A DNA stretch of 62,870 bases, filler included. It is 4 parts of 4 records of this genome, joined end to end, with 100 filler letters (N's around TTAATTAATTAA, not from the genome) between each part and the next. Parts side by side here need not be neighbours in the genome. Positions count along the whole stretch, not along the records: positions 6,525 to 21,566 come from DRR378314_218; 3 more parts are not named here. One strand, given 5' to 3'. The notes under the pieces are model-generated. The model saw nothing but the letters and a program-made list of their open reading frames with translations. It did no database searches and was not told the origin of the DNA. Positions 1 to 62,870 of the stretch are shown one piece after another. The translations under genes and the position numbers were made by a program. Positions within the stretch are counted from its first letter, which is position 1; each line of letters opens with the position of its first letter.

Positions 1-3000
1 AGCAGCAGCACGAGTTTACCACTGGCCTCGTTGTTTTCGTCGGTTCCGCACGCAGCTTCGCGCACGGCGGCGCTTCTCTCGCTGGACGACTTCGACATGG
101 CGCGCGTAATCGAAAAGGGCGTTCCGCTGTTGGCTTCGGGCGGCGAAGTACGTCTGCTTCAACAAAAAGGCACAACAGGACGGTCACTGACACGAATTGT
201 GCTCACTCTTTTTTTTTTTTCGTGTCGCAAGCTGGTTTCGCCGCATTCTTTCTCTGAATTTCGATGGACCTCGCGTTGCTTCGGTGCCGCTGTTGCAGGA
301 GTTCAATGTCACCGAGTCCATGTCGCTCTCCGAACAGCGCAAGCTTCTCCGCCAGCACCTTGGCCTCACAAGCATGGAGGATGTACGTTGGTCGCTCAGC
401 TCGTCGAAGCCGCAGTTTTGATTCTCTGCCATTCTAAGAGGAATGCAAGGTAGACATGCAGAGGCTCGTCCTGTCCGTTGATCGCTGCGCACAATCGCAT
501 GGCCGCCGGTACATATGCGTGGTGCGCTGCGCGCCTGTTCAGGATTCTGGTCTTGTGGAAGACAGCGACATTGCCGGAGTGCGGGCAGAGCCTGTGGTTA
601 CCGAGTTTTCCACTGCATCGAGCGACAGAAACCTGAGCGCGCGTGAACGCAATCGTCTCAAACGTCTCAAGCGAAAACGAGAAGCCGATAGTGTAAATAT
701 AAAACGAGAGGAAAAACGCAGGCGCGCCGATGATGGATCGCTGTGGAGTGATGAAGGGCTCTCATGGCCGTTTGAAGGAATCCTAGTTGCATTGCGCGAT
801 GATCTGTACAGCACGTTTTGGCAGGTACGCGCGTGCTGCATGCACAACCAACAACGCGTTTATGAGATACTGGTGTAACGATATTGAACCACGACAGCAA
901 TATGGATGTGACTCGGCTCGTAAGCCTGTGGAGAGCGGAGCTTCAACCGTTCGGGTGCAGAGCTGGCAGCGCGCGGGAATTGTGCGCGGAGAGCGGAGCT
1001 CGCGCAGCGCTAAGCGCTCAGCTGCGAGACAACTGTGCTCCTTTCCTTCCTTGTTGGTGCTTTGATAGACATCACCACGTATATGTGGCTCTGTAGAGTG
1101 TCGATATTTGAGGATTCCGGTATTTTTGTGTGCATATGGAAACGAAACGGTTTTACGAGCAAGGTGAAGAGTCGCTTTGCCCTGCTTCCAGCGCGCGCGC
1201 GCGCACGTCGTGCTCGCGTCCTGCTCACGTTTCATAACGAACCTGCGCGTCGTGGTGTTCGTCTTCTGTGTATGCAGTGTCGGCACGGGGCGGTTCTTGC
1301 GTTTCGATCTGTCTTATCTCGGCACACGGGCGCCTTGATTCGATCGCAGGGAATGGCGTGGCTCGGGGATGCCATCTGTCGTCTGTTGTCGGTGCTCGCC
1401 CTCGAGCGCTTTGGTGATTTTGGCTCCGATGTCACTGTCCAGCCTGTAGCTGAGACAAGTGCACAGGCAACGGCTGCAGCGGCAGCGAGCCTTCTTGCCC
1501 AAGGTGATACCGTGACCTTCACGCGAATTTGTAGAGCAATTCGCACGTTGGCCTCCCATCCAAGGTATGGAGCATCCCATGTGCGTCGCGCTGTGGGCTT
1601 GGGAAAAATCCTCCGCTCTCTTCGCAGCTTCCTGCCCTCGACATTGACCTCCCCGCTAGCGTGAAGTACATAAATCTCGTATTTAGTCGACCGTGTCGGA
1701 TGGTTTAGGGATTCGGAAAGAGTAAGTTTGTCGATCTGCGCGGGTCCTGGTGCGCAAGTGCGCTCCGGCGCGACTGCGGCACTTGTCTGGCAGGGCGCTA
1801 TCTCTGGTTTGCACGTGATAGGGTGAAGTGGATCCTTACCGCCTCTGATTTCCTGTATTGCACGTGCGAAATATTGATTCGATATCGTAGATGGGAACCT
1901 AGGCTTGGAGGAATGCTCGTATGCAAGTACACTGCGGCTGCTGCAGCTGTGGAGGGGCCTTCGCGCGCGCATGCTGTACTCCGCGAGCTCTTCGCCGTCG
2001 TGCGCGGCTCTCTCGTGGACGCAGATGACGATGTCCGTTCCGCCGCTGCGTCGACGCTACAGTCGTGCGCATTAGCCGTTTTCCAGGTGTGTCCGTACTT
2101 CCGACGAATCGCTGTCGGTTGTGGGAAGCATGCATTTGCATCGTATATTGGAGCATTGCATTCTTGCTTTATGTACAGGCTGACGGTACTCCCTGGACCG
2201 AAGAGCCACGTATTGGTGAATCCCGTCTCGCTCTGTCTTGCATGTTGCTTCAGGTCTTTCCGGCTCGGAATACCGACGCGAACGTGAATGTGATACCATT
2301 CCCGCCTCTTATGTCTACATGTGCGGTATTGCTTTCTTTGTGTGTATGCTTCAGCACTATGATGATCAAACAGCGACAATATGCGCCAAGCTGTGGGACT
2401 CGCTGCGGGATACAGACGACTTGTGCGCTTCCACGGCTGCGGTACTCGCGCTGATTTCCTCATTACACGACCACGGTGTAACGGGTGATCGACTCGTGGC
2501 TCACCTCGCTGTAGCACCTGCTGAGCCTCTCACGGAAGCGGAAACCCGGCTTGGCCCTCCGGTGCCTGCGCCACAAGGTACAGGCGCGGTGGTGTTCGTG
2601 TGCAGTGGCGTGTTCTCCCGTTGTACTCGCAAGAACTCCTTCCAGCGCGCTCTGCATCCCCTTCCACCTCCGGTCGAAATTCCGTGGATCGAGCACATCG
2701 ACATACGCTTGTCTCCGTCAATCTCCTGTTGCAACCACAATTTCATGTTGTATACAAGAGAGGAATGTGCTGAAGGATTCATGTTGCTCAGTTGTTGTTG
2801 TTGTTTTTTTGTGTGCCAATACTTTGCTGGGGCTCTCGTGCGCGTCCTTAACATACTGAAATTCATTTTTCTTTTCTCTTCTTTTGGTTCCTGTGGTCGC
2901 GCGTGTACCCTTTTTGTAGGCGATGTCCCAGTGCTTGCGCGCATCGTACCGCGATTATTCCTCTTTGTCCGCCATCCACAGCGTGCCGTACGCACATGCG

Positions 3001-6000
3001 CTCTACGCCTGATCGAGTCTCTGTCAAAGGGGCCCGAAGGCTCGTCGTGGGCGCGTTATTGCGGCTGGCGCGCGCTTGGGTTTCTCACAACGAGCGTCAT
3101 TCTCGAGACGGATTCCACTGTTGCGACAGCGGCGGAGGAAGCCGCGCGCTCCGTCATTAGCTCCCTTCACGCCGAAGGTATATTGGCGGACGCTGTGCGT
3201 GTGGTTGGTATGGATGCGCTCGTAGCTCTGGGAAGCCCCAACGATGAACCGGCTCGCACTGCCTTTGCACAGGCGCTGGGCGAGCTGCAGTCGCGCGCTC
3301 GCTCCGCGCGCGCCGCTGCCGGTCGCACGCTGCGTGCCCCGGGCGGCGCCTCGGGCGATGGTGCCACCGAGGGCGCTGCAGGAGAGAACGGCGTCGCGTC
3401 GGACGCGCTCGGTTTGTCGACACCGCTCGACCCTGCGGCGCGCCTGCGGGGCGCTTCGATTATTTCGGCCGCGCTCACACTGTGCGGCGACGAAGATGCG
3501 TCTGCGGCGCTCCGGGATTTCGCGCGGCGCCAACCGTCGACTGCGCACGCAGCGATGGCGCGCGTTGCCGCTGCCGCTGTATGCGGTGGGACGCGTCTGC
3601 CGCTGCACGACCCAGACGCAGCATTAGCCCTTTCACCGCCGCCCTCCGATGACGCCAAGACAGGTCAAGTTGGCGGAACTGTACTCTGCGCTTGGCTGGT
3701 GGAGTGCGCGGCCCCGCTCGAGCGCATGCGCACAGCGGCGCGCGCGCTGATAGCGCTGTTCGAGACCGATGGTCTCGATGCGCCCACTACGACCGCCGCT
3801 CGTGAGCTGTGTGATTCCCTGTTCCCCACAGACGCCACGGAGCTAGGTGGTGCGACGTTTGAGGAATGGAACGTCGCGATTCGTCCTCCCAGCGCAGCGG
3901 CAGCTTCTTCGCGCGAAGGCGCTCGTCGCCGGCTGCTCGCTGCGGCGTCAACCGTTCTCGAGACCGAGGCGGAAGCAGCGCGCGCTGCGCGTGCAGCAGC
4001 TGGATACGCTGTAGTGCGTGCTGTGGAGCGTGAAATGCCAGCAAAGATCACACCGCTTGCTCGCGCGCTTGTGGGAGCTCTACGCGAAGAGCGGAACGAA
4101 GCGATGCAGCGCTTGGCAGCTCGCGGTGCTGCAGCAGCTGTTGTGCGCCTTGCTGCTCGCACGCCGTCGCCTGCACCGAAACTCCTGCGCAACATCCTGC
4201 AGCTCCTGCAGCCCCAGCGCCTCCGCGACGCCGCTCGTGATCGCGAAGCTGCGAGCACGCAAGAGCAGCTCGGCGAGGCATCGCGAGGGCGCACCAACGC
4301 GACGAGCTCCAGCAGTAGCGCGCAGGCGCACGGCAATCTTCCGGACGCGGCCTCTGCCGCCGCCCAAGACCGCAGCGGCCGGCTTTTCGTGGAAGCTCTG
4401 TGCGATGAGGAGCGCGGAAATCCTTTTGCGGCAGTCACGAGCCTGCGCGGCGCGCTGTGCGAGGGAACGCCCGACGCGCACCGCGCGCTGCTAGTGGCGG
4501 CGCCGCTCCTCAACGAGGAAGCTGCGGGCGAGCTCGCAGGCACCGTCGTGCCTCTCGCATCGCGAGCGCTGACCGTGGACGATGCGCACGAGCGCGCCGA
4601 AGCTGCGCGGTGCATGGGAGCGCTCGTGGCTGCGCACGCGCGCATTTTCGCGACTCCGGTCCTGCGCGCGCTCGATGCCGCCGCCGCCGCGACCTCGGAC
4701 AGCGCGCGTGCGGGAGCAGCAGCAGCCGCGGGCGCGGTTGCCGCTGCAGCAGGACTCGGCGTGCTCCCGATCTTGCCGTCGCTGCTTGCGCTTGCGCTGC
4801 GCCGCTCCGCCGATCCCTCTCCCATCGTGCGCGCGGCAGCTGCGCCGTGTCTGGCCAATCTCATCGCTCTCGCCCCGCTCGCAGTTGGCATCGATGAGCC
4901 GGAGTGGCTCGACACGAGGTGCGACGTTGCTTCGCTCGCGCTCGGGCGCACTTGAGTGAGAGTGGTGGAGTTTGCGTCAGTATTCATGCGCGGTCAGAGG
5001 TGGTGGCGCGTCCTGGGTACATGGGTGTCGGCTCGATGGATCTGCGCCGTAGAAATGCCGTAGCGTGTGCGTGCGAGTGCACATCAACGTCAGAACTCCC
5101 TGTTTCCAGAATGCGGACTCGCCGCACGCCTCGGTGAGATTTGCTCCACTGCTGATGAGAGTACATGTTTGTTTCAGTAGGACTGCCGTATGTGGTACAC
5201 GCGGCAACTGATCGCGCTTTGCGGTGCAAGCTGCGTCCTGTGATGCCTCGGTTCCTGTCGAGGAGTTTGTTCTTTGCTTTCGACGCGCCGCGTTTCGCTT
5301 GCAGAGCCGGGTTCCTTCTCCTTCGTTTTACGCTCCTCCTTGAGCGGCCTCACACGTTCACCCTCTCGTTCTCTTTTGCTCTTGTCATCCGTTTCGGCGC
5401 GATCAGCTTACAGGAAGAGCGGCGCAAACACCTTGGATTTCTGGACAAGCTTTTGTCTGGAAAACCGCCTGTCCCAACACTTGCAGCGAAACTCGAAACC
5501 ACTCTCCGGGACTACCAGGTGTGCTGGAAATGGATCTGTTGTGCGGCGCCGTTGCTCCGTTGAGCACTTCTCGCGTAGGTCGCGCTGCCAGCGTCGATGC
5601 GTGTACGCTGACTCTGGGGAATGTAGCGGGCTGGGCGATGCCGAAGAAAGGCGGAAAGTACAGTTCGCAGAGCGTGTACTCGGCCAGGACGTTGCGCGGT
5701 GTGTGGCTCGCTTGTCGACTCGGGCTCTTCACACCCGGTTTTGCTTGTGAGACCGCATGATACGGCATGCACTCCTTTATTTCCCGTTGCGTATCTGACG
5801 GCGAGGCTGTGCTGTCGTGTTGTTTTGTCTTGCTCTGCGCGCGCGCTCTTCCGATCCAGAGCGAGGGCGTTGCGTGGCTGCTGTTCCTCGCCGAAGCTGG
5901 GCTGCACGGTGTACTCGCGGACGACATGGGACTCGGAAAAACTCTGCAAACTCTCGCTGCTGTCTCGCATGCGCACAGCACGTACAATGACAGTGAGTCG

Positions 6001-6320
6001 CGCGCCTCGCTCGTAGTGTGTCCGGGAACGGTCGTACAGCACTGGGCGTTCGAGGCTGAGCGGCATCTCGGTGACTCTGTGGCGGTGTTCGCCGTTATCG
6101 GGCCGCCGGCTCGTCGCAGTGCTGCCCGAGCGGCTGCGCACCAGGCGCGCGCGGCCGGAAACGACATTATTGTGGTCACTTCGTACGAAGGGCTACGTGC
6201 CGATCTCGACGAGTTTTTACAGGAGACGTATGTGTATGTCGTTCTGGACGAGGGGCATTTGATTCGGAACCCACAGTCGCGAACGACCATCGCGTGTAAG
6301 TGCGTGCGCGCTTTGCATCG
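1..6320 (+). CDS. MOT1: TBP-associated Snf2-family ATPase MOT1/BTAF1, partial, spliced (eukaryotic)
   Basis: Exons inferred at <1-147, 299-382, 543-824, 1278-1564, 1891-2086, 2355-2577, 2920-4918, 5407-5518, 5860-6320, separated by GT-AG introns with consistent phases; another intron starts at 6321 (GTACGT). Joined protein has Mot1 motifs WQCRHGA, VLALERFGDF..D..V.PV.ET.AQ, WEPRLGG, DADDDVRSAAA, LW..L.DTDDLCAST, then LRDYQ-SEGV.WL, ADDMGLGKTLQ (Walker A) and LDEGHLIRN (Walker B). Confidence 0.9.
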
Positions 6321-6424
6321 GTACGTTCCACCTTCCTCAGAAGTAGTGCTGGTAGTCGGTGCGGTCTCGACCTTGCTGCTCTTTTGTTCGGTTTGCGCAC
6401 GAATGAGCCACTTAGTTTCCACAC

Positions 6425-6524
6425 NNNNNNNNNNNNNNNNNNNNNNNNNNNNNNNNNNNNNNNNNNNNTTAATTAATTAANNNNNNNNNNNNNNNNNNNN
6501 NNNNNNNNNNNNNNNNNNNNNNNN
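6425..6524. other. Artificial contig spacer (N44-TTAATTAATTAA-N44)
   Basis: N runs around a palindromic all-frame stop linker; composition and taxon change across it. Confidence 0.99.
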
Positions 6525-6588
6525 AAAGATACCTCCTTAACGCACCAAGGCGATCAATGAGACTCTTATAATGGTCCGTGGTTATCAT
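6525..6588 (-). CDS. prfB: Peptide chain release factor 2, 5' fragment up to the programmed +1 frameshift site
   Basis: Minus strand reads MITTDHYKSLIDRLGALRRYL and ends AGG AGG TAT CTT T at the contig edge, the classic prfB signal (internal SD + CTT TGA C). Too short for the ORF track. Confidence 0.88.
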
Positions 6589-6606
6589 ATCCTAATAATT
6601 TTCAGC

Positions 6607-6614
6607 CAAAAATA
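6607..6614 (-). promoter_or_regulatory. Bacteroidota -7 promoter element for prfB
   Basis: TATTTTTG (TAnnTTTG) on the minus strand 18 nt upstream of the ATG. Confidence 0.6.
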
Positions 6615-6655
6615 GGATTCTTTTTTTTGATTTTGGACCAAATGGGAAATGTTAT

Positions 6656-7507
6656 TTATTGTTGCGCCTGTACCTCAACGGAATGGGAGGTTTTGTTAGC
6701 TCCATGGGAGTAAACTACCCCTTTTAAAGGGGAGCAATCATTAAAGTCCTTACCGTGGGCTACTTTAATGTGGTTGTCATCTACCAATAAATTGTTGGTA
6801 GGGTCAAAGCCTACCCATCCAACCTGAGGCACGTAGGTCTCGGCCCAAGCGTGCATCTGCGAGTCTCCAAAGTACCCATTTCCCTGATGCAAATATCCAG
6901 AAACATAGCGGGCGGGAATCTTATTGGCCCGGGCCAAGGCACAGAATAAATGTGCAAAATCCTGACATACACCTTCCGGATTTTCAAGGATTTCTTCCAA
7001 GAGGGTATTCACGTGGGTTACACCCGTGTTGAATTTTATAAACTGATAGACCCAGGTATTTAATTTTTGAAGATTATCAAATATACTTAGGGCAGGATCA
7101 AAAACAAATAGATTTTTTGAAGCTTGCGGCAAGGTTGTAAATTTCGTCTGGCCTAAAAAAGGCTCATAATCTACCTTGAAATCCAAACTTTGAACAAGCT
7201 CATAATTGCTTGCGATATTAAAAACTGGCACTTGTCCAAAAGGATTGAAGCTTTTTTTCTTTAGTTTAAAAGTGGCCCTAAAATTTAATTTTTGGAATTT
7301 TTCCAGGGTATTGATCCGTACGGTCCGAAAACCATAACCATTTTCCGAAAACTCATTTTTGGCACCCAATGAATTCTTAACATCGACACGCATCAATTCT
7401 TGTGTGTCGTTATTTTCGGGTACAATTAGAAATTGCCAGGAGGCATTATCTACCGGATTTTCGTACTCATTTTCGGCATTATAGGTAATTGAATATTCAA
7501 AAGACAT
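6656..7507 (-). CDS. Transglutaminase-like protein (Bact_transglu_N + core)
   Basis: Catalytic triad motifs GVCQDF, HAW, FDPTN; RYVSGYL; third gene of the ATP-grasp operon. Confidence 0.92.
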   Translation of the reverse strand: MSFEYSITYNAENEYENPVDNASWQFLIVPENNDTQELMRVDVKNSLGAKNEFSENGYGFRTVRINTLEKFQKLNFRATFKLKKKSFNPFGQVPVFNIASNYELVQSLDFKVDYEPFLGQTKFTTLPQASKNLFVFDPALSIFDNLQKLNTWVYQFIKFNTGVTHVNTLLEEILENPEGVCQDFAHLFCALARANKIPARYVSGYLHQGNGYFGDSQMHAWAETYVPQVGWVGFDPTNNLLVDDNHIKVAHGKDFNDCSPLKGVVYSHGANKTSHSVEVQAQQ

Positions 7508-7525
7508 TTCAAGTGGTTCTTAATG

Positions 7526-7533
7526 CAAATGTA
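7526..7533 (-). promoter_or_regulatory. Possible internal -7 promoter for the transglutaminase gene
   Basis: TACATTTG on the minus strand in the 42-bp gap, 18 nt upstream of the ATG. Confidence 0.45.
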
Positions 7534-7549
7534 GGTCAATGGTTTAAAA

Positions 7550-8497
7550 TCAATAGTTAAAAAACTCATTTTCCATTTTAAGGCTGATCTGCACCAGATT
7601 ATCGAGAATTTTTTCAATAAATGCTTGAATGTCCTCTTCAATTTCCTCGGCATATTTAAATTCATACTCCCCTTTAACTTTGCTTATTAAAAAGGCAGTG
7701 GAATTTTTGTTGGGAGTTTTGGATTCATCCAATACCCTAATATGTTTATGGACCTGGTTGATACTGTTGATGACCGATCTTGGACAATCTGGGTTTAATA
7801 TTAAAAATTCCAAGGTAGAGATACTCGTAGGGGTCTTTTTGTAATACCTACGCATCATATCATAAGATTCCACACATTTGAGCAAGGTGATCCATTCAAA
7901 GCTATGGCCTATTTTGTCGCCATAACTGCCTTTGGCCCTTACGGCATCATTGTATTTGGCGTTGATGATCCGAATTACCTGTGTAGCCCTTTCCAAATTT
8001 ATGCCAAGCATGATAATGGCGTATACTTCATCGTGCAAAAGTGTGCCCCGGATCTTGCCTCTTAAAATGGCGGTCATTTCAGTGACATTTACGGTAAAAT
8101 CGTATAAACCCTTTTTGGTAAAATCCTCAACTGAATAATTGATTACAAAATGATAGAATTTATTAATGGCTTCGTATAGTTCGGTAGATATAAGGTCCCT
8201 GGCACTATTGGCATTCTCTCGCGCGCTTTTTACATTGTTGATCACAGAATAGTGTAGGTCTGGGTTTAGGCCAATATTGTAAAGAATATCCTCTTCCTTA
8301 AGTATTACGGAATCGTCCGCTATAGGTTCCCCTACAAAGAACATCATGGAACGCAGAACAAATTGTCTGGATTGGGAAAGTTCATTAGGTGCATCCAGAG
8401 ACGAGAAATAATTTACGTTCAGGTATCTGGCAACATGCTCGGCGCGTTCAATATAACGCCCCATCCAAAAAAGGTTATTGGCAACTCTTGCTAACAT
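7550..8497 (-). CDS. Alpha-E domain protein (DUF403)
   Basis: MLARVANNLFWMGRYIERAE N-terminus, ARENA motif, second ER motif (LERA), PRS motif. Confidence 0.93.
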   Translation of the reverse strand: MLARVANNLFWMGRYIERAEHVARYLNVNYFSSLDAPNELSQSRQFVLRSMMFFVGEPIADDSVILKEEDILYNIGLNPDLHYSVINNVKSARENANSARDLISTELYEAINKFYHFVINYSVEDFTKKGLYDFTVNVTEMTAILRGKIRGTLLHDEVYAIIMLGINLERATQVIRIINAKYNDAVRAKGSYGDKIGHSFEWITLLKCVESYDMMRRYYKKTPTSISTLEFLILNPDCPRSVINSINQVHKHIRVLDESKTPNKNSTAFLISKVKGEYEFKYAEEIEEDIQAFIEKILDNLVQISLKMENEFFNY

Positions 8498-8506
8498 AGG
8501 ATTGTT

Positions 8507-9970
8507 TTATTTTTTTAATACCCAGGTGTCTTTGGAACCTCCTCCTTGTGAGGAATTTACTATGAGGTTTCCTCTTTTTAACGCTACCCTTGAGAGTCCT
8601 CCCTTAAGGACAAATTCCTTTTCATGACCCAAAAGTGTAAAGGTCCTTAGGTCTACGTGTCGTTGTTCAAAGGATTCACTATCGTCTATATAGGTAGGAT
8701 GCACGGACAAGGACATAATGGGTTGTGCAATATATTTTCTTGGGTTTTGTTTTATCTCTTCCTGGACTACCTTAATTTCATCCTTAGTGAGTCGGTTGCC
8801 AATGGAAATACCATAACCACCTGCCTCGTCCACGGGTTTTATAACTAGTTCATGTATATGTTCCAATACATATTTAAGCTCATCGGGCCTGCTACAGTGA
8901 TAGGTATGGACATTGTTTAGTATAGGGGTTTCGTCCAAATAGTATTTAATGATCTGAGGCATATAGGTATATATGGCCTTATCATCTGCTACGCCGGTTC
9001 CTGGTGCATTTGCCAAACAAACGTTGCCCTTTCTATAGGCCGCGAACAGGCCGGGTACCCCCAGTGCCGACTCGGGTTTGAACTCTAATGGATCCATGTA
9101 TAGGTCATCAACACGGCGATAAATTACATCAACTTTTATTGGGCCGCGGATAGTCTTCATATATACAAAGTCGTTCTCAACGAACAGATCCCGGCCTTCC
9201 ACCAATTCTACACCCATGGCTTTGGCAAGATAGGAATGCTCATAAAAGGCAGAGTTGTACATCCCAGGGGTAAGGACCACACAATTGGGGACATCTACTC
9301 CTTTCGGTTTTACACTTTCCAGAATCTCCAAGAGGTTTTCGGCGTAATTGGTTACCGAATGGGTTTTGTAGTGGTTAAAAACTCCGAAAAGGGCCCTCTT
9401 TAAGGCTGTGCGATTACAAACAACATAGCTTACACCGGAGGGACATCTAATGTTGTCTTCAAGTACATAATAATTGCCGTCTGAGTGTTTGATGATATCT
9501 GTGCCTGAAATATGATTGTAAATGCCTCCCGGTGGATCTACTCCTATCATTTGATGTAAATAGTTGGCGGAGGAGCTTATGAGGTCTAACGGGACTATCC
9601 CATCCTTGATAATCTTCTTGTCGTGATAAATGTCCCATAGAAACAGGTTCAAGGCCTTACTGCGCTGTATGGCCCCCGTTTCAATGATTTCCCATTCATC
9701 TTCGTCTATAATTCTAGGAAAAAGATCAAAAGGAAATATCTTCTCCTGGGTCACTTTATTGTCATAGACCTGAAAAGTTATCCCTTGGTTGAAAAATGAG
9801 GCCTTTGCCTTATTGTTCAACTGTACATATTCCTGTATGGAATGATTCCCGTACAAATCCAATAATTTTTGATAAACATTTTTTGCAACTCCATTGGAAT
9901 CAAAAACTTCATCAAAAAGTTGGGCATTGTTGTCGTAAGATGAAAATATAGTTTTTACGTCCGATTTCAT
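8507..9970 (-). CDS. Circularly permuted type 2 ATP-grasp protein (DUF404/DUF407)
   Basis: FPFDLFPRII, VLEDNIRCPSGVSY, VDVIYRRVDD, NAPGTGVADDK, RHVDLR, VNSSQGGGSKDTWVL. Confidence 0.94.
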   Translation of the reverse strand: MKSDVKTIFSSYDNNAQLFDEVFDSNGVAKNVYQKLLDLYGNHSIQEYVQLNNKAKASFFNQGITFQVYDNKVTQEKIFPFDLFPRIIDEDEWEIIETGAIQRSKALNLFLWDIYHDKKIIKDGIVPLDLISSSANYLHQMIGVDPPGGIYNHISGTDIIKHSDGNYYVLEDNIRCPSGVSYVVCNRTALKRALFGVFNHYKTHSVTNYAENLLEILESVKPKGVDVPNCVVLTPGMYNSAFYEHSYLAKAMGVELVEGRDLFVENDFVYMKTIRGPIKVDVIYRRVDDLYMDPLEFKPESALGVPGLFAAYRKGNVCLANAPGTGVADDKAIYTYMPQIIKYYLDETPILNNVHTYHCSRPDELKYVLEHIHELVIKPVDEAGGYGISIGNRLTKDEIKVVQEEIKQNPRKYIAQPIMSLSVHPTYIDDSESFEQRHVDLRTFTLLGHEKEFVLKGGLSRVALKRGNLIVNSSQGGGSKDTWVLKK

Positions 9971-10135
9971 ACGCCTATTTTCTTTGAAGATAACGTATTT
10001 GTGAATCTTTTGAAATAATAAATTGAATTTACCAAGAGAATTATCTAAAGTTGAAAAATTTACGGGAAATATTATTGAAAATTATTTATACTGAGGGAAA
10101 ATATTCCTTCTTGAGAATGTTATTATCCTTTTGTA

Positions 10136-10143
10136 TAAATTTG
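10136..10143 (+). promoter_or_regulatory. Bacteroidota -7 promoter element for ltaE
   Basis: TAAATTTG about 50 nt upstream of the ATG. Confidence 0.5.
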
Positions 10144-10193
10144 GCAACTCGGTTAAAAAAACCGTTTAATATTTAATATAATTCTTGTTCTAG

Positions 10194-11216
10194 ATGCAGA
10201 TAAACCTTATTAGCGATACCGTCACAAAACCTACTTCTGGAATGTTGGATGCGATGATGCAGGCTAAAGTTGGCGATGATGTTTTTAAAAATGATCCTAC
10301 TGTAAACAAGTTGGAGGAAATGATGGCAGAATTGTTCGGAATGGAAGCGGCCTTATTTTTTCCAAGTGGTACCATGGCAAACCAAACCGCCATTAAATTA
10401 CATACACAACCAGGGGAACAATTAATTTGTGATAAATACGCACATGTTTATAATTATGAAGGGGGAGGGGTGAGTTTCAATAGTGGCGTTTCCTGTAGGT
10501 TGGTGGACGGTCATAGGGGAATGATGACCGCAGCTCAAGTAAAGGAAGTAATAAACCCACCAGATTTTTATCATAGCCCATTAACTTCTTTGGTTTGTAT
10601 AGAAAATACAACCAATAAGGGAGGCGGGGCCTGTTGGGATCTTGAAGAATTGAAGTCCATAAGAAAGGTTTGTGACGGGCATCATCTGAAATATCATTTG
10701 GATGGGGCGAGACTATGGAATGCCCTGATCGCAAAAAATGAATCACCCTTGGATTACGGGGCGTTGTTCCATACCATAAGCGTGTGTTTAAGCAAAGGGC
10801 TGGGATGTCCCGTAGGTTCCGTTTTGTTGGGCAACAAAGAGCATATTGCGAAAGCACTAAGGGTAAGAAAGGTGCTCGGAGGTGGGATGCGACAGGTAGG
10901 TTACCTTGCGGCCGCCGGAATTTACGCCTTGGAAAACAATAGGGAGAGATTGGAGGAAGACCATAGGAAGGCCAAGGAAATAAGTGTTTTGCTAAACGGA
11001 TTGCCCTTCATTAAAAAGGTAGAACCCACGGAAACCAATATTGTGATTTTCGAAATTGATGAAAGGCATATGTCCCCTGATGATTTTTTGGACAAACTGA
11101 ACAAAAGGGATGTTCACATCATCGGGATGGGCCAAAATAAATTGCGTATCGTTACCCATTTGGATTATACTGATGAAATGCACGAGGAATTTATGGGTAT
11201 TCTTGCAAAATTATAG
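10194..11216 (+). CDS. ltaE: Low-specificity L-threonine aldolase
   Basis: SDTVTKPT, GDDV, PSGTMAN, HLDGARL, PLP lysine in CLSKGLG, GGGMRQ. Confidence 0.93.
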   Translation: MQINLISDTVTKPTSGMLDAMMQAKVGDDVFKNDPTVNKLEEMMAELFGMEAALFFPSGTMANQTAIKLHTQPGEQLICDKYAHVYNYEGGGVSFNSGVSCRLVDGHRGMMTAAQVKEVINPPDFYHSPLTSLVCIENTTNKGGGACWDLEELKSIRKVCDGHHLKYHLDGARLWNALIAKNESPLDYGALFHTISVCLSKGLGCPVGSVLLGNKEHIAKALRVRKVLGGGMRQVGYLAAAGIYALENNRERLEEDHRKAKEISVLLNGLPFIKKVEPTETNIVIFEIDERHMSPDDFLDKLNKRDVHIIGMGQNKLRIVTHLDYTDEMHEEFMGILAKL

Positions 11217-11534
11217 GCCAATGGTATCTGGCAATAAGGTAATGCTTGTTTTAAGATTTTTTATGCCATTTTCCATTCCGGCTTCGGAACTATAAAGCAT
11301 GGATTTGCCCAAAATTTTACCTTCACTATTCTTAAGAGTAAAAAGAAATTTGCCATTATAGTCGGTCTTGCGTTCAAAAACCGAAGATTGCCCAATTAAG
11401 ACCTTAAGATTGGCAATGGTCTTGTCAATCTCTTCCCTGGAATTAAAGGGGATACTGTTCAGAAGTGTTTGTCCACTTTCCGACTGCAGACTAAAGGTGT
11501 ATGATGTGTCCGATTCCTTTTTTATTTTTAGCAT
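11211..11534 (-). CDS. YegP/DUF1508 family protein
   Basis: Duplicated small domain, second copy GKFLFTLKN..G.ILG.S..YSSEAGMENGI. Confidence 0.85.
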   Translation of the reverse strand: MLKIKKESDTSYTFSLQSESGQTLLNSIPFNSREEIDKTIANLKVLIGQSSVFERKTDYNGKFLFTLKNSEGKILGKSMLYSSEAGMENGIKNLKTSITLLPDTIGL

Positions 11535-11775
11535 AGCCTACGGCAACTTTTTTTAAAGTTACATAAAAAAATGTGAATCCTTAATTTAATCAATCTTATC
11601 TCTGCAATTTTCCTTTTCCTTAGAATTGGACCTGTATTTGGGTTGGAAACCTCTAGGGGAGGCCATTTTTTTTTGGGTAGTTGGCACCTAGCTGGTCAAG
11701 GAGTGGTATATAACGAAAGCTTATATTTTGGTTACCTATAATAGGATGATTGACAAGGGATGGGACAGTCATTTA

Positions 11776-11819
11776 AAAAGGCGCCCAAATAGCCTTTAAA
11801 TTTAGCTTTGGACGCCCCT
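11776..11819 (-). terminator. Intrinsic terminator of trpB
   Basis: Minus strand GGCGTCCAAA...TTTGGGCGCC followed by a T run, just after the stop codon. Confidence 0.6.
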
Positions 11820-11837
11820 AAGTGTATATTTTAAAAA

Positions 11838-13052
11838 TTATTTTGCATCTTCAGGTAGCCCGTATGTATCTACCACATAATCCAGGTCCTTATCACCCCT
11901 ACCACTTAAATTGACTAAAATGGAGGATCGTGGATTTTGTTGTGCCAATTTTATGGCATATGCCACAGCATGGGCACTTTCCAGTGCAGGGATAATACCT
12001 TCCAAGCGACTCAATTCATAAAAGGCATCCACGGTTTCCTGGTCGGAAACAACGTCATAGATTACTTTTTTAAGGTCTTTTAGCATACTGTGTTCAGGGC
12101 CAACTCCTGGATAATCCAGACCACTGGCAACGGAATGCACTGCTCCCGGTTCCCCTTTATCGTCCTTCAGCATATAACATTTAAATCCGTGGATGATTCC
12201 TGGGCTGCCCAGGGTCATTGTAGCGGCATGTTCGCCATAATCCATAGAGCGGCCACCCGGTTCTACTCCGTATAAGGTACATTCGGGTTCATCCAAAAAG
12301 GAGGAGAATATCCCCATGGCATTACTTCCCCCGCCAACACAGGCTACTACTTTATCAGGTAATTCTCCCGTCATTTCAAAAAACTGTTCTTTGGCCTCTA
12401 TACCTACTACCCGCTGAAAATCCCGTACCATCATGGGGAAGGGATGTGGTCCAACCACAGAGCCTATACAATATATGGTACTTATAGGGTCCTTTAAATA
12501 TGCCTCAAAGGCAGAATCCACGGCTTCTTTCAAAGTTCTTAAGCCATGGGAAACAGGTACTACTTTTGCCCCAAGAATTTTCATCCGAACTACATTGGGA
12601 TGTTCTTTGGCAATATCGACTTCTCCCATATGTATCTCGCATTCCAATCCAAAATAGGCGGCTGCAGTTGCCAAGGCAACTCCGTGTTGTCCTGCCCCTG
12701 TCTCTGCAATTAGCTTCTTTTTGCCCAAATGTTTTGCCAAAAGCGCCTCACCCATACAATGGTTGAGTTTATGTGCCCCGGTATGGTTCAGGTCCTCACG
12801 TTTAAGATATATTCTTCCTCCGTATTTTTCGGAGAGCCTGTTGCAGTAATATACGGGCGTTGGCCTGCCTTGATAGTGTTTGCGAATACTTCGGAGCTCA
12901 GAAATAAAATTGTGCGATTTGCTTATGGAATAATAAGCGTCCGTAATTTTTTTCATTTCCTCTTCCAAAACCGGCGGGATAAAGGATCCACCGTATTCTT
13001 TAAAAAAACCATTTTCGTCCGGATAGGTCTTAAAATAATTGTCCGTCATCAT
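11838..13052 (-). CDS. trpB: Tryptophan synthase beta chain (stand-alone copy)
   Basis: [13 protein letters not shown] (PLP Lys), [42 protein letters not shown]. Confidence 0.95.
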
Positions 13053-13267
13053 AAGGAGAATATTGTAATTGTTAATAAAGGTTTGTGGCTAATAAAAATG
13101 CCCTTACAATTATAATGAATTTTAAGTGAATACCCCTTTTTAGTTACAGGGAATATGGGTTCTTATGGGCAGGAATATGGTATTTGGCAATTGCCAAAAA
13201 AAGTAGCTATGCCAGAATAAAATTCAGGCTTTAGATATTGAAAAAGACGGGCTCCTAGGGGTTAAAA

Positions 13268-13726
13268 TTACATTTTACTGTTCCTCTTAAGAAAATCCAA
13301 ATACTTTTCTACATCTACTTTGGAACCGTAACCGGAGAGTGAGGCCACTTCTTTTTCTTCGGAGTTGACCAAGCTTATCAATGGAAAAACGCCTTTTTTA
13401 TTCCATTGGGACAATAGGGCCTTGTTCTGTTGCATTTCCTTGGCACTAAGAAGTTCTTTCTTTCTAGGAAGATCCACGTATAATAGCACATAGTCCTTGG
13501 CCACTTCCTTAAATTGACTGGTATCGAAAAGGTCCTTTTTTAAGGCCTTACAGGGCGAGCACCAATCACTACCAGTAAAGTACATAAGAATGTTGGAGTT
13601 GGTTTTTTTTGCCACTACTTGTGCATTGGCGTAATCGGTCAGCCAATCATTTTCCTTGATGTCGTCACTATTATTTTGTGCATTAACAATAAATGGAAAT
13701 AGAAGTAGTAAGAAAAAATTCTTCAT
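13268..13726 (-). CDS. Exported thioredoxin-family protein
   Basis: Signal peptide; FTGSDWCSPC CxxC motif. Confidence 0.88.
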   Translation of the reverse strand: MKNFFLLLLFPFIVNAQNNSDDIKENDWLTDYANAQVVAKKTNSNILMYFTGSDWCSPCKALKKDLFDTSQFKEVAKDYVLLYVDLPRKKELLSAKEMQQNKALLSQWNKKGVFPLISLVNSEEKEVASLSGYGSKVDVEKYLDFLKRNSKM

Positions 13727-13771
13727 TATTACAAGTTTTGATTAAAAAGGCTCTGCTAAACTTACTAAAAT

Positions 13772-14098
13772 TTATTTTAAAAACGAATCCATTCCAGGAA
13801 TGTTGGGCATTCCTTCCTTGGCGACTGCGGCCAATTCGGTCTCATTTATGGTGGTGGCCTTTTCTATAGCCTTGTTAAGGGTGAGGATCAAATAATCTTC
13901 CAGTTGTTCCTTGTCCTGTAAAAGACTATCGTCTATAGCAATGGATTTAATTGTTCTATTGGCCGTTATACTTACCTTCAGCAATTGATCAGGAGATTGC
14001 TCGTCAAGTATTACAGTATTCATTCTTTCTTTGGTGGCCTTTACTTTTTCTTGGGTTTCCTTTAATTTTCCCAACATGCCCATCATATCTCCAAACAT
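13772..14098 (-). CDS. ybaB: YbaB/EbfC nucleoid-associated protein
   Basis: 108 aa, MFGDMMGML..., EQLEDYL...[15 protein letters not shown] promoter element at 14126-14133. Confidence 0.88.
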
Positions 14099-14292
14099 AA
14101 TTATAGATTTAAAAAATTCTTAAGCCAAAATTACTAAAATGATCGGGATATATTGGAATTTAAGACTACAGTTATTCTTTGGGATACTTTGAGGGGGGGT
14201 GGATAATATTATAATGGATAAACAACACATTTAAACAGGTCGATTGCATTTAAATATTATTTTTGCGCTTTCTTATTAAACATACCACACTC

Positions 14293-16353
14293 ATGCAGCG
14301 GGAATTAAAAACACCAAGTGCTAAAAAGATTGAGAAGCAATTAATAAAGCACAATGATGTAAGGATCGATGATTACTATTGGCTGAACGAAAGGGAAAAT
14401 CCGGAAGTCATTGCTTTTTTGGAACAGGAAAATGCATACTACGAGGCAATGACGGCCCATACCAAGGAGCTTAAGGATAGCTTGTTCACAGAGATGAAGT
14501 CTAGGATAAAGGAAGATGATTCTTCCGTGCCCTATAAGTTTAATGGCTACTGGTATGCTACCAGATATGAGGTAGGAAAGGAGTACCCCATTTTTACCAG
14601 ACGTTTTGAAAAAGAGGATGCCGAAGAGGAAATAATGTTCAACTGCAACCATATGGCAGAGGGTTTGGATTATTTTAACCTAGGAGGCCTGTCCATTAGC
14701 CCCAATAATGAATTGGCGGCCTTTGGGGTGGATACTGTTTCCCGCAGGCAATACACCCTACAAATAAAAAATTTGCACACTCAGGAGATTTATGGGGATA
14801 AAATAGAGAACACTACCGGCAGCGCGGTATGGGCCAATGACAATAAGACCCTGTTCTACACCAAGAAAGATCCTGTTACCCTTAGGTCCAATAATATTTA
14901 CAGGCATATATTGGGAACATCTCCCGAGGAAGATGAACTGGTTTTTCACGAGGATGACGAAACCTTTACCACCTTTGTTTACAAAACCAAATCCAAAGAA
15001 TTTATAGTTATTGGGTCTTCCAGTACATTAACTACTGAATTTCAAATTCTAAGGGCGGATGACCCTAATGGAAAGTTTCATGTGTTTTCCAAAAGAGTTA
15101 GGGGCATGGAGTATTCCCTAACCCATTACGAAGACAATTTTTACATCCTAACCAATATGGAAGGGGCAACCAATTTTAAATTGATGACGACCCCCGAAGA
15201 TAAAACCGAATCTGAAAATTGGGTAGACTTTATTCCGCACAGGGAAGAAGTTTTGCTTGAGGATATTGAAATGTTCAATGAGTACTATGTTTTGTCCGAA
15301 CGCGAGAATGGTTTGAACAAGTTGAAGATTGTGCGATGGGATACCGGGGAAAGCTATTATTTGCCCTTTGACAATGAGACCTATACGGCCTATGTGGGTA
15401 CCAATCCGGATTTTGATACCGAAATTCTAAGATATGGATATAATTCCATGACAACACCCAGTTCCATAATAGATTTCAATATGAGGACAAGGGAAAAGGA
15501 AATAAAAAAGGAACAAGAGGTCTTGGGAGGGAAGTTCCATAAGGAAAACTATATTTCCGAACGAATTTGGGCACCAGCCAGGGATGGTAAAAAAGTTCCT
15601 ATTTCCTTGGTCTATCACAAAAGCACTAAACTGGACGGCAGCAGTCCGTTATTGCAATATGCCTATGGGTCTTATGGGCATACTATAGACCCCTATTTTT
15701 CCACGGTAAGGTTAAGCCTTTTGGACAGAGGTTTTGTTTATGCCATAGCCCATGTTAGGGGCGGGGAATACCTTGGCCGTAAATGGTATGAGGAAGGAAG
15801 ATTGCTGAATAAGATAAATACGTTTACCGATTTTATTGATTGTTCCAAATTTCTGATTGAAAAAAAGTTTACTAGTCCGGAACATCTCTATGCATCCGGA
15901 GGCTCGGCAGGCGGACTTTTAATGGGGGCCATAGTAAATCTATGCCCGGAAATTTATAACGGGGTAATTGCAGCTGTTCCTTTTGTAGATGTGCTTACGA
16001 CCATGTTGGATGATACCATTCCACTGACTACCGGAGAATATGATGAATGGGGCAATCCAAACGAAAAGGAATACTATGACTACATGAAATCGTATTCGCC
16101 ATATGACAATGTAACGCGACAATTGCAGCCAAATATGCTGGTTATTACTGGCTTTCACGATTCCCAAGTGCAATATTTTGAACCTGCCAAATGGGTTGCT
16201 AAACTTAGGGAGTACAAAATGGACAATAATTTATTGTTGTTCAATATTAATATGGATGCAGGTCATGGCGGTGCTTCAGGCCGATTTGAATCCTTAAAGG
16301 AGGTGGCTAAAGAATATGCATTTTTGTTAGATTTAGAGCATAAAATTCGATAA
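14293..16353 (+). CDS. ptrB: Oligopeptidase B (protease II, S9A)
   Basis: DDYYWL, HVRGG, GGSAGGLL nucleophile, HDSQV, AGHGGASGR; ATG at 14293 follows the TATTTTTG element (14258-14265). Confidence 0.94.
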   Translation: MQRELKTPSAKKIEKQLIKHNDVRIDDYYWLNERENPEVIAFLEQENAYYEAMTAHTKELKDSLFTEMKSRIKEDDSSVPYKFNGYWYATRYEVGKEYPIFTRRFEKEDAEEEIMFNCNHMAEGLDYFNLGGLSISPNNELAAFGVDTVSRRQYTLQIKNLHTQEIYGDKIENTTGSAVWANDNKTLFYTKKDPVTLRSNNIYRHILGTSPEEDELVFHEDDETFTTFVYKTKSKEFIVIGSSSTLTTEFQILRADDPNGKFHVFSKRVRGMEYSLTHYEDNFYILTNMEGATNFKLMTTPEDKTESENWVDFIPHREEVLLEDIEMFNEYYVLSERENGLNKLKIVRWDTGESYYLPFDNETYTAYVGTNPDFDTEILRYGYNSMTTPSSIIDFNMRTREKEIKKEQEVLGGKFHKENYISERIWAPARDGKKVPISLVYHKSTKLDGSSPLLQYAYGSYGHTIDPYFSTVRLSLLDRGFVYAIAHVRGGEYLGRKWYEEGRLLNKINTFTDFIDCSKFLIEKKFTSPEHLYASGGSAGGLLMGAIVNLCPEIYNGVIAAVPFVDVLTTMLDDTIPLTTGEYDEWGNPNEKEYYDYMKSYSPYDNVTRQLQPNMLVITGFHDSQVQYFEPAKWVAKLREYKMDNNLLLFNINMDAGHGGASGRFESLKEVAKEYAFLLDLEHKIR

Positions 16354-16435
16354 TCAAAAAAAAAGAGTAATTTTGTCCTATCAGTATTGACATAAATTAA
16401 AAGATGTCAATAAGTTCTAAACCTAGAAACTGTTT

Positions 16436-17476
16436 ATGGAACATAAGATAAACGCTTATAACAACCTCCTAGAACTTGTAGGAAACACCCCTTTAATCAA
16501 ACTAAATAAAATAGCTGCCAACTTAGAAGGTAATTTTTATGCTAAGGTGGAAGGTTTTAATCCAGGACATTCTTCAAAAGATCGTATTGCCCTTTATATT
16601 ATTGAAGAGGCGGAGCGAAGGGGAATTTTAAAGAAGGGGAGTACCATTATAGAAACCACTTCGGGGAATACGGGTTTTAGCATTGCCATGATCAGTATCA
16701 TTAAAGGTTACGAATGCATCTTGGCGGTAAGTTCAAAATCTTCCAAGGATAAAATAGACATGCTGAGGTCTATGGGGGCAAAGGTTTATGTATGCCCTGC
16801 ACACGTTAGCGCAGATGATCCAAGGTCTTATTACGAAGTAGCCAAAAGATTGCACGAGGAAACCGAGGGATCCATATATATCAATCAATATTTCAATGAT
16901 CTAAATTCCGAGGCCCATTACAAAAGTACGGGACCGGAAATTTGGAATCAGACCAACGGACATATTACTCATTTAGTAGCCTGTAGTGGCACGGGAGGTA
17001 CTATTTCCGGTACCGCTAAGTATCTGAAGGAACAAAATCCGAATATACGTGTTATAGGAGTGGATGCATATGGTTCCGTTCTTAAGAAATACCATGAAAC
17101 CGGTGAATTGGATACCAAGGAAATTTATCCGTACCGTATTGAAGGTTTGGGTAAAAACTTGATACCTACGGCCACCAACTTCAAGGTAATTGACGAATTT
17201 ATTAAGGTTACCGATGAAGAAAGTGCCCATACCGCTAGGGAGATATCCAGAACAGAAGGCCTTTTTGTAGGATACACAAGTGGCGCGGTAATGCAGGCCG
17301 TAAGGCAACTGGAGGAAATGGGCGAGTTTAATGAAGATAGCAATGTAGTGGTTATTTTTCCGGACCATGGTTCCAGGTATATGAGTAAAATATACAGTGA
17401 CCAGTGGATGGCCGACCAGGGATTCTTTGATAGTAAGAATGTTGAAGAACCACAAAAAATAGAATTTGTAAAGTAA
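16436..17476 (+). CDS. capA: CBS/cysteine-synthase-family PLP enzyme; probable cysteate synthase (CapA-like)
   Basis: [30 protein letters not shown]; no heme or CBS regulatory domains; directly upstream of the CapB-like gene. Family is secure, the specific function is inferred from context. Confidence 0.7.
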
Positions 17477-17498
17477 GGGTTATGCAAAATTTATGATT

Positions 17499-17532
17499 TA
17501 AAAAGCAACGGTTCATAAGTCGTTGCTTTTTA
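17499..17532. terminator. Intrinsic terminator between capA-like and capB-like genes
   Basis: AAAAGCAACG-N10-CGTTGCTTTT inverted repeat. Confidence 0.75.
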
Positions 17533-17544
17533 TGTATTAAATAA

Positions 17545-17577
17545 GTTGCATATGCGTATTAAAAATATATACTTTTG
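17545..17577 (+). promoter_or_regulatory. Bacteroidota promoter for the capB-like gene
   Basis: TTG (17546-48), 21-nt spacer, TACTTTTG (17570-77). Confidence 0.6.
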
Positions 17578-17600
17578 CACTAATAATCAACGTAGTCTAG

Positions 17601-18860
17601 ATGAGAGATTTATTTGACAGAATTATTGAGAATAAAGGTCCTTTAGGAAAATGGGCCTCACAAGCCGAGGGATATTTTGTATTTCCTAAATTGGAAGGTC
17701 CTATATCTAACAGGATGAAGTTTCAAGGAAAGGAAGTAATCACTTGGAGTATTAATGATTACTTGGGATTGGCCAATTTACCGGAAGTAAAGAAGGTAGA
17801 TGGCGAGGCAGCATTGGAATACGGTGCCGCTTTTCCTATGGGAGCAAGAATGATGAGTGGGCATACCGAATTCCACGAGCAATTGGAGCAGGAATTGGCT
17901 GCATTTGTTAAAAAAGAATCTGCTTATTTGTTGAACTTTGGGTACCAAGGGATGGTTTCTGCCATTGACGCTTTGGTTTCCAAGGATGATATTATTGTTT
18001 ACGATGTTGATGCACATGCCTGTATTATAGATGGCGTACGTTTGCATATGGGTAAGCGTTTTACCTTTAAGCACAATGACATTGAAAGTCTTGAGAAAAA
18101 CTTGGATCGGGCCGTTAAAATGGCAGAACAGACCGGAGGAGGTATTTTGGTAATATCCGAAGGTGTTTTTGGAATGCGCGGGGAACAGGGCAAGCTCAAG
18201 GAAATTGTTGCGCTTAAGAAAAAATATAAATTTAGATTATTCGTAGATGACGCGCATGGTTTTGGAACCTTGGGTGAAACCGGGGCAGGAGCAGGTGAGG
18301 AGCAGGGAATTCAGGATGATATAGATGTTTACTTTGCAACTTTTGCCAAATCTATGGCCGGAATCGGAGCTTTTTTGGCTGCGGACAAAGAGATCATAGA
18401 ATACCTTAAATACAACTTGCGATCTCAAATGTTCGCTAAATCATTACCAATGATTTATGTGAAAGGAGCACTTAAAAGGTTGGATATGCTACGCACCCAA
18501 CCAGAACTTAAGGCCAAACTTTGGGAGAATGTTAATGCATTGCAGAACGGACTAAAGGAAAGAGGTTTTGATATAGGTACTACCACTAGCTGTGTTACAC
18601 CGGTATATCTTAACGGTAGTATTCCAGAAGCCATGGCATTGGTAAAGGATTTAAGGGAGAATTTTGGTATTTTCTGTTCCATTGTAGTGTATCCGGTAAT
18701 TCCTAAGGGCCTGATTCTTTTAAGAATGATTCCAACGGCCACACATACCTTACAGGATGTATCCGAAACCTTGGAGGCCTTCTCTGTAATACGTGAGCGA
18801 TTACAGAATGGTACTTACAAAAGGTTGTCTGCGGCGGTAGCGGCAGCGATGGGAGAATAG
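17601..18860 (+). CDS. capB: Alpha-oxoamine synthase family; probable cysteate-fatty acyl-ACP/CoA transferase (CapB/SulA-like)
   Basis: NDYLGL, GARMMSG, H.CIIDG, FKHND, EGVFGMRG, DDAHGFG, TFAKS. The N-terminal GPLGKW...EGYFVFPKLEG resembles my recollection of Bacteroidota sulfonolipid acyltransferases more than SPT or BioF. Confidence 0.75.
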   Translation: MRDLFDRIIENKGPLGKWASQAEGYFVFPKLEGPISNRMKFQGKEVITWSINDYLGLANLPEVKKVDGEAALEYGAAFPMGARMMSGHTEFHEQLEQELAAFVKKESAYLLNFGYQGMVSAIDALVSKDDIIVYDVDAHACIIDGVRLHMGKRFTFKHNDIESLEKNLDRAVKMAEQTGGGILVISEGVFGMRGEQGKLKEIVALKKKYKFRLFVDDAHGFGTLGETGAGAGEEQGIQDDIDVYFATFAKSMAGIGAFLAADKEIIEYLKYNLRSQMFAKSLPMIYVKGALKRLDMLRTQPELKAKLWENVNALQNGLKERGFDIGTTTSCVTPVYLNGSIPEAMALVKDLRENFGIFCSIVVYPVIPKGLILLRMIPTATHTLQDVSETLEAFSVIRERLQNGTYKRLSAAVAAAMGE

Positions 18861-18881
18861 AACTATTTCAACTTACATAAG

Positions 18882-18916
18882 AAAAGCCAACTTAAATATT
18901 TAGGTTGGCTTTTTTT
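18882..18916. terminator. Bidirectional intrinsic terminator
   Basis: AAAAGCCAAC...GTTGGCTTTT between convergent genes. Confidence 0.8.
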
Positions 18917-18956
18917 AATTTTGGACGTTTTTTGAAATTTGGCCCATTGGGTCCGT

Positions 18957-20075
18957 TTAAAGTTCCTTTTTGTATGTCCTTCTTCTCTTGTATATTTTTG
19001 GGTCGAAATGTTTCCATAATTGGCGAATGGCCACGTTTTCCTCCAATTCCGGTGTCCTAACACATTTTTCTATTCCCTTGGCCTTAAAAGTCTTGTAATA
19101 CTCATTGAACATTACTGCTGTAACACCTTTATTCTGGTATTCCGGAAGTACCCCTATTAAATAAAATATAACCTCTTTGCTGTTCTTTTTCGCGCTGAGC
19201 AAATGAAATATGCCGAATGGGAATAATTTTCCCTTCGCTTTTTGCAAGGCCTTGGAAAATGAAGGCATTACTATTCCGAAAGCTATCAATTTGTCATCCT
19301 TATCCAATATAAATTTGATATACTCGGGATTGATAAAACTGATATATTTTTTCTTGAAATAATCCTTTTGAATATCGGTGATACGGACAAAAGAAGAGAG
19401 GGAGGAATAGGTCTCGTTAAAAAGGTCGAACATCTGATCTACCCAGGGCATTACTTCCTTGGTTTTAGTAAAGTTCAATTCCTTTACGCCATATCTTTTT
19501 CGGACCAGTTCGTTTGCCTTTTGAAAGAATTTGGGCTCTGCATTGCTAAAGGGGAATTTATTTTCCATGTATTCCTTTTCCTTTACAAACCCACAGCGTT
19601 CAAAATGATCAACATAGTAAGGATGGTTGTACCAGGTAATCATGGTGCCTATCTCATCAAACCCTTCGGTTAGGACACCTACTTTGTCCAAATTGGAAAA
19701 ACCTACAGGCCCTTCCATAAAGGACAACTTGTGTTCCTTTCCTATTTCGGACACCTTATTGAGCAGCGCCTCTGTAACTTCATAGTCATCCACAAAATCG
19801 AACCAACCAAAACGCATCTTTTTTACCTGCTGTTGATCCACTTCCAATCTATTGATAATGGCTACGACCCTACCTACAATTTTATTGTCCCTATAGGCCA
19901 GATAAAACCAGGCATCGGCATCCTTAAAAACAGGATTTTTACTTTTGTCAAAAGACTCCAGCTCGTCATTTATGATAGGAGGGACCCAGTAGGGGGAGCC
20001 CTTGTAAAGTGTAAAAGGAAATTTAACGAAATCCTTAAGTTCCGATTTTGTTTTTGCTTCTTTTAGAGTAACCAT
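18957..20075 (-). CDS. YghO-like GNAT-fold protein (family of bacterial ceramide synthase; often mis-annotated GTP cyclohydrolase or dATP pyrophosphohydrolase)
   Basis: FVKFPF.LY...PYWVPP, GRVVAIIN, RFGWFDF.DD, GP.GF, YN.PYY, and a C-terminal acyl-CoA motif LIGVLPEYQNKGV. Confidence 0.75.
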   Translation of the reverse strand: MVTLKEAKTKSELKDFVKFPFTLYKGSPYWVPPIINDELESFDKSKNPVFKDADAWFYLAYRDNKIVGRVVAIINRLEVDQQQVKKMRFGWFDFVDDYEVTEALLNKVSEIGKEHKLSFMEGPVGFSNLDKVGVLTEGFDEIGTMITWYNHPYYVDHFERCGFVKEKEYMENKFPFSNAEPKFFQKANELVRKRYGVKELNFTKTKEVMPWVDQMFDLFNETYSSLSSFVRITDIQKDYFKKKYISFINPEYIKFILDKDDKLIAFGIVMPSFSKALQKAKGKLFPFGIFHLLSAKKNSKEVIFYLIGVLPEYQNKGVTAVMFNEYYKTFKAKGIEKCVRTPELEENVAIRQLWKHFDPKIYKRRRTYKKEL

Positions 20076-20143
20076 ACCATGTTTCTTGTATGGTTCAATA
20101 TTAGCAATATTAATCTATAGGAAAAAGGACAAAAGTTATTTTG

Positions 20144-21220
20144 TTAGAAATCAATTTCAGAATCGTCCCTATTCTTTTCCTTTTTCTTTAGTTTCCGTAG
20201 TTGTTTTTTGGTAGGCCCCAAATCGATATCCTCTGCACCGGTACCTTTATTTTTTCCTTTTTTCTTTTTCTTCATGGCGTTCTTGTTGATGGGGCCGCCA
20301 TTTTCTCCCGCCTTTTGATCTTCAATGGCCTTCACCTTGTCCCTGTGCATATCTACCCTATAGGAGAATCCCATTGTGGCAAAGATCCTGCTGGGCGTAT
20401 TTTTAAAACTGGCGCCCAAGTTCATATCCACCTGCATATTTTCACCCAATAAATGTGCTACGCCTCCTCTAAGGAGCGCGTCCGAGTACCGATCACTTTT
20501 TATTCCTTGGTTTTCCACAAAGACACTCCATTTGGGATCTCTAAAGGCATGGGATAAGGATACCGTGTAGTTCCACTCAGGGAAATCAGTGCCCAATCTG
20601 TCATAGGCAATATTGGAAATAAGTACAAATCGGGGAGTAAGCCTGCTTTGGGTAGCAACCATTACCCTCGGGGAGACTGTGGGGTCGCCACGGTAAAAGG
20701 GATTGTCGCCCAATACAAAATTGGCACCTGCGTAGACCGATACTGCAGGGATTAGGTTTTTTAGCTTAAAACCATAGTTGGCCTTCCAGCTGTAAAGATT
20801 GGGTTTATTATTTTCGGGATTCTTAAAAGGATCGTAAACTAAAAATTTTAAACCTATTCTGTTTCTGGAAAAATCGGTGTTCTTAATTTCTACCCCTGTG
20901 TTGGTATATGTTTTATTTTGATTGTCGAAAGTGCCTTCATAATTCAGTTCCAAGGTTTCGAAAAGAAGGCCGTAACGCAATGACAGATCAGCTCCTAAAA
21001 TATTCGATTCGGTAGCTAACCTAGTGTGGTCCTGTTGTTCATAGCCAATGCCAAATTCGGCCTGTAAAACATTTGTACCTATAGCATAAGCGCTTACGGA
21101 AAGTCCAGGTCTGTTGGAGTTGATGACATCGGTGTACTGTGAAAAAGCGACCAATGGAATGGTGAAAATTCCAAATATTAGTATTTTCATAAGGCGTTTC
21201 TTGGAAACATTATACTCCAT
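20144..21220 (-). CDS. Outer-membrane beta-barrel 'transporter' (PF13557/COG4313-like)
   Basis: Signal peptide, INSNRPG.S.S......LQ.E.G motif, alternating beta-strand pattern; Lys-rich tail. Start may be 21190. Confidence 0.7.
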   Translation of the reverse strand: MEYNVSKKRLMKILIFGIFTIPLVAFSQYTDVINSNRPGLSVSAYAIGTNVLQAEFGIGYEQQDHTRLATESNILGADLSLRYGLLFETLELNYEGTFDNQNKTYTNTGVEIKNTDFSRNRIGLKFLVYDPFKNPENNKPNLYSWKANYGFKLKNLIPAVSVYAGANFVLGDNPFYRGDPTVSPRVMVATQSRLTPRFVLISNIAYDRLGTDFPEWNYTVSLSHAFRDPKWSVFVENQGIKSDRYSDALLRGGVAHLLGENMQVDMNLGASFKNTPSRIFATMGFSYRVDMHRDKVKAIEDQKAGENGGPINKNAMKKKKKGKNKGTGAEDIDLGPTKKQLRKLKKKEKNRDDSEIDF

Positions 21221-21308
21221 AGGTACTATTTTATTATTATTTTAAGACTTTTGCACTATTAATACAACGTTAGAATTGTACTTTTGATATAAAATTTGTC
21301 AACTAATT

Positions 21309-21566
21309 ATGGGTTTTTTAAAAACGATACTAATTGTACTCTTAGTATACTATTTGCTTAAAATTCTGGCGAAATGGTTTGCTCCTAAACTGTTTAGGTA
21401 TGCCGCAAAAAAGACCGAGGAACATTTTAAGGAACAGTTTGAAGGTTTTGCAGGTCAGCAACCACAGGAGGAAGAGCAAATTGGCGACGTTATAATTGAT
21501 AAAAAAACGACCAAGAAAAAGAACAGCTCAAAAAATGTTGGAGAATACATAGATTTTGAGGAAATT
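21309..21566 (+). CDS. DUF4834-like small membrane protein, truncated at contig end
   Basis: N-terminal TM helix, C-terminal GEYIDFEEI; TACTTTTG element at 21279-21286. Confidence 0.75.
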
Positions 21567-21666
21567 NNNNNNNNNNNNNNNNNNNNNNNNNNNNNNNNNN
21601 NNNNNNNNNNTTAATTAATTAANNNNNNNNNNNNNNNNNNNNNNNNNNNNNNNNNNNNNNNNNNNN
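21567..21666. other. Artificial contig spacer
   Basis: Same N44-TTAATTAATTAA-N44 linker. Confidence 0.99.
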
Positions 21667-22128
21667 TTTGGTGGCCTGACGCTGGGCGTCGTTGAAGTAG
21701 GCCGGAACGGTGATGACCGCCTGGGTTACTTCTTCGCTCAGGTAGCTCTCGGCGGTTTCTTTCATCTTGCCGAGGATGAAAGCGGAAATCTGGGAGGGAG
21801 AATAGGTCTCGGTCTTGGCTTCTACCCACGCATCACCATTGCCACCGTCAACGACGGCGAACGGCAGGTTTTTCTTGTCCTTGGCAAGGTCGCTATCGTC
21901 GAACCGACGACCGACGAGGCGCTTCACACCAAAAATGGTGTTGTCCGGATTGGTCACAGCCTGGCGTTTTGCCGGCTGGCCAACAAGGCGCTCTTCATCG
22001 GTGAAGGCGACGATGGAGGGGGTGGTGCGCGCACCTTCGGCGTTTTCAATCACGCGGGGCTGAGACCCATCCATGATGGCAACGCAGGAGTTGGTGGTAC
22101 CGAGGTCGATCCCGATCACTTTGCTCAT
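21667..22128 (-). CDS. dnaK: Chaperone DnaK, 5' part
   Basis: [35 protein letters not shown]. Confidence 0.98.
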
Positions 22129-22240
22129 TGTGTTTGATCCCTTTTACTTCACAAGGCGATTACCCGAAGCCGAAACCCGTTTTGGCATTCCGGCCCCGAT
22201 TCAGTTGCGGTAAGGTCTGCACCCGACCGCTTCTCGGCGT

Positions 22241-22268
22241 ATATAGGGAGCGAAAATCACCCCTGCAA
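22241..22268 (-). promoter_or_regulatory. RpoH (sigma32)-type promoter of dnaK
   Basis: Minus strand TTG-N18-CCTATAT, matching alphaproteobacterial heat-shock promoters. Confidence 0.7.
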
Positions 22269-22335
22269 CCGCGCGATTGCCCTGTCATAGGCAATTATGA
22301 GCGCTTTTGCGACAAACAGAGTGAAGATTGGGTAA

Positions 22336-22938
22336 ATGACGCGACTGAAGGTGCGTGGATTCGAAATTCACAAGGGTTTCCTGCCCCCAAAGACGCAGCG
22401 CGCGCTCATCGAAGCTTTGCGCCCGGTTCTGCGTTCTGCGCCGTTGTTCGCGCCCGATGTGCCGGGGGGGGGGAAGATGTCAGTCCGCATGACGTCGGCT
22501 GGCGCCTTCGGCTGGTTCAGTGACAGCTGCGGATATCGCTATGAGGCCGAGCATCCGTCCGGACGGCCCTGGCCCGGCATCCCCGCGGAGGTGCTCGATG
22601 TCTGGCATGGGCTGGTTGATTCGGAACGCGCGCCGGAGTGCTGCCTGTTCAACTACTACGGTGAAGGCGCGCGGATGGGTTTGCATCAGGACAAGGATGA
22701 GGCGGATTTTTCCTATCCTGTGGTTTCGATTTCGCTTGGCGATGACGGGTTGCTGCGGCTCGGAGGTACAAGCCGCAAGGAAAAGACCGAGTCGATCTGG
22801 CTCAATTCAGGCGATGTGGTCGTGATGGGTGGCCCGGCTCGGCTGGCCTATCACGGCGTTGACCGTATTCGTTTCAAGTCCTCGCGCCTGTTGCCGAAGG
22901 GTGGGCGCGTCAATCTCACGCTGCGGGTGGTGACCTGA
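22336..22938 (+). CDS. alkB: AlkB 2OG-Fe(II) dioxygenase
   Basis: MSVRMT, MGLHQDKDE (HxD), AYHGV, RVNLTLR. Confidence 0.93.
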   Translation: MTRLKVRGFEIHKGFLPPKTQRALIEALRPVLRSAPLFAPDVPGGGKMSVRMTSAGAFGWFSDSCGYRYEAEHPSGRPWPGIPAEVLDVWHGLVDSERAPECCLFNYYGEGARMGLHQDKDEADFSYPVVSISLGDDGLLRLGGTSRKEKTESIWLNSGDVVVMGGPARLAYHGVDRIRFKSSRLLPKGGRVNLTLRVVT

Positions 22939-22956
22939 CAATCAGAAAGCCTGAGA

Positions 22957-23778
22957 TCAGCGACGGGCGCTCCAGCTGAGGGAGACGGCACGGCGTGTGT
23001 AAAACTCGCCCATCAGTCCAAGTATTAGGAATATGAGCGCCAACCAGGCAGTGTATTCCCACCAGGTGACGTGCGGATTGTAGTTGATGAAAATATAACC
23101 GCGGGCCTGATCGATCGCGTGAAACAGAGGGTTCCAGATGAACAGCGGCAACATGTTGCCGGGGAGAGTGTTGGCGAGCACCATTTTGCCGGAGAACAGC
23201 ATGTTGGAGCGCTGATAAATCGTTGAGATAATCCCGATCAGGCCCGGCATCCAGGGTTTCAGAACATAGAGCACCAGGCCGATGGCCGCACCCGAAGCCC
23301 AAGCGAGCAGCAGCATGCCAAAGGCGGGAATGGGTTCTTCAATCTGAATTGGCGTGAAGGCGACGTGATAGGTGAACAGGATGATCAGCATCGACAGCAC
23401 CTGGACATAGAGTGCCCCGATCGCTGCGGACAAAATGGCGATGGTTGTGTTCATCGGTGCATGCTGCATCATTGGGCTCGACGGACCCTCAGCACCAACA
23501 ACGGCGCCGACAGTCTTGGTGTGTGTCATGAACAGAAAGACGCCTGACATCATGTAGAGAAGAAAGTCTCCCCGGATCGCCGCGCCACGCATGCCGAGGA
23601 CAGTGAACATGAAGTAAAAGAACATCACGAACATCACTGCCTGAATGATGTTCATCCCCAACGCAACAAATGCGTTGCTGTGTTTGGCGCGGATGCTTCG
23701 CACGACCGAGTGGAAGACAACTTCACTCAGTGTAATGACGCGGGACAGCGACGACCTATCGGTACGATATCGAAACAT
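22957..23778 (-). CDS. ABC-2 permease, KpsM/Wzm-like polysaccharide exporter
   Basis: Six hydrophobic segments, FSG, WNPLFH...AR motif; divergent from the glycan cluster. Confidence 0.8.
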   Translation of the reverse strand: MFRYRTDRSSLSRVITLSEVVFHSVVRSIRAKHSNAFVALGMNIIQAVMFVMFFYFMFTVLGMRGAAIRGDFLLYMMSGVFLFMTHTKTVGAVVGAEGPSSPMMQHAPMNTTIAILSAAIGALYVQVLSMLIILFTYHVAFTPIQIEEPIPAFGMLLLAWASGAAIGLVLYVLKPWMPGLIGIISTIYQRSNMLFSGKMVLANTLPGNMLPLFIWNPLFHAIDQARGYIFINYNPHVTWWEYTAWLALIFLILGLMGEFYTRRAVSLSWSARR

Positions 23779-23898
23779 GGCCTCAATTTCAGCAGTGTGT
23801 TGCTCATGATCGCATGGATTTCTTGCCGATCCATTGCGAAGTGATCATAAGAAGCGCAATTCTTTGTGGCAACATGTGGATCTTTGGGGGGTCTTACG

Positions 23899-24696
23899 GT
23901 GAATTATGACGATCTGGTCGTAGCGATGCGACGCCTTGCGCTGGAAGCTGGGCACAAGATCATGGAGATCTATGAGGCCAATGATTTCGACGTAAAAGTC
24001 AAATCAGATGACAGCCCGGTTACCGAGGCGGATGAGGCGGCGGACGCTCTGATCTCTGCGGGCCTGCGCGCGGCTTTCCCGGATGTCATGCTGGTGACCG
24101 AGGAACAGGCAGACTCGCACAAGAGCAGGGGGGATACGTTCCTGATTGTCGATCCGCTGGATGGAACCAAGGAATTCATCAACCGTCGTGGCGATTTCAC
24201 GGTGAATATTGCTTTTGTCGAAGCTGGTGTTCCAACCCGAGGGGTGGTTTACGCCCCGGCGCGTGATCGTATGTTCTACACCCTCGCTGACGGCTCGTCG
24301 GTTGAGGAGCAGGGGCCGTTTGGTCTGGATGCCGCTGGCGCAACCACGAAAATCCGGGTGGCCTCCAGCGACAATGACGCGCTCATGGTGGTCGCCTCTA
24401 AATCGCATCGTGACCAAGCCACGGACGATTACATCAACAAATACAGCGTCAAGGACATGACGAGCGCCGGGTCGTCTTTGAAGTTCTGTCTCGTCGCGAC
24501 AGGTGAGGCTGATCTCTATCCGCGCGTCGGGCGCACGATGGAATGGGATACGGCAGCAGGTCATGCGGTCCTGAGCGGTGCAGGAGGCGAGGTTGTCCGA
24601 TTCGACGATCACAGCCCACTGCGTTATGGAAAAGAAGGATACGCCAATCCGTTTTTCATCGCCTACGCTCCTGGTGTCGAATTGAAAGAAGCCTGA
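23899..24696 (+). CDS. cysQ: 3'(2'),5'-bisphosphate nucleotidase
   Basis: K.DDSPVT.AD, VDPLDGTKEF, GSSLK, EWDTAAG; GTG start inferred. Confidence 0.94.
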   Translation: MNYDDLVVAMRRLALEAGHKIMEIYEANDFDVKVKSDDSPVTEADEAADALISAGLRAAFPDVMLVTEEQADSHKSRGDTFLIVDPLDGTKEFINRRGDFTVNIAFVEAGVPTRGVVYAPARDRMFYTLADGSSVEEQGPFGLDAAGATTKIRVASSDNDALMVVASKSHRDQATDDYINKYSVKDMTSAGSSLKFCLVATGEADLYPRVGRTMEWDTAAGHAVLSGAGGEVVRFDDHSPLRYGKEGYANPFFIAYAPGVELKEA

Positions 24697-25497
24697 ATGT
24701 CCGTTCTTATCGTGATCCCGGCACGCTATGCGTCCTCTCGTTTTCCCGGAAAACCTCTCGCGGAGTTGACAGGTGCATCTGGCCAGATGCGCACCCTGAT
24801 CGAAAGATCCTGGCGCGCTGCGATGGCGATTCAGGGCGTGGATCGGGTTGTCGTGGCAACCGATGATGACCGGATCAGGACTGTGTCGGAAGGATTCGGA
24901 GCAGAAGTCGTGATGACTTCTGCGGATTGCGCCAACGGCACAGAGCGATGCGCGGAGGCCCATGCGGCACTCGGTGCAGGCTACGAGATTGTGGTCAATC
25001 TGCAGGGTGACGCGCCTCTGACACCGCCTTGGTTCGTCGAAGACCTGATTTCTGGATTGAAGGCTGCAAATGGCATGGGGCTGGCGACGCCGGTTCTGCG
25101 GTGTGACGGCAGCACACTCAACAGTCTGCTGGAAGATCGCCGTTCCGGGCGGGTTGGCGGCACAACTGCTGTGTTCGCGGCCGATCACAGCGCGCTCTAT
25201 TTCTCGAAGGAAGTCGTTCCGTTTTGTGCGGAAACCTACGTGGATGCGGACGAGACACCTGTTTTCCACCACGTTGGCGTCTATGCTTATCGCCCGGACG
25301 CCCTTGAGTCTTATCCGGAGTGGACAGTGGGACCACTTGAAACACTCGAAGGATTGGAGCAACTGCGGTTTCTGGAAAATGGGCGCCGGATTCTCTGTGT
25401 CGAGGTCGAGGCGCATGGTCGAGAGTTCTGGGAACTCAACAATCCACAAGATATGCCGAAAATTGAGCACATGATGCGGAAAATGAACCTGGAATAG
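24697..25497 (+). CDS. kdsB: CMP-Kdo synthetase (KdsB/KpsU)
   Basis: IPARYASSRFPGKPL, NGTER, NLQGD, LEQLRFLENG. Confidence 0.93.
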   Translation: MSVLIVIPARYASSRFPGKPLAELTGASGQMRTLIERSWRAAMAIQGVDRVVVATDDDRIRTVSEGFGAEVVMTSADCANGTERCAEAHAALGAGYEIVVNLQGDAPLTPPWFVEDLISGLKAANGMGLATPVLRCDGSTLNSLLEDRRSGRVGGTTAVFAADHSALYFSKEVVPFCAETYVDADETPVFHHVGVYAYRPDALESYPEWTVGPLETLEGLEQLRFLENGRRILCVEVEAHGREFWELNNPQDMPKIEHMMRKMNLE

Positions 25498-25668
25498 GTT
25501 GGTTTCCCTGGAACCATTTGGTTTCCGCCATGTTAAATTAGAGTTGCGCCGTGATGCTGGGAGCCTTGATCCCGGTACCGCGCCGCGCCGGATGTAGCGC
25601 CCGAGATGCGATCTTGTTGTGAGGCAATGGAGACGTGCACTCGTGTCCTTAGAAAATTGAGAGTTTCA

Positions 25669-26562
25669 ATGCGTAAAAAAGTTACCAAAGCTATCTTTCC
25701 AGTCGCCGGTCTGGGGACACGTTTTTTGCCTGCGACGAAGTCCGTCCCCAAGGAAATCATGACGCTCGTGGATCGTCCTTTGGTGCAATACGCCATTGAT
25801 GAGGCGCGGGCTGCAGGGATCAAGGAATTCATCTTCGTTACGTCGCGCGGCAAGGGTGCTTTGGAGGACTATTTCGACCATTCTCCAGTTCTTGAGCAGG
25901 AGCTGCGCAAAAAGGGCAAGGACGATCTGCTCGAAGTGCTCAAATCCACCAATATGGATTCTGGAGCCATCGCCTACATTCGTCAGCACAAGGCTTTGGG
26001 GCTGGGCCACGCCGTATGGTGTGCGCGTCGCCTGATCGCAGATGAGCCATTCGCGGTAATCTTGCCTGACGATGTCATTGCTGGTGAAACACCTTGCCTT
26101 AAGCAGATGGTAGAGGCCTATGCAGAGACCGGTGGCAACATGGTGGCGGCCATGGAAGTGGCGCCCGAGAAAACATCCTCCTACGGTGTGCTCGACGTCA
26201 AAGAGAACATGGGGTCCGTTGTATCGATTAATGGAATGGTCGAAAAACCCAAAGCTGAGGATGCACCTTCGAACCTCGCCGTGATCGGTCGCTATATCCT
26301 GTCCCCGTCGGTGTTGCGCAATTTGAACCAACTCAAGCAAGGGGCTGGCGGGGAAATCCAACTCACCGATGCCATCGCCGCGGACATTTCTTCCGATGTG
26401 CCAGTTTATGGCTACCGCTTTGAAGGCGAGAGGTTTGATTGCGGTTCGAAATCCGGCTTCTTGCAGGCAACCGTTGCTTTCGCGTTGGAACGCGAAGAGC
26501 TGCGTGATGACCTGATGAACTACATCATGAATATCACGCAAGGTCGCCGTGCCGCCGAGTGA
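25669..26562 (+). CDS. galU: UTP-glucose-1-phosphate uridylyltransferase
   Basis: PVAGLGTRFLPATKSVPKE, LGLGHAV, VEKP, GEIQLTDA. Confidence 0.96.
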   Translation: MRKKVTKAIFPVAGLGTRFLPATKSVPKEIMTLVDRPLVQYAIDEARAAGIKEFIFVTSRGKGALEDYFDHSPVLEQELRKKGKDDLLEVLKSTNMDSGAIAYIRQHKALGLGHAVWCARRLIADEPFAVILPDDVIAGETPCLKQMVEAYAETGGNMVAAMEVAPEKTSSYGVLDVKENMGSVVSINGMVEKPKAEDAPSNLAVIGRYILSPSVLRNLNQLKQGAGGEIQLTDAIAADISSDVPVYGYRFEGERFDCGSKSGFLQATVAFALEREELRDDLMNYIMNITQGRRAAE

Positions 26563-26664
26563 ATCTCGCATTTTGATACGACAGGTCGAGCCTGCCCTGT
26601 TTGAAGGGACGGCTCTTTCTGTGCAAAGTACAGCCAAACTACGTGTTGCAGGAGAAGACCCGCA

Positions 26665-27648
26665 TTGACCCATGTACTGGTAACAGGAGGGGCTGGTTAC
26701 ATCGGCTCTCATGCTTGCAAAGCGCTGCAGCTGGCAGGATATACACCCGTCACCTACGACAATCTCGTGACGGGCTGGCAGGATACGGTGAAATTCGGCC
26801 CGTTTGAACGCGGCGAACTGACGGATCGCGCCCGCCTTGATGAGGTTTTTGCGAAGTACCAACCAGCCGCTGTCATGCACTTTGCGGCACTGAGTCAGGT
26901 TGGCGAGGCGATGAGCCAGCCCGGTCGGTATTGGGCAAACAATGTCGGTGGCTCGTTATGCCTGATTGAAGCGGCCGTTCATGCGGGCTGTATGAATTTC
27001 GTGTTTTCCTCGACCTGCGCTACCTATGGTGAGCACGACAATGTTGTGCTGGATGAGGCAACACCGCAAAAGCCACTGAACGCCTATGGCGCATCAAAGC
27101 GCGCGGTCGAAGACATCCTTGGAGATTTCGAGGCTGCATATGGACTGCGGTCGGTGATCTTTCGCTACTTCAACGTGGCGGGTGCGGATCCAGAGGCCGA
27201 GGTTGGTGAGTTTCATCAACCAGAGACACATTTGATCCCGTTGATGATCCAGGCGATCCGAGGCGAACGTGCAGCGCTGACGGTGTTTGGGACGGATTAT
27301 GACACGCCCGATGGAACCTGCATTCGCGATTACGTGCATGTTTGCGATCTTGTTGATGCCCATGTCCTTGGGTTGAAGTTGCTGGAAAACGGCAAGGGCA
27401 GCCGGGTATTCAACCTTGGTACAGGATCGGGTTTCTCGGTGCGCGAAGTGATTGATCATTCCCGTGCGGTCACCAATCAGGAGGTGCCATATTCCGTTGG
27501 CGATCGGCGGGCCGGTGATTGCACCAAACTGGTGTCGGGCTCGACGCGAGCCAGTGAGGAACTGGGCTGGGAGCCAAAGCGCTCAACGCTTGAGAAGATG
27601 ATCGCCGACGCATGGCAATGGCATCAAGTCGGCCAGTACGAGCGCTGA
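26665..27648 (+). CDS. galE: UDP-glucose 4-epimerase
   Basis: VTGGAGYIGSH, FSST, YGASK, RYFNVAGA, DGTCIRDYVHV. Confidence 0.95.
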   Translation: MTHVLVTGGAGYIGSHACKALQLAGYTPVTYDNLVTGWQDTVKFGPFERGELTDRARLDEVFAKYQPAAVMHFAALSQVGEAMSQPGRYWANNVGGSLCLIEAAVHAGCMNFVFSSTCATYGEHDNVVLDEATPQKPLNAYGASKRAVEDILGDFEAAYGLRSVIFRYFNVAGADPEAEVGEFHQPETHLIPLMIQAIRGERAALTVFGTDYDTPDGTCIRDYVHVCDLVDAHVLGLKLLENGKGSRVFNLGTGSGFSVREVIDHSRAVTNQEVPYSVGDRRAGDCTKLVSGSTRASEELGWEPKRSTLEKMIADAWQWHQVGQYER

Positions 27649-27649
27649 T

Positions 27650-28684
27650 ATGTCGGCTGGCCATGGGTGGCATAGTGCGCTTCTCGCGGCCTACCGTATG
27701 CGATGGAAACGACGGCGCTTGCTTTGGCGCGGTCTGCAGGCCCGTCATGCACTTCGGGTGATCGCGGATCGCACCGATCAGCGCGCGACCGATAGTATCC
27801 TGTGCCTGTCTACGGTGCGCAATGAATGCCGCCGGCTTCCGTATTTCCTGACACACTACCGAAGACTGGGCGTCGGGCATTTTCTCTTTGTCGATAACGG
27901 CAGCACTGATGATACGCAGGCGTTTCTGGCAGAGCAGCCGGATGTGTCGCTTTGGACTACCGGGGCCAGCTATAAGGCGGCGCGATTTGGCGTCGATTGG
28001 CTGACGTGGCTACAGATCCGTTATGGCCACGGGCATTGGTGCCTGACGGCGGATGCGGATGAGCTGCTGGTGATCCCGCATATGGAGCATCGGGGCCTTG
28101 GGGATCTGACTGCGTGGCTGGATGCGCAAGGGGTTCCCGCATTTGGTGCAATGATGTTGGATATGTACCCCAAAGGCCCAGTTGCGGAGCAGACCTATAC
28201 GGTTGGCGACGACCCCACGCGCACATTGAGCTGGTTCGACGGCTGGGGTTACACATGGGAACGCCAGTTGAAATACGGGAATATTTCAATCCGGGGTGGC
28301 CCCCGGCAGCGGATGTTCTTTGCGGACTGCCCCGACTTCGCACCGCATCTCCACAAGGTGCCGTTGGTCCGTTGGAACCGCCGCTACGCCTATGTCAGCT
28401 CGACCCATATCGCGCTGCCGCGACGTCTGAATGCAGTCTTTGACGCGCGCAGTGGAATGCCAACTGGCATCTTCTTGCACACCAAGTTCCTGGATGAAAT
28501 CGTCGATAAATCTGTAACGGAGAAGGCGCGTGGAGAGCATTTCACGCATGCGGACCGATATGATGAGTACTATGATCGTCTGAGCGAAAACCCGACTCTC
28601 TGGCATACCGAGTCTGAGCGATATCAAGGCTGGCAGCATATGGAATCGCTAGGGCTGATGACGCGTGGCAACTGGTCAGGCTGA
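27650..28684 (+). CDS. Glycosyltransferase family 2 (Glyco_tranf_2_4-like)
   Basis: VRNE, VDNGSTD, DADE, HTKF. Confidence 0.88.
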   Translation: MSAGHGWHSALLAAYRMRWKRRRLLWRGLQARHALRVIADRTDQRATDSILCLSTVRNECRRLPYFLTHYRRLGVGHFLFVDNGSTDDTQAFLAEQPDVSLWTTGASYKAARFGVDWLTWLQIRYGHGHWCLTADADELLVIPHMEHRGLGDLTAWLDAQGVPAFGAMMLDMYPKGPVAEQTYTVGDDPTRTLSWFDGWGYTWERQLKYGNISIRGGPRQRMFFADCPDFAPHLHKVPLVRWNRRYAYVSSTHIALPRRLNAVFDARSGMPTGIFLHTKFLDEIVDKSVTEKARGEHFTHADRYDEYYDRLSENPTLWHTESERYQGWQHMESLGLMTRGNWSG

Positions 28685-28819
28685 GACCGATTATGTGAGG
28701 CCGGCAATGGTTTCTATACGCATTGTTTCCATTATGTTTACATGAGATACATGGCTGAAAAGAGATAATAGCCTGGCTGATGGTTTGGCCAGCGGTGTTC
28801 AATTGGGAGCAGTTTACTG

Positions 28820-29830
28820 GTGAAGGGCTGGGACTCGTATCGCATGCGCCTGAAGCGGAAGCGTCGGCTCCTTCGGGCGCTGCGCAAATCGCGTGAGTTG
28901 CGTTCAGTACAGGATAACACCAGCCGAATTCGTCCGGGTGATATCCTGCTGTTCTCGACATTCCGCAACGAGACAATTCGGCTTCCTTATTTTCTGCAGT
29001 ACTATCGAAGCCTTGGCGTAAATCATTTCTTCTTTGTGGATAATGATTCTGACGATGCCTGTCTGTCATACCTGAAAGGCATGCCCGACGTGTCGGTTTG
29101 GCACAGCAAGTGTAGCTACAAGCGCGCCACCTTTGGTGTCGATTGGATGAACTATCTGCTGCGCAAATATGCGCATGGTCATTGGTCTTTGATTGTCGAT
29201 CCGGATGAGTTCTTCGTCTACCCCTTTTGCGACACGCGTCCGGTGCGGGCGCTGACAGACTGGCTTGATGAGGCCCGCATTCGTAGTTTTTCGGCCATGC
29301 TGTTGGATCTCTATCCCAAGGGGCGTATCGATGAAGTGCAATATCAGGCGGGGCAGGATCCGCTCGACATTGTTCAGTGGTTCGATAGCGGGAACTACTC
29401 CATTCGCAAGAATGAAAAGTTTGGAAATATCTGGATTCAGGGCGGCCCGAGGGCAAGGGTCTTCTTTGCGGACAGACCCAAACTGGCCCCGGCGCTGAAT
29501 AAGATCCCTTTGGTCAAGTGGAGTCGTAAATACGCTTATGTCAGTTCGACCCACATGCTGTTGCCGCGCGGATTGAACCAAGTCTACGATGACAATGGTG
29601 GCGAGAAAGCCAGCGGCATCCTGCTGCACACCAAATTTCTCGACACGTTCTCCATCAAGGCTCAGGAGGAATTGCGCCGCCGCGAGCATTATGGTGGGTC
29701 GGTCGAGTACAAGGCCTATGCCGAATTGTTGCAGGAGCGGCCCGAACTTTGGTGTAAATGGAGCGAGAAATACATCAACTGGCGACAGTTGGAGATCCTC
29801 GGTCTGATGTCCAAGGGGAATTGGGCATGA
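28820..29830 (+). CDS. Glycosyltransferase family 2, paralog of the preceding gene
   Basis: FRNE, VDNDSDD, DPDE, YAYVSSTH, HTKF; collinear similarity to 27650-28684. Confidence 0.88.
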   Translation: MKGWDSYRMRLKRKRRLLRALRKSRELRSVQDNTSRIRPGDILLFSTFRNETIRLPYFLQYYRSLGVNHFFFVDNDSDDACLSYLKGMPDVSVWHSKCSYKRATFGVDWMNYLLRKYAHGHWSLIVDPDEFFVYPFCDTRPVRALTDWLDEARIRSFSAMLLDLYPKGRIDEVQYQAGQDPLDIVQWFDSGNYSIRKNEKFGNIWIQGGPRARVFFADRPKLAPALNKIPLVKWSRKYAYVSSTHMLLPRGLNQVYDDNGGEKASGILLHTKFLDTFSIKAQEELRRREHYGGSVEYKAYAELLQERPELWCKWSEKYINWRQLEILGLMSKGNWA

Positions 29831-31527
29831 GTGCGGTGGGTATTGTCATGCTGGTCCATACGGCACTTGATCGAGCGGAGCAGGTGACGCGACACTGGAC
29901 GGCAGGGGGATGCCCCGTCGTATTGCACGTGGATCGCAAGGTGGAGCGACGTACCTTTCAGGCCTTCCGCGAACGGCTATCGAAAAATCCGCTGGTGCGG
30001 TTTTCCCACCGACATCGCTGTGAGTGGGGCACGTGGGGGATTGTATCCGCCTCCCAGTGCGCCTCGGAGTTGCTGCTTAAGGACTTTCCGGATGTTGGGC
30101 ATGTGTATCTGGCCTCCGGCTCTTGTCTGCCGCTGCGACCGGTGCAGGAACTGATAGAGTACCTGCAGCAGCGACCCGAAACCGATTTTATCGAAAGTGC
30201 CACAACGGCAGATGTGCCTTGGATTGTGGGCGGTTTGAGCACGGAGCGTTTCACGCTTCACTTTCCCATTTCCTGGAAGCGTCAGCGCAAGCTTTTTGAC
30301 GCCTACGTGAATGTGCAGCGCAAGCTGAAGGTCCGCCGCCGCATTCCGGCCGGGTTGGTCCCGCATATGGGCAGCCAGTGGTGGTGTCTGACGCGAAAGA
30401 CGCTCTCGGCCATTCTCAAAGATCCAGAACGGTCCCGCAATGATGCTTATTTCCGGCATGTGTGGATTCCGGACGAAAGCTACTATCAGACATTGGCCCG
30501 CCTGCATTCCACCAAGATCGAAAGCCGGTCACTGACGTTGTCGAGGTTCGACTATCAGGGCAAACCACACATTTTTTACGATGATCACCTGCAGTTGCTG
30601 CGGCGGTCCGATTGCTTTGTTGCGCGCAAGATATGGCCTCAGGCCGAGCGACTCTATCAGGCGTTCCTTTCGGCACCATCCGCTGAAACGAAGCGTACGG
30701 AGCCCAACCCCGGCAAGATCGACAGAATTTTTGCCAAGGCGGTGGAACGGCGTACACGCGGCCGCCGCGGCCTCTACATGCAGAGCCGATTTCCGCGACT
30801 GGGAGCGGAGAATGGCTTAACATCGGGCCCATATTCGGTGTTTCAAGGGTTTGCGGAGTTGTTCGAGGATTTCGAGATCTGGCTCGCACGCGCAACCGGT
30901 GCGCGGGTGCACGGGCATCTGTTTGCGCCTGAACGGGCCGAATTTTCCGGCGACCAACCACTGTTCAATGGCTGTCTCAGCGACAACGCAGTGCAGCGGG
31001 ACCACAATCCCGAGAGCTTTCTTGCCAATCTGATCTGGAACACGCGTGGCGAGCGGCAGTGTTTTCAGTCTGGTCCGCGTGATACGCAGAAGGCCAACAG
31101 TTTCATGTGCAGGGACACCAACGCGCAGATTTCGGTCATTTCCGGAGCTTGGGCGGTGAGCCTGTTCCGATCAAACAGGAACTTTTCCGATTTGCGTCGC
31201 GAGGCTGCGCGCCTGCAGTGGATTGAAGCCAATCATCTGAAGTTGCTTCGCTCACAATGGGCAAGCGCTCGCATTCGTATCTGGAGCATGGCGGAGTTCA
31301 TCGAGGCGCCGATGGAAAACTTGCAGTCGATCATCGATGAGATCGGTCCATCTGCCACAAGCCATATAGACGAGGCACCCAATCTGGTTGATCTGGATGG
31401 GTTTGGTCAATTTCTTCAGAATTTGAAAAACCAGGGGATGCATCCCTATTTGATGGGTAATTTTCCGGTGGAGGCTACGCCCTCCCGTTCGACCCAACGT
31501 CCGCGCAAAATCTATATGGTAAAGTAA
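29827..31527 (+). CDS. Core-2/I-branching (GT14-like) glycosyltransferase with C-terminal extension
   Basis: LHVD.K, WG, L.SGSCLPL, GSQWW.L, IPDESYYQT, FVARK; ATGA overlap with the upstream stop. Confidence 0.85.
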   Translation: MSAVGIVMLVHTALDRAEQVTRHWTAGGCPVVLHVDRKVERRTFQAFRERLSKNPLVRFSHRHRCEWGTWGIVSASQCASELLLKDFPDVGHVYLASGSCLPLRPVQELIEYLQQRPETDFIESATTADVPWIVGGLSTERFTLHFPISWKRQRKLFDAYVNVQRKLKVRRRIPAGLVPHMGSQWWCLTRKTLSAILKDPERSRNDAYFRHVWIPDESYYQTLARLHSTKIESRSLTLSRFDYQGKPHIFYDDHLQLLRRSDCFVARKIWPQAERLYQAFLSAPSAETKRTEPNPGKIDRIFAKAVERRTRGRRGLYMQSRFPRLGAENGLTSGPYSVFQGFAELFEDFEIWLARATGARVHGHLFAPERAEFSGDQPLFNGCLSDNAVQRDHNPESFLANLIWNTRGERQCFQSGPRDTQKANSFMCRDTNAQISVISGAWAVSLFRSNRNFSDLRREAARLQWIEANHLKLLRSQWASARIRIWSMAEFIEAPMENLQSIIDEIGPSATSHIDEAPNLVDLDGFGQFLQNLKNQGMHPYLMGNFPVEATPSRSTQRPRKIYMVK

Positions 31528-32966
31528 TGCATATGACCGGCAGTTTCTCCTCATTCGTCGTGTTTGCAGAAATGCGCACCGGTTCGAACTTTCTTGAGAC
31601 GAACCTCAATGCGCTGGAGGGGGTGGTTTGCCACGGTGAAGCGTTCAATCCGCATTTTATCGGCTACCCAAACCGGACAGAAATTCTTGGCATCACACAA
31701 GACGTCCGGGATGCTGACCCGCTGCAGCTGTTGGATGCCATCCGATCGGGTGCGAGTGAACTTAGGGGGTTTCGTTATTTTCATGATCATGATCCCCGGG
31801 TGCTAGACCACGTTCTTGACGACCCTAGCGTCGCCAAGATCATTTTGACGCGCAATCCGCTCGACAGTTATGTCTCGTGGAAAATTGCGCAGGCCACCGG
31901 CCAGTGGAAGCTGACCAATGTCGCCAGGCGCAAGGATGCCAAGGCACTGTTCGATGCCGAAGAGTTCAGCGCGCATGTAGAGGATCAGCAGGCCTTTCAG
32001 GTGCAGTTGCTGAACCACTTGCAATGCACCGGACAGACAGGATTTTACATTGCCTATGAGGACCTGCAGAGCCTTGATGTGATGAATGGTCTGGCAGTTT
32101 GGCTCGGTGTGTCGGCTCGTTTGGAGGCTCTGGATGATAGTCTCAAGCGGCAAAACCCGGCGCCGGTTACATCGAAGGTGAAGAACCCCGAGGATATGGC
32201 GGTAGCGTTGTCCGGTATGGATCGTTTCAATCTGTCGCGTACGCCAAATTTTGAACCACGTCGCGGTCCTGCGGTGCCGGGATATGTTGCAGGAGTGGTG
32301 ACGCCGCTCCTCTATATGCCGATCCGCAACGGGCTTGAGCAAGTGGTGACAAACTGGATGGGTGAGCTCGATCATGTGTCTGCTGAGGGTCTGATCAGCG
32401 GTCTGAACCAGAAGCAGCTTCGGCAATGGCGACGCGGCACCCCCGATCATCGCAGCTTTACGGTTGTGCGGCATCCATTGGCGCGGGCACATGACGTGTT
32501 TTGCAGGAAGATATTGACGACGGCGACGGGAAGTATGACCAAGATCCGCAACACGTTGCGCCGACGTTTTGACCTCGCTGTACCGGAAGGTGAGCCAGAT
32601 CAATCCTACACGCGCGCGCAGCATCGTGCAGCGTTTGAGCAATTCCTGATCTTCCTGAAAGCAAATCTTTCCGGCCAAACCGCAATTCGCATAGATCCGC
32701 ATTGGGCAAGCCAAACGCAGGTCATCAAAGGGTTTTCTGAGTTGGGTGCACCGGATTTTATCTTCCGAGAGGTCGACATGACAGAGGATCTGCCGTGGCT
32801 TGCACGCAAGCTGGGGCGCATGAAGCCGGCCTCCGTCCCTGCCTGTGGTACCAGTACCGGGCAGCCATTCTCATTGGCGGATATCTACGATGACAAGCTG
32901 GAGGCCATCTGCCGGTCGATTTACGCGCGCGACTATCTTACCTATGGATTCGGAGATTGGTCGTAG
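31527..32966 (+). CDS. NodH/Stf0-like sulfotransferase with a second sulfotransferase-like domain
   Basis: MRTGSNFL (5'-PSB), RNPLDSYVS (3'-PB); C-terminal FTVVRHPLAR, DPHWASQ, YARDY...GF. Confidence 0.82.
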   Translation: MHMTGSFSSFVVFAEMRTGSNFLETNLNALEGVVCHGEAFNPHFIGYPNRTEILGITQDVRDADPLQLLDAIRSGASELRGFRYFHDHDPRVLDHVLDDPSVAKIILTRNPLDSYVSWKIAQATGQWKLTNVARRKDAKALFDAEEFSAHVEDQQAFQVQLLNHLQCTGQTGFYIAYEDLQSLDVMNGLAVWLGVSARLEALDDSLKRQNPAPVTSKVKNPEDMAVALSGMDRFNLSRTPNFEPRRGPAVPGYVAGVVTPLLYMPIRNGLEQVVTNWMGELDHVSAEGLISGLNQKQLRQWRRGTPDHRSFTVVRHPLARAHDVFCRKILTTATGSMTKIRNTLRRRFDLAVPEGEPDQSYTRAQHRAAFEQFLIFLKANLSGQTAIRIDPHWASQTQVIKGFSELGAPDFIFREVDMTEDLPWLARKLGRMKPASVPACGTSTGQPFSLADIYDDKLEAICRSIYARDYLTYGFGDWS

Positions 32967-33029
32967 TCGCCGTCGGCAGCTGCGCGGGCACCTGGCAACT
33001 GCATGCCTGCAGCGCCGGCGTTATCGGGC

Positions 33030-33494
33030 TCAGGCCGCTTGCACGGATTGGCTTTCCGTCAGGATTGTGTGGAGCGTCGACGGGTCCGGATTGGCGCGCA
33101 GCTTGGTGCAAAAACTCTGTTCGCGCAGGGTGCGGGAGACCAAAGCCAGCGCCTTGAGGTGTTCGACCCCGGCGTCCACAGGCGCAAACAATGCAAAGAC
33201 CACATCGACCGGCTGGCGGTCGACCGCGCCAAAGTCCAAAGGCTTCTCTAACGAAACAAACACACCGACCACGCGATCAATGCCACTGAGCCGGGCATGC
33301 GGCAGGGCGACCCCATGGCCAACGCCGGTGGGGCCGAGGCTTTCGCGATCCAACAGCGCTTCTACGGTTGGAGATGCGTCAAGCCCATAGGCTGACTGGG
33401 CCACTTCGGCGACTTCCTGAAACAGGCGCTTCTTGCTCGATGCCGCTCCGATGACTCGGACGGCCTCCTGCTTGAGGATGTTCGAAATCTGCAT
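33030..33494 (-). CDS. ptsN: PTS EIIA-Ntr
   Basis: SKKRLFQ, RESLGPTGVGHGVALPHAR, HLKALA; GGAG RBS upstream of the ATG at 33494. Confidence 0.94.
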   Translation of the reverse strand: MQISNILKQEAVRVIGAASSKKRLFQEVAEVAQSAYGLDASPTVEALLDRESLGPTGVGHGVALPHARLSGIDRVVGVFVSLEKPLDFGAVDRQPVDVVFALFAPVDAGVEHLKALALVSRTLREQSFCTKLRANPDPSTLHTILTESQSVQAA

Positions 33495-33515
33495 TGCCAC
33501 TGCTCCACTCGGGGT

Positions 33516-33540
33516 GAAGGGGCCGTTCTGAGGCCCCTTC
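33516..33540 (-). terminator. Stem-loop between hpf and ptsN
   Basis: GAAGGGGCC-N7-GGCCCCTTC; no strong U tract, so it may be a stability element. Confidence 0.5.
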
Positions 33541-33549
33541 GAAATTCAA

Positions 33550-34113
33550 TCAGGGATCGATCCAGCCGATGTTGCCATCTTCGCGCCGATACACCACGTT
33601 CAGTCCGTCTTTTCCTTCGTTGCGGAATATCAGAACGGGAGAGCCAGCCAACTCCATTTGCATCACGGCTTCACCGACCGACAAAGATGGGATTTTGGTC
33701 TCCATCTCAGCCACAATGATCGGCTGCAGCGATTCCGGCTCCGCGTCGGATTCCACTTGATCAGACGCGAGGATATACGAGCTGGCCCCCATAAGTTCAA
33801 CCGGAACGGCTCGATCCCGGTGATGGTCCTTCAGCCGCCGCTTGTAGCGCCGCAGCTGTTTATCCATTTTTTCCAAGCATCCGTCAAAGGAGCTATAGAT
33901 TTCAGTGGCATGGGCTTTGGCCTGACAGGTCAGACCCGTCGACAGGTGAACGATCGCTTCGCAGACAAATTCATGCGCATTGCGGGAGAAAACGACCTGC
34001 GCGTCGGTAGGTCGGCCTGCGTATTTCTCCAGGACCGCACTCAGCTCGGTCTCCACATGAGTCTGTAGAGATTCGCCGATGTCGATCTGTTTTCCGCTGA
34101 CTTTGTAACGCAT
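33550..34113 (-). CDS. hpf: Ribosome hibernation promoting factor (long HPF/RaiA)
   Basis: SGKQIDIG, KQLRRYKRRLKDHH, EAVMQMEL, NVVYRREDGNIGWIDP. Confidence 0.94.
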   Translation of the reverse strand: MRYKVSGKQIDIGESLQTHVETELSAVLEKYAGRPTDAQVVFSRNAHEFVCEAIVHLSTGLTCQAKAHATEIYSSFDGCLEKMDKQLRRYKRRLKDHHRDRAVPVELMGASSYILASDQVESDAEPESLQPIIVAEMETKIPSLSVGEAVMQMELAGSPVLIFRNEGKDGLNVVYRREDGNIGWIDP

Positions 34114-34391
34114 GTGATCTCCTTTTTGTTTTGCCTGGACCCGTGCAGAACAGCGCAAGGGACTTGCTCAGTCTGTCTTAGGATTGCCAGGAAGGATGGG
34201 CGCCATGCGCAGCATGCAGCGTGCCCGACCCTGAAGACAGGATCATCGCGGAGACTGCAGCGGGTCGCACATGTGCCATGCTTCAATTCGATGACAAAGC
34301 CTGCACGGAGTCAATGTAATTCAGCGTGCAAAGGAGGTGTCCTAACAACCTTTCGGCGAGCGCTCGCCGGTGTGGATCGCTGTAGGGCTAT

Positions 34392-35150
34392 CTAGGAGAT
34401 GCGGAAGTTGTCGCCGAGGTAGACGCGGCGAACATTTTCGTTCTCGACAACCTCTTCCGGGCTGCCAGACATCAGCACCTGTCCATCGTGCAGAATATAA
34501 GCCCGGTCAACGATTTCCAGAGTCTCACGTACGTTGTGATCCGTGATCAAAACACCGATTCCGCGAGTCTTGAGGTCAGATACCAGGCCACGGATGTCGC
34601 CAACGGAGATCGGATCGACACCGGCGAAGGGTTCATCCAGAAGCAGGTACTTTGGGTCGGCCGCAAGGCATCGAGCGATTTCGACACGACGACGCTCGCC
34701 ACCCGATAGCGCAAGTGCGGGGGCGCGCCGCAGGTGTTCTATCGAAAAGTCTGACAACAACTCTCCCAAACGCTCTCGGCGTTTGTGTTCGTCTGAGACG
34801 GCGATATCGAGTACGGCAGAAATATTGTCTTCCACCGACAGGCCGCGGAAAATCGACATTTCCTGTGGCAGATAGCCGATGCCCAAACGTGCCCTGCGGT
34901 ACATAGGCAGGGTGGTGACATTCTGACCGTCGATGGTGACGCTGCCTGCTTCGGGAAAGACGAGGCCTGCAATTGTATAGAAACTCGTGGTCTTTCCTGA
35001 ACCGTTGGGGCCGAGCAATGCAACGACTTCGCCGCGGTTCAATTCCATCGACACGTCGCGGATGACCACTTTCTTGCGGTAGCTCTTGCGCATCTTGTCA
35101 ATGCGCAAGCCAGATGAGCCTGAGGTAACTTTCAGATTTGGGCGGGCCAT
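34392..35150 (-). CDS. lptB: LPS export ATPase LptB
   Basis: GPNGSGKT, YLPQE.SIFR, LSGGERRRVEIAR, LLDEPFAGVDP, ITDHNVRETL. Confidence 0.96.
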   Translation of the reverse strand: MARPNLKVTSGSSGLRIDKMRKSYRKKVVIRDVSMELNRGEVVALLGPNGSGKTTSFYTIAGLVFPEAGSVTIDGQNVTTLPMYRRARLGIGYLPQEMSIFRGLSVEDNISAVLDIAVSDEHKRRERLGELLSDFSIEHLRRAPALALSGGERRRVEIARCLAADPKYLLLDEPFAGVDPISVGDIRGLVSDLKTRGIGVLITDHNVRETLEIVDRAYILHDGQVLMSGSPEEVVENENVRRVYLGDNFRIS

Positions 35151-35650
35151 CAGTCGCCGCCGCTGCCGGGCAGGGTGGCGCGCACACGACCGCTGAGGGT
35201 TGCGTTGCCGGTTGTCAAATTCACCGTCATTTGTTCTGCGCCCATGGTGTTGCCCTGCTGTGTGAGGAGGACGTCGCCCCGCATCACGACTGTTCCGCTT
35301 TCTATGGTATAGTCTGCCGTTCCGGCTTCAGCCGCATCCTCACCACTGACCAGCAGTACATTTCCGCGTGCTTCGAGCCGTTCGATCCCTTTTTTGCCAT
35401 CCGGTTTCCGAACCACCAACACGCTGTCAGCGCTTAGTCGCATCTCACCCTGAATGATCAGCACGTTTCCGGTCAGTAAGGCTGAACCGTCTTTCTGATT
35501 TACATTCAGCTTATCGAATTTCATGTTGACAGGTTGCGACGTGTCCGTTTGGAGAACGCCAAACGAGACCCCTGTCCCTTGTGCCATTGCGGCCGGTGAG
35601 AGGAACAGTGTCGTAAGGCCAAAAAGAATACCTAATGTCAGTCGTAGCAC
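35150..35650 (-). CDS. lptA: LPS transport periplasmic protein LptA
   Basis: Signal peptide, OstA jellyroll motifs (GNVLIIQG, A.GNV); synteny. Confidence 0.88.
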   Translation of the reverse strand: MLRLTLGILFGLTTLFLSPAAMAQGTGVSFGVLQTDTSQPVNMKFDKLNVNQKDGSALLTGNVLIIQGEMRLSADSVLVVRKPDGKKGIERLEARGNVLLVSGEDAAEAGTADYTIESGTVVMRGDVLLTQQGNTMGAEQMTVNLTTGNATLSGRVRATLPGSGGD

Positions 35651-35653
35651 GGG

Positions 35654-36256
35654 CTATCTTTCTACATTTGCAGGATCGTACACTAGCTTTACGCCGTCCG
35701 TGAACTCAATATGTACGGGACCGTTCTGCGAATTTGTGAATATCCGCATCGTGCCCGCTTCGAAATCCCCCAACGGGCCGGTCGCCGTAACGGTGCCGGG
35801 ACTGGTGATCTCCTGCCCGTCGAGAAGCGCGTTCAACGTTTCCGTTTCAACACGGGTACCATCTGCCGTGATAATTCTGACATTCCCAGTCAGGACCGCG
35901 GTGTTCTTATCCGGACGAACAGAACCCACGTCTGACAACATCAGGATGCTGCGTCCGTCAGAAGTGCGAATTTCTGCCTCGATATCACTCGCGGACGCAG
36001 TGCTTTCTCCGCTGCCAGGCAAGGCTTTGGTCGCAGCGATGGTAATTTCGTGACCGGTTTTGGTGGTTCCCGTAAAGAACGGTGCAGTGACTTGCTGTCC
36101 GCGCAAACGGCTTTCGAGGTCGACCTGTGCAAATGGTATCGTCGGATCGGTTTCGATCCGACGCGAAATGAGAAACAGCGTCGAAAGCAGTGCAAGCGCC
36201 GCCAGTGGCAACGCGACCTTGAGATAGGCAACGATACGCGAATAGCGATCCACCAT
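35654..36256 (-). CDS. lptC: LPS export protein LptC
   Basis: YSR.V..LK..LP N-terminal TM anchor, C-terminal F..GVKLVY.P; synteny. Confidence 0.82.
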   Translation of the reverse strand: MVDRYSRIVAYLKVALPLAALALLSTLFLISRRIETDPTIPFAQVDLESRLRGQQVTAPFFTGTTKTGHEITIAATKALPGSGESTASASDIEAEIRTSDGRSILMLSDVGSVRPDKNTAVLTGNVRIITADGTRVETETLNALLDGQEITSPGTVTATGPLGDFEAGTMRIFTNSQNGPVHIEFTDGVKLVYDPANVER

Positions 36257-36314
36257 GTCCGTGCTTCCTCTCAAGGTTTGTTTTGGTCCGGTTGTGGCCG
36301 GGGACTGTCGTTGG

Positions 36315-36929
36315 TCAGGAATGGGCAAAGATGTCTGTGTCCGGCCATCCGGCCAGATCAAGCCGGGAGCGGGTGGGCAGGAAATCGAAACACGCCTGAG
36401 CCAAGTCGAGGCGGTTTTCTCGCAGAAGGCGAATATTCAATTCCTCGCGAAGTCTGTGCAGGTGAAGCACATCAGAGGCGGCATAATCACGTTGTGCCTG
36501 CGTCAGGGTTTCGGCCCCCCAATCGCTCATTTGCTGTTGTTTGGAGATGTCGAGACCAAGCAGATCCTGTGTTAGGTTCTTAAGCCCGTGACGATCTGTG
36601 TAAGTGCGCACCATGCGGCTGGCGATCTTGGTGCAGTACACCGGAGCGGTCAGAGCACCAAAGGCATGATACAAGGCAGCAATATCAAATCGTCCAAAAT
36701 GAAAGAGCTTCAGAACTTTGGTATCTGTCAACATGCGCGTGAGATTCGGCGCTTCGGTCTGCCCTTTGGAAATCTGAACCAGATGCGCATTGCCGTCGCC
36801 GCCGGACATCTGCACCACGCAAAGCCGGTCCCGATGCGGGTTGAGTCCCATGGTTTCGCAGTCGATGGCCACAACAGGTCCAAGGTCAAGGGTGTCGGGA
36901 AGATCATTCTGGTAAAGATGCGTGGCCAC
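36315..36929 (-). CDS. rnd: Ribonuclease D-like 3'-5' exonuclease
   Basis: AIDCETMGL, FHFGRFD, CTKIAS, SDW, YAASDV. Confidence 0.92.
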   Translation of the reverse strand: MATHLYQNDLPDTLDLGPVVAIDCETMGLNPHRDRLCVVQMSGGDGNAHLVQISKGQTEAPNLTRMLTDTKVLKLFHFGRFDIAALYHAFGALTAPVYCTKIASRMVRTYTDRHGLKNLTQDLLGLDISKQQQMSDWGAETLTQAQRDYAASDVLHLHRLREELNIRLLRENRLDLAQACFDFLPTRSRLDLAGWPDTDIFAHS

Positions 36930-37413
36930 GTGGCTGTCCTTGATCCTGCGAGGATTTCTAGGGTGCGGGTTAACGCTGACATAGGCGCTTTATGGTCTAA
37001 ACTCAACAGGCGGTCAGATCAGTACCTGTGGTGAGTTTGCGCGTATTTTCTGCCGATCCTCTGCATGTCGCGCCGCAGAATTTCTAAGTTATGATCGGGT
37101 CGCCGCTGCGCCCGACATATGAAATACGGGCACGAGTCTTGCAGGCCGAACATATGTGCATCGCAGGCTCGGCGGTCTATATCTGATCGTACAGCGACAG
37201 GCGTCTCTATCGGTTTCTTTGGTATAACCTATATAATTCATTGCCTTATCCAGGTGTGTCTTGGGCAAGGTGAGGCGCATTATTTCCGCTTGTTCAAGAC
37301 GTCTGATGCCAGGTTGACGGCTCGCAAACTCTCGACGAGGGCTTGCCAAGATACCGCGCCTTTGCTTTGTCCCGTTCTTGCCGGGGTTAACCGGCAACGC
37401 CATAGAGAGCAAA

Positions 37414-38106
37414 ATGCGCATGCTGGGTGCAATACGCAAGAACCCGGACCGACGTCAGACCTTTGTGATCGTCGGCCTTGGAAATTTCGGATCGACCGTC
37501 GCCAAGGAACTGAGCCGCTTCGGTAATCATGTGATCGGAATAGACTCCAATGAGGCGCGGGTCAGTCAATATGCTGATGAATTGTCTCAGGCATTGATCA
37601 TCGACGCCCGCGACGATCTTGCCCTGCGACAGGCAGGAATTGCGGATTGCGATGTGGCGTTGGTCGCAATGGGCTCCGATCTGGAAGCTTCCATCTTGGC
37701 GGCCATCAACCTCAAGACCCTCGGCGTGCCTGTGGTCTGGGCGAAGGCCACTACCAAGACCCATCACCGTATCCTCAGCAAGCTGAAGGTGGATCGGATC
37801 ATCCACCCGGAGGTCGACGTGGGCATGCATATCGCACAGGTTCTGCACAATCCGCTGGTGCGTGACTACGTGAGCCTTGGCAACGGCTACCATGTGGTGA
37901 ACTTTAAGATCCCACGGTCGCTGGAAGGCAAGGCGCTGGTGGATATCCCCTATGCCGCCGGCCACAACTTGCGCTGCATTGGCGTGATGCGCGGTACCGA
38001 GTTCCTCGGACAGGATGGCTCTGACTGCACCCTCGCGCAAGACGATCTTTTGATCCTGCTCGGAAAACGCTCCGACTTGCGAAATTTTGCGGCCAGCCTG
38101 TCTTGA
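37414..38106 (+). CDS. ktrA: KtrA/TrkA potassium uptake regulatory subunit
   Basis: VGLGNFG Rossmann motif, IIHPE, RCK-C domain; start approximate. Confidence 0.88.
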   Translation: MRMLGAIRKNPDRRQTFVIVGLGNFGSTVAKELSRFGNHVIGIDSNEARVSQYADELSQALIIDARDDLALRQAGIADCDVALVAMGSDLEASILAAINLKTLGVPVVWAKATTKTHHRILSKLKVDRIIHPEVDVGMHIAQVLHNPLVRDYVSLGNGYHVVNFKIPRSLEGKALVDIPYAAGHNLRCIGVMRGTEFLGQDGSDCTLAQDDLLILLGKRSDLRNFAASLS

Positions 38107-39449
38107 AACGCCCCGCAGTAAAGGCCGCTCCACCGGTTGATCGCGGATTGCCGCCGCCGTTGGTGCTGGCACTCCTTTATTTCTCCAGCATCTTCATCGG
38201 CGCGTTGTTGTTGTGGATGCCGATGTCGCATGCCGGCGCGGTCAGCTTTGGCGATGCGTTTTTCACCTCAGCCTCGGCGGTGACGGTGACAGGGCTGGCG
38301 GTGGTGGATACCGGCAGCGATCTCACGCTGATCGGGCAGGCCATTCTCGCGCTTCTGATCCAGCTTGGCGGACTGGGGCTGATGGCCTTTGCGGTGCTGC
38401 TGTTGTCGGCGCTGGGCCTGCCTGTTGGGCTGCCGCAAAGGCTGGTGCTGCGCGAGGACCTCAATCAGCGCACCCTCGGCGGGCTGGCGATCATCGTGCG
38501 CACCATCATGCTGGTGGCGCTGGTGTGCGAGCTGGCCGGGGCGGCGATTCTGTCTTTTGTGTTTGTGCCGGAACTGGGCTGGTTCTTGGGGCTATGGCAT
38601 GCGGTGTTTCACAGCATCTCGGCCTTTAATAACGCAGGTTTTGCGCTCTATCCCGACAGTTTGTCGGGCTATGTGAACAACCCGATCATCAATATCACCA
38701 TCCCGGTGTTGTTCATTCTTGGCGGCCTGGGTTTCATTGTGGTGGGCGATCTGGTCCGCGCACGATCATGGCGGCGGCTCAGCCTGCACAGCAAGTTGAT
38801 GCTGACGGGCACACTGTCGTTGATCCTTATTGGTTGGGCAGGTTTCGCGGCACTTGAGTGGACAAATCCCGCGACGCTTGGTGGTCTTCCAGACACGGCC
38901 AGCCGCCTCTGGGCCAGTTGGTTTCAGGCGGTGACCCCGCGCACGGCTGGCTTCAACACAATCGACACAGGCGGGATGCACGACAGCACCTCGCTTATGA
39001 CCATGTCGCTGATGCTGGTGGGAGGCGGCAGCACCTCCACCGCGGGCGGTATTAAGGTGACCACGTTGATCGTGTTATTGATCGGCACCGTTGCCTTCTT
39101 TCGCCGCCAAACCGCGCTGCATGTTTTTGGCCGCAGCCTCGGGGTGGAGGATGTGATGAAGGTCATGGCGCTGACCACCATAAGTATCTTCGTTGTTCTG
39201 GTGGGGATCTTCCTGATCTCTATTTCACATGACGAGGCATTCCTCGACCTTGCATTCGAGGCCACGTCTGCCTTTGGCACCGTCGGGCTGTCGCGTGGTG
39301 CGACCGGCGAGCTAGATGGCTTTGGCCGTGCCGTAATCATTGCGATCATGTTCTTGGGGCGGGTCGGGCCGCTGACGCTGGGCTTTTTCCTTGCCACGCA
39401 CAGCAGGCCGCGCGTGCGCTATCCCAAGGGTGATGTGTATCTGGGCTGA
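38103..39449 (+). CDS. ktrB: KtrB/TrkH potassium uptake membrane subunit
   Basis: Four pore motifs TVTGL, NNAGF, RTAGF, GTVGL; STAGGIK. Confidence 0.93.
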   Translation: MKRPAVKAAPPVDRGLPPPLVLALLYFSSIFIGALLLWMPMSHAGAVSFGDAFFTSASAVTVTGLAVVDTGSDLTLIGQAILALLIQLGGLGLMAFAVLLLSALGLPVGLPQRLVLREDLNQRTLGGLAIIVRTIMLVALVCELAGAAILSFVFVPELGWFLGLWHAVFHSISAFNNAGFALYPDSLSGYVNNPIINITIPVLFILGGLGFIVVGDLVRARSWRRLSLHSKLMLTGTLSLILIGWAGFAALEWTNPATLGGLPDTASRLWASWFQAVTPRTAGFNTIDTGGMHDSTSLMTMSLMLVGGGSTSTAGGIKVTTLIVLLIGTVAFFRRQTALHVFGRSLGVEDVMKVMALTTISIFVVLVGIFLISISHDEAFLDLAFEATSAFGTVGLSRGATGELDGFGRAVIIAIMFLGRVGPLTLGFFLATHSRPRVRYPKGDVYLG

Positions 39450-39490
39450 GACGTGACTTGGGTCCGCCATATTGCATTTTGGGAGTGTGA

Positions 39491-39519
39491 GGAATTCTCG
39501 CCATCACTGGCGGGATTCC
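39491..39519 (+). terminator. Hairpin downstream of ktrB
   Basis: GGAATTCTCGCCA-TCAC-TGGCGGGATTCC imperfect inverted repeat. Confidence 0.45.
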
Positions 39520-39636
39520 GCTCCTCTTTCAGTTGAGATCATTTCACCTCTGGAACGCTACGCGTGATCTGGGTAGGTGGGCGCGGCCCGGATTATCCGG
39601 CGCATCACTATCCCTTATGATTTATAGGCTATTGTT

Positions 39637-39897
39637 ATGAAAACGAAACTTGTCGCACTTGCACTGACCGTTGCTTTCTCCGCACCTGCTCTGGCTGAAG
39701 AGTGCACCGCGGAACTCGCACAGGCGAAATCCATGGAAGTAAACGCAGGTCTGCAGAAGCTGGCGGCCAAAGATCCGCAGCGCATGCAGGAAGTGGCGAC
39801 CGAGATGATGGAAAAATCCGCCATGTTCGAAAACGCCGATGATCTCTCCGAGGTGTGCGAATACTACGATGGTCTGCTGGAAGAAATGAACTCCTAA
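39637..39897 (+). CDS. Small secreted hypothetical protein
   Basis: Sec signal peptide ending ALA, acidic helical body with two Cys, host-like codon use, hairpin after the stop. Confidence 0.75.
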   Translation: MKTKLVALALTVAFSAPALAEECTAELAQAKSMEVNAGLQKLAAKDPQRMQEVATEMMEKSAMFENADDLSEVCEYYDGLLEEMNS

Positions 39898-40159
39898 GCC
39901 ACCATGATATGCCTGCGGAGTTTGTTTCCGCAGGCACCCCCGCAGAAATGCGGATGTATTTGCGTCGCCACTGATTGACGCTCCCGCGTGCCGCACGCAT
40001 GCAGGCACTTCCGATACCGCAGGCTGTTGTCCTCATGACACCACGCGATGTTCGGCCAAATGCTCTTTCCACCAAAACCTGTTTCCTTAGCACCGGGCGA
40101 CCGGGGAGATCCCTGTGCCGGTTGCTTGCTCGCTGATTGACAGGCTGTGCCAAACCTGT

Positions 40160-40182
40160 TTTATTTTATTTGCCGAAATAAA
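40160..40182. promoter_or_regulatory. Candidate XylR (ROK) operator upstream of xylB
   Basis: TTTATTTT-N7-GAAATAAA, lying over the -10 region of a TTGACA (40137-40142) promoter. Confidence 0.65.
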
Positions 40183-40234
40183 TATGCATACGACCCTGAT
40201 GGGCGTGTGCATCTGGCGATTGGGAGGACATCGA

Positions 40235-41686
40235 ATGTTTCTGGGTCTTGACGTGGGGACGTCGGGGCTGCGCGCGTTGCTGGCCGATGAGGGTGGCAAT
40301 GTCATTGGCGTGGCGGATGCAGCTTATGGGGTCTCACACCCGCATACCGGGTGGAGCGAACAGGACCCGCAGGACTGGATCACCGCCTGCCAGACCGCGA
40401 TTGCAGCTCTGCGTGGGGACCATCCGGCCGAACTGGCCGCTCTGCGCGGCATTGGCCTGAGCGGCCACATGCATGGGGCAACCCTGCTGGATGCGGCGGG
40501 TAAGGTTCTGCGCCCCTGTATTTTATGGAACGATACGCGTTCGGCTGCCGAGGCAGCCCAGCTGGATGGCGCAGAAGGCGTGCGGGATTTGTCGGGGAAT
40601 ATCGTGTTTCCCGGCTTCACCGCGCCAAAACTGGCCTGGGTCGAGGCGCATGAGCCGGAGATTTTTGCTCAGGTCGCCAAGGTGCTGCTCCCCAAGGATT
40701 ATCTGCGCTACTGGCTGACCGGCACATATGTCTCTGACATGTCAGACAGCGCCGGGACGTCATGGCTTGATGTGGGCGCGCGGGATTGGTCGGACCAGCT
40801 GCTGGAAGTGTCCGGCATGCGCCGGGACCAGATGCCCGAACTGGTCGAAGGCTCTGCCGCCAGTGGCGATTTGCGTGACGCGCTTCGCCGCGAATGGGGC
40901 ATAGACGGTCCGGTGGTTATTGCAGGGGGTGGTGGCGACAATGCAGTTGCCGCCTGCGGGGCCGGGTGTTTCCGTGAGGGCGAGGGCTTTGTGAGCCTTG
41001 GCACCTCCGGCGTGCTCCTGGCCGCCAAATCTGCTTATAAACCTGATCCGGCCTCGGCCGTGCATACCTTCTGCCACGCGGTGCCTGATACGTGGTATCA
41101 GATGGGGGTGATCCTTGCGGCGACGGACTGTCTCAATTGGCTGTCGCGCACGCTTGGGCAGACCCCGGCAACGCTGGCGGGACTGCTGCCGGACCAGATC
41201 TCCGGACCCTCTTCGGTGACGTTCTTGCCCTATCTCTCTGGCGAGCGTACGCCGCATAACGATGCCAGCATCCGTGCCACGCTTGCAGGGCTTGATATTG
41301 GCGATGGCCCGGCAGAGCTGACACAGGCGGTGATGGAGGGCGTGGCCTTTGCGCTGCGCGATTGCCTTGAGGCGTTGAAAGGCACCGATACCAACCTTAC
41401 GCGCCTGCTTGCAGTGGGGGGCGGCACCCGGTCCCCTTATTGGGTGGAAACCCTCGCCACCGTTCTTGGCGTGTCCCTCGATATTCCCGATAAGGGCGAG
41501 TTTGGCGCGGCATTGGGCGCCGCCCGTCTGGCGATGACCGCCACCGGTGCTGACATTTCCTCCGTGATGACTGCACCGCCCATCGCCCACACCATTGATC
41601 CACGCCGCGATCTGACCGAGGCCTATGACGCCTCATACGCCCGGTATCGCGCGCTCTATCCCAACATGAAGGCACTGATGACATGA
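40235..41686 (+). CDS. xylB: Xylulokinase
   Basis: [47 protein letters not shown]. Confidence 0.95.
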
Positions 41687-42993
41687 CCACCGGCTTCTTT
41701 GGCGACGTTTCCAAAATCCAATATGAAGACGCAGACAGCACCAACCCGCTGGCCTTTCGCCACTACAACCCCGACGAGATGATCCTCGGCAAGCGGATGG
41801 AAGAGCATCTTCGCTTTGCCACCTGCTACTGGCACAACTTCGTGTGGCCGGGTGGCGATCCGTTTGGCGGCCAGACCTTTGACCGCCCATGGTTCAAGGA
41901 CACGATGGAGGCCGCCAAGCTCAAGGCTGATGTGGCGTTTGAGATGTTCACCCTGTTGCAGTCGCCCTACTACTGTTTCCACGATGCGGATGTGCGGCCG
42001 GAGGGGGCGAATTTTGCGGAAAACACCCGCAACCTGAATGAGATCGTCGAGTATTTCGCGCAAAAACAGGAAGAAACCGGCGTCAAACTGCTCTGGGGCA
42101 CCGCCAACCTGTTTTCCAACGCGCGGTTCATGTCGGGGGCTTCGACGAACCCGGACCCGGATGTCTTTGCCTTCTCGGCGGCGACCATCAAGACCTGCAT
42201 GGACGCGACACATCGTCTCGGCGGCGAAAACTACGTGCTCTGGGGCGGTCGTGAGGGCTATGAGACGCTGCTGAACACCGATCTTGCGCAAGAAGACCAG
42301 CAGATGGGCCGCATGCTTAACATGGTGGTCGAGTACAAGCACAAGATCGGCTTCAAGGGTGCGATCCTGGTGGAGCCGAAACCACAGGAGCCCTCCAAGC
42401 ACCAGTACGATTATGATGCGGCGACGGTCTATGGCTTCCTCAAGCGTCACGGGTTGGAAAACGAGGTCAAACTGAACCTCGAGCAGGGGCACGCGATCCT
42501 TGCGGGCCATTCGTTTGAGCATGAGATCGCCACCGCGCAGGCGCTGGGCGTCTTTGGCTCCATCGACATGAACCGCAACGATTATCAATCCGGTTGGGAC
42601 ACCGACCAGTTCCCGAACACCACCCCTGAGGTGGCGCTGGCCTATTATCACATCCTGAAACACGGAGGGTTCAGCACCGGCGGCACTAACTTCGATGCCA
42701 AACTGCGCCGCCAGTCCATCGACCCCGAAGATCTCTTGATGGCGCACATCGGTGGCATGGATATTTGCGCTCGTGGTTTTAAGGCCGCTGTCGCGATGGT
42801 CGAGGACGGCACATTGGATCAGTTCGTCACCGACCGCTACGCTGGTTGGCAGGGCGCGAGCGCGCAGGATATGCTGAACGGAAAGCTGTCCCTTGAGAGC
42901 ATAGCGGAAAAGGTTGAGGCCGAGGACATAAACCCCAGGCCGCGGTCCGGCCGCCAGGAGTATCTGGAGAATGTCGTCAATCGGTTCGTTTGA
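41683..42993 (+). CDS. xylA: Xylose isomerase (class II)
   Basis: [35 protein letters not shown]. Confidence 0.98.
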
Positions 42994-44007
42994 ATGAGTA
43001 TGGCGCAGATCGTCAATCACGGCCTTCACCAAGGTCATATACTGAAGGAGGTCTGTCTGCGAAGTGACAGGCTCAGCCTCAGTCTGTTGAACTTCGGTGC
43101 GGTGACGCGCGATCTGCGCCTGCATGACCAAGGCGAAGACCGATCTCTTGTGCTCGGCTTTCGCAACCCTGCGGACTACTTGACCAATCCCGGATACATG
43201 GGGGTGATCGCGGGGCGCGTCGCGGGCCGGATCAAGAATGCCCGCTTTGCGCTTGACGAGCAGATGGTGCGGTTGGCCGAAAACGAAGGGGGCAACCAGC
43301 TTCATGGTGGTCCCTCTGGGCTGTCTCATGTGCTGTGGGGAATCGAGCCGCTGACGTCTACCAGCGCGCGTCTCACCTATCACTCACCCGAAGGGGAAAA
43401 CGGCTATCCGGGTGCAGTAGATTTCACTGTCACCGTTACGCTTGACGAGTTTTCGGTAGAATACGAGATGATCGCATCCGTCAGCCAGCCAACCCCGATC
43501 AGCCTTGCACAGCATAGCTACTACAATTTGTCGGGTGGTCAGCAGGCAATCTGGGATCATCGCTTGCAGGTTGATGCCACAGGCTATCTCGTGCTGGACG
43601 ATACCAATGTGCCGAACGGCACAATCGCTGACCTGTCCGATACCGGTTTTGACTTTCGTCTTGGGCGCAGTTTTGGAGAGCTGGACCCCGAACACCAGGG
43701 ATGTGATATCAACCTTGTCTTCGACACAGACCGAACGCAGGCGCTCCCAGTGGCAAAGCTAACTGCGCCTGATGGCTTGCAAATGACGGTGACGACTGAT
43801 CAGCCCGGCGCTCAGATTTATACAGCTGGTGGTTTGCCGACACAGCCCGAGGGGCATTCAGGGCAAATACTGGGCCCCGCCATGGGGGTCTGCTTTGAAC
43901 CACAGGGCTTTCCAAACGCGGTAAACCAGCCAGATTTCCCGTCGGTGATCGTGTCGCCAGATGTGCCGTATGTTCAAAAGTTGCGTCTGGATTTCGGATG
44001 GGTCTGA
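42994..44007 (+). CDS. galM: Aldose 1-epimerase (mutarotase)
   Basis: GRVAGRI, LHGG, GYPG, HSYYNL, CFEPQ.FP. Confidence 0.93.
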   Translation: MSMAQIVNHGLHQGHILKEVCLRSDRLSLSLLNFGAVTRDLRLHDQGEDRSLVLGFRNPADYLTNPGYMGVIAGRVAGRIKNARFALDEQMVRLAENEGGNQLHGGPSGLSHVLWGIEPLTSTSARLTYHSPEGENGYPGAVDFTVTVTLDEFSVEYEMIASVSQPTPISLAQHSYYNLSGGQQAIWDHRLQVDATGYLVLDDTNVPNGTIADLSDTGFDFRLGRSFGELDPEHQGCDINLVFDTDRTQALPVAKLTAPDGLQMTVTTDQPGAQIYTAGGLPTQPEGHSGQILGPAMGVCFEPQGFPNAVNQPDFPSVIVSPDVPYVQKLRLDFGWV

Positions 44008-45314
44008 GGGCGCTTGTGATCTGTGCTGGTGTTCTGGTCGTCTCTGCGGTTCGCGCTGATGAGCGGCCAGATCTCGGCCCGCGGCCAGTCTTCCCTGCCG
44101 TCGATATGGCCGCAGTCGAGCTGGGGCAGCTGCTTTTTTATGATCCGGTTCTGTCGGGAAACCGCAATATCGCATGCTCTACATGCCATCATCCGAAATT
44201 CGGCACGGGGGATGGTGTTGCGCTTGGGCTTGGTGAGGGCGGCATTGGCCTCGGCCCGGATCGTACGCCCGACCCCCTGAATATACCCGAACAACGCATT
44301 CCGCGGAATGCGCCGGGTCTTTGGAACCTCGGTGCGCCGGAATTCACCGTGATGTTCCATGATGGTAGACTGGAAGACGATCCTGCGTTTCCCAATGGCA
44401 TTCGCACTCCCTTGGGCGAGGACATGCTTTTCGGATTTGACGACGCCCTTGCGGCGCAAGCCATGTTCCCGGTGCTCTCGGCGGATGAAATGGCAGGCCA
44501 CTATTCGGAGAATGATGTGGCGCAGGCGGTGCGGTTGGGGCAGCTCTCCACGCCGGGTGGGGCTTGGGACCTGATTGCGGCGCGGGTCGAGGCCATACCG
44601 GAATACCGGACGCGTTTCGACACGGTCCTGGCAGAGGGGGAGGCGATCACCTTTGCCGATATCGCCAATGTCCTTGCCGATTTCATCCGCTTCGAATGGC
44701 GCGCGGATATGAGTGCCTTTGATGCGTATATGTTGCAGCAGGGTGAACTGCTGCCCGATGCGCAGAGCGGCATGAAGCTGTTCTATGGCAAGGCGGGCTG
44801 CAGTCAGTGCCATTCCGGCTGGTTGCAGACAGATCACGATTTTCACGCTCTTGCAGTGCCTCAGTTGGGGCCGGGCAAGGCCGCACGTTTCGAAGCTCGC
44901 AACCGCGATGAGGGGCGTTTACGGGTGACCGGCGCAGCGGAGGATGCCTATGCCTTTCGTACGCCGTCGTTGCGCAATGTCAGCCTGACAGCGCCCTATG
45001 GACATTCCGGCGCGTTCGCGACGCTGGAGGCGATGGTTGAGCATCACTTGGCGCCCGAGGCCTCGCTGGAGAGTTTCGATATTGCGTCCGTTGTCTTGCC
45101 GCCGTTGGAGGGCGAGGACGACTGGCGCGTTCATCGCGCAGCGGCAGAGCGCGAGGCAGTACTTCGGGCGGTGGATCTGACGCCACAGCCTCTGTCTCCA
45201 GCCGAAGTGGACGATATCGTGGCGTTTTTGCGAGCGCTGACAGATGAGGACGCCGCAAAAGGTCGGCTGGGCGTCCCGGAGAGTGTGCCCAGTGGCTTGC
45301 CTGTGGACCGTTAG
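43998..45314 (+). CDS. Di-heme cytochrome c peroxidase/MauG-superfamily protein
   Basis: Signal peptide, LG.LLFYD..LS, CSTCH and CSQCH, RNAP.LWN, FRTPSLRNV..TAPYGH. Confidence 0.92.
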   Translation: MGLRALVICAGVLVVSAVRADERPDLGPRPVFPAVDMAAVELGQLLFYDPVLSGNRNIACSTCHHPKFGTGDGVALGLGEGGIGLGPDRTPDPLNIPEQRIPRNAPGLWNLGAPEFTVMFHDGRLEDDPAFPNGIRTPLGEDMLFGFDDALAAQAMFPVLSADEMAGHYSENDVAQAVRLGQLSTPGGAWDLIAARVEAIPEYRTRFDTVLAEGEAITFADIANVLADFIRFEWRADMSAFDAYMLQQGELLPDAQSGMKLFYGKAGCSQCHSGWLQTDHDFHALAVPQLGPGKAARFEARNRDEGRLRVTGAAEDAYAFRTPSLRNVSLTAPYGHSGAFATLEAMVEHHLAPEASLESFDIASVVLPPLEGEDDWRVHRAAAEREAVLRAVDLTPQPLSPAEVDDIVAFLRALTDEDAAKGRLGVPESVPSGLPVDR

Positions 45315-46858
45315 GGGCGCTTGTCTTGCGGAGACAGGGTGATGTGCTGATTGGCGTGAACCGCCCGCCAGTCGCTCAGCGTACCATCCGGCCAAGTGAC
45401 ACGCAGATCAACGGTGTTGGCCTGGCCAAGGCCGAAGTGTAGATCCCCCAAATCCCCGCCCGCATGCCCGCCGCCAACAGTGATCTCGCGCGTGAGGGTC
45501 CGGTCTTGGGTTTTGACTTCGACAAACGCACCAATGGCGTCTGGGTTGGGGGCGGCTGCCCGCAGGCGTAGCAGCAGCCAGTTGCCGTCCAGGTCACTGG
45601 TGTTCTCCCACACTTGCATCTGGGCGCGGCGATTGACGACTGCGATGTCCAGCAACCCGTCACGGTTCAGGTCCACCAGAGCGCCGCCCCTACCGCGATG
45701 CAGGCTGGCAACTCCGGCTGTGTCACCGACTTCTGAAAACGTACCGTCCACATTCTGCAGCATCAGGTTGTTGGGATCTTTCTGCGCGGCGTCGGGCATC
45801 TGTTCGACATTGCCTTTGGTCACAAAAATATCGTCACGCCCATCATTGTTCACATCGCCAAAAGCGGCGTGCCAGCCGGTTGACGGGCGCCCATCTCCGC
45901 CAGTGTAGGGCCGATGGGCGGTGGTGCCGAAGCCGTAGGTCACGTCTTCCCAGACCGGACCCTTCGCTTTGGCGTCACGCAGCTGAAATTTCTGATCCCC
46001 CATCGAGGTCAGGTAGACATCCTGAAACCCGTCACCGTTTATGTCACGCGAGGCGATGCCCATGCCCCATAGAGCATATGGCCTCCAGCCTTCGTCGGCC
46101 GTGTACAGCCGCGGCGTGTCTTCCATTGCCCACATCTGTTCCTGCCCACCGCGCACGTAATAGTGGCGGTCATTGGACAGGCGCAGATCTGCGTGACCGG
46201 TTCGGTTCCAGTCGCTGAACAGGACCGACAACGCGCAGTAACCCGGAGCTAGGGGTTGCCTGGCTTGGTATGTTTCGCCGTCCGGGCGATACAGAAGGGT
46301 GTCGTCGCAGGTGCCAAACGGGCCGTTGGGGTCCTGGCGGTCCACGTAGGTGCCGAAGGCGAGCGTCGGCAGAGTATTGTCGCCCTCCCAGGTTGCGGAG
46401 AAGCCAGTGGTCCAGTGATCATCACTCACGAAACCGAGGTGATCGAAGGGCTGGAACTGGCATTCGCCGGAGCCTTGCATCAGGAGGTCCGGTCCCGCCC
46501 GCATGATCGCAAGGTCGGTCCACCCGTCACCGTCAATATCTAGCGGGTAGGCTCCGGTGACGCCGGTCAGGGCCAGGGATGCCGGTGTTTTCGCTGTAAA
46601 TGCCACGGACGCGCCATTGGCGAGGGTGGTGTTCTGAAATAGCTGCGCTGTGTTTTCGCCGCCGGCAGCATAAAGTTCTGGCAGGCCATCGCCGTTGCAG
46701 TCAAAGACCGCAAGGCCGCCCCCAACATAGTGCTCCCAGCCGCCGCCATATATGTGTTCGCTCATCGCGACCGGCGTGAAGCTTGGGGTCTGCGTATCGG
46801 CATTCGCCGCATCAGCACATATGATCGCAGTTAGGGCAATCCAGCTACGCGGCAGCAT
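45311..46858 (-). CDS. CRTAC1-family protein (FG-GAP/VCBS propeller + ASPIC/UnbV domain)
   Basis: Signal peptide; repeats D.NGDG.PE, DIDGDGWTD, DINGDGFQD, DVNNDGRDD, DLNRDGLLD; C-terminal AIGA.V ... LHFGLG ... V.WPDG. Confidence 0.9.
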   Translation of the reverse strand: MLPRSWIALTAIICADAANADTQTPSFTPVAMSEHIYGGGWEHYVGGGLAVFDCNGDGLPELYAAGGENTAQLFQNTTLANGASVAFTAKTPASLALTGVTGAYPLDIDGDGWTDLAIMRAGPDLLMQGSGECQFQPFDHLGFVSDDHWTTGFSATWEGDNTLPTLAFGTYVDRQDPNGPFGTCDDTLLYRPDGETYQARQPLAPGYCALSVLFSDWNRTGHADLRLSNDRHYYVRGGQEQMWAMEDTPRLYTADEGWRPYALWGMGIASRDINGDGFQDVYLTSMGDQKFQLRDAKAKGPVWEDVTYGFGTTAHRPYTGGDGRPSTGWHAAFGDVNNDGRDDIFVTKGNVEQMPDAAQKDPNNLMLQNVDGTFSEVGDTAGVASLHRGRGGALVDLNRDGLLDIAVVNRRAQMQVWENTSDLDGNWLLLRLRAAAPNPDAIGAFVEVKTQDRTLTREITVGGGHAGGDLGDLHFGLGQANTVDLRVTWPDGTLSDWRAVHANQHITLSPQDKRP

Positions 46859-48059
46859 TGGCAAGCTCCTTCACGGTGCGCGCCGTGACTTCCTCGATTC
46901 CATAGGCCGCGGCGCCCTTGGCCCACATCAGATCGCCCCAGTCATGCACGATGACCTCGGGCAAGGGCGCATCGACCTGCACCACCCATTGGCGCATCTC
47001 ACCAATCACTTTGCCGGAATAAAGGTGGTCAAAGGACAGTCGCGCACCAGCCAGAATGATCTTGGTGGGGTCGAATATATTGACAACATTCGCCAATCCC
47101 ATGGCGAACATGCGCCGTGCCCTGTCGAGGATGGACAGCGCCATCGCGTCGCCCTTCTCTGCGGCCTGAAAAAGCGAGGCCAAGGTGCGGTGTCGTTCGC
47201 TGCCGCTGGAGATATTGGCCTCTCGCAACAATGCGTAGTCGCCCACATAGGCCTCCAGACAGCCGCGCTGGCCGCATTGGCATAAAGCGCCTTCCAGGTG
47301 GACCTTCGTATGACCAAACTCCGCGCCGCATCCACGTGTGCCGCGATAGATTTTCCCGTCGATTACGATACCCATGCCGACGCCATGCTCGATGGTGATG
47401 ACGATGAAGTTGTCGCAGGTGCGCCCTTCACCGAACAGATGTTCGGCCTTGGCCACAAGATTTGCATCATTGTCGAGGAAGACCGGGCAGGGCAGCTCCC
47501 TGGCGATTGCCTCACCAAAGGGGACATTGCGCTCCTCCAGCGAGGAGGACCAATAGATGAAGCTGCGCTCCGCATCGATCATCCCCGCAAGGCCAAGCCC
47601 AACGCCAGACAGATCGTCAATCGTAAATCCGCCCTTTTGACACGTCAGCTCCAGCGCGCGGCGGATTTGCGAACATAGGACAGGCACCGGCATGCAGCCC
47701 TGTGCAAGCGGCATCTCATGGCTCGCCAGTTCCTCGCCCACAAAGTCTGTAATCACGGTGGAAATCACATGGTGAGACACCTTGAGGCCGGCGATGAGAT
47801 GCGCGCCGCCGCGGATTTTCAGCGCGACGCGTGGGCGCCCGCGACGGGCTTCGGACGAGCTCTCGGGGGCAACCTCTTCGATCAGGTCTGCAGCCAGAAG
47901 CTCTGCGGTGATCGCCGTAACCGTAGCAGGACTTACGCCCGTGGCCTTGGCAATGTCGATGCGGGCAATGCTCTCGGCCGCACGGATCACATCCAGTATC
48001 TGCTGACGCCCGCTTTCGCGCTGATCGCCGCTTGGCGACAGCCGTCCTGATCGTGCCAA
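46845..48059 (-). CDS. xylR: ROK-family transcriptional repressor (XylR-like)
   Basis: N-terminal HTH (ARIDIA..TGVSPATVT), GRP linker, NDAN, EFGH, CQCGQRGCLEAY. Confidence 0.92.
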   Translation of the reverse strand: MARSGRLSPSGDQRESGRQQILDVIRAAESIARIDIAKATGVSPATVTAITAELLAADLIEEVAPESSSEARRGRPRVALKIRGGAHLIAGLKVSHHVISTVITDFVGEELASHEMPLAQGCMPVPVLCSQIRRALELTCQKGGFTIDDLSGVGLGLAGMIDAERSFIYWSSSLEERNVPFGEAIARELPCPVFLDNDANLVAKAEHLFGEGRTCDNFIVITIEHGVGMGIVIDGKIYRGTRGCGAEFGHTKVHLEGALCQCGQRGCLEAYVGDYALLREANISSGSERHRTLASLFQAAEKGDAMALSILDRARRMFAMGLANVVNIFDPTKIILAGARLSFDHLYSGKVIGEMRQWVVQVDAPLPEVIVHDWGDLMWAKGAAAYGIEEVTARTVKELANAAA

Positions 48060-48156
48060 ATCGATGCTCCTCCACTACCAGCCCGGCCCAGACGCGCTAG
48101 GGTATGACACTCTGGGCAGGTTCCGGCAATCTCTCCCTTCGAGAGAGGATACATGA

Positions 48157-48179
48157 TTTAATTTGAAACTCAAAAAAAA
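48157..48179. promoter_or_regulatory. Candidate XylR operator between xylR and xylF
   Basis: TTTAATTT-N7-AAAAAAAA, the same 23-bp geometry as the xylB site. Confidence 0.6.
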
Positions 48180-48245
48180 TATTGCTACACATGAATCACC
48201 GTGCAGGTCAGCAAACGAATGGGCCGCACGCCAAGGGAGGAAAAT

Positions 48246-49274
48246 ATGAAATTCTTGAACGGACTTTCCGTTATCGCACTGAGTGCATTTGCAGCATCCT
48301 CGGCCTTTGCCGCGGATCTGACCGTCGGCGTAAGCTGGTCGAACTTTCAGGAAGAACGCTGGAAGACCGACGAAGCAGCCATCGTGGGCGCATTGGACGA
48401 AGCCGGGGCTGAGTATATCTCTGCCGACGCGCAATCCTCCTCTGCCAAGCAGCTTTCTGACATCGAAAGCCTGATCGCACAGGGTGTGGATGCGCTGATC
48501 ATCCTCGCGCAGGACGCCCAAGCCATCGGTCCGGCGGTTCAAGCCGCAGCGGATGAAGGCATTCCGGTGGTCGCCTATGACCGCCTGATCGAAGACAATC
48601 GCGCCTTCTACCTGACCTTTGACAATGTCGAAGTAGGTCGCATGCAGGCGCGTGCCGTGTTCGAAGCGATGCCCAAGGGCAACTACGTGATGATCAAAGG
48701 CTCTCCCACCGACCCCAACGCCGATTTCCTGCGTGGCGGTCAGCAGGAGGTCATCCAGGCCGCAGTCGACTCCGGTGACATCAATATCGTCGCGGAGGCC
48801 TACACTGATGGCTGGCTGCCCGCGAACGCGCAGCGCAACATGGAGCAGATCCTGACCGCCAATGACAACAACGTCGACGCGGTTGTGGCCTCCAACGACG
48901 GGACCGCCGGTGGTGTTGTCGCCGCGCTGACCGCGCAGGGCATGGAAGGCATCCCGGTCTCCGGCCAGGATGGCGACCACGCCGCACTGAACCGTGTCGC
49001 CAAGGGCACCCAGACCGTTTCCGTCTGGAAAGACGCCCGTGACCTCGGCGCGGCAGCGGGCGAGATCGCGGTGGCCATGGCAAGCGGCACCGCGATGGAA
49101 GAGATCGACGGCGCGACCTCCTGGACCTCTCCGGCGGGCACCACCATGACCGCGAAGTTCCTGGCGCCGATGCCGGTGACCCAGGACAACCTCTCCGCCG
49201 TCGTGGACGCGGGCTGGATCACCCAGGAAGCGCTCTGCCAAGGTGTCGAAAGCGGCCCTGCACCCTGTAACTGA
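48246..49274 (+). CDS. xylF: D-xylose ABC transporter substrate-binding protein
   Basis: EERWKTD, AYDRLI, FDN.EVG, G.PTDPNA, NDGTAGG, SGQD; RBS GGGAGG. Confidence 0.93.
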   Translation: MKFLNGLSVIALSAFAASSAFAADLTVGVSWSNFQEERWKTDEAAIVGALDEAGAEYISADAQSSSAKQLSDIESLIAQGVDALIILAQDAQAIGPAVQAAADEGIPVVAYDRLIEDNRAFYLTFDNVEVGRMQARAVFEAMPKGNYVMIKGSPTDPNADFLRGGQQEVIQAAVDSGDINIVAEAYTDGWLPANAQRNMEQILTANDNNVDAVVASNDGTAGGVVAALTAQGMEGIPVSGQDGDHAALNRVAKGTQTVSVWKDARDLGAAAGEIAVAMASGTAMEEIDGATSWTSPAGTTMTAKFLAPMPVTQDNLSAVVDAGWITQEALCQGVESGPAPCN

Positions 49275-49294
49275 TCTTCGTATCGCCACAACCG

Positions 49295-49320
49295 GGCGCT
49301 CCGGCATCTTCCGGAGCGCC
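49295..49320 (+). terminator. Stem-loop after xylF (mRNA stabiliser or attenuator)
   Basis: Perfect 10-bp stem GGCGCTCCGG-CATCTT-CCGGAGCGCC. Confidence 0.6.
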
Positions 49321-49359
49321 TATCCCACCTCATAAAATCGCTGATTACTGGAGCCGGAC

Positions 49360-50658
49360 ATGACCGACACCACGTCTCAGCCAATCACCCCCCAAACCAA
49401 ACGCAATATCTTCCAGCAGCTTGAGCTGGATGTGCGGCTATTGGGTATGATTGGTGCCTTCATCATTCTTTGCATCGGGTTCAACCTGGTGACTGATGGG
49501 CGCTTCCTGACGCCGCGCAACATCTTCAACTTGACGATCCAGACTGTTTCCGTGGCGATCATGGCTTCGGGCATGGTGTTCGTGATCGTCACCCGCCACA
49601 TCGACCTGAGTGTCGGGGCCTTGCTGGCCACCTGTTCGGCGGTGATGGCGATGACGCAGACCGAATTTGTGCCGCATGTTCTCGGACTTGGCCTCAACCA
49701 CCCGATCACCTGGATCGTGGCCGTTCTGGTTGGGCTGGTGACCGGCACGCTGATCGGGGCGTTTCATGGCTGGATGGTCGGCTACCTGACAATCCCGGCC
49801 TTCATCGTCACGCTGGGCGGCTTCCTGGTTTGGCGCAACGTGGCCTGGTATCTAACCGATGGCCAGACCATTGGCCCGCTGGATTCCACCTTCATGATGT
49901 TCGGGGGCACCAATGGCACCCTCGGTGTCTCGCTCAGCTGGATCCTCGGCATCGTGGCGACCGTGCTTGCGCTGCTGACCCTCTGGAACAGCCGCCGCGC
50001 CAAGCTCGCGCATGAATTCCCGGTGAAGCCTCTCTGGGCCGAGGCGGTTATGGCGGTCATCATCTCCGGCGCGATCCTCGGATTTGTCGGCACCCTCAAC
50101 GCCTATGAAATCCCCAGCCGTCGTCTGGCGCGCATGTTCGAGGCCCGCGGCGAAGTGATGCCCGAGGATCTGACCATGGGCTACGGCCTGCCGATTTCGG
50201 TGCTGATCCTGATCGCGGTCGCGGTGGTCATGACCATCGTTGCCCGGCGCACCCGGCTGGGTCGCTACATCTTTGCCACGGGCGGCAACCCCGACGCGGC
50301 AGAGCTGTCGGGCATCAACACCCGCCTGCTGACAGTGAAGATCTTCGCCATCATGGGTTTTCTCTGCGCCCTGTCTGCGGTCGTGGCCTCGGCCCGTCTC
50401 GCCAACCATTCCAATGACATCGGCACACTGGATGAGTTGCGGGTGATCGCGGCAGCCGTGATTGGCGGTACTGCGCTGTCGGGCGGCTTTGGCACCATCT
50501 ACGGCGCCATCCTCGGCGCGCTGATCATGCAGAGCCTGCAGTCCGGCATGGCCATGGTCGGCGTTGACGCACCGTTCCAGAATATCGTCGTCGGCTCCGT
50601 GCTTGTCGCAGCCGTCTTCATCGACATTGTCTATCGCAAACGTGTGGGGGCCAAGTAA
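49360..50658 (+). CDS. xylH: Xylose ABC transporter permease
   Basis: IDLSVG, IPAFIVTLGG, GGNPDAAELSGI, IAAAVIGGT. Confidence 0.92.
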   Translation: MTDTTSQPITPQTKRNIFQQLELDVRLLGMIGAFIILCIGFNLVTDGRFLTPRNIFNLTIQTVSVAIMASGMVFVIVTRHIDLSVGALLATCSAVMAMTQTEFVPHVLGLGLNHPITWIVAVLVGLVTGTLIGAFHGWMVGYLTIPAFIVTLGGFLVWRNVAWYLTDGQTIGPLDSTFMMFGGTNGTLGVSLSWILGIVATVLALLTLWNSRRAKLAHEFPVKPLWAEAVMAVIISGAILGFVGTLNAYEIPSRRLARMFEARGEVMPEDLTMGYGLPISVLILIAVAVVMTIVARRTRLGRYIFATGGNPDAAELSGINTRLLTVKIFAIMGFLCALSAVVASARLANHSNDIGTLDELRVIAAAVIGGTALSGGFGTIYGAILGALIMQSLQSGMAMVGVDAPFQNIVVGSVLVAAVFIDIVYRKRVGAK

Positions 50659-51440
50659 TGACCACTCCCAAGGAACTTCGCGCCCAGGGCGCAACTCCGA
50701 TGGTGGAGATGAACAATATCTCCATCTCCTTCGGCGGCATCAAGGCGGTGGATGATGTCTCGGTCGATCTGCATCCCGGCGAAGTTGTGGGCCTGCTCGG
50801 CCACAATGGCGCCGGTAAATCGACACTGATCAAGGTGCTTTCCGGTGCCTACAAGATGGATAGCGGCGAGATCCGCATCAATGGCAACAAGGTGGAGATC
50901 ACCAACCCCCGTGATGCCCGCAGTCACAACATCGAAACGATCTACCAGACACTCGCGCTGGCGGACAATCTCGATGCGGCCTCCAACCTGTTTCTGGGGC
51001 GCGAGATCGTCACCGCAACGGGTCTGGTGAACGATGCTGCGATGGAGGCCGAGTGCCGCAAGATCATGGGCCGCCTGAACCCGAACTTCCGCAAGTTCAA
51101 CGAACCGGTCTCGGCGCTTTCGGGTGGGCAGCGGCAATCGGTGGCGATCGCCCGCGCTGTTTATTTTAACGCCAAGATCCTGATCATGGACGAGCCCACT
51201 GCGGCGCTAGGACCGCATGAAACGCAGATGGTGGCGGAGCTGATCCAGCAGCTGAAGGCACAAGGCATCGCGATCTTCCTGATCGATCATGATGTACACG
51301 CGGTGATGGAACTATGCGACCGGGCATCTGTGATGAAGAACGGCCAGCTGGTGGGCACCGTGGATATTGACGATGTGACCGACGACGACCTGTTGTCGAT
51401 GATCATCCTTGGCAAAAATCCGGGCAAAAATACCGCCTAG
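50658..51440 (+). CDS. xylG: Xylose ABC transporter ATPase (single domain)
   Basis: [22 protein letters not shown]. Confidence 0.92.
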
Positions 51441-51465
51441 GGTCAGGATTCATAACCAATAAATG
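51438..51465. repeat. Probable left half of a REP/MITE-like palindrome at the contig end
   Basis: TAGGGTCAGGATTCAT-N9-ATG| resembles the TAGGGTCAGGACCCAT-type short palindromes I recall from Rhodobacteraceae; the right arm is cut off. Confidence 0.4.
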
Positions 51466-51565
51466 NNNNNNNNNNNNNNNNNNNNNNNNNNNNNNNNNNN
51501 NNNNNNNNNTTAATTAATTAANNNNNNNNNNNNNNNNNNNNNNNNNNNNNNNNNNNNNNNNNNNN
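51466..51565. other. Artificial contig spacer
   Basis: Same N44-TTAATTAATTAA-N44 linker. Confidence 0.99.
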
Positions 51566-52542
51566 GTGAGCTCCTAAGCAGAGCAGCCACTCTCCACCCA
51601 ACTCAGACACATCGGCCTCACATAGGAAACTAGCGCATGGTTTACCTTACCGAGCCCTTATATCGTATCTTCACGTGGTGATATAGAGCGGGAGAGGCTA
51701 CCGTGCTCGCGCCCGAAAAGTGCGGGCGAGGCATACGCGCTCAGAATGGGAGCACAAACTGTGAAGCGCGCCGGCACCAACAGAGCGCAAAGGGAAATAG
51801 GTTGACGATATAGGGCACTTCTGTGGCTTCCGCAATGCGCGTTTCGCGGCAGACCACGTGCGCTCCCGCCGTCGAAGCGCAGCGCTCGTCGTTCCCGCGC
51901 ACGCCAGTTCCTGCACGGTACGCTGCGGTACCGTGGCGTATCTCCCATCCCCACCTGTACCAAATACGATCTTGAATTTTATGGCTGTACTAAGAAGATC
52001 TTAATCAAATATTGCAAAAATGATGATGCACAGAACTCTTAGTATTCGAGCTCTGGCTACGGTTGTTCTGCGCACGTGTGTCAGCGCCCGGTTTCCGCGC
52101 CAAGCGCGCAGGTGGCTCGGACACGCACAGACGCGGTGCGCCAGAGCTGCCGCTGCTCTTCCACACAAGGTGTCGCCTGTGTGCTCTCACCCTCTGTGCG
52201 AAGGCACCCGAAAGAAACATTGTTCTTTTCCACTTGCATCTAATGAAATGATCATTTACGTCGCTGATGCGATCGCGGTTCTTCTTTGCGATCGATTCCT
52301 TGAATAGGACGAATTCTGGTGTGGACAGAGGATTCCTCAGAGCGCGTTTGCGGCGGACGGACGAGCTCGATCTCGATTGCTCCGGCTGCTTACATAACCA
52401 CCTGCGCGACGTGGGAGAGCAAAAAGTTTCTCCACACCGTTTTTGACAAGAAAATTACTGTGATCTGGTTTGCTTGCCACCTTGGCCCTTTTACGCTGCG
52501 CATTCCGACCTGGCATTGGCGCGGTGCGTTGCCTGAGTCGTG

Positions 52543-55500
52543 ATGACCAGTTTAGAGAAGTTGCTGATCAAGGGAATCCGCAGCTTTTCTCCCGACAACC
52601 AGCATGTGGTTGAGTTTTTCCGCCCGCTCACTCTCATCGTTGGGCACAACGGAGCAGGAAAGACTACGGTGATTGAATGTCTCAAATACGCATCCACAGG
52701 CGACCTGCCTCCGAATTCCCGGAACGGAAAGAGTTTTGTGCACGATCCGAAAATTGCTGGCGAAACCGAAGTGAAAGGCCAAATCAAGTTGCGCTTCCGA
52801 ACAGTGAGCGGCAAATCAGTAGTGTGCGTGCGCTCGTTTCAGCTCACGCAGCGAGCGTCAAAGCTGGAATTCAAGCAGCTGGAAAGTGCGCTGCGAACAA
52901 CGAATGAGCAGGGAGAGAAAATCAGTCTCAGCTACCGCTGTGCCGATCTGGATAAGCAGGTCACCGAACTCATGGGCGTTTCCAAGGCCGTGCTAGAGAA
53001 CGTGATTTTCGTTCACCAGGAAGACAGCAATTGGCCGCTCATGGAGGGTGCGACGCTGAAGCGCAAATTCGACGACATCTTTGCTGCAACTCGATACACG
53101 AAAGCTCTGGAAGAAATTCGGAAAGCTCGCTCCGAACGTCAGAATGGGATCCGCGACCTCAAGGCGGAAGTGAAGCTCCTCGAGACGTACATGGACGCGT
53201 TCGCGCAGCTGAAAGACCGTTTCTCCAACGACGGTGCCCGCCTTGAGGACGTGCAGTCCAAGATCGCCAGTGCCAATGAAGAAATCCAGCGCGTAGAAGA
53301 TCAGCTGCGCGAAGCGCACGCGGAGAGTGAGCAACTGAGCGAACTGGAAGACTCTGTCCTGGCGCTCGAGGCGCAGTACAAGTCTGAGCGCCAGCACCGC
53401 GACCGTATGGAGCAGGAGCTGGAGGAGGAGTTTGAGGAGGACGACAAGGAGCTCCGCGAATTCTTGGAAACTATGGATGACAAGCTCGACAAGGTACGCG
53501 GTGATATTGAGACTCTCAAGCAGAAGCTCGTGAATGAGCGCGAATCCGCGGCTGCTGCGAACGAGCATCACAGGGATCTTTTCCAGAAGAAGGGCGAGAT
53601 TGAAGCGGAGGAGCGTGTTCACGCGCGCGATGTCGCCGAGCTGGAGCGGCTCGCCCAAGAGGCGGCGCAGTCGTGGGGAATCGCAGAACAAAACCCCGTA
53701 GATGTGCTTGCGCAGATGTGGCAGAAGAAGAGTTTGCTCAATGATGAACTTGTGCGACAGCGCGAGAGTCATCGCCAAGCAGACGATCAGCTGCGCGTGC
53801 GCGCTGAGGAAGCGCGCTCAAAGGCGGCGAGAGCGCTGGACCAAGTCGCTGCGCTCGAGCGTGAGCGCGATGCGTGCACGGGCCGCCTCGAAGAAATCGA
53901 CGCCAAGCGCTCCGCTGCTGAGCGCCAGTTCGAGTCGCTTGATGAGCTTGCACTGCAGTACAAGGAAGCTGAAACCCGCAAAGAGGAAGCCGAGCGCCAG
54001 CTGGCCGCGCTGAACTTTGCAGAGCGCGAGAGCGCTCGCCGAGCAGAATTGCGGGCCGCACGCGAGCGCAGCGCCCTTGCGAGCGAGCGTCAGCGCTCCC
54101 TGCATCTTCACGCTGACATTCGAGCGCGACTTGCGGAAAAGAAGCAGCGCTACGACACCAAGGCGCCTGCGCTCGCAAAGGGGCTGCGCGATATGTGGTC
54201 GCAAGCAGTGGTAGTACTCGAGGGGATTGACGGGGAATCCGCAGCGCACGTAGTTGCAAAGGATCCTGAGAGCGCCAGCGCTGCAGCGCGGACGCTCGAA
54301 GAAGCACTGGCCAGAGCACATGAGCGAACAGTTTCGTTGGAGCGTGAATTGACCGCTGCGGCCAAGGAGTACTCGATGGTCGACGGGCAGCTCCAGGCAT
54401 GCTCGAGTGCGCGCCAGAAGCGCGTCGACGAACGAGCGCGTGCGGAGAAAAGGCTTGCAGATGCTGGTCAGGACGCTGACACGCATGCAGAAGTGCTCGC
54501 TACGGCTGAAAAAGCGCTGGAAAATGCGCGCGAAGAATTCACCAGTGCAGATGTCATGGCCAAGACGTACCACTTTCAGCTGCAGAGGGCGAAGAAGAAG
54601 CACAGCTGTCCCATGTGTGAGCGTGGCTTCTCGGACGGAGAGATGGAGGACTTCGAGACGCTCATTACGGAACGTGTACAGCAGCTCTCGACGTCGAATA
54701 TACTTGACAATGCCCGTGCAGAGCTCGATCGTGCCAAAGCGGAAGTGGAGAAGCTGTATGCGCTGCAGGAGCCTTGCCAAACCGTTCACCGCGCCGCGGA
54801 AGCCATCGCTGCGGCAGACGAGGAGATCGCAACGCTGCAGGCGCAGCGCGCGCGCACCCTGGACCGCCGCAATGAGCTCGGATCGGCGCACGAGCGTTCT
54901 CGAGAGCAAGAAGAAGCCATGAGTAAGCTTGTTGTGCGATTCACAGAGCTGCGTTCGCAAGAAAGTGAGCTCGCGGGACTGCAGAAGGAGATTGCGCGCG
55001 AAGAGCAGCGGATTCGCGAGCTCTGTGTGTCTGGAGCCTCCCCCGAAGAAATTGAGCGCGAGCTTGTCGATGCCAACGCTGCCGTGACTGCTGCCGAGCA
55101 GGCCATAGAGCGCGCGCGCGACGAGCACGATAGTGCGCGCGCCAAAGTCGACTACGCCAATGAGACTTGGCGTGATCTTCGAGAGCGCCATCTACGAGCA
55201 GAGAACGCCAAATTATCCATCCAGCAGCTGCAGGACGAGCGCGGGAAAATCGTTGCGCGTACCGACGACATTGCCGTAGAGCAGCGCACGGCTCAGCACG
55301 AGGCAGAGCGCATGACCGCCGCAGCTGCCGCTGTCGATGAAGAACGCACGGTGGCGCAGCGGAAAGAAGACGTGAGAGCGAATGAAGCAGAGGGTAAACT
55401 CCGGCAGCTCTCGTCGTCCGCTGAGGCGCTGGAACGGCTGCGAAGCACCGTATCCGCGTACGATGCCGCCGCAGTCGCACAGCGCGCTGCCGCTGTGCGA

Positions 55501-56484
55501 CGTGATCTCGCTGCCGCAGCCGAGCTCGTGAGCACGGCGGAGGCATCGATGGAGAATATTCGCGACATTATCACACAGAACGAACGAACTCTGGATACGC
55601 AAGAGACGATTCGTCGGAATATTGAAGCGAATATTCAATATCGGGAGCAGTGCAAGCGAGCAGAGACGATTCGTGAGCGGATGGCCGAGCAGCGCGAGCA
55701 ACAGCGCAAGTTCCGACCGCGCGAGGAGCTCAACGCGTTCATCGCTGACCTGGACCGCGAGTGCAATGCAGCGCGAGCAAATCGCGCGAGGTTGGAGGGA
55801 ATGTATAAAGAGGTATCAGAAAAGTTAGAAGAGATCAAGCGAGATATGAGTAGTGCGCAGTACGAGGGCATTGAAGATCGGCTTCGGAGCGCGCAGGTAC
55901 AGGTGCGAACCACACAGCTTGCCACGCAAGACCTTGACCTGTATCACCAAGCGCTAGACAAGGCGCTAATGAAGTACCACGCGCTGAAGATGAACGAGAT
56001 CAACAAGATTATCAAGGAGCTTTGGCAGAGTACGTACCGCGGAAGTGATATTGACACAATTGCGATCCGGGCCGACGACTCCGGACAGGGTGTGCGATCG
56101 TACAACTACCGCGTCGTGATGGCCAAGGGCGACGCCGAGCTGGAAATGCGCGGTCGATGCTCTGCGGGGCAGAAAGTCCTCGCGTCTCTTATCATTCGCC
56201 TTGCGCTCGCAGAGACGTTTTGTCTCAACTGTGGTATTTTGGCGCTCGACGAACCTACGACAAACTTGGACAAGGACAACATGGAGTCTTTTGCGCAGGC
56301 TCTCGGAGCGATCATCGCGTCGCGGCGAAGGCAGTCGAATTTCCAGCTCATAGTCATTACGCACGATGAAGAGTTTGTGCGGCTTTTGGGAAATCGCGAG
56401 CACGCAGACTACTACTGGCGCGTGTTTAAAGACACCAACGGTCACAGCCGGCTAGAGAGGCACTCGATATCCATGATGAGCTGA
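52543..56484 (+). CDS. RAD50: Eukaryotic DNA repair protein RAD50 (intronless)
   Basis: GIRSF, G.NGAGKTT.IECLKY, NVIFVHQED, long coiled coil with zinc hook CPMC, MRGRCSAGQKVL, LDEPTTNLD, ITHD. Confidence 0.97.
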   Translation: MTSLEKLLIKGIRSFSPDNQHVVEFFRPLTLIVGHNGAGKTTVIECLKYASTGDLPPNSRNGKSFVHDPKIAGETEVKGQIKLRFRTVSGKSVVCVRSFQLTQRASKLEFKQLESALRTTNEQGEKISLSYRCADLDKQVTELMGVSKAVLENVIFVHQEDSNWPLMEGATLKRKFDDIFAATRYTKALEEIRKARSERQNGIRDLKAEVKLLETYMDAFAQLKDRFSNDGARLEDVQSKIASANEEIQRVEDQLREAHAESEQLSELEDSVLALEAQYKSERQHRDRMEQELEEEFEEDDKELREFLETMDDKLDKVRGDIETLKQKLVNERESAAAANEHHRDLFQKKGEIEAEERVHARDVAELERLAQEAAQSWGIAEQNPVDVLAQMWQKKSLLNDELVRQRESHRQADDQLRVRAEEARSKAARALDQVAALERERDACTGRLEEIDAKRSAAERQFESLDELALQYKEAETRKEEAERQLAALNFAERESARRAELRAARERSALASERQRSLHLHADIRARLAEKKQRYDTKAPALAKGLRDMWSQAVVVLEGIDGESAAHVVAKDPESASAAARTLEEALARAHERTVSLERELTAAAKEYSMVDGQLQACSSARQKRVDERARAEKRLADAGQDADTHAEVLATAEKALENAREEFTSADVMAKTYHFQLQRAKKKHSCPMCERGFSDGEMEDFETLITERVQQLSTSNILDNARAELDRAKAEVEKLYALQEPCQTVHRAAEAIAAADEEIATLQAQRARTLDRRNELGSAHERSREQEEAMSKLVVRFTELRSQESELAGLQKEIAREEQRIRELCVSGASPEEIERELVDANAAVTAAEQAIERARDEHDSARAKVDYANETWRDLRERHLRAENAKLSIQQLQDERGKIVARTDDIAVEQRTAQHEAERMTAAAAAVDEERTVAQRKEDVRANEAEGKLRQLSSSAEALERLRSTVSAYDAAAVAQRAAAVRRDLAAAAELVSTAEASMENIRDIITQNERTLDTQETIRRNIEANIQYREQCKRAETIRERMAEQREQQRKFRPREELNAFIADLDRECNAARANRARLEGMYKEVSEKLEEIKRDMSSAQYEGIEDRLRSAQVQVRTTQLATQDLDLYHQALDKALMKYHALKMNEINKIIKELWQSTYRGSDIDTIAIRADDSGQGVRSYNYRVVMAKGDAELEMRGRCSAGQKVLASLIIRLALAETFCLNCGILALDEPTTNLDKDNMESFAQALGAIIASRRRQSNFQLIVITHDEEFVRLLGNREHADYYWRVFKDTNGHSRLERHSISMMS

Positions 56485-57472
56485 TTGGGATACGTGCATA
56501 GAATTGGGAAGTGGTGGGTTGCTTGCGAATCGAGAATGCGGTTGCAGTGTGCATCGTGGCAATGGGTACGTGTGCTGCCGATGTGTGATAGTTTTCTTTC
56601 TTTCTTCGGGGACATTGGGAATGGGAACGGCGAGCCCAGCGCCACACAGTGCGTGAGCGCTGACCAATCGGACCGTCCCGCGGCAGTGGGGCACCGCACT
56701 AGCTGGTACCGAGCGCATGCTAAGAACTTGTCCCGCTAATACATGATATAAAGTATAAAGGTACAGACTTTGTGGCAAGGTGATGTATGCGGAGCTGGCA
56801 AGAGTCGTGTGCGGAGGCCGCTGTGCGAATACGCGTGCGCGCTGCGTGCCTCCCGGGATTGCACCTGCTCAGGTCGTTTGGGCGACGGGCAGGGGGAGGG
56901 ACAATACCACACCAGCGCATTCTTCCCTCATTTGCTGAAGCACGCGCTTATTTCACGATAAACTGGGAGGAAGCCGAGCGTGTTCATGTAAGTGCAATTC
57001 AGGGGTGGATCATTGCTCTGTGTTCGAGCTCGCCGCAGACTGCGTGGCGGGGGTTTAACCCCTGCAAGGGGTACGCGCTGTATTCGCCCAACGAGGTCGC
57101 CCAGCTTTCCCGAGCTTAAGGCCCGTCCGTGTATTCCCAAGGGCTAGTGGACGGGGATGCGCAGTGATCGCTCGCATGGTTTTATATCTTGCACACAAGC
57201 CAGAGTTAGGCGCGCGTCAATTCAGCCATTGCACGCGCAAATGGGATCCACGTAAAAAGCCACCGAGAAATGACACGCGAAAGAGATAGATATGCGCGAA
57301 CGAACCGCGAAGTGCGGCGTGTCGTGGTGCCGACTGGAATGGGTGGCGCTCGAAGCAACAACGGCCGTTTGTCAGGCACTCGTCGTCTTTCGCAAGAAAA
57401 GAAGGTTGCATCTACGATATATAGACCAGACCCGATCGGTGGGGTTGCGCGTTGCTTTCTCTTCCATCCGCA

Positions 57473-60400
57473 CTACAGCATGCTGGACAGGATCCGGTGC
57501 ACCTCGGCTGCGACATCCCCGTTGGGGCAGCGCACCGTGGTACGGTACTGCTTCCGCGCAGCATTGGACTCGATGCGAATTGCAATGACTAGCGTACCGC
57601 CAAGCCGCCCAAGACCAACTGCATTGGCGGGATTCGGATCGATTCCATGCAACACAGCGACACCTGCGTGCTGGAGGGCGTGCTGCATGCGTTCTTGCGA
57701 GACGCCGTGCCTGGCGTCGCAAACCTGCATGACTTCGGTCGGCGCCCCGGCAGGAATCGCTTTCCAGAAGCCGAAAAACTGCTGCGCATTTGCAGTTTCC
57801 CCCGCGATAAACTTGGTTACAAAAAGTGGTATGTCGAGCGACACTGAAACGCATGCTCCCATCGTGGAGAATGAAACCTGAACTTGTGGTGGCCGGCGGA
57901 AAGGACCCGTACAGCGGGCCTGGAACGCGTGCTGGCTCTGCGCTCCGGGCTGCACCGACGACGGTGCCGCGGCTGCTCGCAGCAGCACAGCGTGCTTGTT
58001 CGGCGCCGGAGCGATGCGAACGTCTTCCAAGGGGCTCTGTGAGCGATTGCCTACAAAGAGCGCAAAGCGAGCGTCCGTTCCGCGGAATTCGCCCTTGAAA
58101 CCGATTTGCACGTTCTCTGTCTCGTACAGGACCCCAGAGGATCGGTCGGCCAGGCCAAGCGCGCGGTCCTCGTTCTCGCTTGCCGCGTACAATCCTGCGA
58201 GGTCCTCGACAGCGAGTCCGAGAGCGCCAGAGGGCGACGGAGAACCTTGACCTTCGCGAGCAAGAGCAGTACCCTCGTTTGTGTGACTTTGCGCCGGTGC
58301 AGAGGAATGGCCAAGCTGTAGACTGGCCAGTAGATCGTCTGTGACGCTAGGATGCTGCGCTTCTACGGGATTTACAGCATCCACGTGAGCGGACAGCGGT
58401 GTGGGCGCGGGATACGCTTGAGCCGTCGACGGCCCTATGTCGCCCAACAAATCCAACAGGGAGTCGCCGCTGCCGCTGCCGCTGCCGCCAGATGGTGCGT
58501 GCGGGGTTCCCGTCTCCACGGGATTCCCTGTCGAGGCGGTGCTCATCGCATCACCCAGCAAGTCGTCCAGTAGAGCATTGGCGGAAGGCCGCGCTTCCGC
58601 TGCCGTTGTGGAAGGAGAGGCGGAAAGCGCCGACGCCGCGCGCGGGCGGCCCGTCGGAACAGCGACCGTCGGACTTTCGTTCGAGTCCGAGGGGCTCTCT
58701 TGGCTCGCTCGGCGGCTGCGCTCCGGAGTCGCATCCGCTGCAGATTGCTCGCGCTCGCGCAAACGCTTTGAAAGCCCGGAATCGCTGTTTGCGTACGCAG
58801 GCATCGGGTCCCACACAGACTTGGAAACACTTCCGCGCGCCACAGCGGCATTCACGGCGGAAAACTCAATCGCGCGCTGCTGAAGATCGCAGTTGATATT
58901 TGACGTGAACGACGCGAGACTGTCTTGCACGTCGGTCGCCGCTTCGGGGGACTGAGCAGCAATTTTGGCGAGAGCAGTCAGGATTATTCCTTGTGTATCT
59001 TCGCCAACCAGGGGTAGTTTCTTTTTCAGCAGAGCCACTTGGTGAGACCGCGACGACGCCTGTTTGTTTGCGATTTGCTGACCAAATTCACCGACCGCGT
59101 ACGCGCCAACTTTGACCATGACCTCGTGGCATTTTGGATCTTGCATAGCGCGATAGGTTCGTTCCACGAAATCTTCCTGTAGTGGCTGATTATTTGTAAT
59201 CAGCTGCAAAACACGGTGCCAAACTTCCGTGGAAACGTACGCGCCTGCCGAGCGAATCATCCGCAAAACGACTTGGACGAAGAAAGCGGAATGGGCTATG
59301 TAGCGCTCGCACAACACCGCTATGCGAACCACCAGTTCTTCCATGATGTTCTCCTCTGCTATCGTCAAGTATTCTACCAGTTCGCTAATCACTTCTGTAG
59401 CGCTTCCTTGGTCGCAAATCGCAAAGATTACGTCCAAGGCGCGACGGCGTATGCTTACATCCGCATCACGTAGCGCTGCGAGCAACGCGCTTTTGTGCGC
59501 CCGGACCCGCGGCAGCAGCTCTGGTGTTGCGGCGCATCGCGCGAGTCCTTCGAGCGCCACATACCGCAGATTGGGCTCCTTTTTCGGAAGAAGTGAGCTC
59601 AGAGCTTGGACAAATTGTTCAAGGACACGTTTGTTGTCATAATGTAGCGCTACAGCAAGTGCCTCGAGAACCACAGCAAGCACAGCGTTGTTGTGGTTGA
59701 CACTCTTTGTCAACTTTGCTGCTTCCAGCGTGCGGCGAAGACTATCGATGACACCCTGATAGTCTGCACCGCCGGGAACCGGAAGGTGCAAGAGGCAACG
59801 CAGGATTTTGACCTGCATCCACGGATTTGGGACTCCATGATAAAGACTGTCAGTGCGCTTCTCTCCGGTAAGTGCCAGGGATTTTAGCATTCCTACCAAC
59901 GTCCCTGTCATCGAGACCATGCGAGCAGGGTCGCGCGAAGCCAAGTGGACGACAAGGCTGAGGACGCTCAATCGCACGCCTTGGTCGCGAAGCCGCAGCA
60001 GCTCTTCCAGGCGCGGAACCCATTCGTCAATTGTGACGACGTCACTGTTGCTTCGCACGATACGCAAGAGGGCGAGCGCTGCCTTCTTTCTCACAAAAGG
60101 GGCAGTACCGTTACCGACAAGCAGCTTTTGGATATCTTGCGCGATATACTCGGCCAGCTCAGCACCGCCAATGTTGGCAACTGCAGAGAGAGCAAGCGAT
60201 ACGATTGCCTCGTTCTTGTTGTCGGCAATATCAGACCGTGTGGAGTTGACAATCAGTTTCAACATATCATGATCTTCGTGCAAGAGCAAGGAGCAGGCAA
60301 GGTACCCCTGCAAACGCGTGAACCAACCCGGGTAAGCAGTGCACGCATGCCAAGTGTAAGGACAAGGCGCTGCCCGCGCGCTGCTCGTCGCTTTTGGTGG

Positions 60401-61683
60401 GCTGAACCATTTGCGCCCAAGGTTTTCATGTTGAGCGCGGTGAAAATCGTTTCGAGGTACCCCATGAGCGAAACGAATTCATACTTTCAGTAGTATGAAT
60501 ACGTGTCTACCTAATAAGTAGCAAACACTATCAAGGTGCGTTCGTAGAGGAACCTCGGATAATCGCCTGTACTTCCCTGCGGAGCGAGAGCTCTGCGGAG
60601 CCGCCACACGCGCGTCGGCGGAGACAGCCTGTGAAGCGGTGAAGGGGCATTCGCTAGGAACGCTCATCGGCACGTAGAACGCGCAAGAATATAATATCCA
60701 TCGGCATAAATGTCTGAGAAATTACCAAAGGAGAGAGCAGTAAAGATTAAGGGACCTCCTACACGCAAAAAATATGGCTGCCGGGACTTCCAACTTTTCC
60801 CACGTACCACGTGCTTCTCTGAGAATTTCGTCGAGGATAGCAGTGCCACTGCTTCCATGATGCCAAAGTCGACATCGTATCCCAAAAGAAGGATGTACAG
60901 AAGCTTCCACATGTACTTTTTCTTTTGATAGCTCGACAGGTTTTCTGTCTTGATTTTGGAACGAATGTTTGCAAGTTCTTTAACGACTCGCTGCTGTTCA
61001 TCTTCTTTGCTGGAAGCTGCGCCGCGTCGCGCCAACATGGAGGATCCGGGTTTCAGAAGGGGGGAAAAGGGCAATGAGGCCCCACCGCATGCCGTCGCAC
61101 CCAGCGCCTTCCCAGTCGAAATCGCCATCGCCCCACAAGTTCTACTGCACCTTTGTGTTATTAGATTACACTATCATTCCTCCGTATGGCTATGTACGAG
61201 TTCGTAAAGAGGGCTCTGTGGATGGTAGCTCCAGAAGCGTGGGGACGCATACTTGCGCACGGCAAGCAAGTCCCGAAAGCGTCGCACAACGTAGAGAAAC
61301 CAATGCAAAGCGCACTTCCGCTTTTCTCTCATATTGCTTCTATTCACGAGCTACGAGTAGCAAAGCAACGCTGAATTTTTTGTGCTAGCTCACAGTTACC
61401 ACATGAAATGGATAGATTTGGGTAACAGAACGCAATTGGGCACCGCCGTCGCTCGAGAAAGACGACTGAGGATACCAAGGGGAGCTTCTGTTGGAGAAGG
61501 CCGCGTGCACGCGTCCCTTGCACTGCCCTTTCGCGGAGTGGCGTTTCCTGGACGTGCCTATCGCTTCGTCGCGGCCACCGCATGAGGCAGAAGTAGGTAA
61601 AAAATGAGACCAGCCCAGCGTTGGACTACGTTACCTGATCGTATATCTTCCACAAAGTTGGAGAGTCCACGCATCCCAAACAT
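57473..61683 (-). CDS. AP2A: AP-2 complex alpha-adaptin, three coding exons (about 1030 aa)
   Basis: Exons 61683-61635 ([16 protein letters not shown]), 61016-60808 (KELANIR, YQKKKY, GYDVDFG, EKHV), 60307-57473 ([27 protein letters not shown], hinge with LLDLL/DLL motifs, appendage with DPNP); GT-AG introns 61017-61634 and 60308-60807. Confidence 0.93.
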
Positions 61684-62870
61684 GTCTGCAGCTTGTCCCG
61701 CGACGACGGATGGGGCAAAGCGGAGAAGGTAGAGATCTGCACGAACGCAAAGCGTTCCGGCGCGGATGTTTCAGTTCACGAAGAGGGGGCTTACCGTACC
61801 CGCGGTCAAACCCTACACACAAGCGCAAAAAGCGCTGAGTTTTTTGACTGCTGCAGTATTCTATTACGTGCAGAATTGTTTCATTATGAGTTTCATCGAG
61901 CGATCTTTGGCGATTTGCTCTTCTCGAGCGAGAGCACGGCGGTGACGGCGAGAACGCAGAGCGGACCAGAGGGGCTTGTCTTGGGGCGGGAAAAATTCGG
62001 CGCATGACTTGCGACAATCAACACAACATCCCGCTACAGAGAGAGTCATAGAATCGCAAACGGATACCTATACTACCTATACATCAAAGGCTTTTCGCTA
62101 ATTTATTTATTGTGAAATACCAGGTGCAATCGTCGCGCATGAGAGATCGCATTTCCGCGCACTTTCCCGGATCGCCTCTCACCTTTCTCACGCGTGCGAT
62201 CTGGGGCGCTGTGCGCTGCGACGAAATATCGAGCGCTGCGTGCCGTGCGCATTGTACGCGCTCGCGCTCTGGCGAGGGCGAGAGGACCGATGCGTACACC
62301 GGGTGCGGGGCTAGGGCGCCAGCGCCGCCGACGCGCTCCTCGCGGTGCACGATTGTGCGACGGCCGCGTCACGCCAATCTCTGCGCGGCGCAGTCCTGGA
62401 AGATCGCCGCCAATCTTATTTGCCGCCTCTCAACGCGGGCATGCGTACACCCTGTCGCACTGCAATACGCCTGTCTGTAGCCCCGACTCTTGGGCGCGGC
62501 GCTCGCAGTATGCAACGGCGCGCGCGCCTCACGCCCCGTGCCAGTGGGGGTGGAACGAGTACCCCCCGCATCAGTCGCCCTCGCGCCGCCAGCGAGGGCT
62601 CGCCGCCAGCTCCGCACGTGCTCGCGGCGAGCACACGCGCGCGCCGGGTCGCGTGGGAAGCCGAGCGCCTGCGCGTCGCCCTGCACACCACGAGGCTCTC
62701 GAGGAGTTGCGCCTGCCATGAGTCGCGAAGATCACGGACGTGTTGACCGGATGCTCCGCCGCATTGCATACAATTTGGGCGTAGGATCCGCCCGCTTTGC
62801 TCCGATTGTACGCCTGAGTCTGCCCTGCGCGACTAGACGTTGCCGCGACACGTCGCGTCGGCGGTGTGAC

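Follow-up and report, generated by a model that had tools for sequence, protein, structure and literature searches.

Gene layout around P0001

The window, which is the whole stretch of DNA analysed here (62,870 nucleotides, filler included), carries a gene for a GNAT protein, P0001, that faces the gene for a CapB-type enzyme, P0002. The features of this locus are listed below, with positions counted along the window.

16436..17476, plus strand: P0003, CapA cysteate synthase (NCBIfam NF053679 equivalog)
17601..18860, plus strand: P0002, CapB / cysteate-C-fatty acyltransferase, 419 aa
~18878..18917, both strands: 18-bp hairpin between the convergent stop codons, from the fold of the 96-nt spacer
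18957..20075, minus strand: P0001, tandem-GNAT protein of the YghO/bCerS family, 372 aa, ATG start
20144..21220, minus strand: P0004, outer-membrane beta-barrel protein, 358 aa, PF13557
21275..21302, minus strand: promoter-like site 5' of the OMP-GNAT pair, a consensus match only

A first-pass annotation of this DNA had described a 372-aa GNAT converging on a CapB-like gene, and the two reading frames bear this out: P0001 is translated without an internal stop, and 96 nt separate its stop codon from that of capB on the opposite strand. The capA/capB-like identity that it gave to the neighbouring genes also stands. P0002 aligns over its full length with the crystallised cysteate-C-fatty acyltransferase (PDB 28eh/28fa) at 725 bits and matches 7u7h (SulA) at 574 bits; its scores against serine palmitoyltransferases (SPT) are at most 236 bits, and it falls below the NCBIfam SPT models (288.6 bits, cut-off 640). 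Its product is predicted to be 3-ketocapnine. The next gene upstream, P0003, reaches the CapA equivalog NF053679 with 658.6 bits, above its cut-off of 600. Within the window, tblastn showed only a single copy of each of the five locus proteins.

On its other side, the P0001 gene lies 68 bp downstream of the P0004 gene on the same strand. P0004 matches Pfam PF13557 at 119.1 bits and has a signal-peptide-like N terminus. In every one of the 74 Flavobacteriaceae loci whose upstream sequence extends to 1.5 kb or more, a barrel gene directly precedes the GNAT gene on the same strand, and P0004 is a probable operon partner of P0001. The site 5' of the pair reads TTGACA-16-TACAAT (11/12 matches), and such sites are no commoner in the region than in shuffled sequence; the promoter call is weak, and its consensus differs from that of Bacteroidota promoters.

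The 96-nt spacer folds with a minimum free energy of -28.1 kcal/mol on the plus strand and -22.7 kcal/mol on the minus strand (z = -4.6 and -3.6, respectively), and none of 200 shuffles folded as well on either strand. 3' of the hairpin comes a U-run when the plus strand is read and the sequence UUUUCUU when the minus strand is read. Although a simple terminator scan did not include it among its calls, the hairpin is likely a bidirectional terminator, in keeping with the terminator that had been proposed to serve both the GNAT and the CapB-like gene. The capB contigs X4 and X6, from two RNA libraries of two studies, both stop at 18888, a weak hint of termination. Short RNA contigs also touch the GNAT gene at 19050-19222 (X4) and 19752-19915 (X5); these are contigs only, in which gaps and depth are uninformative. 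Since the GNAT gene is convergent to capB, the two do not form one transcript: the P0001 gene lies on the strand opposite to capA and capB, with the hairpin between the stop codons, and is not co-transcribed with them.

Family and fold of P0001

The GNAT profile PF00583 matches residues 214-351 of P0001 with 25.5 bits (Pfam cut-off 20.7), and PF00583 and PF13508 are its only Pfam matches at E <= 0.01. The AlphaFold model (pLDDT 94.5) has a tandem GNAT fold, and all of its highest-ranking Foldseek matches are tandem GNATs. Among the solved structures, clavulanate CBG (2wpw), glucosamine N-acetyltransferase (5kf1), MAB_4324 (7q3a), and mycothiol synthase MshD (1ozp) share the two fused domains of P0001 (E 1e-9 to 2e-14, TM 0.54-0.63), whereas their sequence identity to P0001 is only 8-14% and their donors are short-chain acetyl groups. 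No relative turned up when PDB sequences were searched with P0001 (best E 0.27), no NCBIfam model names it, and its ESM Atlas clusters are labelled only generic GNAT or 'GTP cyclohydrolase'. Public names of its relatives are likewise uninformative or wrong, 'GTP cyclohydrolase' among them.

The label 'YghO-like' given in the first-pass annotation proved apt. E. coli K-12 YghO aligns with residues 9-372 of P0001 at 26% identity (BLASTP, E 4e-36). Over 109 family members, 30 positions are at least 90% conserved, and 26 of the 30 are common to YghO. The C-terminal GNAT domain of P0001 contains the Q-x-x-G-x-A/G stretch as YQNKGVTA at 312-319, and the N-terminal GNAT-like domain is strongly conserved. 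Among four long family representatives, fusions to PAP2_3, MsrA, and DGC were seen; the PAP2_3 fusion may be meaningful, and those to MsrA and DGC look incidental.

The Caulobacter gene CC_1154, which we take to be CCNA_01212, is the experimentally characterised bacterial ceramide synthase. It is named CerS and described as required for ceramide formation in PMC11324152, and PMC9386255 groups yghO (ECD_02850) with it as 'aca', the ceramide-pathway gene for an N-acyltransferase. Homology to bCerS had been put forward as a check on the role of P0001; the answer is favourable as far as full-length homology to YghO goes, and the step from YghO to CC_1154 is indirect, made through PMC9386255. P0001 carries the conserved positions of the bCerS/CerS/YghO family and, judged by its sequence, is a member. 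No transmembrane segment or signal peptide was found in P0001 (maximum 19-residue Kyte-Doolittle mean 0.86, hydrophilic N terminus), which agrees with the cytoplasmic, peripheral location given for bCerS in PMC11087976.

P0001 thus resembles bCerS and YghO in its length of ~370 aa, its full-length alignment, its conserved positions, and its lack of a membrane segment. Similarly, its gene stands beside, and outside the transcription unit of, a base-making alpha-oxoamine synthase (AONS), as do yghO and, according to PMC11324152, cerS. However, long branches set the Bacteroidota clade of P0001 apart from YghO, the P0001 gene has an outer-membrane barrel gene as its partner, and the synthase next to it is the cysteate-dependent CapB instead of Spt, so that the predicted base bears a sulfonate in place of a hydroxyl.

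Gene order and co-occurrence across Bacteroidota

A locus scan with an 11-sequence alignment as query returned loci from Flavobacteriaceae only. CapB lies within 6 kb of the GNAT gene in 50 of the 65 loci that have at least 6 kb of downstream sequence, and all 50 pairs are convergent; the synteny with capB that had been suggested as a check is therefore kept in most loci of this family. Gene order within one family can be conserved by mere inheritance, and of the 39 loci showing capA, 38 carry an unrelated gene beside it, that for oligopeptidase B. In Flavobacterium loci, CapB is still found beside the GNAT although CapA and OpdB are gone from the locus; in F. johnsoniae-group loci such as L031 and L034, the convergent GNAT gene is 0.7-2 kb from the CapB ortholog. 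Small ORFs, some with signal- or lipoprotein-like N termini, separate the GNAT from CapB in loci of Flavobacterium and Flagellimonas; none of these inserted ORFs has the length of a CapC-type reductase.

The family adjoins long-chain-base synthases in four contexts, namely E. coli spt, a Bacteroidota SPT that reaches its model's cut-off, a widespread SPT-like gene, and CapB. In E. coli FDN-24, yghO is oriented divergently from an operon that encodes an acyl-AMP ligase, an oxidoreductase, an ACP, and Spt; the spt gene reaches NF047599 (599 bits, cut-off 500). Within a GNAT clade of ~30% identity, the gene just upstream in 27 of 30 unselected Bacteroidota loci, on the same strand and 0-170 bp away, is SPT-like; this synthase scores best for SPT, with 452-494 bits on matched stretches against a cut-off of 640. 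This operon resembles the present locus in setting an alpha-oxoamine synthase beside a YghO-type GNAT, whereas its genes are co-directional and its GNATs form a clade separate from that of P0001. Both clades occur together in many genomes. In P0001's own clade, the GNAT of locus L093 directly follows an SPT that reaches NF047600 (640.7 bits against 640), and those of L114 and L121 lie ~1 kb from AONS genes; the L114 synthase, which alone of the two was scanned, reaches 597 bits with NF047600. In a 10-locus sub-clade, SDR, FabA-like, ketoacyl-synthase, and GT2/GT21 genes are co-directional downstream.

A family GNAT is present in 286 of 301 Bacteroidota genomes; set against base-synthase-type AONS, and uncorrected for phylogeny, 279 genomes have both, 7 the GNAT only, 6 the AONS only, and 9 neither. 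The corresponding counts for GNAT and CapB in 251 Flavobacteriaceae are 229 with both, 2 with the GNAT only, 17 with CapB only, and 3 with neither (Fisher p 0.004, phylogeny uncorrected). Close P0001 relatives (E <= 1e-110) occur in 26 genomes of the phylum sample, mostly as a single family match, and 24 of the 26 also encode a CapB at 61% identity or more. No SPT-like gene was found in these 24 genomes at E <= 1e-120, which leaves CapB as the only base synthase found there.

The pairing has exceptions in both directions. The GNAT is matched in 229 of the 246 CapB-bearing Flavobacteriaceae genomes and has no match in the other 17. Of 10 GNAT-less genomes inspected, 8 show OpdB-CapA-CapB followed by the convergent OMP gene, with the GNAT cleanly absent; the range of OMP identity (36-64%) suggests that the losses span at least two lineages. 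Such clean loss in CapB-bearing genomes means that the GNAT is either dispensable or replaceable. A CapB at 61% identity or more occurs in 62 genomes of the phylum sample; 57 of them have some family member, often a distant one, and 5 have none, one of these 5 carrying a stop codon inside CapB. About 20 CapB-bearing genomes have only a very distant family member, which lies away from CapB in 5 of 5 cases checked. The neighbours of these very distant members are uninformative except for one convergent fatty-acid desaturase. Conversely, 28 genomes that contain relatives of P0001 at 37-45% identity have neither CapB nor the CapB-like gene of 50% identity, and the clade is therefore not specific to sulfonolipids; an SPT-like gene is present in 26 of these 28.

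A candidate for N-acylation of the capnine base

In the available text, the published capnine pathway covers three steps, with enzymes named for cysteate synthesis, condensation, and keto-reduction, and the N-acyltransferase is left unnamed. A 2024 paper, as far as its available text goes, treats the sulfonolipid route as four-step with the third enzyme identified, and a 2026 paper speaks of 'early steps'. Our literature search found no enzyme assigned to capnine N-acylation, and an earlier proposal may exist. Compared with the CapA-CapB-CapC (Cys-CFAT-KCR) pathway of Capnocytophaga, Chryseobacterium, Ornithobacterium, and Alistipes (SulA), the present locus has CapA and CapB adjoining a GNAT, which would supply the step after CapA/CapB. 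We consider it reasonably probable that P0001 N-acylates capnine or 3-ketocapnine and so provides the missing fourth step of sulfonolipid synthesis, and on present evidence no better candidate is at hand for the attachment of the second fatty chain.

Family membership, fold, conserved gene order, and co-occurrence are observed; what we infer is on which substrate and with which acyl donor P0001 works, whether keto-reduction precedes or follows acylation, and what part the barrel plays. P0001 would be a cytoplasmic long-chain-base N-acyltransferase, soluble or peripherally membrane-bound, whose substrate in this flavobacterium is the sulfonated base arising from CapA and CapB. Its C-terminal GNAT domain, with the YQNKGVTA stretch, would bind acyl-CoA or acyl-ACP, while the N-terminal GNAT-like domain would form the pocket for the base. 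Transfer of the acyl chain to the 2-amino group of 3-ketocapnine or capnine would yield N-acylcapnines of the sulfobacin / flavocristamide type, which would then end up in the outer membrane. The P0001 gene is probably transcribed with the barrel gene, and it meets capB at the shared hairpin.

An alternative is that P0001 is indeed a bCerS-family N-acyltransferase and acts on an amine other than the CapB product, such as a scavenged sphingoid base or another amino-lipid precursor, its place beside capB being inherited gene order of no functional meaning. The clade members in the 28 CapB-less genomes, the clean loss of the GNAT from no fewer than 8 genomes in which capA and capB persist, and the firmer pairing with the barrel (74/74 loci) than with capB (50/65) all fit this explanation, as does the separate transcription unit of bacterial cerS, for which PMC11324152 raises the idea of salvage. 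However, CapB is the only base synthase found in the 24 CapB-bearing genomes with a close P0001 relative, the presence of an SPT-like gene in 26 of the 28 CapB-less genomes indicates that the clade tracks some base synthase, and CapB of Flavobacterium has stayed beside the GNAT after CapA and OpdB moved off. We regard a substrate other than the CapB product as unlikely.

P0001 could also acylate an amino acid or lyso-aminolipid, as an analogue of GlsB, OlsB, or OlsF. Glycine, serine-glycine, and ornithine lipids are abundant in Flavobacteriia and said to be near-universal in Bacteroidota, and the P0001 family, in 286 of 301 genomes, is similarly near-universal. However, P0001 does not match the OlsB/GlsB-type Pfam profile, presumably PF13444, its matches at E <= 0.01 being confined to the two Pfam profiles given above, and its recurrent neighbours are alpha-oxoamine synthases and not the O-acyltransferases that accompany GlsB. 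N-acyl amino acids are made by GNAT-type enzymes (PMC11631085), whereas the steps of aminolipid synthesis are already assigned to GlsB and OlsF (PMC10191378), and an aminolipid role for P0001 seems improbable. That P0001 is instead a small-molecule or protein acetyltransferase placed among lipid genes by coincidence is very improbable: its best structural matches are sugar/thiol tandem GNATs (glucosamine N-acetyltransferase and MshD, TM ~0.55-0.63), its public names are of no help, and YghO is mentioned in an E. coli lysine acetyltransferase paper, but those fold matches share just 8-14% identity, lipid-gene-rich neighbourhoods recur in four independent contexts in two phyla, and CC_1154 is reported to be needed for ceramide formation (PMC11324152).

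Returning to N-acylation of the capnine base, we hold tentatively, as something that could well prove right, the wider view that a ceramide-synthase-family GNAT was recruited to acylate a sulfonated base and thereby completes a four-step sulfonolipid pathway. If this recruitment took place, the fixed pairing with the barrel gene would point to a link between N-acylation and outer-membrane lipid delivery, and the repeated deletions of the GNAT would predict 'capnine-only' flavobacteria that contain the free base without N-acylcapnines.

The bioactive forms of sulfonolipids are the N-acylated ones. Sulfonolipids have been connected with gliding motility, the induction of choanoflagellate rosettes, and TLR4 signalling in the gut, according to the available literature. 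A conserved candidate gene, which is single-copy in most of the sampled flavobacterial genomes and also occurs in relatives of Flavobacterium johnsoniae, a species amenable to genetics, makes the last step of their synthesis testable. If the assignment is confirmed, the widespread misannotation as 'GTP cyclohydrolase' would be corrected, full heterologous production of sulfobacin would become possible, and genomes of N-acylcapnine producers could be told from those of free-capnine producers by a better marker.

The GNAT gene and its convergent capA–capB neighbors

The GNAT (P0001) is flanked by the genes for cysteate synthase and cysteate-C-fatty acyltransferase (CFAT) on one side and by an outer-membrane protein gene on the other.

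14263..16353, plus strand: oligopeptidase B, first in the gene order towards the GNAT
16436..17476, plus strand: CapA, cysteate synthase (NCBIfam equivalog NF053679, 658.6 bits, cut-off 600)
17601..18860, plus strand: CapB/CFAT, a 419-aa alpha-oxoamine synthase (AONS)
18957..20075, minus strand: GNAT P0001, a 372-aa ORF with an ATG start
20144..21220, minus strand: outer-membrane beta-barrel protein P0004, 358 aa, with a signal-peptide-like N terminus (Pfam PF13557, 119 bits)

The three plus-strand genes point towards the minus-strand GNAT, and the barrel gene lies 68 bp upstream of the GNAT on the same strand. The 419-aa synthase matched the crystallized CFAT (28eh/28fa) over its full length with 725 bits and SulA (7u7h) with 574 bits, whereas no serine palmitoyltransferase (SPT) exceeded 236 bits; the gap between the CFAT and SPT scores identifies it as CapB. 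The 96-nt spacer between the GNAT and capB stop codons contains an 18-bp hairpin with flanking U-runs on both strands, which gave z-scores of −4.6 and −3.6 on the two strands and was equaled by none of 200 shuffled sequences. The first-pass annotation had described a 372-aa YghO-like GNAT that converges on a CapB-like gene and shares a terminator with it, and every element of that description held. RNA runs covering this stretch were available as contigs only. Short contigs from two libraries touch the GNAT, and capB contigs from two studies share an end at 18888, within the hairpin, which is a weak hint of transcription termination there.

The C terminus of P0004 carries a lysine-rich, highly charged tail of roughly 60 residues that is unusual for the PF13557 family, and tblastn matches to this protein at other loci span about 270 to 350 of its 358 residues. 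Farther along the window, a 169-aa ORF (21619-22128, minus strand) matches only positions 1 to 153 of the 599-position Hsp70 profile (241 bits) and is a truncated dnaK-like fragment or a broken gene.

Relationship of the GNAT to bacterial ceramide synthase

P0001 was matched weakly by the Pfam GNAT model PF00583 (25.5 bits) across residues 214 to 351, its C-terminal half, and by no model in NCBIfam; no sequence-related solved structure was found. An AlphaFold model based on a 51-sequence alignment had a pLDDT of 94.5 and a pTM of 0.90, and its best structural matches were all tandem GNATs (TM 0.54–0.63, identity 8–14%), the similar structures being clavulanate CBG, glucosamine N-acetyltransferase, MAB_4324, and MshD. 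The family is large: 5867 representatives match at E ≤ 0.001, of which 607 also pass E ≤ 1e-30. Among the matches listed, those within about 20 residues of the length of P0001 cover nearly all of it, and the nearest (80–97% identity) include Arenibacter and Saonia proteins. Relatives are publicly named "GTP cyclohydrolase," "Protein YghO," or "GNAT family N-acetyltransferase." The first name, present in many public records (P0006–P0125), is unsupported by sequence, Pfam hits, or fold and looks like a propagated misannotation. In a 668-aa metagenomic representative (P0275), a PAP2_3 domain (residues 99–273) is fused to a YghO-family GNAT (residues 299–623). PAP2-type enzymes include sphingolipid head-group transferases.

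BLASTP aligned residues 9 to 372 of P0001 with YghO of E. coli K-12 at 26% identity (E = 4e-36). PMC9386255 lists CC_1154, yghO (ECD_02850), and Swit_3908, among others, as "aca" acyl-CoA N-acyltransferase genes for dihydroceramide synthesis and suggests that BL21 YghO converts sphinganine to ceramide, and PMC11324152 describes CC_1154 as the N-acyltransferase CerS, which is required for ceramide formation. The YghO-like and bacterial ceramide synthase labels, brought together in the first-pass annotation, indeed denote one family: the P0001–YghO homology was computed here, and the link from YghO to CC_1154 of Caulobacter comes from these two papers. On this homology, P0001 belongs to the bacterial ceramide synthase family.

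In E. coli FDN-24, yghO is divergent to an operon encoding a fatty acyl-AMP ligase, an NAD(P) oxidoreductase, an acyl carrier protein, and Spt (NF047599, 599 bits, cut-off 500), followed by lptG and lptF paralogues. In E. coli K-12, IS5 occupies the site of the spt operon beside yghO. The flanks of the FDN-24 cluster (L082, positions 1–4465) hold these second lptF and lptG copies and a "lipopolysaccharide biosynthesis protein"; this arrangement matches the sphingolipid-transport paralogues described for Caulobacter.

Association with CapB and its exceptions

Gene order was compared in 80 Flavobacteriaceae loci, and in 65 of them the sequence continued for 6 kb or more past the GNAT on its downstream side. 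In 50 of these 65, a CapB of at least 60% identity lay within 6 kb, always convergent and at a median gap of 195 bp, so the conserved synteny with capB that had been put forward as a check was recovered in this family. In Flavobacterium, whose loci no longer include CapA and oligopeptidase B, CapB is still 0.2 to 3.8 kb from the GNAT; the CapB genes of Kordia, Tenacibaculum, and one Cellulophaga are located elsewhere in the genome. The barrel gene is directly upstream of the GNAT in all 74 loci with enough upstream sequence. Among 301 Bacteroidota genomes, CapA exceeded its cut-off in 23, and 21 of these had a close P0001 relative. CapB of at least 61% identity was present in 24 of the 26 genomes whose best P0001 match is close (E ≤ 1e-110), and no SPT-like gene was found in those 24.

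Several results argue against a role tied to CapB. Because the GNAT converges on capB, their adjacency gives no shared transcript, and oligopeptidase B, which has no evident pathway link, is itself a conserved neighbor of capA (38 of 39 loci showing capA). Of 251 Flavobacteriaceae genomes, 246 gave a CapB match and 231 a GNAT match (both, 229; GNAT only, 2; CapB only, 17; neither, 3; Fisher p = 0.004, kinship ignored). Ten CapB-only genomes were inspected: in eight (L163 and L172–L178), the GNAT is cleanly absent and the barrel gene, convergent, comes next after oligopeptidase B, CapA, and CapB, and two lack the barrel gene as well. Since the barrel proteins of the eight are spread between 36 and 64% identity to P0004, more than one loss of the GNAT is likely, and since these clean losses keep both capA and capB, the GNAT is dispensable for their retention. 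N-acylation is then optional, or a different enzyme is capable of it; the eight genomes can serve as natural knockouts when lipids are compared. At the phylum level, 28 genomes had a relative at 37 to 45% identity and no CapB-type gene, 26 of them with an SPT-like gene, and about 20 CapB-bearing genomes had only a very distant family member, which was not beside CapB in the five checked.

Two further arrangements were observed in single genomes. An SPT over its cut-off and a CapB ortholog are adjacent and convergent in G111 (C3:207852-211752), and the CapB ortholog of G147 (C11:882216-883436), a genome also without a family GNAT, has an internal TAA.

Family contexts across Bacteroidota and the probable function

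A P0001 relative (E ≤ 1e-5) was present in 286 of the 301 Bacteroidota genomes sampled. A family GNAT and a base-synthase-type gene occurred together in 279, with GNAT only in 7, synthase only in 6, and neither in 9 (odds ratio 60, kinship of genomes ignored). We examined 80 phylum loci, ranks 21 to 100 of the P0001 match table, chosen regardless of neighbors. At about 27 to 33% identity, 27 of 30 loci have an AONS directly upstream of the GNAT on the same strand; its best NCBIfam model is the CFB-group SPT (NF047600), at 452 to 494 bits on the matched stretches against a cut-off of 640. This SPT-like AONS (about 480 to 520 bits to NF047600) followed by a GNAT of a separate clade of the YghO family (L133–L162; 232 of 301 genomes) is a near-universal Bacteroidota operon; an SPT above the cut-off is present in only 11 of the 301 genomes. 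At 34 to 52% identity, only 6 of 50 loci have an AONS within about 9 kb: the L093 GNAT directly follows an SPT whose 640.7 bits suffice for the cut-off, L114 and L121 have an AONS about 1 kb away (597 bits to NF047600 in L114, the one scanned), and L106, L117, and L120 have a gene 50% identical to CapB about 7 kb away.

A maximum-likelihood tree was built from 109 members, comprising the 80 phylum loci, 20 Flavobacteriaceae loci hand-picked from 80 for genus spread (the other 60 were excluded), six distant members, two E. coli sequences, and P0001. The Bacteroidota sequences form two clades, one whose members are coupled to the SPT-like gene and in which the distant members fall too, the other of 73 rows including P0001 (SH-aLRT 100); E. 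coli YghO is on a long branch of its own. Both clades are present together in many genomes. Within the clade of P0001, a 10-locus sub-clade (L097, L103, L104, L106, L107, L114, L115, L117, L120, and L121) carries co-directional downstream genes for an SDR, a FabA-like dehydratase, a ketoacyl synthase, and a GT2/GT21 glycosyltransferase, a possible glycosphingolipid-type operon; GT21 is the ceramide glucosyltransferase family. Combined, the family contexts point to lipid synthesis, specifically of long-chain-base lipids.

In most flavobacterial genomes sampled, the P0001-type GNAT is the sole family member found and CapB the sole long-chain-base synthase found. The most likely function of P0001 is, in our moderately confident judgment, the N-acylation of capnine or 3-ketocapnine. 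As far as their accessible text goes, a 2024 mLife paper calls the sulfonolipid route "four-step" and identifies the third enzyme, the 2026 paper on the structure of CFAT refers to "early steps," a 2023 review places capnine N-acylation after CapC and leaves the enzyme unnamed, and Radka 2022 cites CerS for Caulobacter only. Our literature search, partial in coverage, returned no paper assigning sulfonolipid N-acylation to an enzyme, although the idea may be in print. With P0001 as a candidate, the last step of sulfonolipid synthesis, the one still lacking an enzyme, can be addressed directly by knockout and assay.

Follow-up and report, generated by a model that had tools for sequence, protein, structure and literature searches.

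A di-haem protein of the CcP/MauG superfamily with histidines at the second-haem ligand and inter-haem tryptophan positions, encoded in a xylose locus beside a predicted CRTAC1-type propeller partner

The gene at 43998..45314 (+) of the stretch of DNA analysed here (the window; 62,870 nt) encodes a predicted periplasmic di-haem protein of the CcP/MauG fold whose ligand residues set it apart from both the His/Met peroxidases and the His/Tyr enzymes of MauG type. We propose that it forms the haem-bearing part of a periplasmic haem-propeller enzyme, in which the N-terminal haem would be open and catalytic and the bis-His haem would act as a relay; to this reading we give about an even chance. Di-haem CcP/MauG enzymes serve as models of electron and hole transfer over long distances, and the axial ligand at haem 2 and the Trp that bridges the haems are regarded as switching the chemistry between peroxidase and bis-Fe(IV) modes. 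To these enzymes the present analysis adds a large clade found in nature that carries His at the ligand site, with a sub-clade that has His at the Trp site too. The His/His changes appear to match the pair described for hydrazine synthase (HZS) gamma, but they occur in ordinary marine heterotrophs open to growth and manipulation. Gene order, a complex model and fusions numbering more than 100 link the clade physically to a CRTAC1-type propeller, and its genes are tied to sugar-uptake operons as well; the clade thus gives testable handles both on bis-His di-haem enzymes and on CRTAC1/ASPIC biochemistry.

Results

The initial annotation had read the ORF as a di-haem CcP/MauG-family enzyme, and the assignment held. 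The 438-aa product scores 108.4 bits against PF03150 (gathering cut-off, 25.6 bits), which places it in the CCP_MauG superfamily of Pfam, and its AF2 model (pLDDT 95.2) has a two-domain di-haem fold with one CxxCH c-haem motif per domain (C60-H64 and C268-H272). Foldseek searches with the model matched MbnH, bacterial cytochrome c peroxidases (bCcPs) and MauG at E values of 1e-19 to 1e-12 and probability 1.00. The best match was MbnH (6e1c, 8.1e-19), and the model lies closer to active/mixed-valence structures (2vhd, TMt 0.76) than to the oxidised 1eb7 (0.65). The features of the gene, with the support for each in brackets, are:

43998..45314 (+): di-haem gene of the CCP_MauG superfamily, 438 aa (ORF, PF03150, AF2 model, Foldseek)
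43998..44057 (+): putative Sec signal peptide, residues 1-20, ...SAVRA/DE (sequence inspection)
44175..44189 (+): haem 1 motif C60-S-T-C63-H64, the N-terminal, presumed catalytic haem (C60, C63 and H64 invariant in alignment A1)
44235..44237 (+): Glu80, opposite the distal switch His71 of P. aeruginosa CcP (alignment to 1eb7)
44358..44360 (+): His121 in FHDGR (120-124), inter-haem Trp position (profile alignment)
44457..44489 (+): distal-pocket set Q154...P158...E164 in QAMFPVLSADE (154-164) (orthologue conservation)
44799..44813 (+): haem 2 motif C268-S-Q-C271-H272 (invariant in alignment A2)
44994..45005 (+): P333-Y-G-H336, the 'MauG motif' PYxH, after the Ca-site residues T331/P333 (TAPYGH, 331-336)
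45042..45047 (+): His349-His350 in EHH (348-350), His350 being at the haem 2 sixth-ligand position (alignment with 2c1u and 6e1c)

Scripted translation of the ORF gave His at 121, 336 and 350 and Met at 346. The protein is predicted to be exported to the periplasm; the signal-peptide region forms a helix (residues 2-16) of lower pLDDT in the AF2 model. A lipoprotein reading of Cys9 was rejected, as Ile stands at -1, only eight residues precede Cys9, and the Cys is unconserved in alignment A1.

To place the ligand and Trp positions, the family profile was aligned against PDB sequences. The family motif F-[W/H]-DGR matches FWDGR in the peroxidases of P. aeruginosa, Paracoccus and P. nautica; in 1eb7 chain numbering, W94 is the Trp of this motif, N79 pairs with N104 of our protein and H71 with E80. 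Where the family has the second His of 'rhH', 2c1u has the Met of 'KIM' and MbnH 6e1c the Tyr of 'DIY', and the stretch from PYxH to this ligand position is free of gaps in both cases. The earlier claims that FWDGR reads FHDGR, with His121 at the inter-haem Trp, and that His350, 14 residues past His336, sits where Met or Tyr ligates haem 2 were thus borne out. With His272 and His350 at both ligand positions, haem 2 is, at the level of sequence, bis-His. The adjacent H349 is a neighbouring candidate ligand that could replace H350; haem 2 is bis-His either way.

Conservation was scored among 80 species-level orthologues with 59-79% identity to the di-haem protein; these loci were found with alignment A1 and not with the diverse alignment A2, so all 80 are close orthologues. 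Within this set H121, H350, H64, H272, H336, Q154, P158 and E164 are each present in 80/80, and H349 in 79/80. The conservation of H121 and H350 had been set as a check on the annotation, and its statements that the Gln/Pro/Glu set and the Ca-site residues (RN at 103-104, T331/P333) are intact hold as well. Position 80, which corresponds to the switch histidine in bCcPs that need reductive activation, is Asp in 47 and Glu in 33 of the 80, and His in none. Ligation of haem 2 by Met346, as in an ordinary His/Met bCcP, had been named as the observation that would overturn the bis-His claim. Met346 does lie four residues before His350 on the same helix; however, position 346 is Val in 56 of the 80 orthologues and Met in only 15 (I 5, A 2, T 2), it is V 47, A 34, I 20 and M 12 among the best 150 cluster representatives, and it is the invariant His350 that aligns with the ligand. 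We regard the His/Met reading as barely credible.

The wider sample, the best 150 cluster representatives, shows how common these residues are. Position 350 is H 100, Y 27, K 3, M 3, E 2, A 1 and gap 14, which fits a site that swaps only for ligand-capable residues in relatives, and position 121 is Trp in 70 and His in 53. The distal pocket is well kept (Q 135, P 142, E 147). The protein was described as atypical, which is correct with respect to its studied relatives, but it is not a one-off: His at 350 is the majority state of a family of 684 representatives (E<=1e-30) rather than an isolated oddity. A bis-His subclass distinct from standard peroxidases and from MauG, as first suggested, is supported by all sequence-level tests.

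What the annotation missed was the context of the gene, which lies in a xylose regulon next to a CRTAC1-like propeller partner:

40235..41686 (+): xylB xylulokinase (TIGR01312, 552.4 bits; cut-off 380.25)
41683..42993 (+): xylA xylose isomerase (TIGR02630, 677.2 bits; cut-off 533.25)
42994..44007 (+): aldose 1-epimerase (PF01263 at 4.3e-60)
45311..46864 (-): CRTAC1-family FG-GAP/UnbV_ASPIC propeller gene, 517 aa, the predicted partner (Pfam)
46845..48059 (-): ROK-family regulator gene (Pfam ROK plus HTH)
48201..49274 (+): xylF D-xylose ABC substrate-binding protein (TIGR02634, 469.5 bits; cut-off 389.55)

The epimerase stop and the di-haem gene start overlap by 10 nt. The ROK gene lies upstream of the propeller gene with a 20 nt overlap, and its product scores below the model cut-offs for both NagC and Mlc. 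As had been noted, mau and TTQ genes are absent within about 6 kb. A xyl gene is present in 77/80 loci of the orthologues, and xylB, xylA or the epimerase lies directly upstream and co-directional in 66/78. At 59-79% identity the orthologues may largely have inherited this synteny, and the 80 loci therefore do not count as independent. In a sister His/His subclade the di-haem genes follow TRAP transporters and have no propeller beside them; no CRTAC1 homologue was found in 3/3 genomes of this subclade at E<=1e-5. The haem protein can therefore work without a propeller.

These observations bear on whether the protein is simply a stand-alone periplasmic peroxidase for H2O2 defence, with the propeller and the sugar operons merely co-inherited. 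The intact Gln/Pro/Glu pocket and Ca-site residues, the propeller-free sister subclade and the lack of any His/Met bCcP among the other CCP_MauG genes examined in three relatives would all suit such a role. On the other hand, a bis-His haem 2 would be a poor electron acceptor from high-potential cytochrome c or cupredoxin, the family is found repeatedly inside sugar-uptake/catabolic operons of two kinds, and its fusions to propeller, CBM4_9/PA14, dockerin/cohesin and Big_1 modules point to a specific substrate. We consider H2O2 defence alone to be distinctly unlikely.

The propeller protein matches PF13517 (FG-GAP_3, 88.1 bits), PF01839 (FG-GAP, 63.7 bits) and PF07593 (UnbV_ASPIC, 63.6 bits), all above cut-offs. 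It has the CRTAC1-family pattern of FG-GAP repeats followed by a C-terminal UnbV_ASPIC domain, and many of its Trp, Tyr, His and Cys residues are nearly invariant. In the PDB it matches human CRTAC1 (9etn) at 1.8e-14, and its atlas clusters score 0.99. The gene is convergent with the di-haem gene in 65/77 loci; all five genomes without an adjacent propeller (5/5) have a 65-77% identical copy elsewhere, in four of them beside the same xyl locus. Among 120 long homologues, 102 are single-chain fusions of PF03150 with FG-GAP, in both domain orders and mostly from Chloroflexota, and 99 of these 102 have His at 350 while none has Tyr.

A model of the di-haem protein in complex with the propeller gave an ipSAE of 0.71 (runs, 0.70-0.72), against 0.18 for the best control, with a partner pLDDT of at least 89 and at least 90% of contacts common to the runs. 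In calibration the mark was reached by 51/78 solved complexes and 2/108 mismatched pairs, this model carrying haems and the calibration not; family alignments were left out of the complex prediction. The pass may in part reflect memory of the HZS or MauG-preMADH complexes. On the di-haem side the predicted interface includes residues 157 and 160-162 in the distal-pocket helix, and loops 315-327 and 353-359 of the propeller are predicted to rest on that helix (157-162). The propeller-side interface residues are more conserved than the rest of that protein among 63 orthologues (0.88 vs 0.71). They are not conserved in the Chloroflexota fusions (0.03-0.19 vs 0.27-0.31), nor are those on the haem side (0.26 vs 0.44), which counts against the proposed complex. 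The haem-side interface agrees less well than the rest with the partner-less sister subclade (0.17-0.30 vs 0.53-0.54). Since in the control it drops alike towards propeller-fused forms (0.26 vs 0.44) and other long forms (0.22 vs 0.39), the fall in the sister subclade does not discriminate and lends no support to the interface.

A physical link between the two proteins, for which adjacency, the fusions and the complex model speak, could also mean that the di-haem protein is a MauG/MbnH-type maturase. The propeller would then be the real enzyme, and the di-haem protein would use H2O2 to install a modification (a cross-link, a quinone or a kynurenine-type cofactor) in it. MbnH acts on a partner protein (MbnH/MbnP), and the many nearly invariant Trp, Tyr, His and Cys residues of the propeller speak for this reading. 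The residue on haem 2 argues against this, as His replaces Tyr; the natural His corresponds to the engineered Y294H change in MauG (PDB 3orv). MauG Y294H is reportedly unable to make TTQ. Furthermore, a permanent complex accounts better than a one-off maturation for at least 100 stable 1:1 fusions, the predicted interface lies at the distal side of haem 1 and not next to haem 2, and the sister subclade has no propeller at all. MauG, too, is linked to a partner protein on which it acts, according to the published passages. We regard maturation as unlikely.

Discussion

The protein was compared with its characterized relatives. With canonical bCcPs (P. aeruginosa, 1eb7/2vhd) it shares two CxxCH motifs, the Ca-site Asn and Thr/Pro, the distal pocket and the fold, but Met275, Trp94 and the His71 switch of the peroxidase correspond to His350, His121 and Glu80, and family-specific insertions of about 17 residues before RIPRN and about 25 after FHDGR are present. 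The likeness to MauG is one of fold (Foldseek E about 2e-17 to 5e-17, TMt 0.67-0.69) and of Gln/Pro/Glu spacing. Whereas MauG has a His/Tyr haem 2 and Trp93, the protein has His350 and His121, its score on the MauG model TIGR03791 is 111.5 bits (cut-off 443.85), and its neighbours are xylB, xylA, the epimerase, the propeller gene, ROK and xylF instead of mau genes. In working with a partner protein MauG offers a parallel to the predicted pairing with the propeller. MbnH has Tyr at the ligand position, its model TIGR04039 scores 123.8 bits on the protein (cut-off 362.85), and an MbnP-type neighbour is absent here. Among NCBIfam models the best is TIGR03981 (His-Xaa-Ser system-associated MauG-like), which aligns nearly full length at 257 bits, under its 340-bit cut-off; HxS or radical-SAM genes are absent near the di-haem gene, and the searched passages of the HXS paper make no mention of 'MauG'.

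BthA (6nx0) is more distant (7.4e-35 by profile, 3.2e-14 by Foldseek) but instructive. In the published passages it lacks the inter-haem Trp (Ser is found there), is His/Tyr-ligated and yields a bis-Fe(IV) state that is stable; its Y463H/M variants lose the bis-Fe(IV) band and keep ABTS peroxidase turnover, and H2O2 turnover is likewise retained in Y463H. Loss of this signature on exchange of the Tyr is a further argument against a maturase; together with the retained turnover it serves as a precedent for the haem-propeller reading.

Two bis-His precedents have been published, HZS gamma and RoxA. The excerpts on HZS gamma (5c2v chain C) describe a CcP/MauG fold with a bis-His second haem as the point of electron entry, His144 at the inter-haem Trp position of CcP/MauG, and docking to beta-propeller subunits; similarly, non-anammox HZS-like clusters are described there as flanked by an FG-GAP 'CRTAC1 family' gene and ABC binding proteins. 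Taking the HZS side from these passages, and our side from the alignment with other family members, our protein would have His at the same two positions. The two are very distant: the protein reaches 18 bits on NF052341 (cut-off 625), and 5c2v_C is matched by profile at 2e-13 over the C-domain only. Haem gamma-I of HZS has a third Cys link and reduces NO, whereas the protein keeps a peroxide-type Gln/Pro/Glu pocket and has neither an alpha subunit nor an anammox context.

RoxA and RoxB, as portrayed in the published passages, are di-haem relatives of CcP that carry the PYxH 'MauG motif'; their C-terminal haem is bis-His, and their active site is the N-terminal haem, which is five-coordinate. 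As RoxA binds O2 at the N-terminal haem (and cleaves polyisoprene), an oxygenase or peroxygenase acting on a carbohydrate-derived substrate might be imagined, with RoxA-like chemistry at haem 1, an accessory bis-His haem, and a propeller or CBM holding the substrate. The location in sugar loci and the family fusions to PA14+CBM_4_9, dockerin/cohesin and Big_1 modules would agree with this. However, RoxA is about 70 kDa with long loop insertions, and its H641 lies 124 residues after the motif His rather than 14. No sequence match of the protein to RoxA/RoxB was seen, and there is no significant similarity to RoxA-specific regions, PF21419 giving a weak match in one distant representative. In addition, the CBM-fused members carry Tyr, not His, at position 350. 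Such an oxygenase seems to us highly improbable.

How might the haem-propeller enzyme operate? Haem 1 would stay open at all times, five-coordinate and ready to bind a small oxidant, most likely H2O2 because the peroxide-handling residues are kept. Haem 2 would serve as a low-potential electron relay, as in HZS gamma, and not as a bis-Fe(IV) partner. In this lineage two proteins would make up the enzyme: the di-haem protein would contribute the haems, and the Ca-binding CRTAC1-type propeller encoded next to it would dock onto the distal helix of haem 1 and a loop in the C-domain. Expression of the di-haem gene would be tied to the xylose regulon, and the physiological substrate is therefore probably linked to sugar acquisition.

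Taken one step further, the pair could be a new periplasmic or extracellular haem enzyme that uses H2O2 or O2 to convert a carbohydrate or carbohydrate-derived substrate before uptake. This is a very unlikely proposal as it stands, but it would explain the xylose and TRAP/sugar-acid operons and the Chloroflexota propeller fusions, as well as the CBM4_9/PA14, dockerin/cohesin and Ig-like modules in sister clades. If true, it would provide the first biochemical role for the CRTAC1/ASPIC family and a haem-based counterpart of oxidative polysaccharide and sugar processing. Literature searches pairing UnbV/ASPIC with peroxidase returned nothing relevant, those pairing FG-GAP with cytochrome c peroxidase returned an anammox evolution paper alone, and none was found for xylose with cytochrome c peroxidase in Phaeobacter. 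New here are the xylose locus, the convergent propeller gene, the propeller fusions, the complex model and the TRAP-associated sister subclade.

Finally, the strongest PF03150 paralogues of the relatives were considered as canonical His/Met bCcPs and rejected, since the L082-type and L085-type proteins have Tyr at +14; both best match the MauG and MbnH models, below cut-off. Separately, the human member of the CRTAC1/ASPIC family has a solved structure.

A branch with histidine at both haem-associated positions

The di-haem open reading frame scores 108.4 bits against the Pfam family CCP_MauG (PF03150; cut-off 25.6), and its scripted translation has histidine at residues 121, 336 and 350 and methionine at 346. 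All of the motifs that the initial annotation had read from the DNA (FHDGR, QAMFPVLSADE, RN, TAP, PY.H with His336, and His350) match this translation. By inspection, the N-terminus looks like a Sec signal peptide (MGLRALVICAGVLVVSAVRA, followed by DE).

Features of the di-haem gene and protein
43998..45314, + strand: di-haem open reading frame, 438 aa
residues C60-H64 and C268-H272: two CxxCH motifs
residues 103-104: RN
residues 120-124: FHDGR
residues 154-164: QAMFPVLSADE
residues 331-336: TAPYGH

Because a single-sequence search of PDB sequences left residues 97-192 unaligned, we built a 134-sequence family alignment (A2) and searched PDB sequences with its profile. The profile aligns F-[W/H]-DGR to the FWDGR of 1nml, 2c1u and 1eb7, placing His121 at the inter-haem tryptophan position, as had been proposed. 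In 1eb7 chain numbering this tryptophan is W94, while N79 faces N104 of the query and H71 faces E80; the numbering is consistent with the P. aeruginosa enzyme, in which W94 is the bridging tryptophan, H71 the switch ligand, N79 the calcium ligand and M275 the haem ligand. The query family also has an insertion of about 17 residues ahead of RIPRN. From PYxH onward the C-domain alignment is free of gaps, and the second histidine of 'rhH', His350, pairs with the methionine of 'KIM' in 2c1u and the tyrosine of 'DIY' in MbnH (6e1c), which agrees with its assignment as the haem-2 axial ligand; the 1eb7 alignment stops at I274, one residue short of the Met275 position. Modelling with AF2 on A2 reached high confidence (pLDDT 95.2, pTM 0.92); a first model from 27 sequences was dropped (pLDDT 63.5). 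Foldseek matched the A2-based model to MbnH (8.1e-19) and also to bCcPs, MauG (including the Y294H variant 3orv), YhjA and BthA, and the model is closer to active or mixed-valence forms (TMt 0.79 for 3o5c and 1iqc, 0.76 for 2vhd) than to the oxidised closed forms 1eb7, 1nml and 1rz5/1rz6 (0.65-0.67).

Among 80 species-level orthologues from GTDB representative genomes (59-79% identity), H121, H350, H64, H272, H336, Q154, P158 and E164 are each present in 80/80 and H349 in 79/80; the histidine pair is thus conserved in homologues and the Gln/Pro/Glu set is retained, both in line with the initial annotation. Position 80 is aspartate in 47 and glutamate in 33. Variability at position 346 (V 56, M 15, I 5, A 2, T 2) rules out Met346, the alternative haem-2 ligand. 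When 1.84 billion cluster representatives were searched exhaustively with HMMER, 12025 proteins matched at E<=0.001, of which 5704 reached E<=1e-10 and 684 reached E<=1e-30. Residue counts in the best 150 representatives are H 100, Y 27, K 3, M 3, E 2, A 1 and gap 14 at position 350, and W 70, H 53, F 4, A 3, G 3, L 3, V 2 and others at position 121; the combinations (121/350) include H/H 41, W/H 40 and W/Y 23. Interchange of His with Tyr, Lys and Met at residue 350 is the pattern to be expected of an axial-ligand position. In a midpoint-rooted FastTree tree of the query and 123 representatives with >84% coverage (27 dropped), computed without support values or outgroup, nearly all His121 sequences fall in one half, all with His350, and the Trp121 half carries H, Y, K, M and E at that position. 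At the level of sequence, the proposed bis-His subclass is supported: the feature is conserved across an extensive, unstudied part of the CcP/MauG superfamily, in which haem 2 is apparently bis-His as a rule and the additional Trp-to-His change marks one clade.

Family placement and paralogues

The best NCBIfam model is TIGR03981, 'His-Xaa-Ser system-associated MauG-like protein', at 257 bits, under its cut-off of 340. The query also falls below the cut-offs of the models for MbnH (123.8 against 362.85), MauG (111.5 against 443.85) and hydrazine synthase gamma (18 against 625). A maturase role is unlikely with histidine in place of tyrosine on haem 2; MauG Y294H is reportedly unable to form bis-Fe(IV). 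The nearest database protein, 98% identical and from Tritonibacter sp., is named cytochrome-c peroxidase. Three relatives have 3-5 PF03150 genes per genome; the two other types examined there are His/Tyr ('...AHY' in L082 and '...VFY' in L085 at +14), and a His/Met bCcP was not seen among those two. Of these CCP_MauG paralogues (L082 1342-2352, +; L085 961-2112, -), one reaches 299.4 bits with the MauG equivalog, short of its 443.85 cut-off; the best match of the other is MbnH (159 bits, cut-off 362.85).

A xylose locus and a probable propeller partner

The locus reads XylB, XylA, aldose 1-epimerase, the di-haem gene, a convergent FG-GAP/UnbV_ASPIC gene (the propeller, 517 aa), a ROK regulator, and XylF with a sugar ABC permease; XylB (552.4 bits against 380.25), XylA (677.2 against 533.25) and XylF (469.5 against 389.55) exceed their cut-offs. 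Boundaries are tight between the epimerase, di-haem, propeller and ROK genes.

Gene overlaps in the window
43998-44007: epimerase stop and di-haem start, 10 nt
45311-45314: convergent di-haem and propeller genes, 4 nt
46845-46864: ROK and propeller open reading frames, 20 nt, if the TTG start is real

We compared 80 loci from Rhodobacterales and from Devosiaceae, Ahrensia, Cohaesibacteraceae, Rhodobiaceae and other Hyphomicrobiales records, whose counts come from related orthologues and are therefore non-independent events. The propeller gene is convergent and directly downstream in 65 of the 77 loci with at least 1600 nt downstream, and lies ~0.7 kb further downstream in another (L076); among the 78 that extend at least 1500 nt upstream, 66 have xylB, xylA or the epimerase gene immediately before the di-haem gene and co-directional with it, and some xyl gene is present in 77/80. 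Genomes without an adjacent propeller gene carried a 65-77% identical copy in all five checked, four of these copies just beyond the retrieved flank of the same xyl locus. The fifth is Tritonibacter mobilis, whose locus is split, with the propeller, ROK and xylF genes on another contig and a PLD-like gene and a Na/H exchanger after the di-haem gene (L060 7371-8921, -; L093). Human CRTAC1 (9etn, 1.8e-14) is the one relative of the propeller with a solved structure. In Phaeobacter sp. B1627, the genome-search match to the propeller (G003:C125:131500-133008, -) has one TAG inside, at odds with the tblastn range of the same gene (L001 7311-8822), which has no stop.

The two domains also occur in one chain. 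Four of the nine long representatives scanned, from Anaerolineae, Caldilineales and Ardenticatenaceae, join PF03150, FG-GAP and UnbV_ASPIC, in both domain orders. Among 120 listed homologues of 768-2190 aa (E<=1e-20; domains from precomputed Pfam columns), 102 carry FG-GAP families alongside PF03150, 101 of them with UnbV_ASPIC too. Position 350 in these 102 is His in 99, Met in 2, Gln in 1 and Tyr in none, and three (P0293, P0403 and P0404) have His121; Tyr350 occurs in 9 of the remaining 18 long forms, including every PA14+CBM_4_9 and beta-helix/NosD fusion. From neighbours and fusions together, the propeller appears to partner the bis-His type across two phyla. P0367-P0392 (1340-1480 aa) are triple-length PF03150, FG-GAP and UnbV_ASPIC fusions with a further N-terminal region, named 'cytochrome c peroxidase/glucose/arabinose dehydrogenase' or 'ScyD/ScyE family' at source, with an NHL repeat match in one. 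P0294 (890 aa) joins a di-haem domain with His121 and His350 (48% identity) to Pfam families for flavin-monooxygenase and FAD/NAD(P)-binding, a flavin-linked part that could be a built-in electron source.

Di-haem residues 28-438 with two haems were folded with propeller residues 23-517, without A2 or other custom alignments. The complex gave ipSAE 0.71, 0.72 and 0.70 (controls 0.01, 0.18 and 0.00), with partner pLDDT of at least 89 and at least 90% of contacts common to the runs; in a calibration made without riding ligands, the mark was reached by 51/78 solved complexes and 2/108 mismatched pairs. This pass may be partly owed to solved CcP-like/propeller complexes (HZS, MauG-preMADH). The modelled contacts of the haem protein (138-140, 142, 157, 160-162, 169-170, 176, 178-185, 295, 297-301, 308-312) form a surface of the haem-1 distal helix and a C-domain loop; those of the propeller are 43, 180-183, 235-238, 288-290, 310-327 and 353-361. 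In 63 orthologues the propeller's interface residues are better conserved than its other residues (0.88 vs 0.71), which does not hold in four Chloroflexota fusions (0.03-0.19 vs 0.27-0.31); on the haem side, the within-clade values are 0.81 vs 0.74. A drop in haem-side conservation towards the partner-less subclade was discarded as support, the control showing an equal drop.

An even sample of 201 genomes of the class held four with a match at E<=1e-80. The three new proteins are 46-47% identical to the query by tblastn and 47-49% in the search of the sampled genomes and, like the second Phaeobacter sp. B1627 copy, are all His121/His350. A TRAP transporter precedes the di-haem gene in three of the four sister loci; the fourth (L102) has a different context.

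Sister loci with a TRAP transporter
L099 8509-10311, - strand: dctQMP then di-haem gene, flanked by a ROK regulator and a sugar ABC system
L100 8246-9970, + strand: dctQMP then di-haem gene
L101 8318-10129, + strand: dctM-dctP then di-haem gene

The flanks of L100 and L101 encode a PfkB kinase, a DeoC/LacD aldolase, GFO/IDH/MocA oxidoreductases, an aldose epimerase and an aldehyde dehydrogenase. The setting that recurs is one of sugar catabolism and of solute uptake through the periplasm. Since genome searches with the propeller found no CRTAC1 homologue in the three new sister-subclade genomes, the haem protein can, to judge from gene content, probably function without it.

Relation to known systems

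We regard as most likely a working model in which haem 1 would be a permanently open catalytic site fed through a low-potential bis-His haem 2, and in which the di-haem protein of the query's lineage would be the haem subunit of a complex with the CRTAC1-type propeller, under xylose control. HZS gamma appears to share both changes of the query clade: it has a surface bis-His haem gamma-II, proposed for electron entry, with a propeller as HZS beta (PMC12607021), and gamma-His144 is given as the counterpart of the CcP/MauG tryptophan (PMC12758564). The latter paper also places non-anammox HZS-like clusters beside an FG-GAP 'CRTAC1 family' gene and ABC binding proteins; this passing mention apart, our literature search, which covered sources outside subscription journals and supplements, found no description of the di-haem family or of the CRTAC1-like pairing. 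BthA has serine at the tryptophan site, the 960-nm feature disappears in its Y463H/M variants although ABTS turnover is kept, and the superfamily SSN includes uncharacterised clusters (PMC6405878). The intact Gln/Pro/Glu set would suit a plain peroxidase, which we hold to be somewhat less probable than a maturase. RoxA combines a bis-His C-terminal haem (H394/H641) with an N-terminal haem that binds O2 (PMC6311187); an oxygenase on this pattern is improbable.

Elsewhere in the window, a block of ~16 kb at 6001-22000 is poorer in G+C (38.5-41%) than the DNA to either side (55-63%), and may be either a foreign island or a chimera made in assembly. Its genes include a transglutaminase-like / Alpha-E / circularly permuted ATP-grasp trio and others for several PLP enzymes, a prolyl oligopeptidase, a GNAT protein and a MetA-pathway outer-membrane protein.
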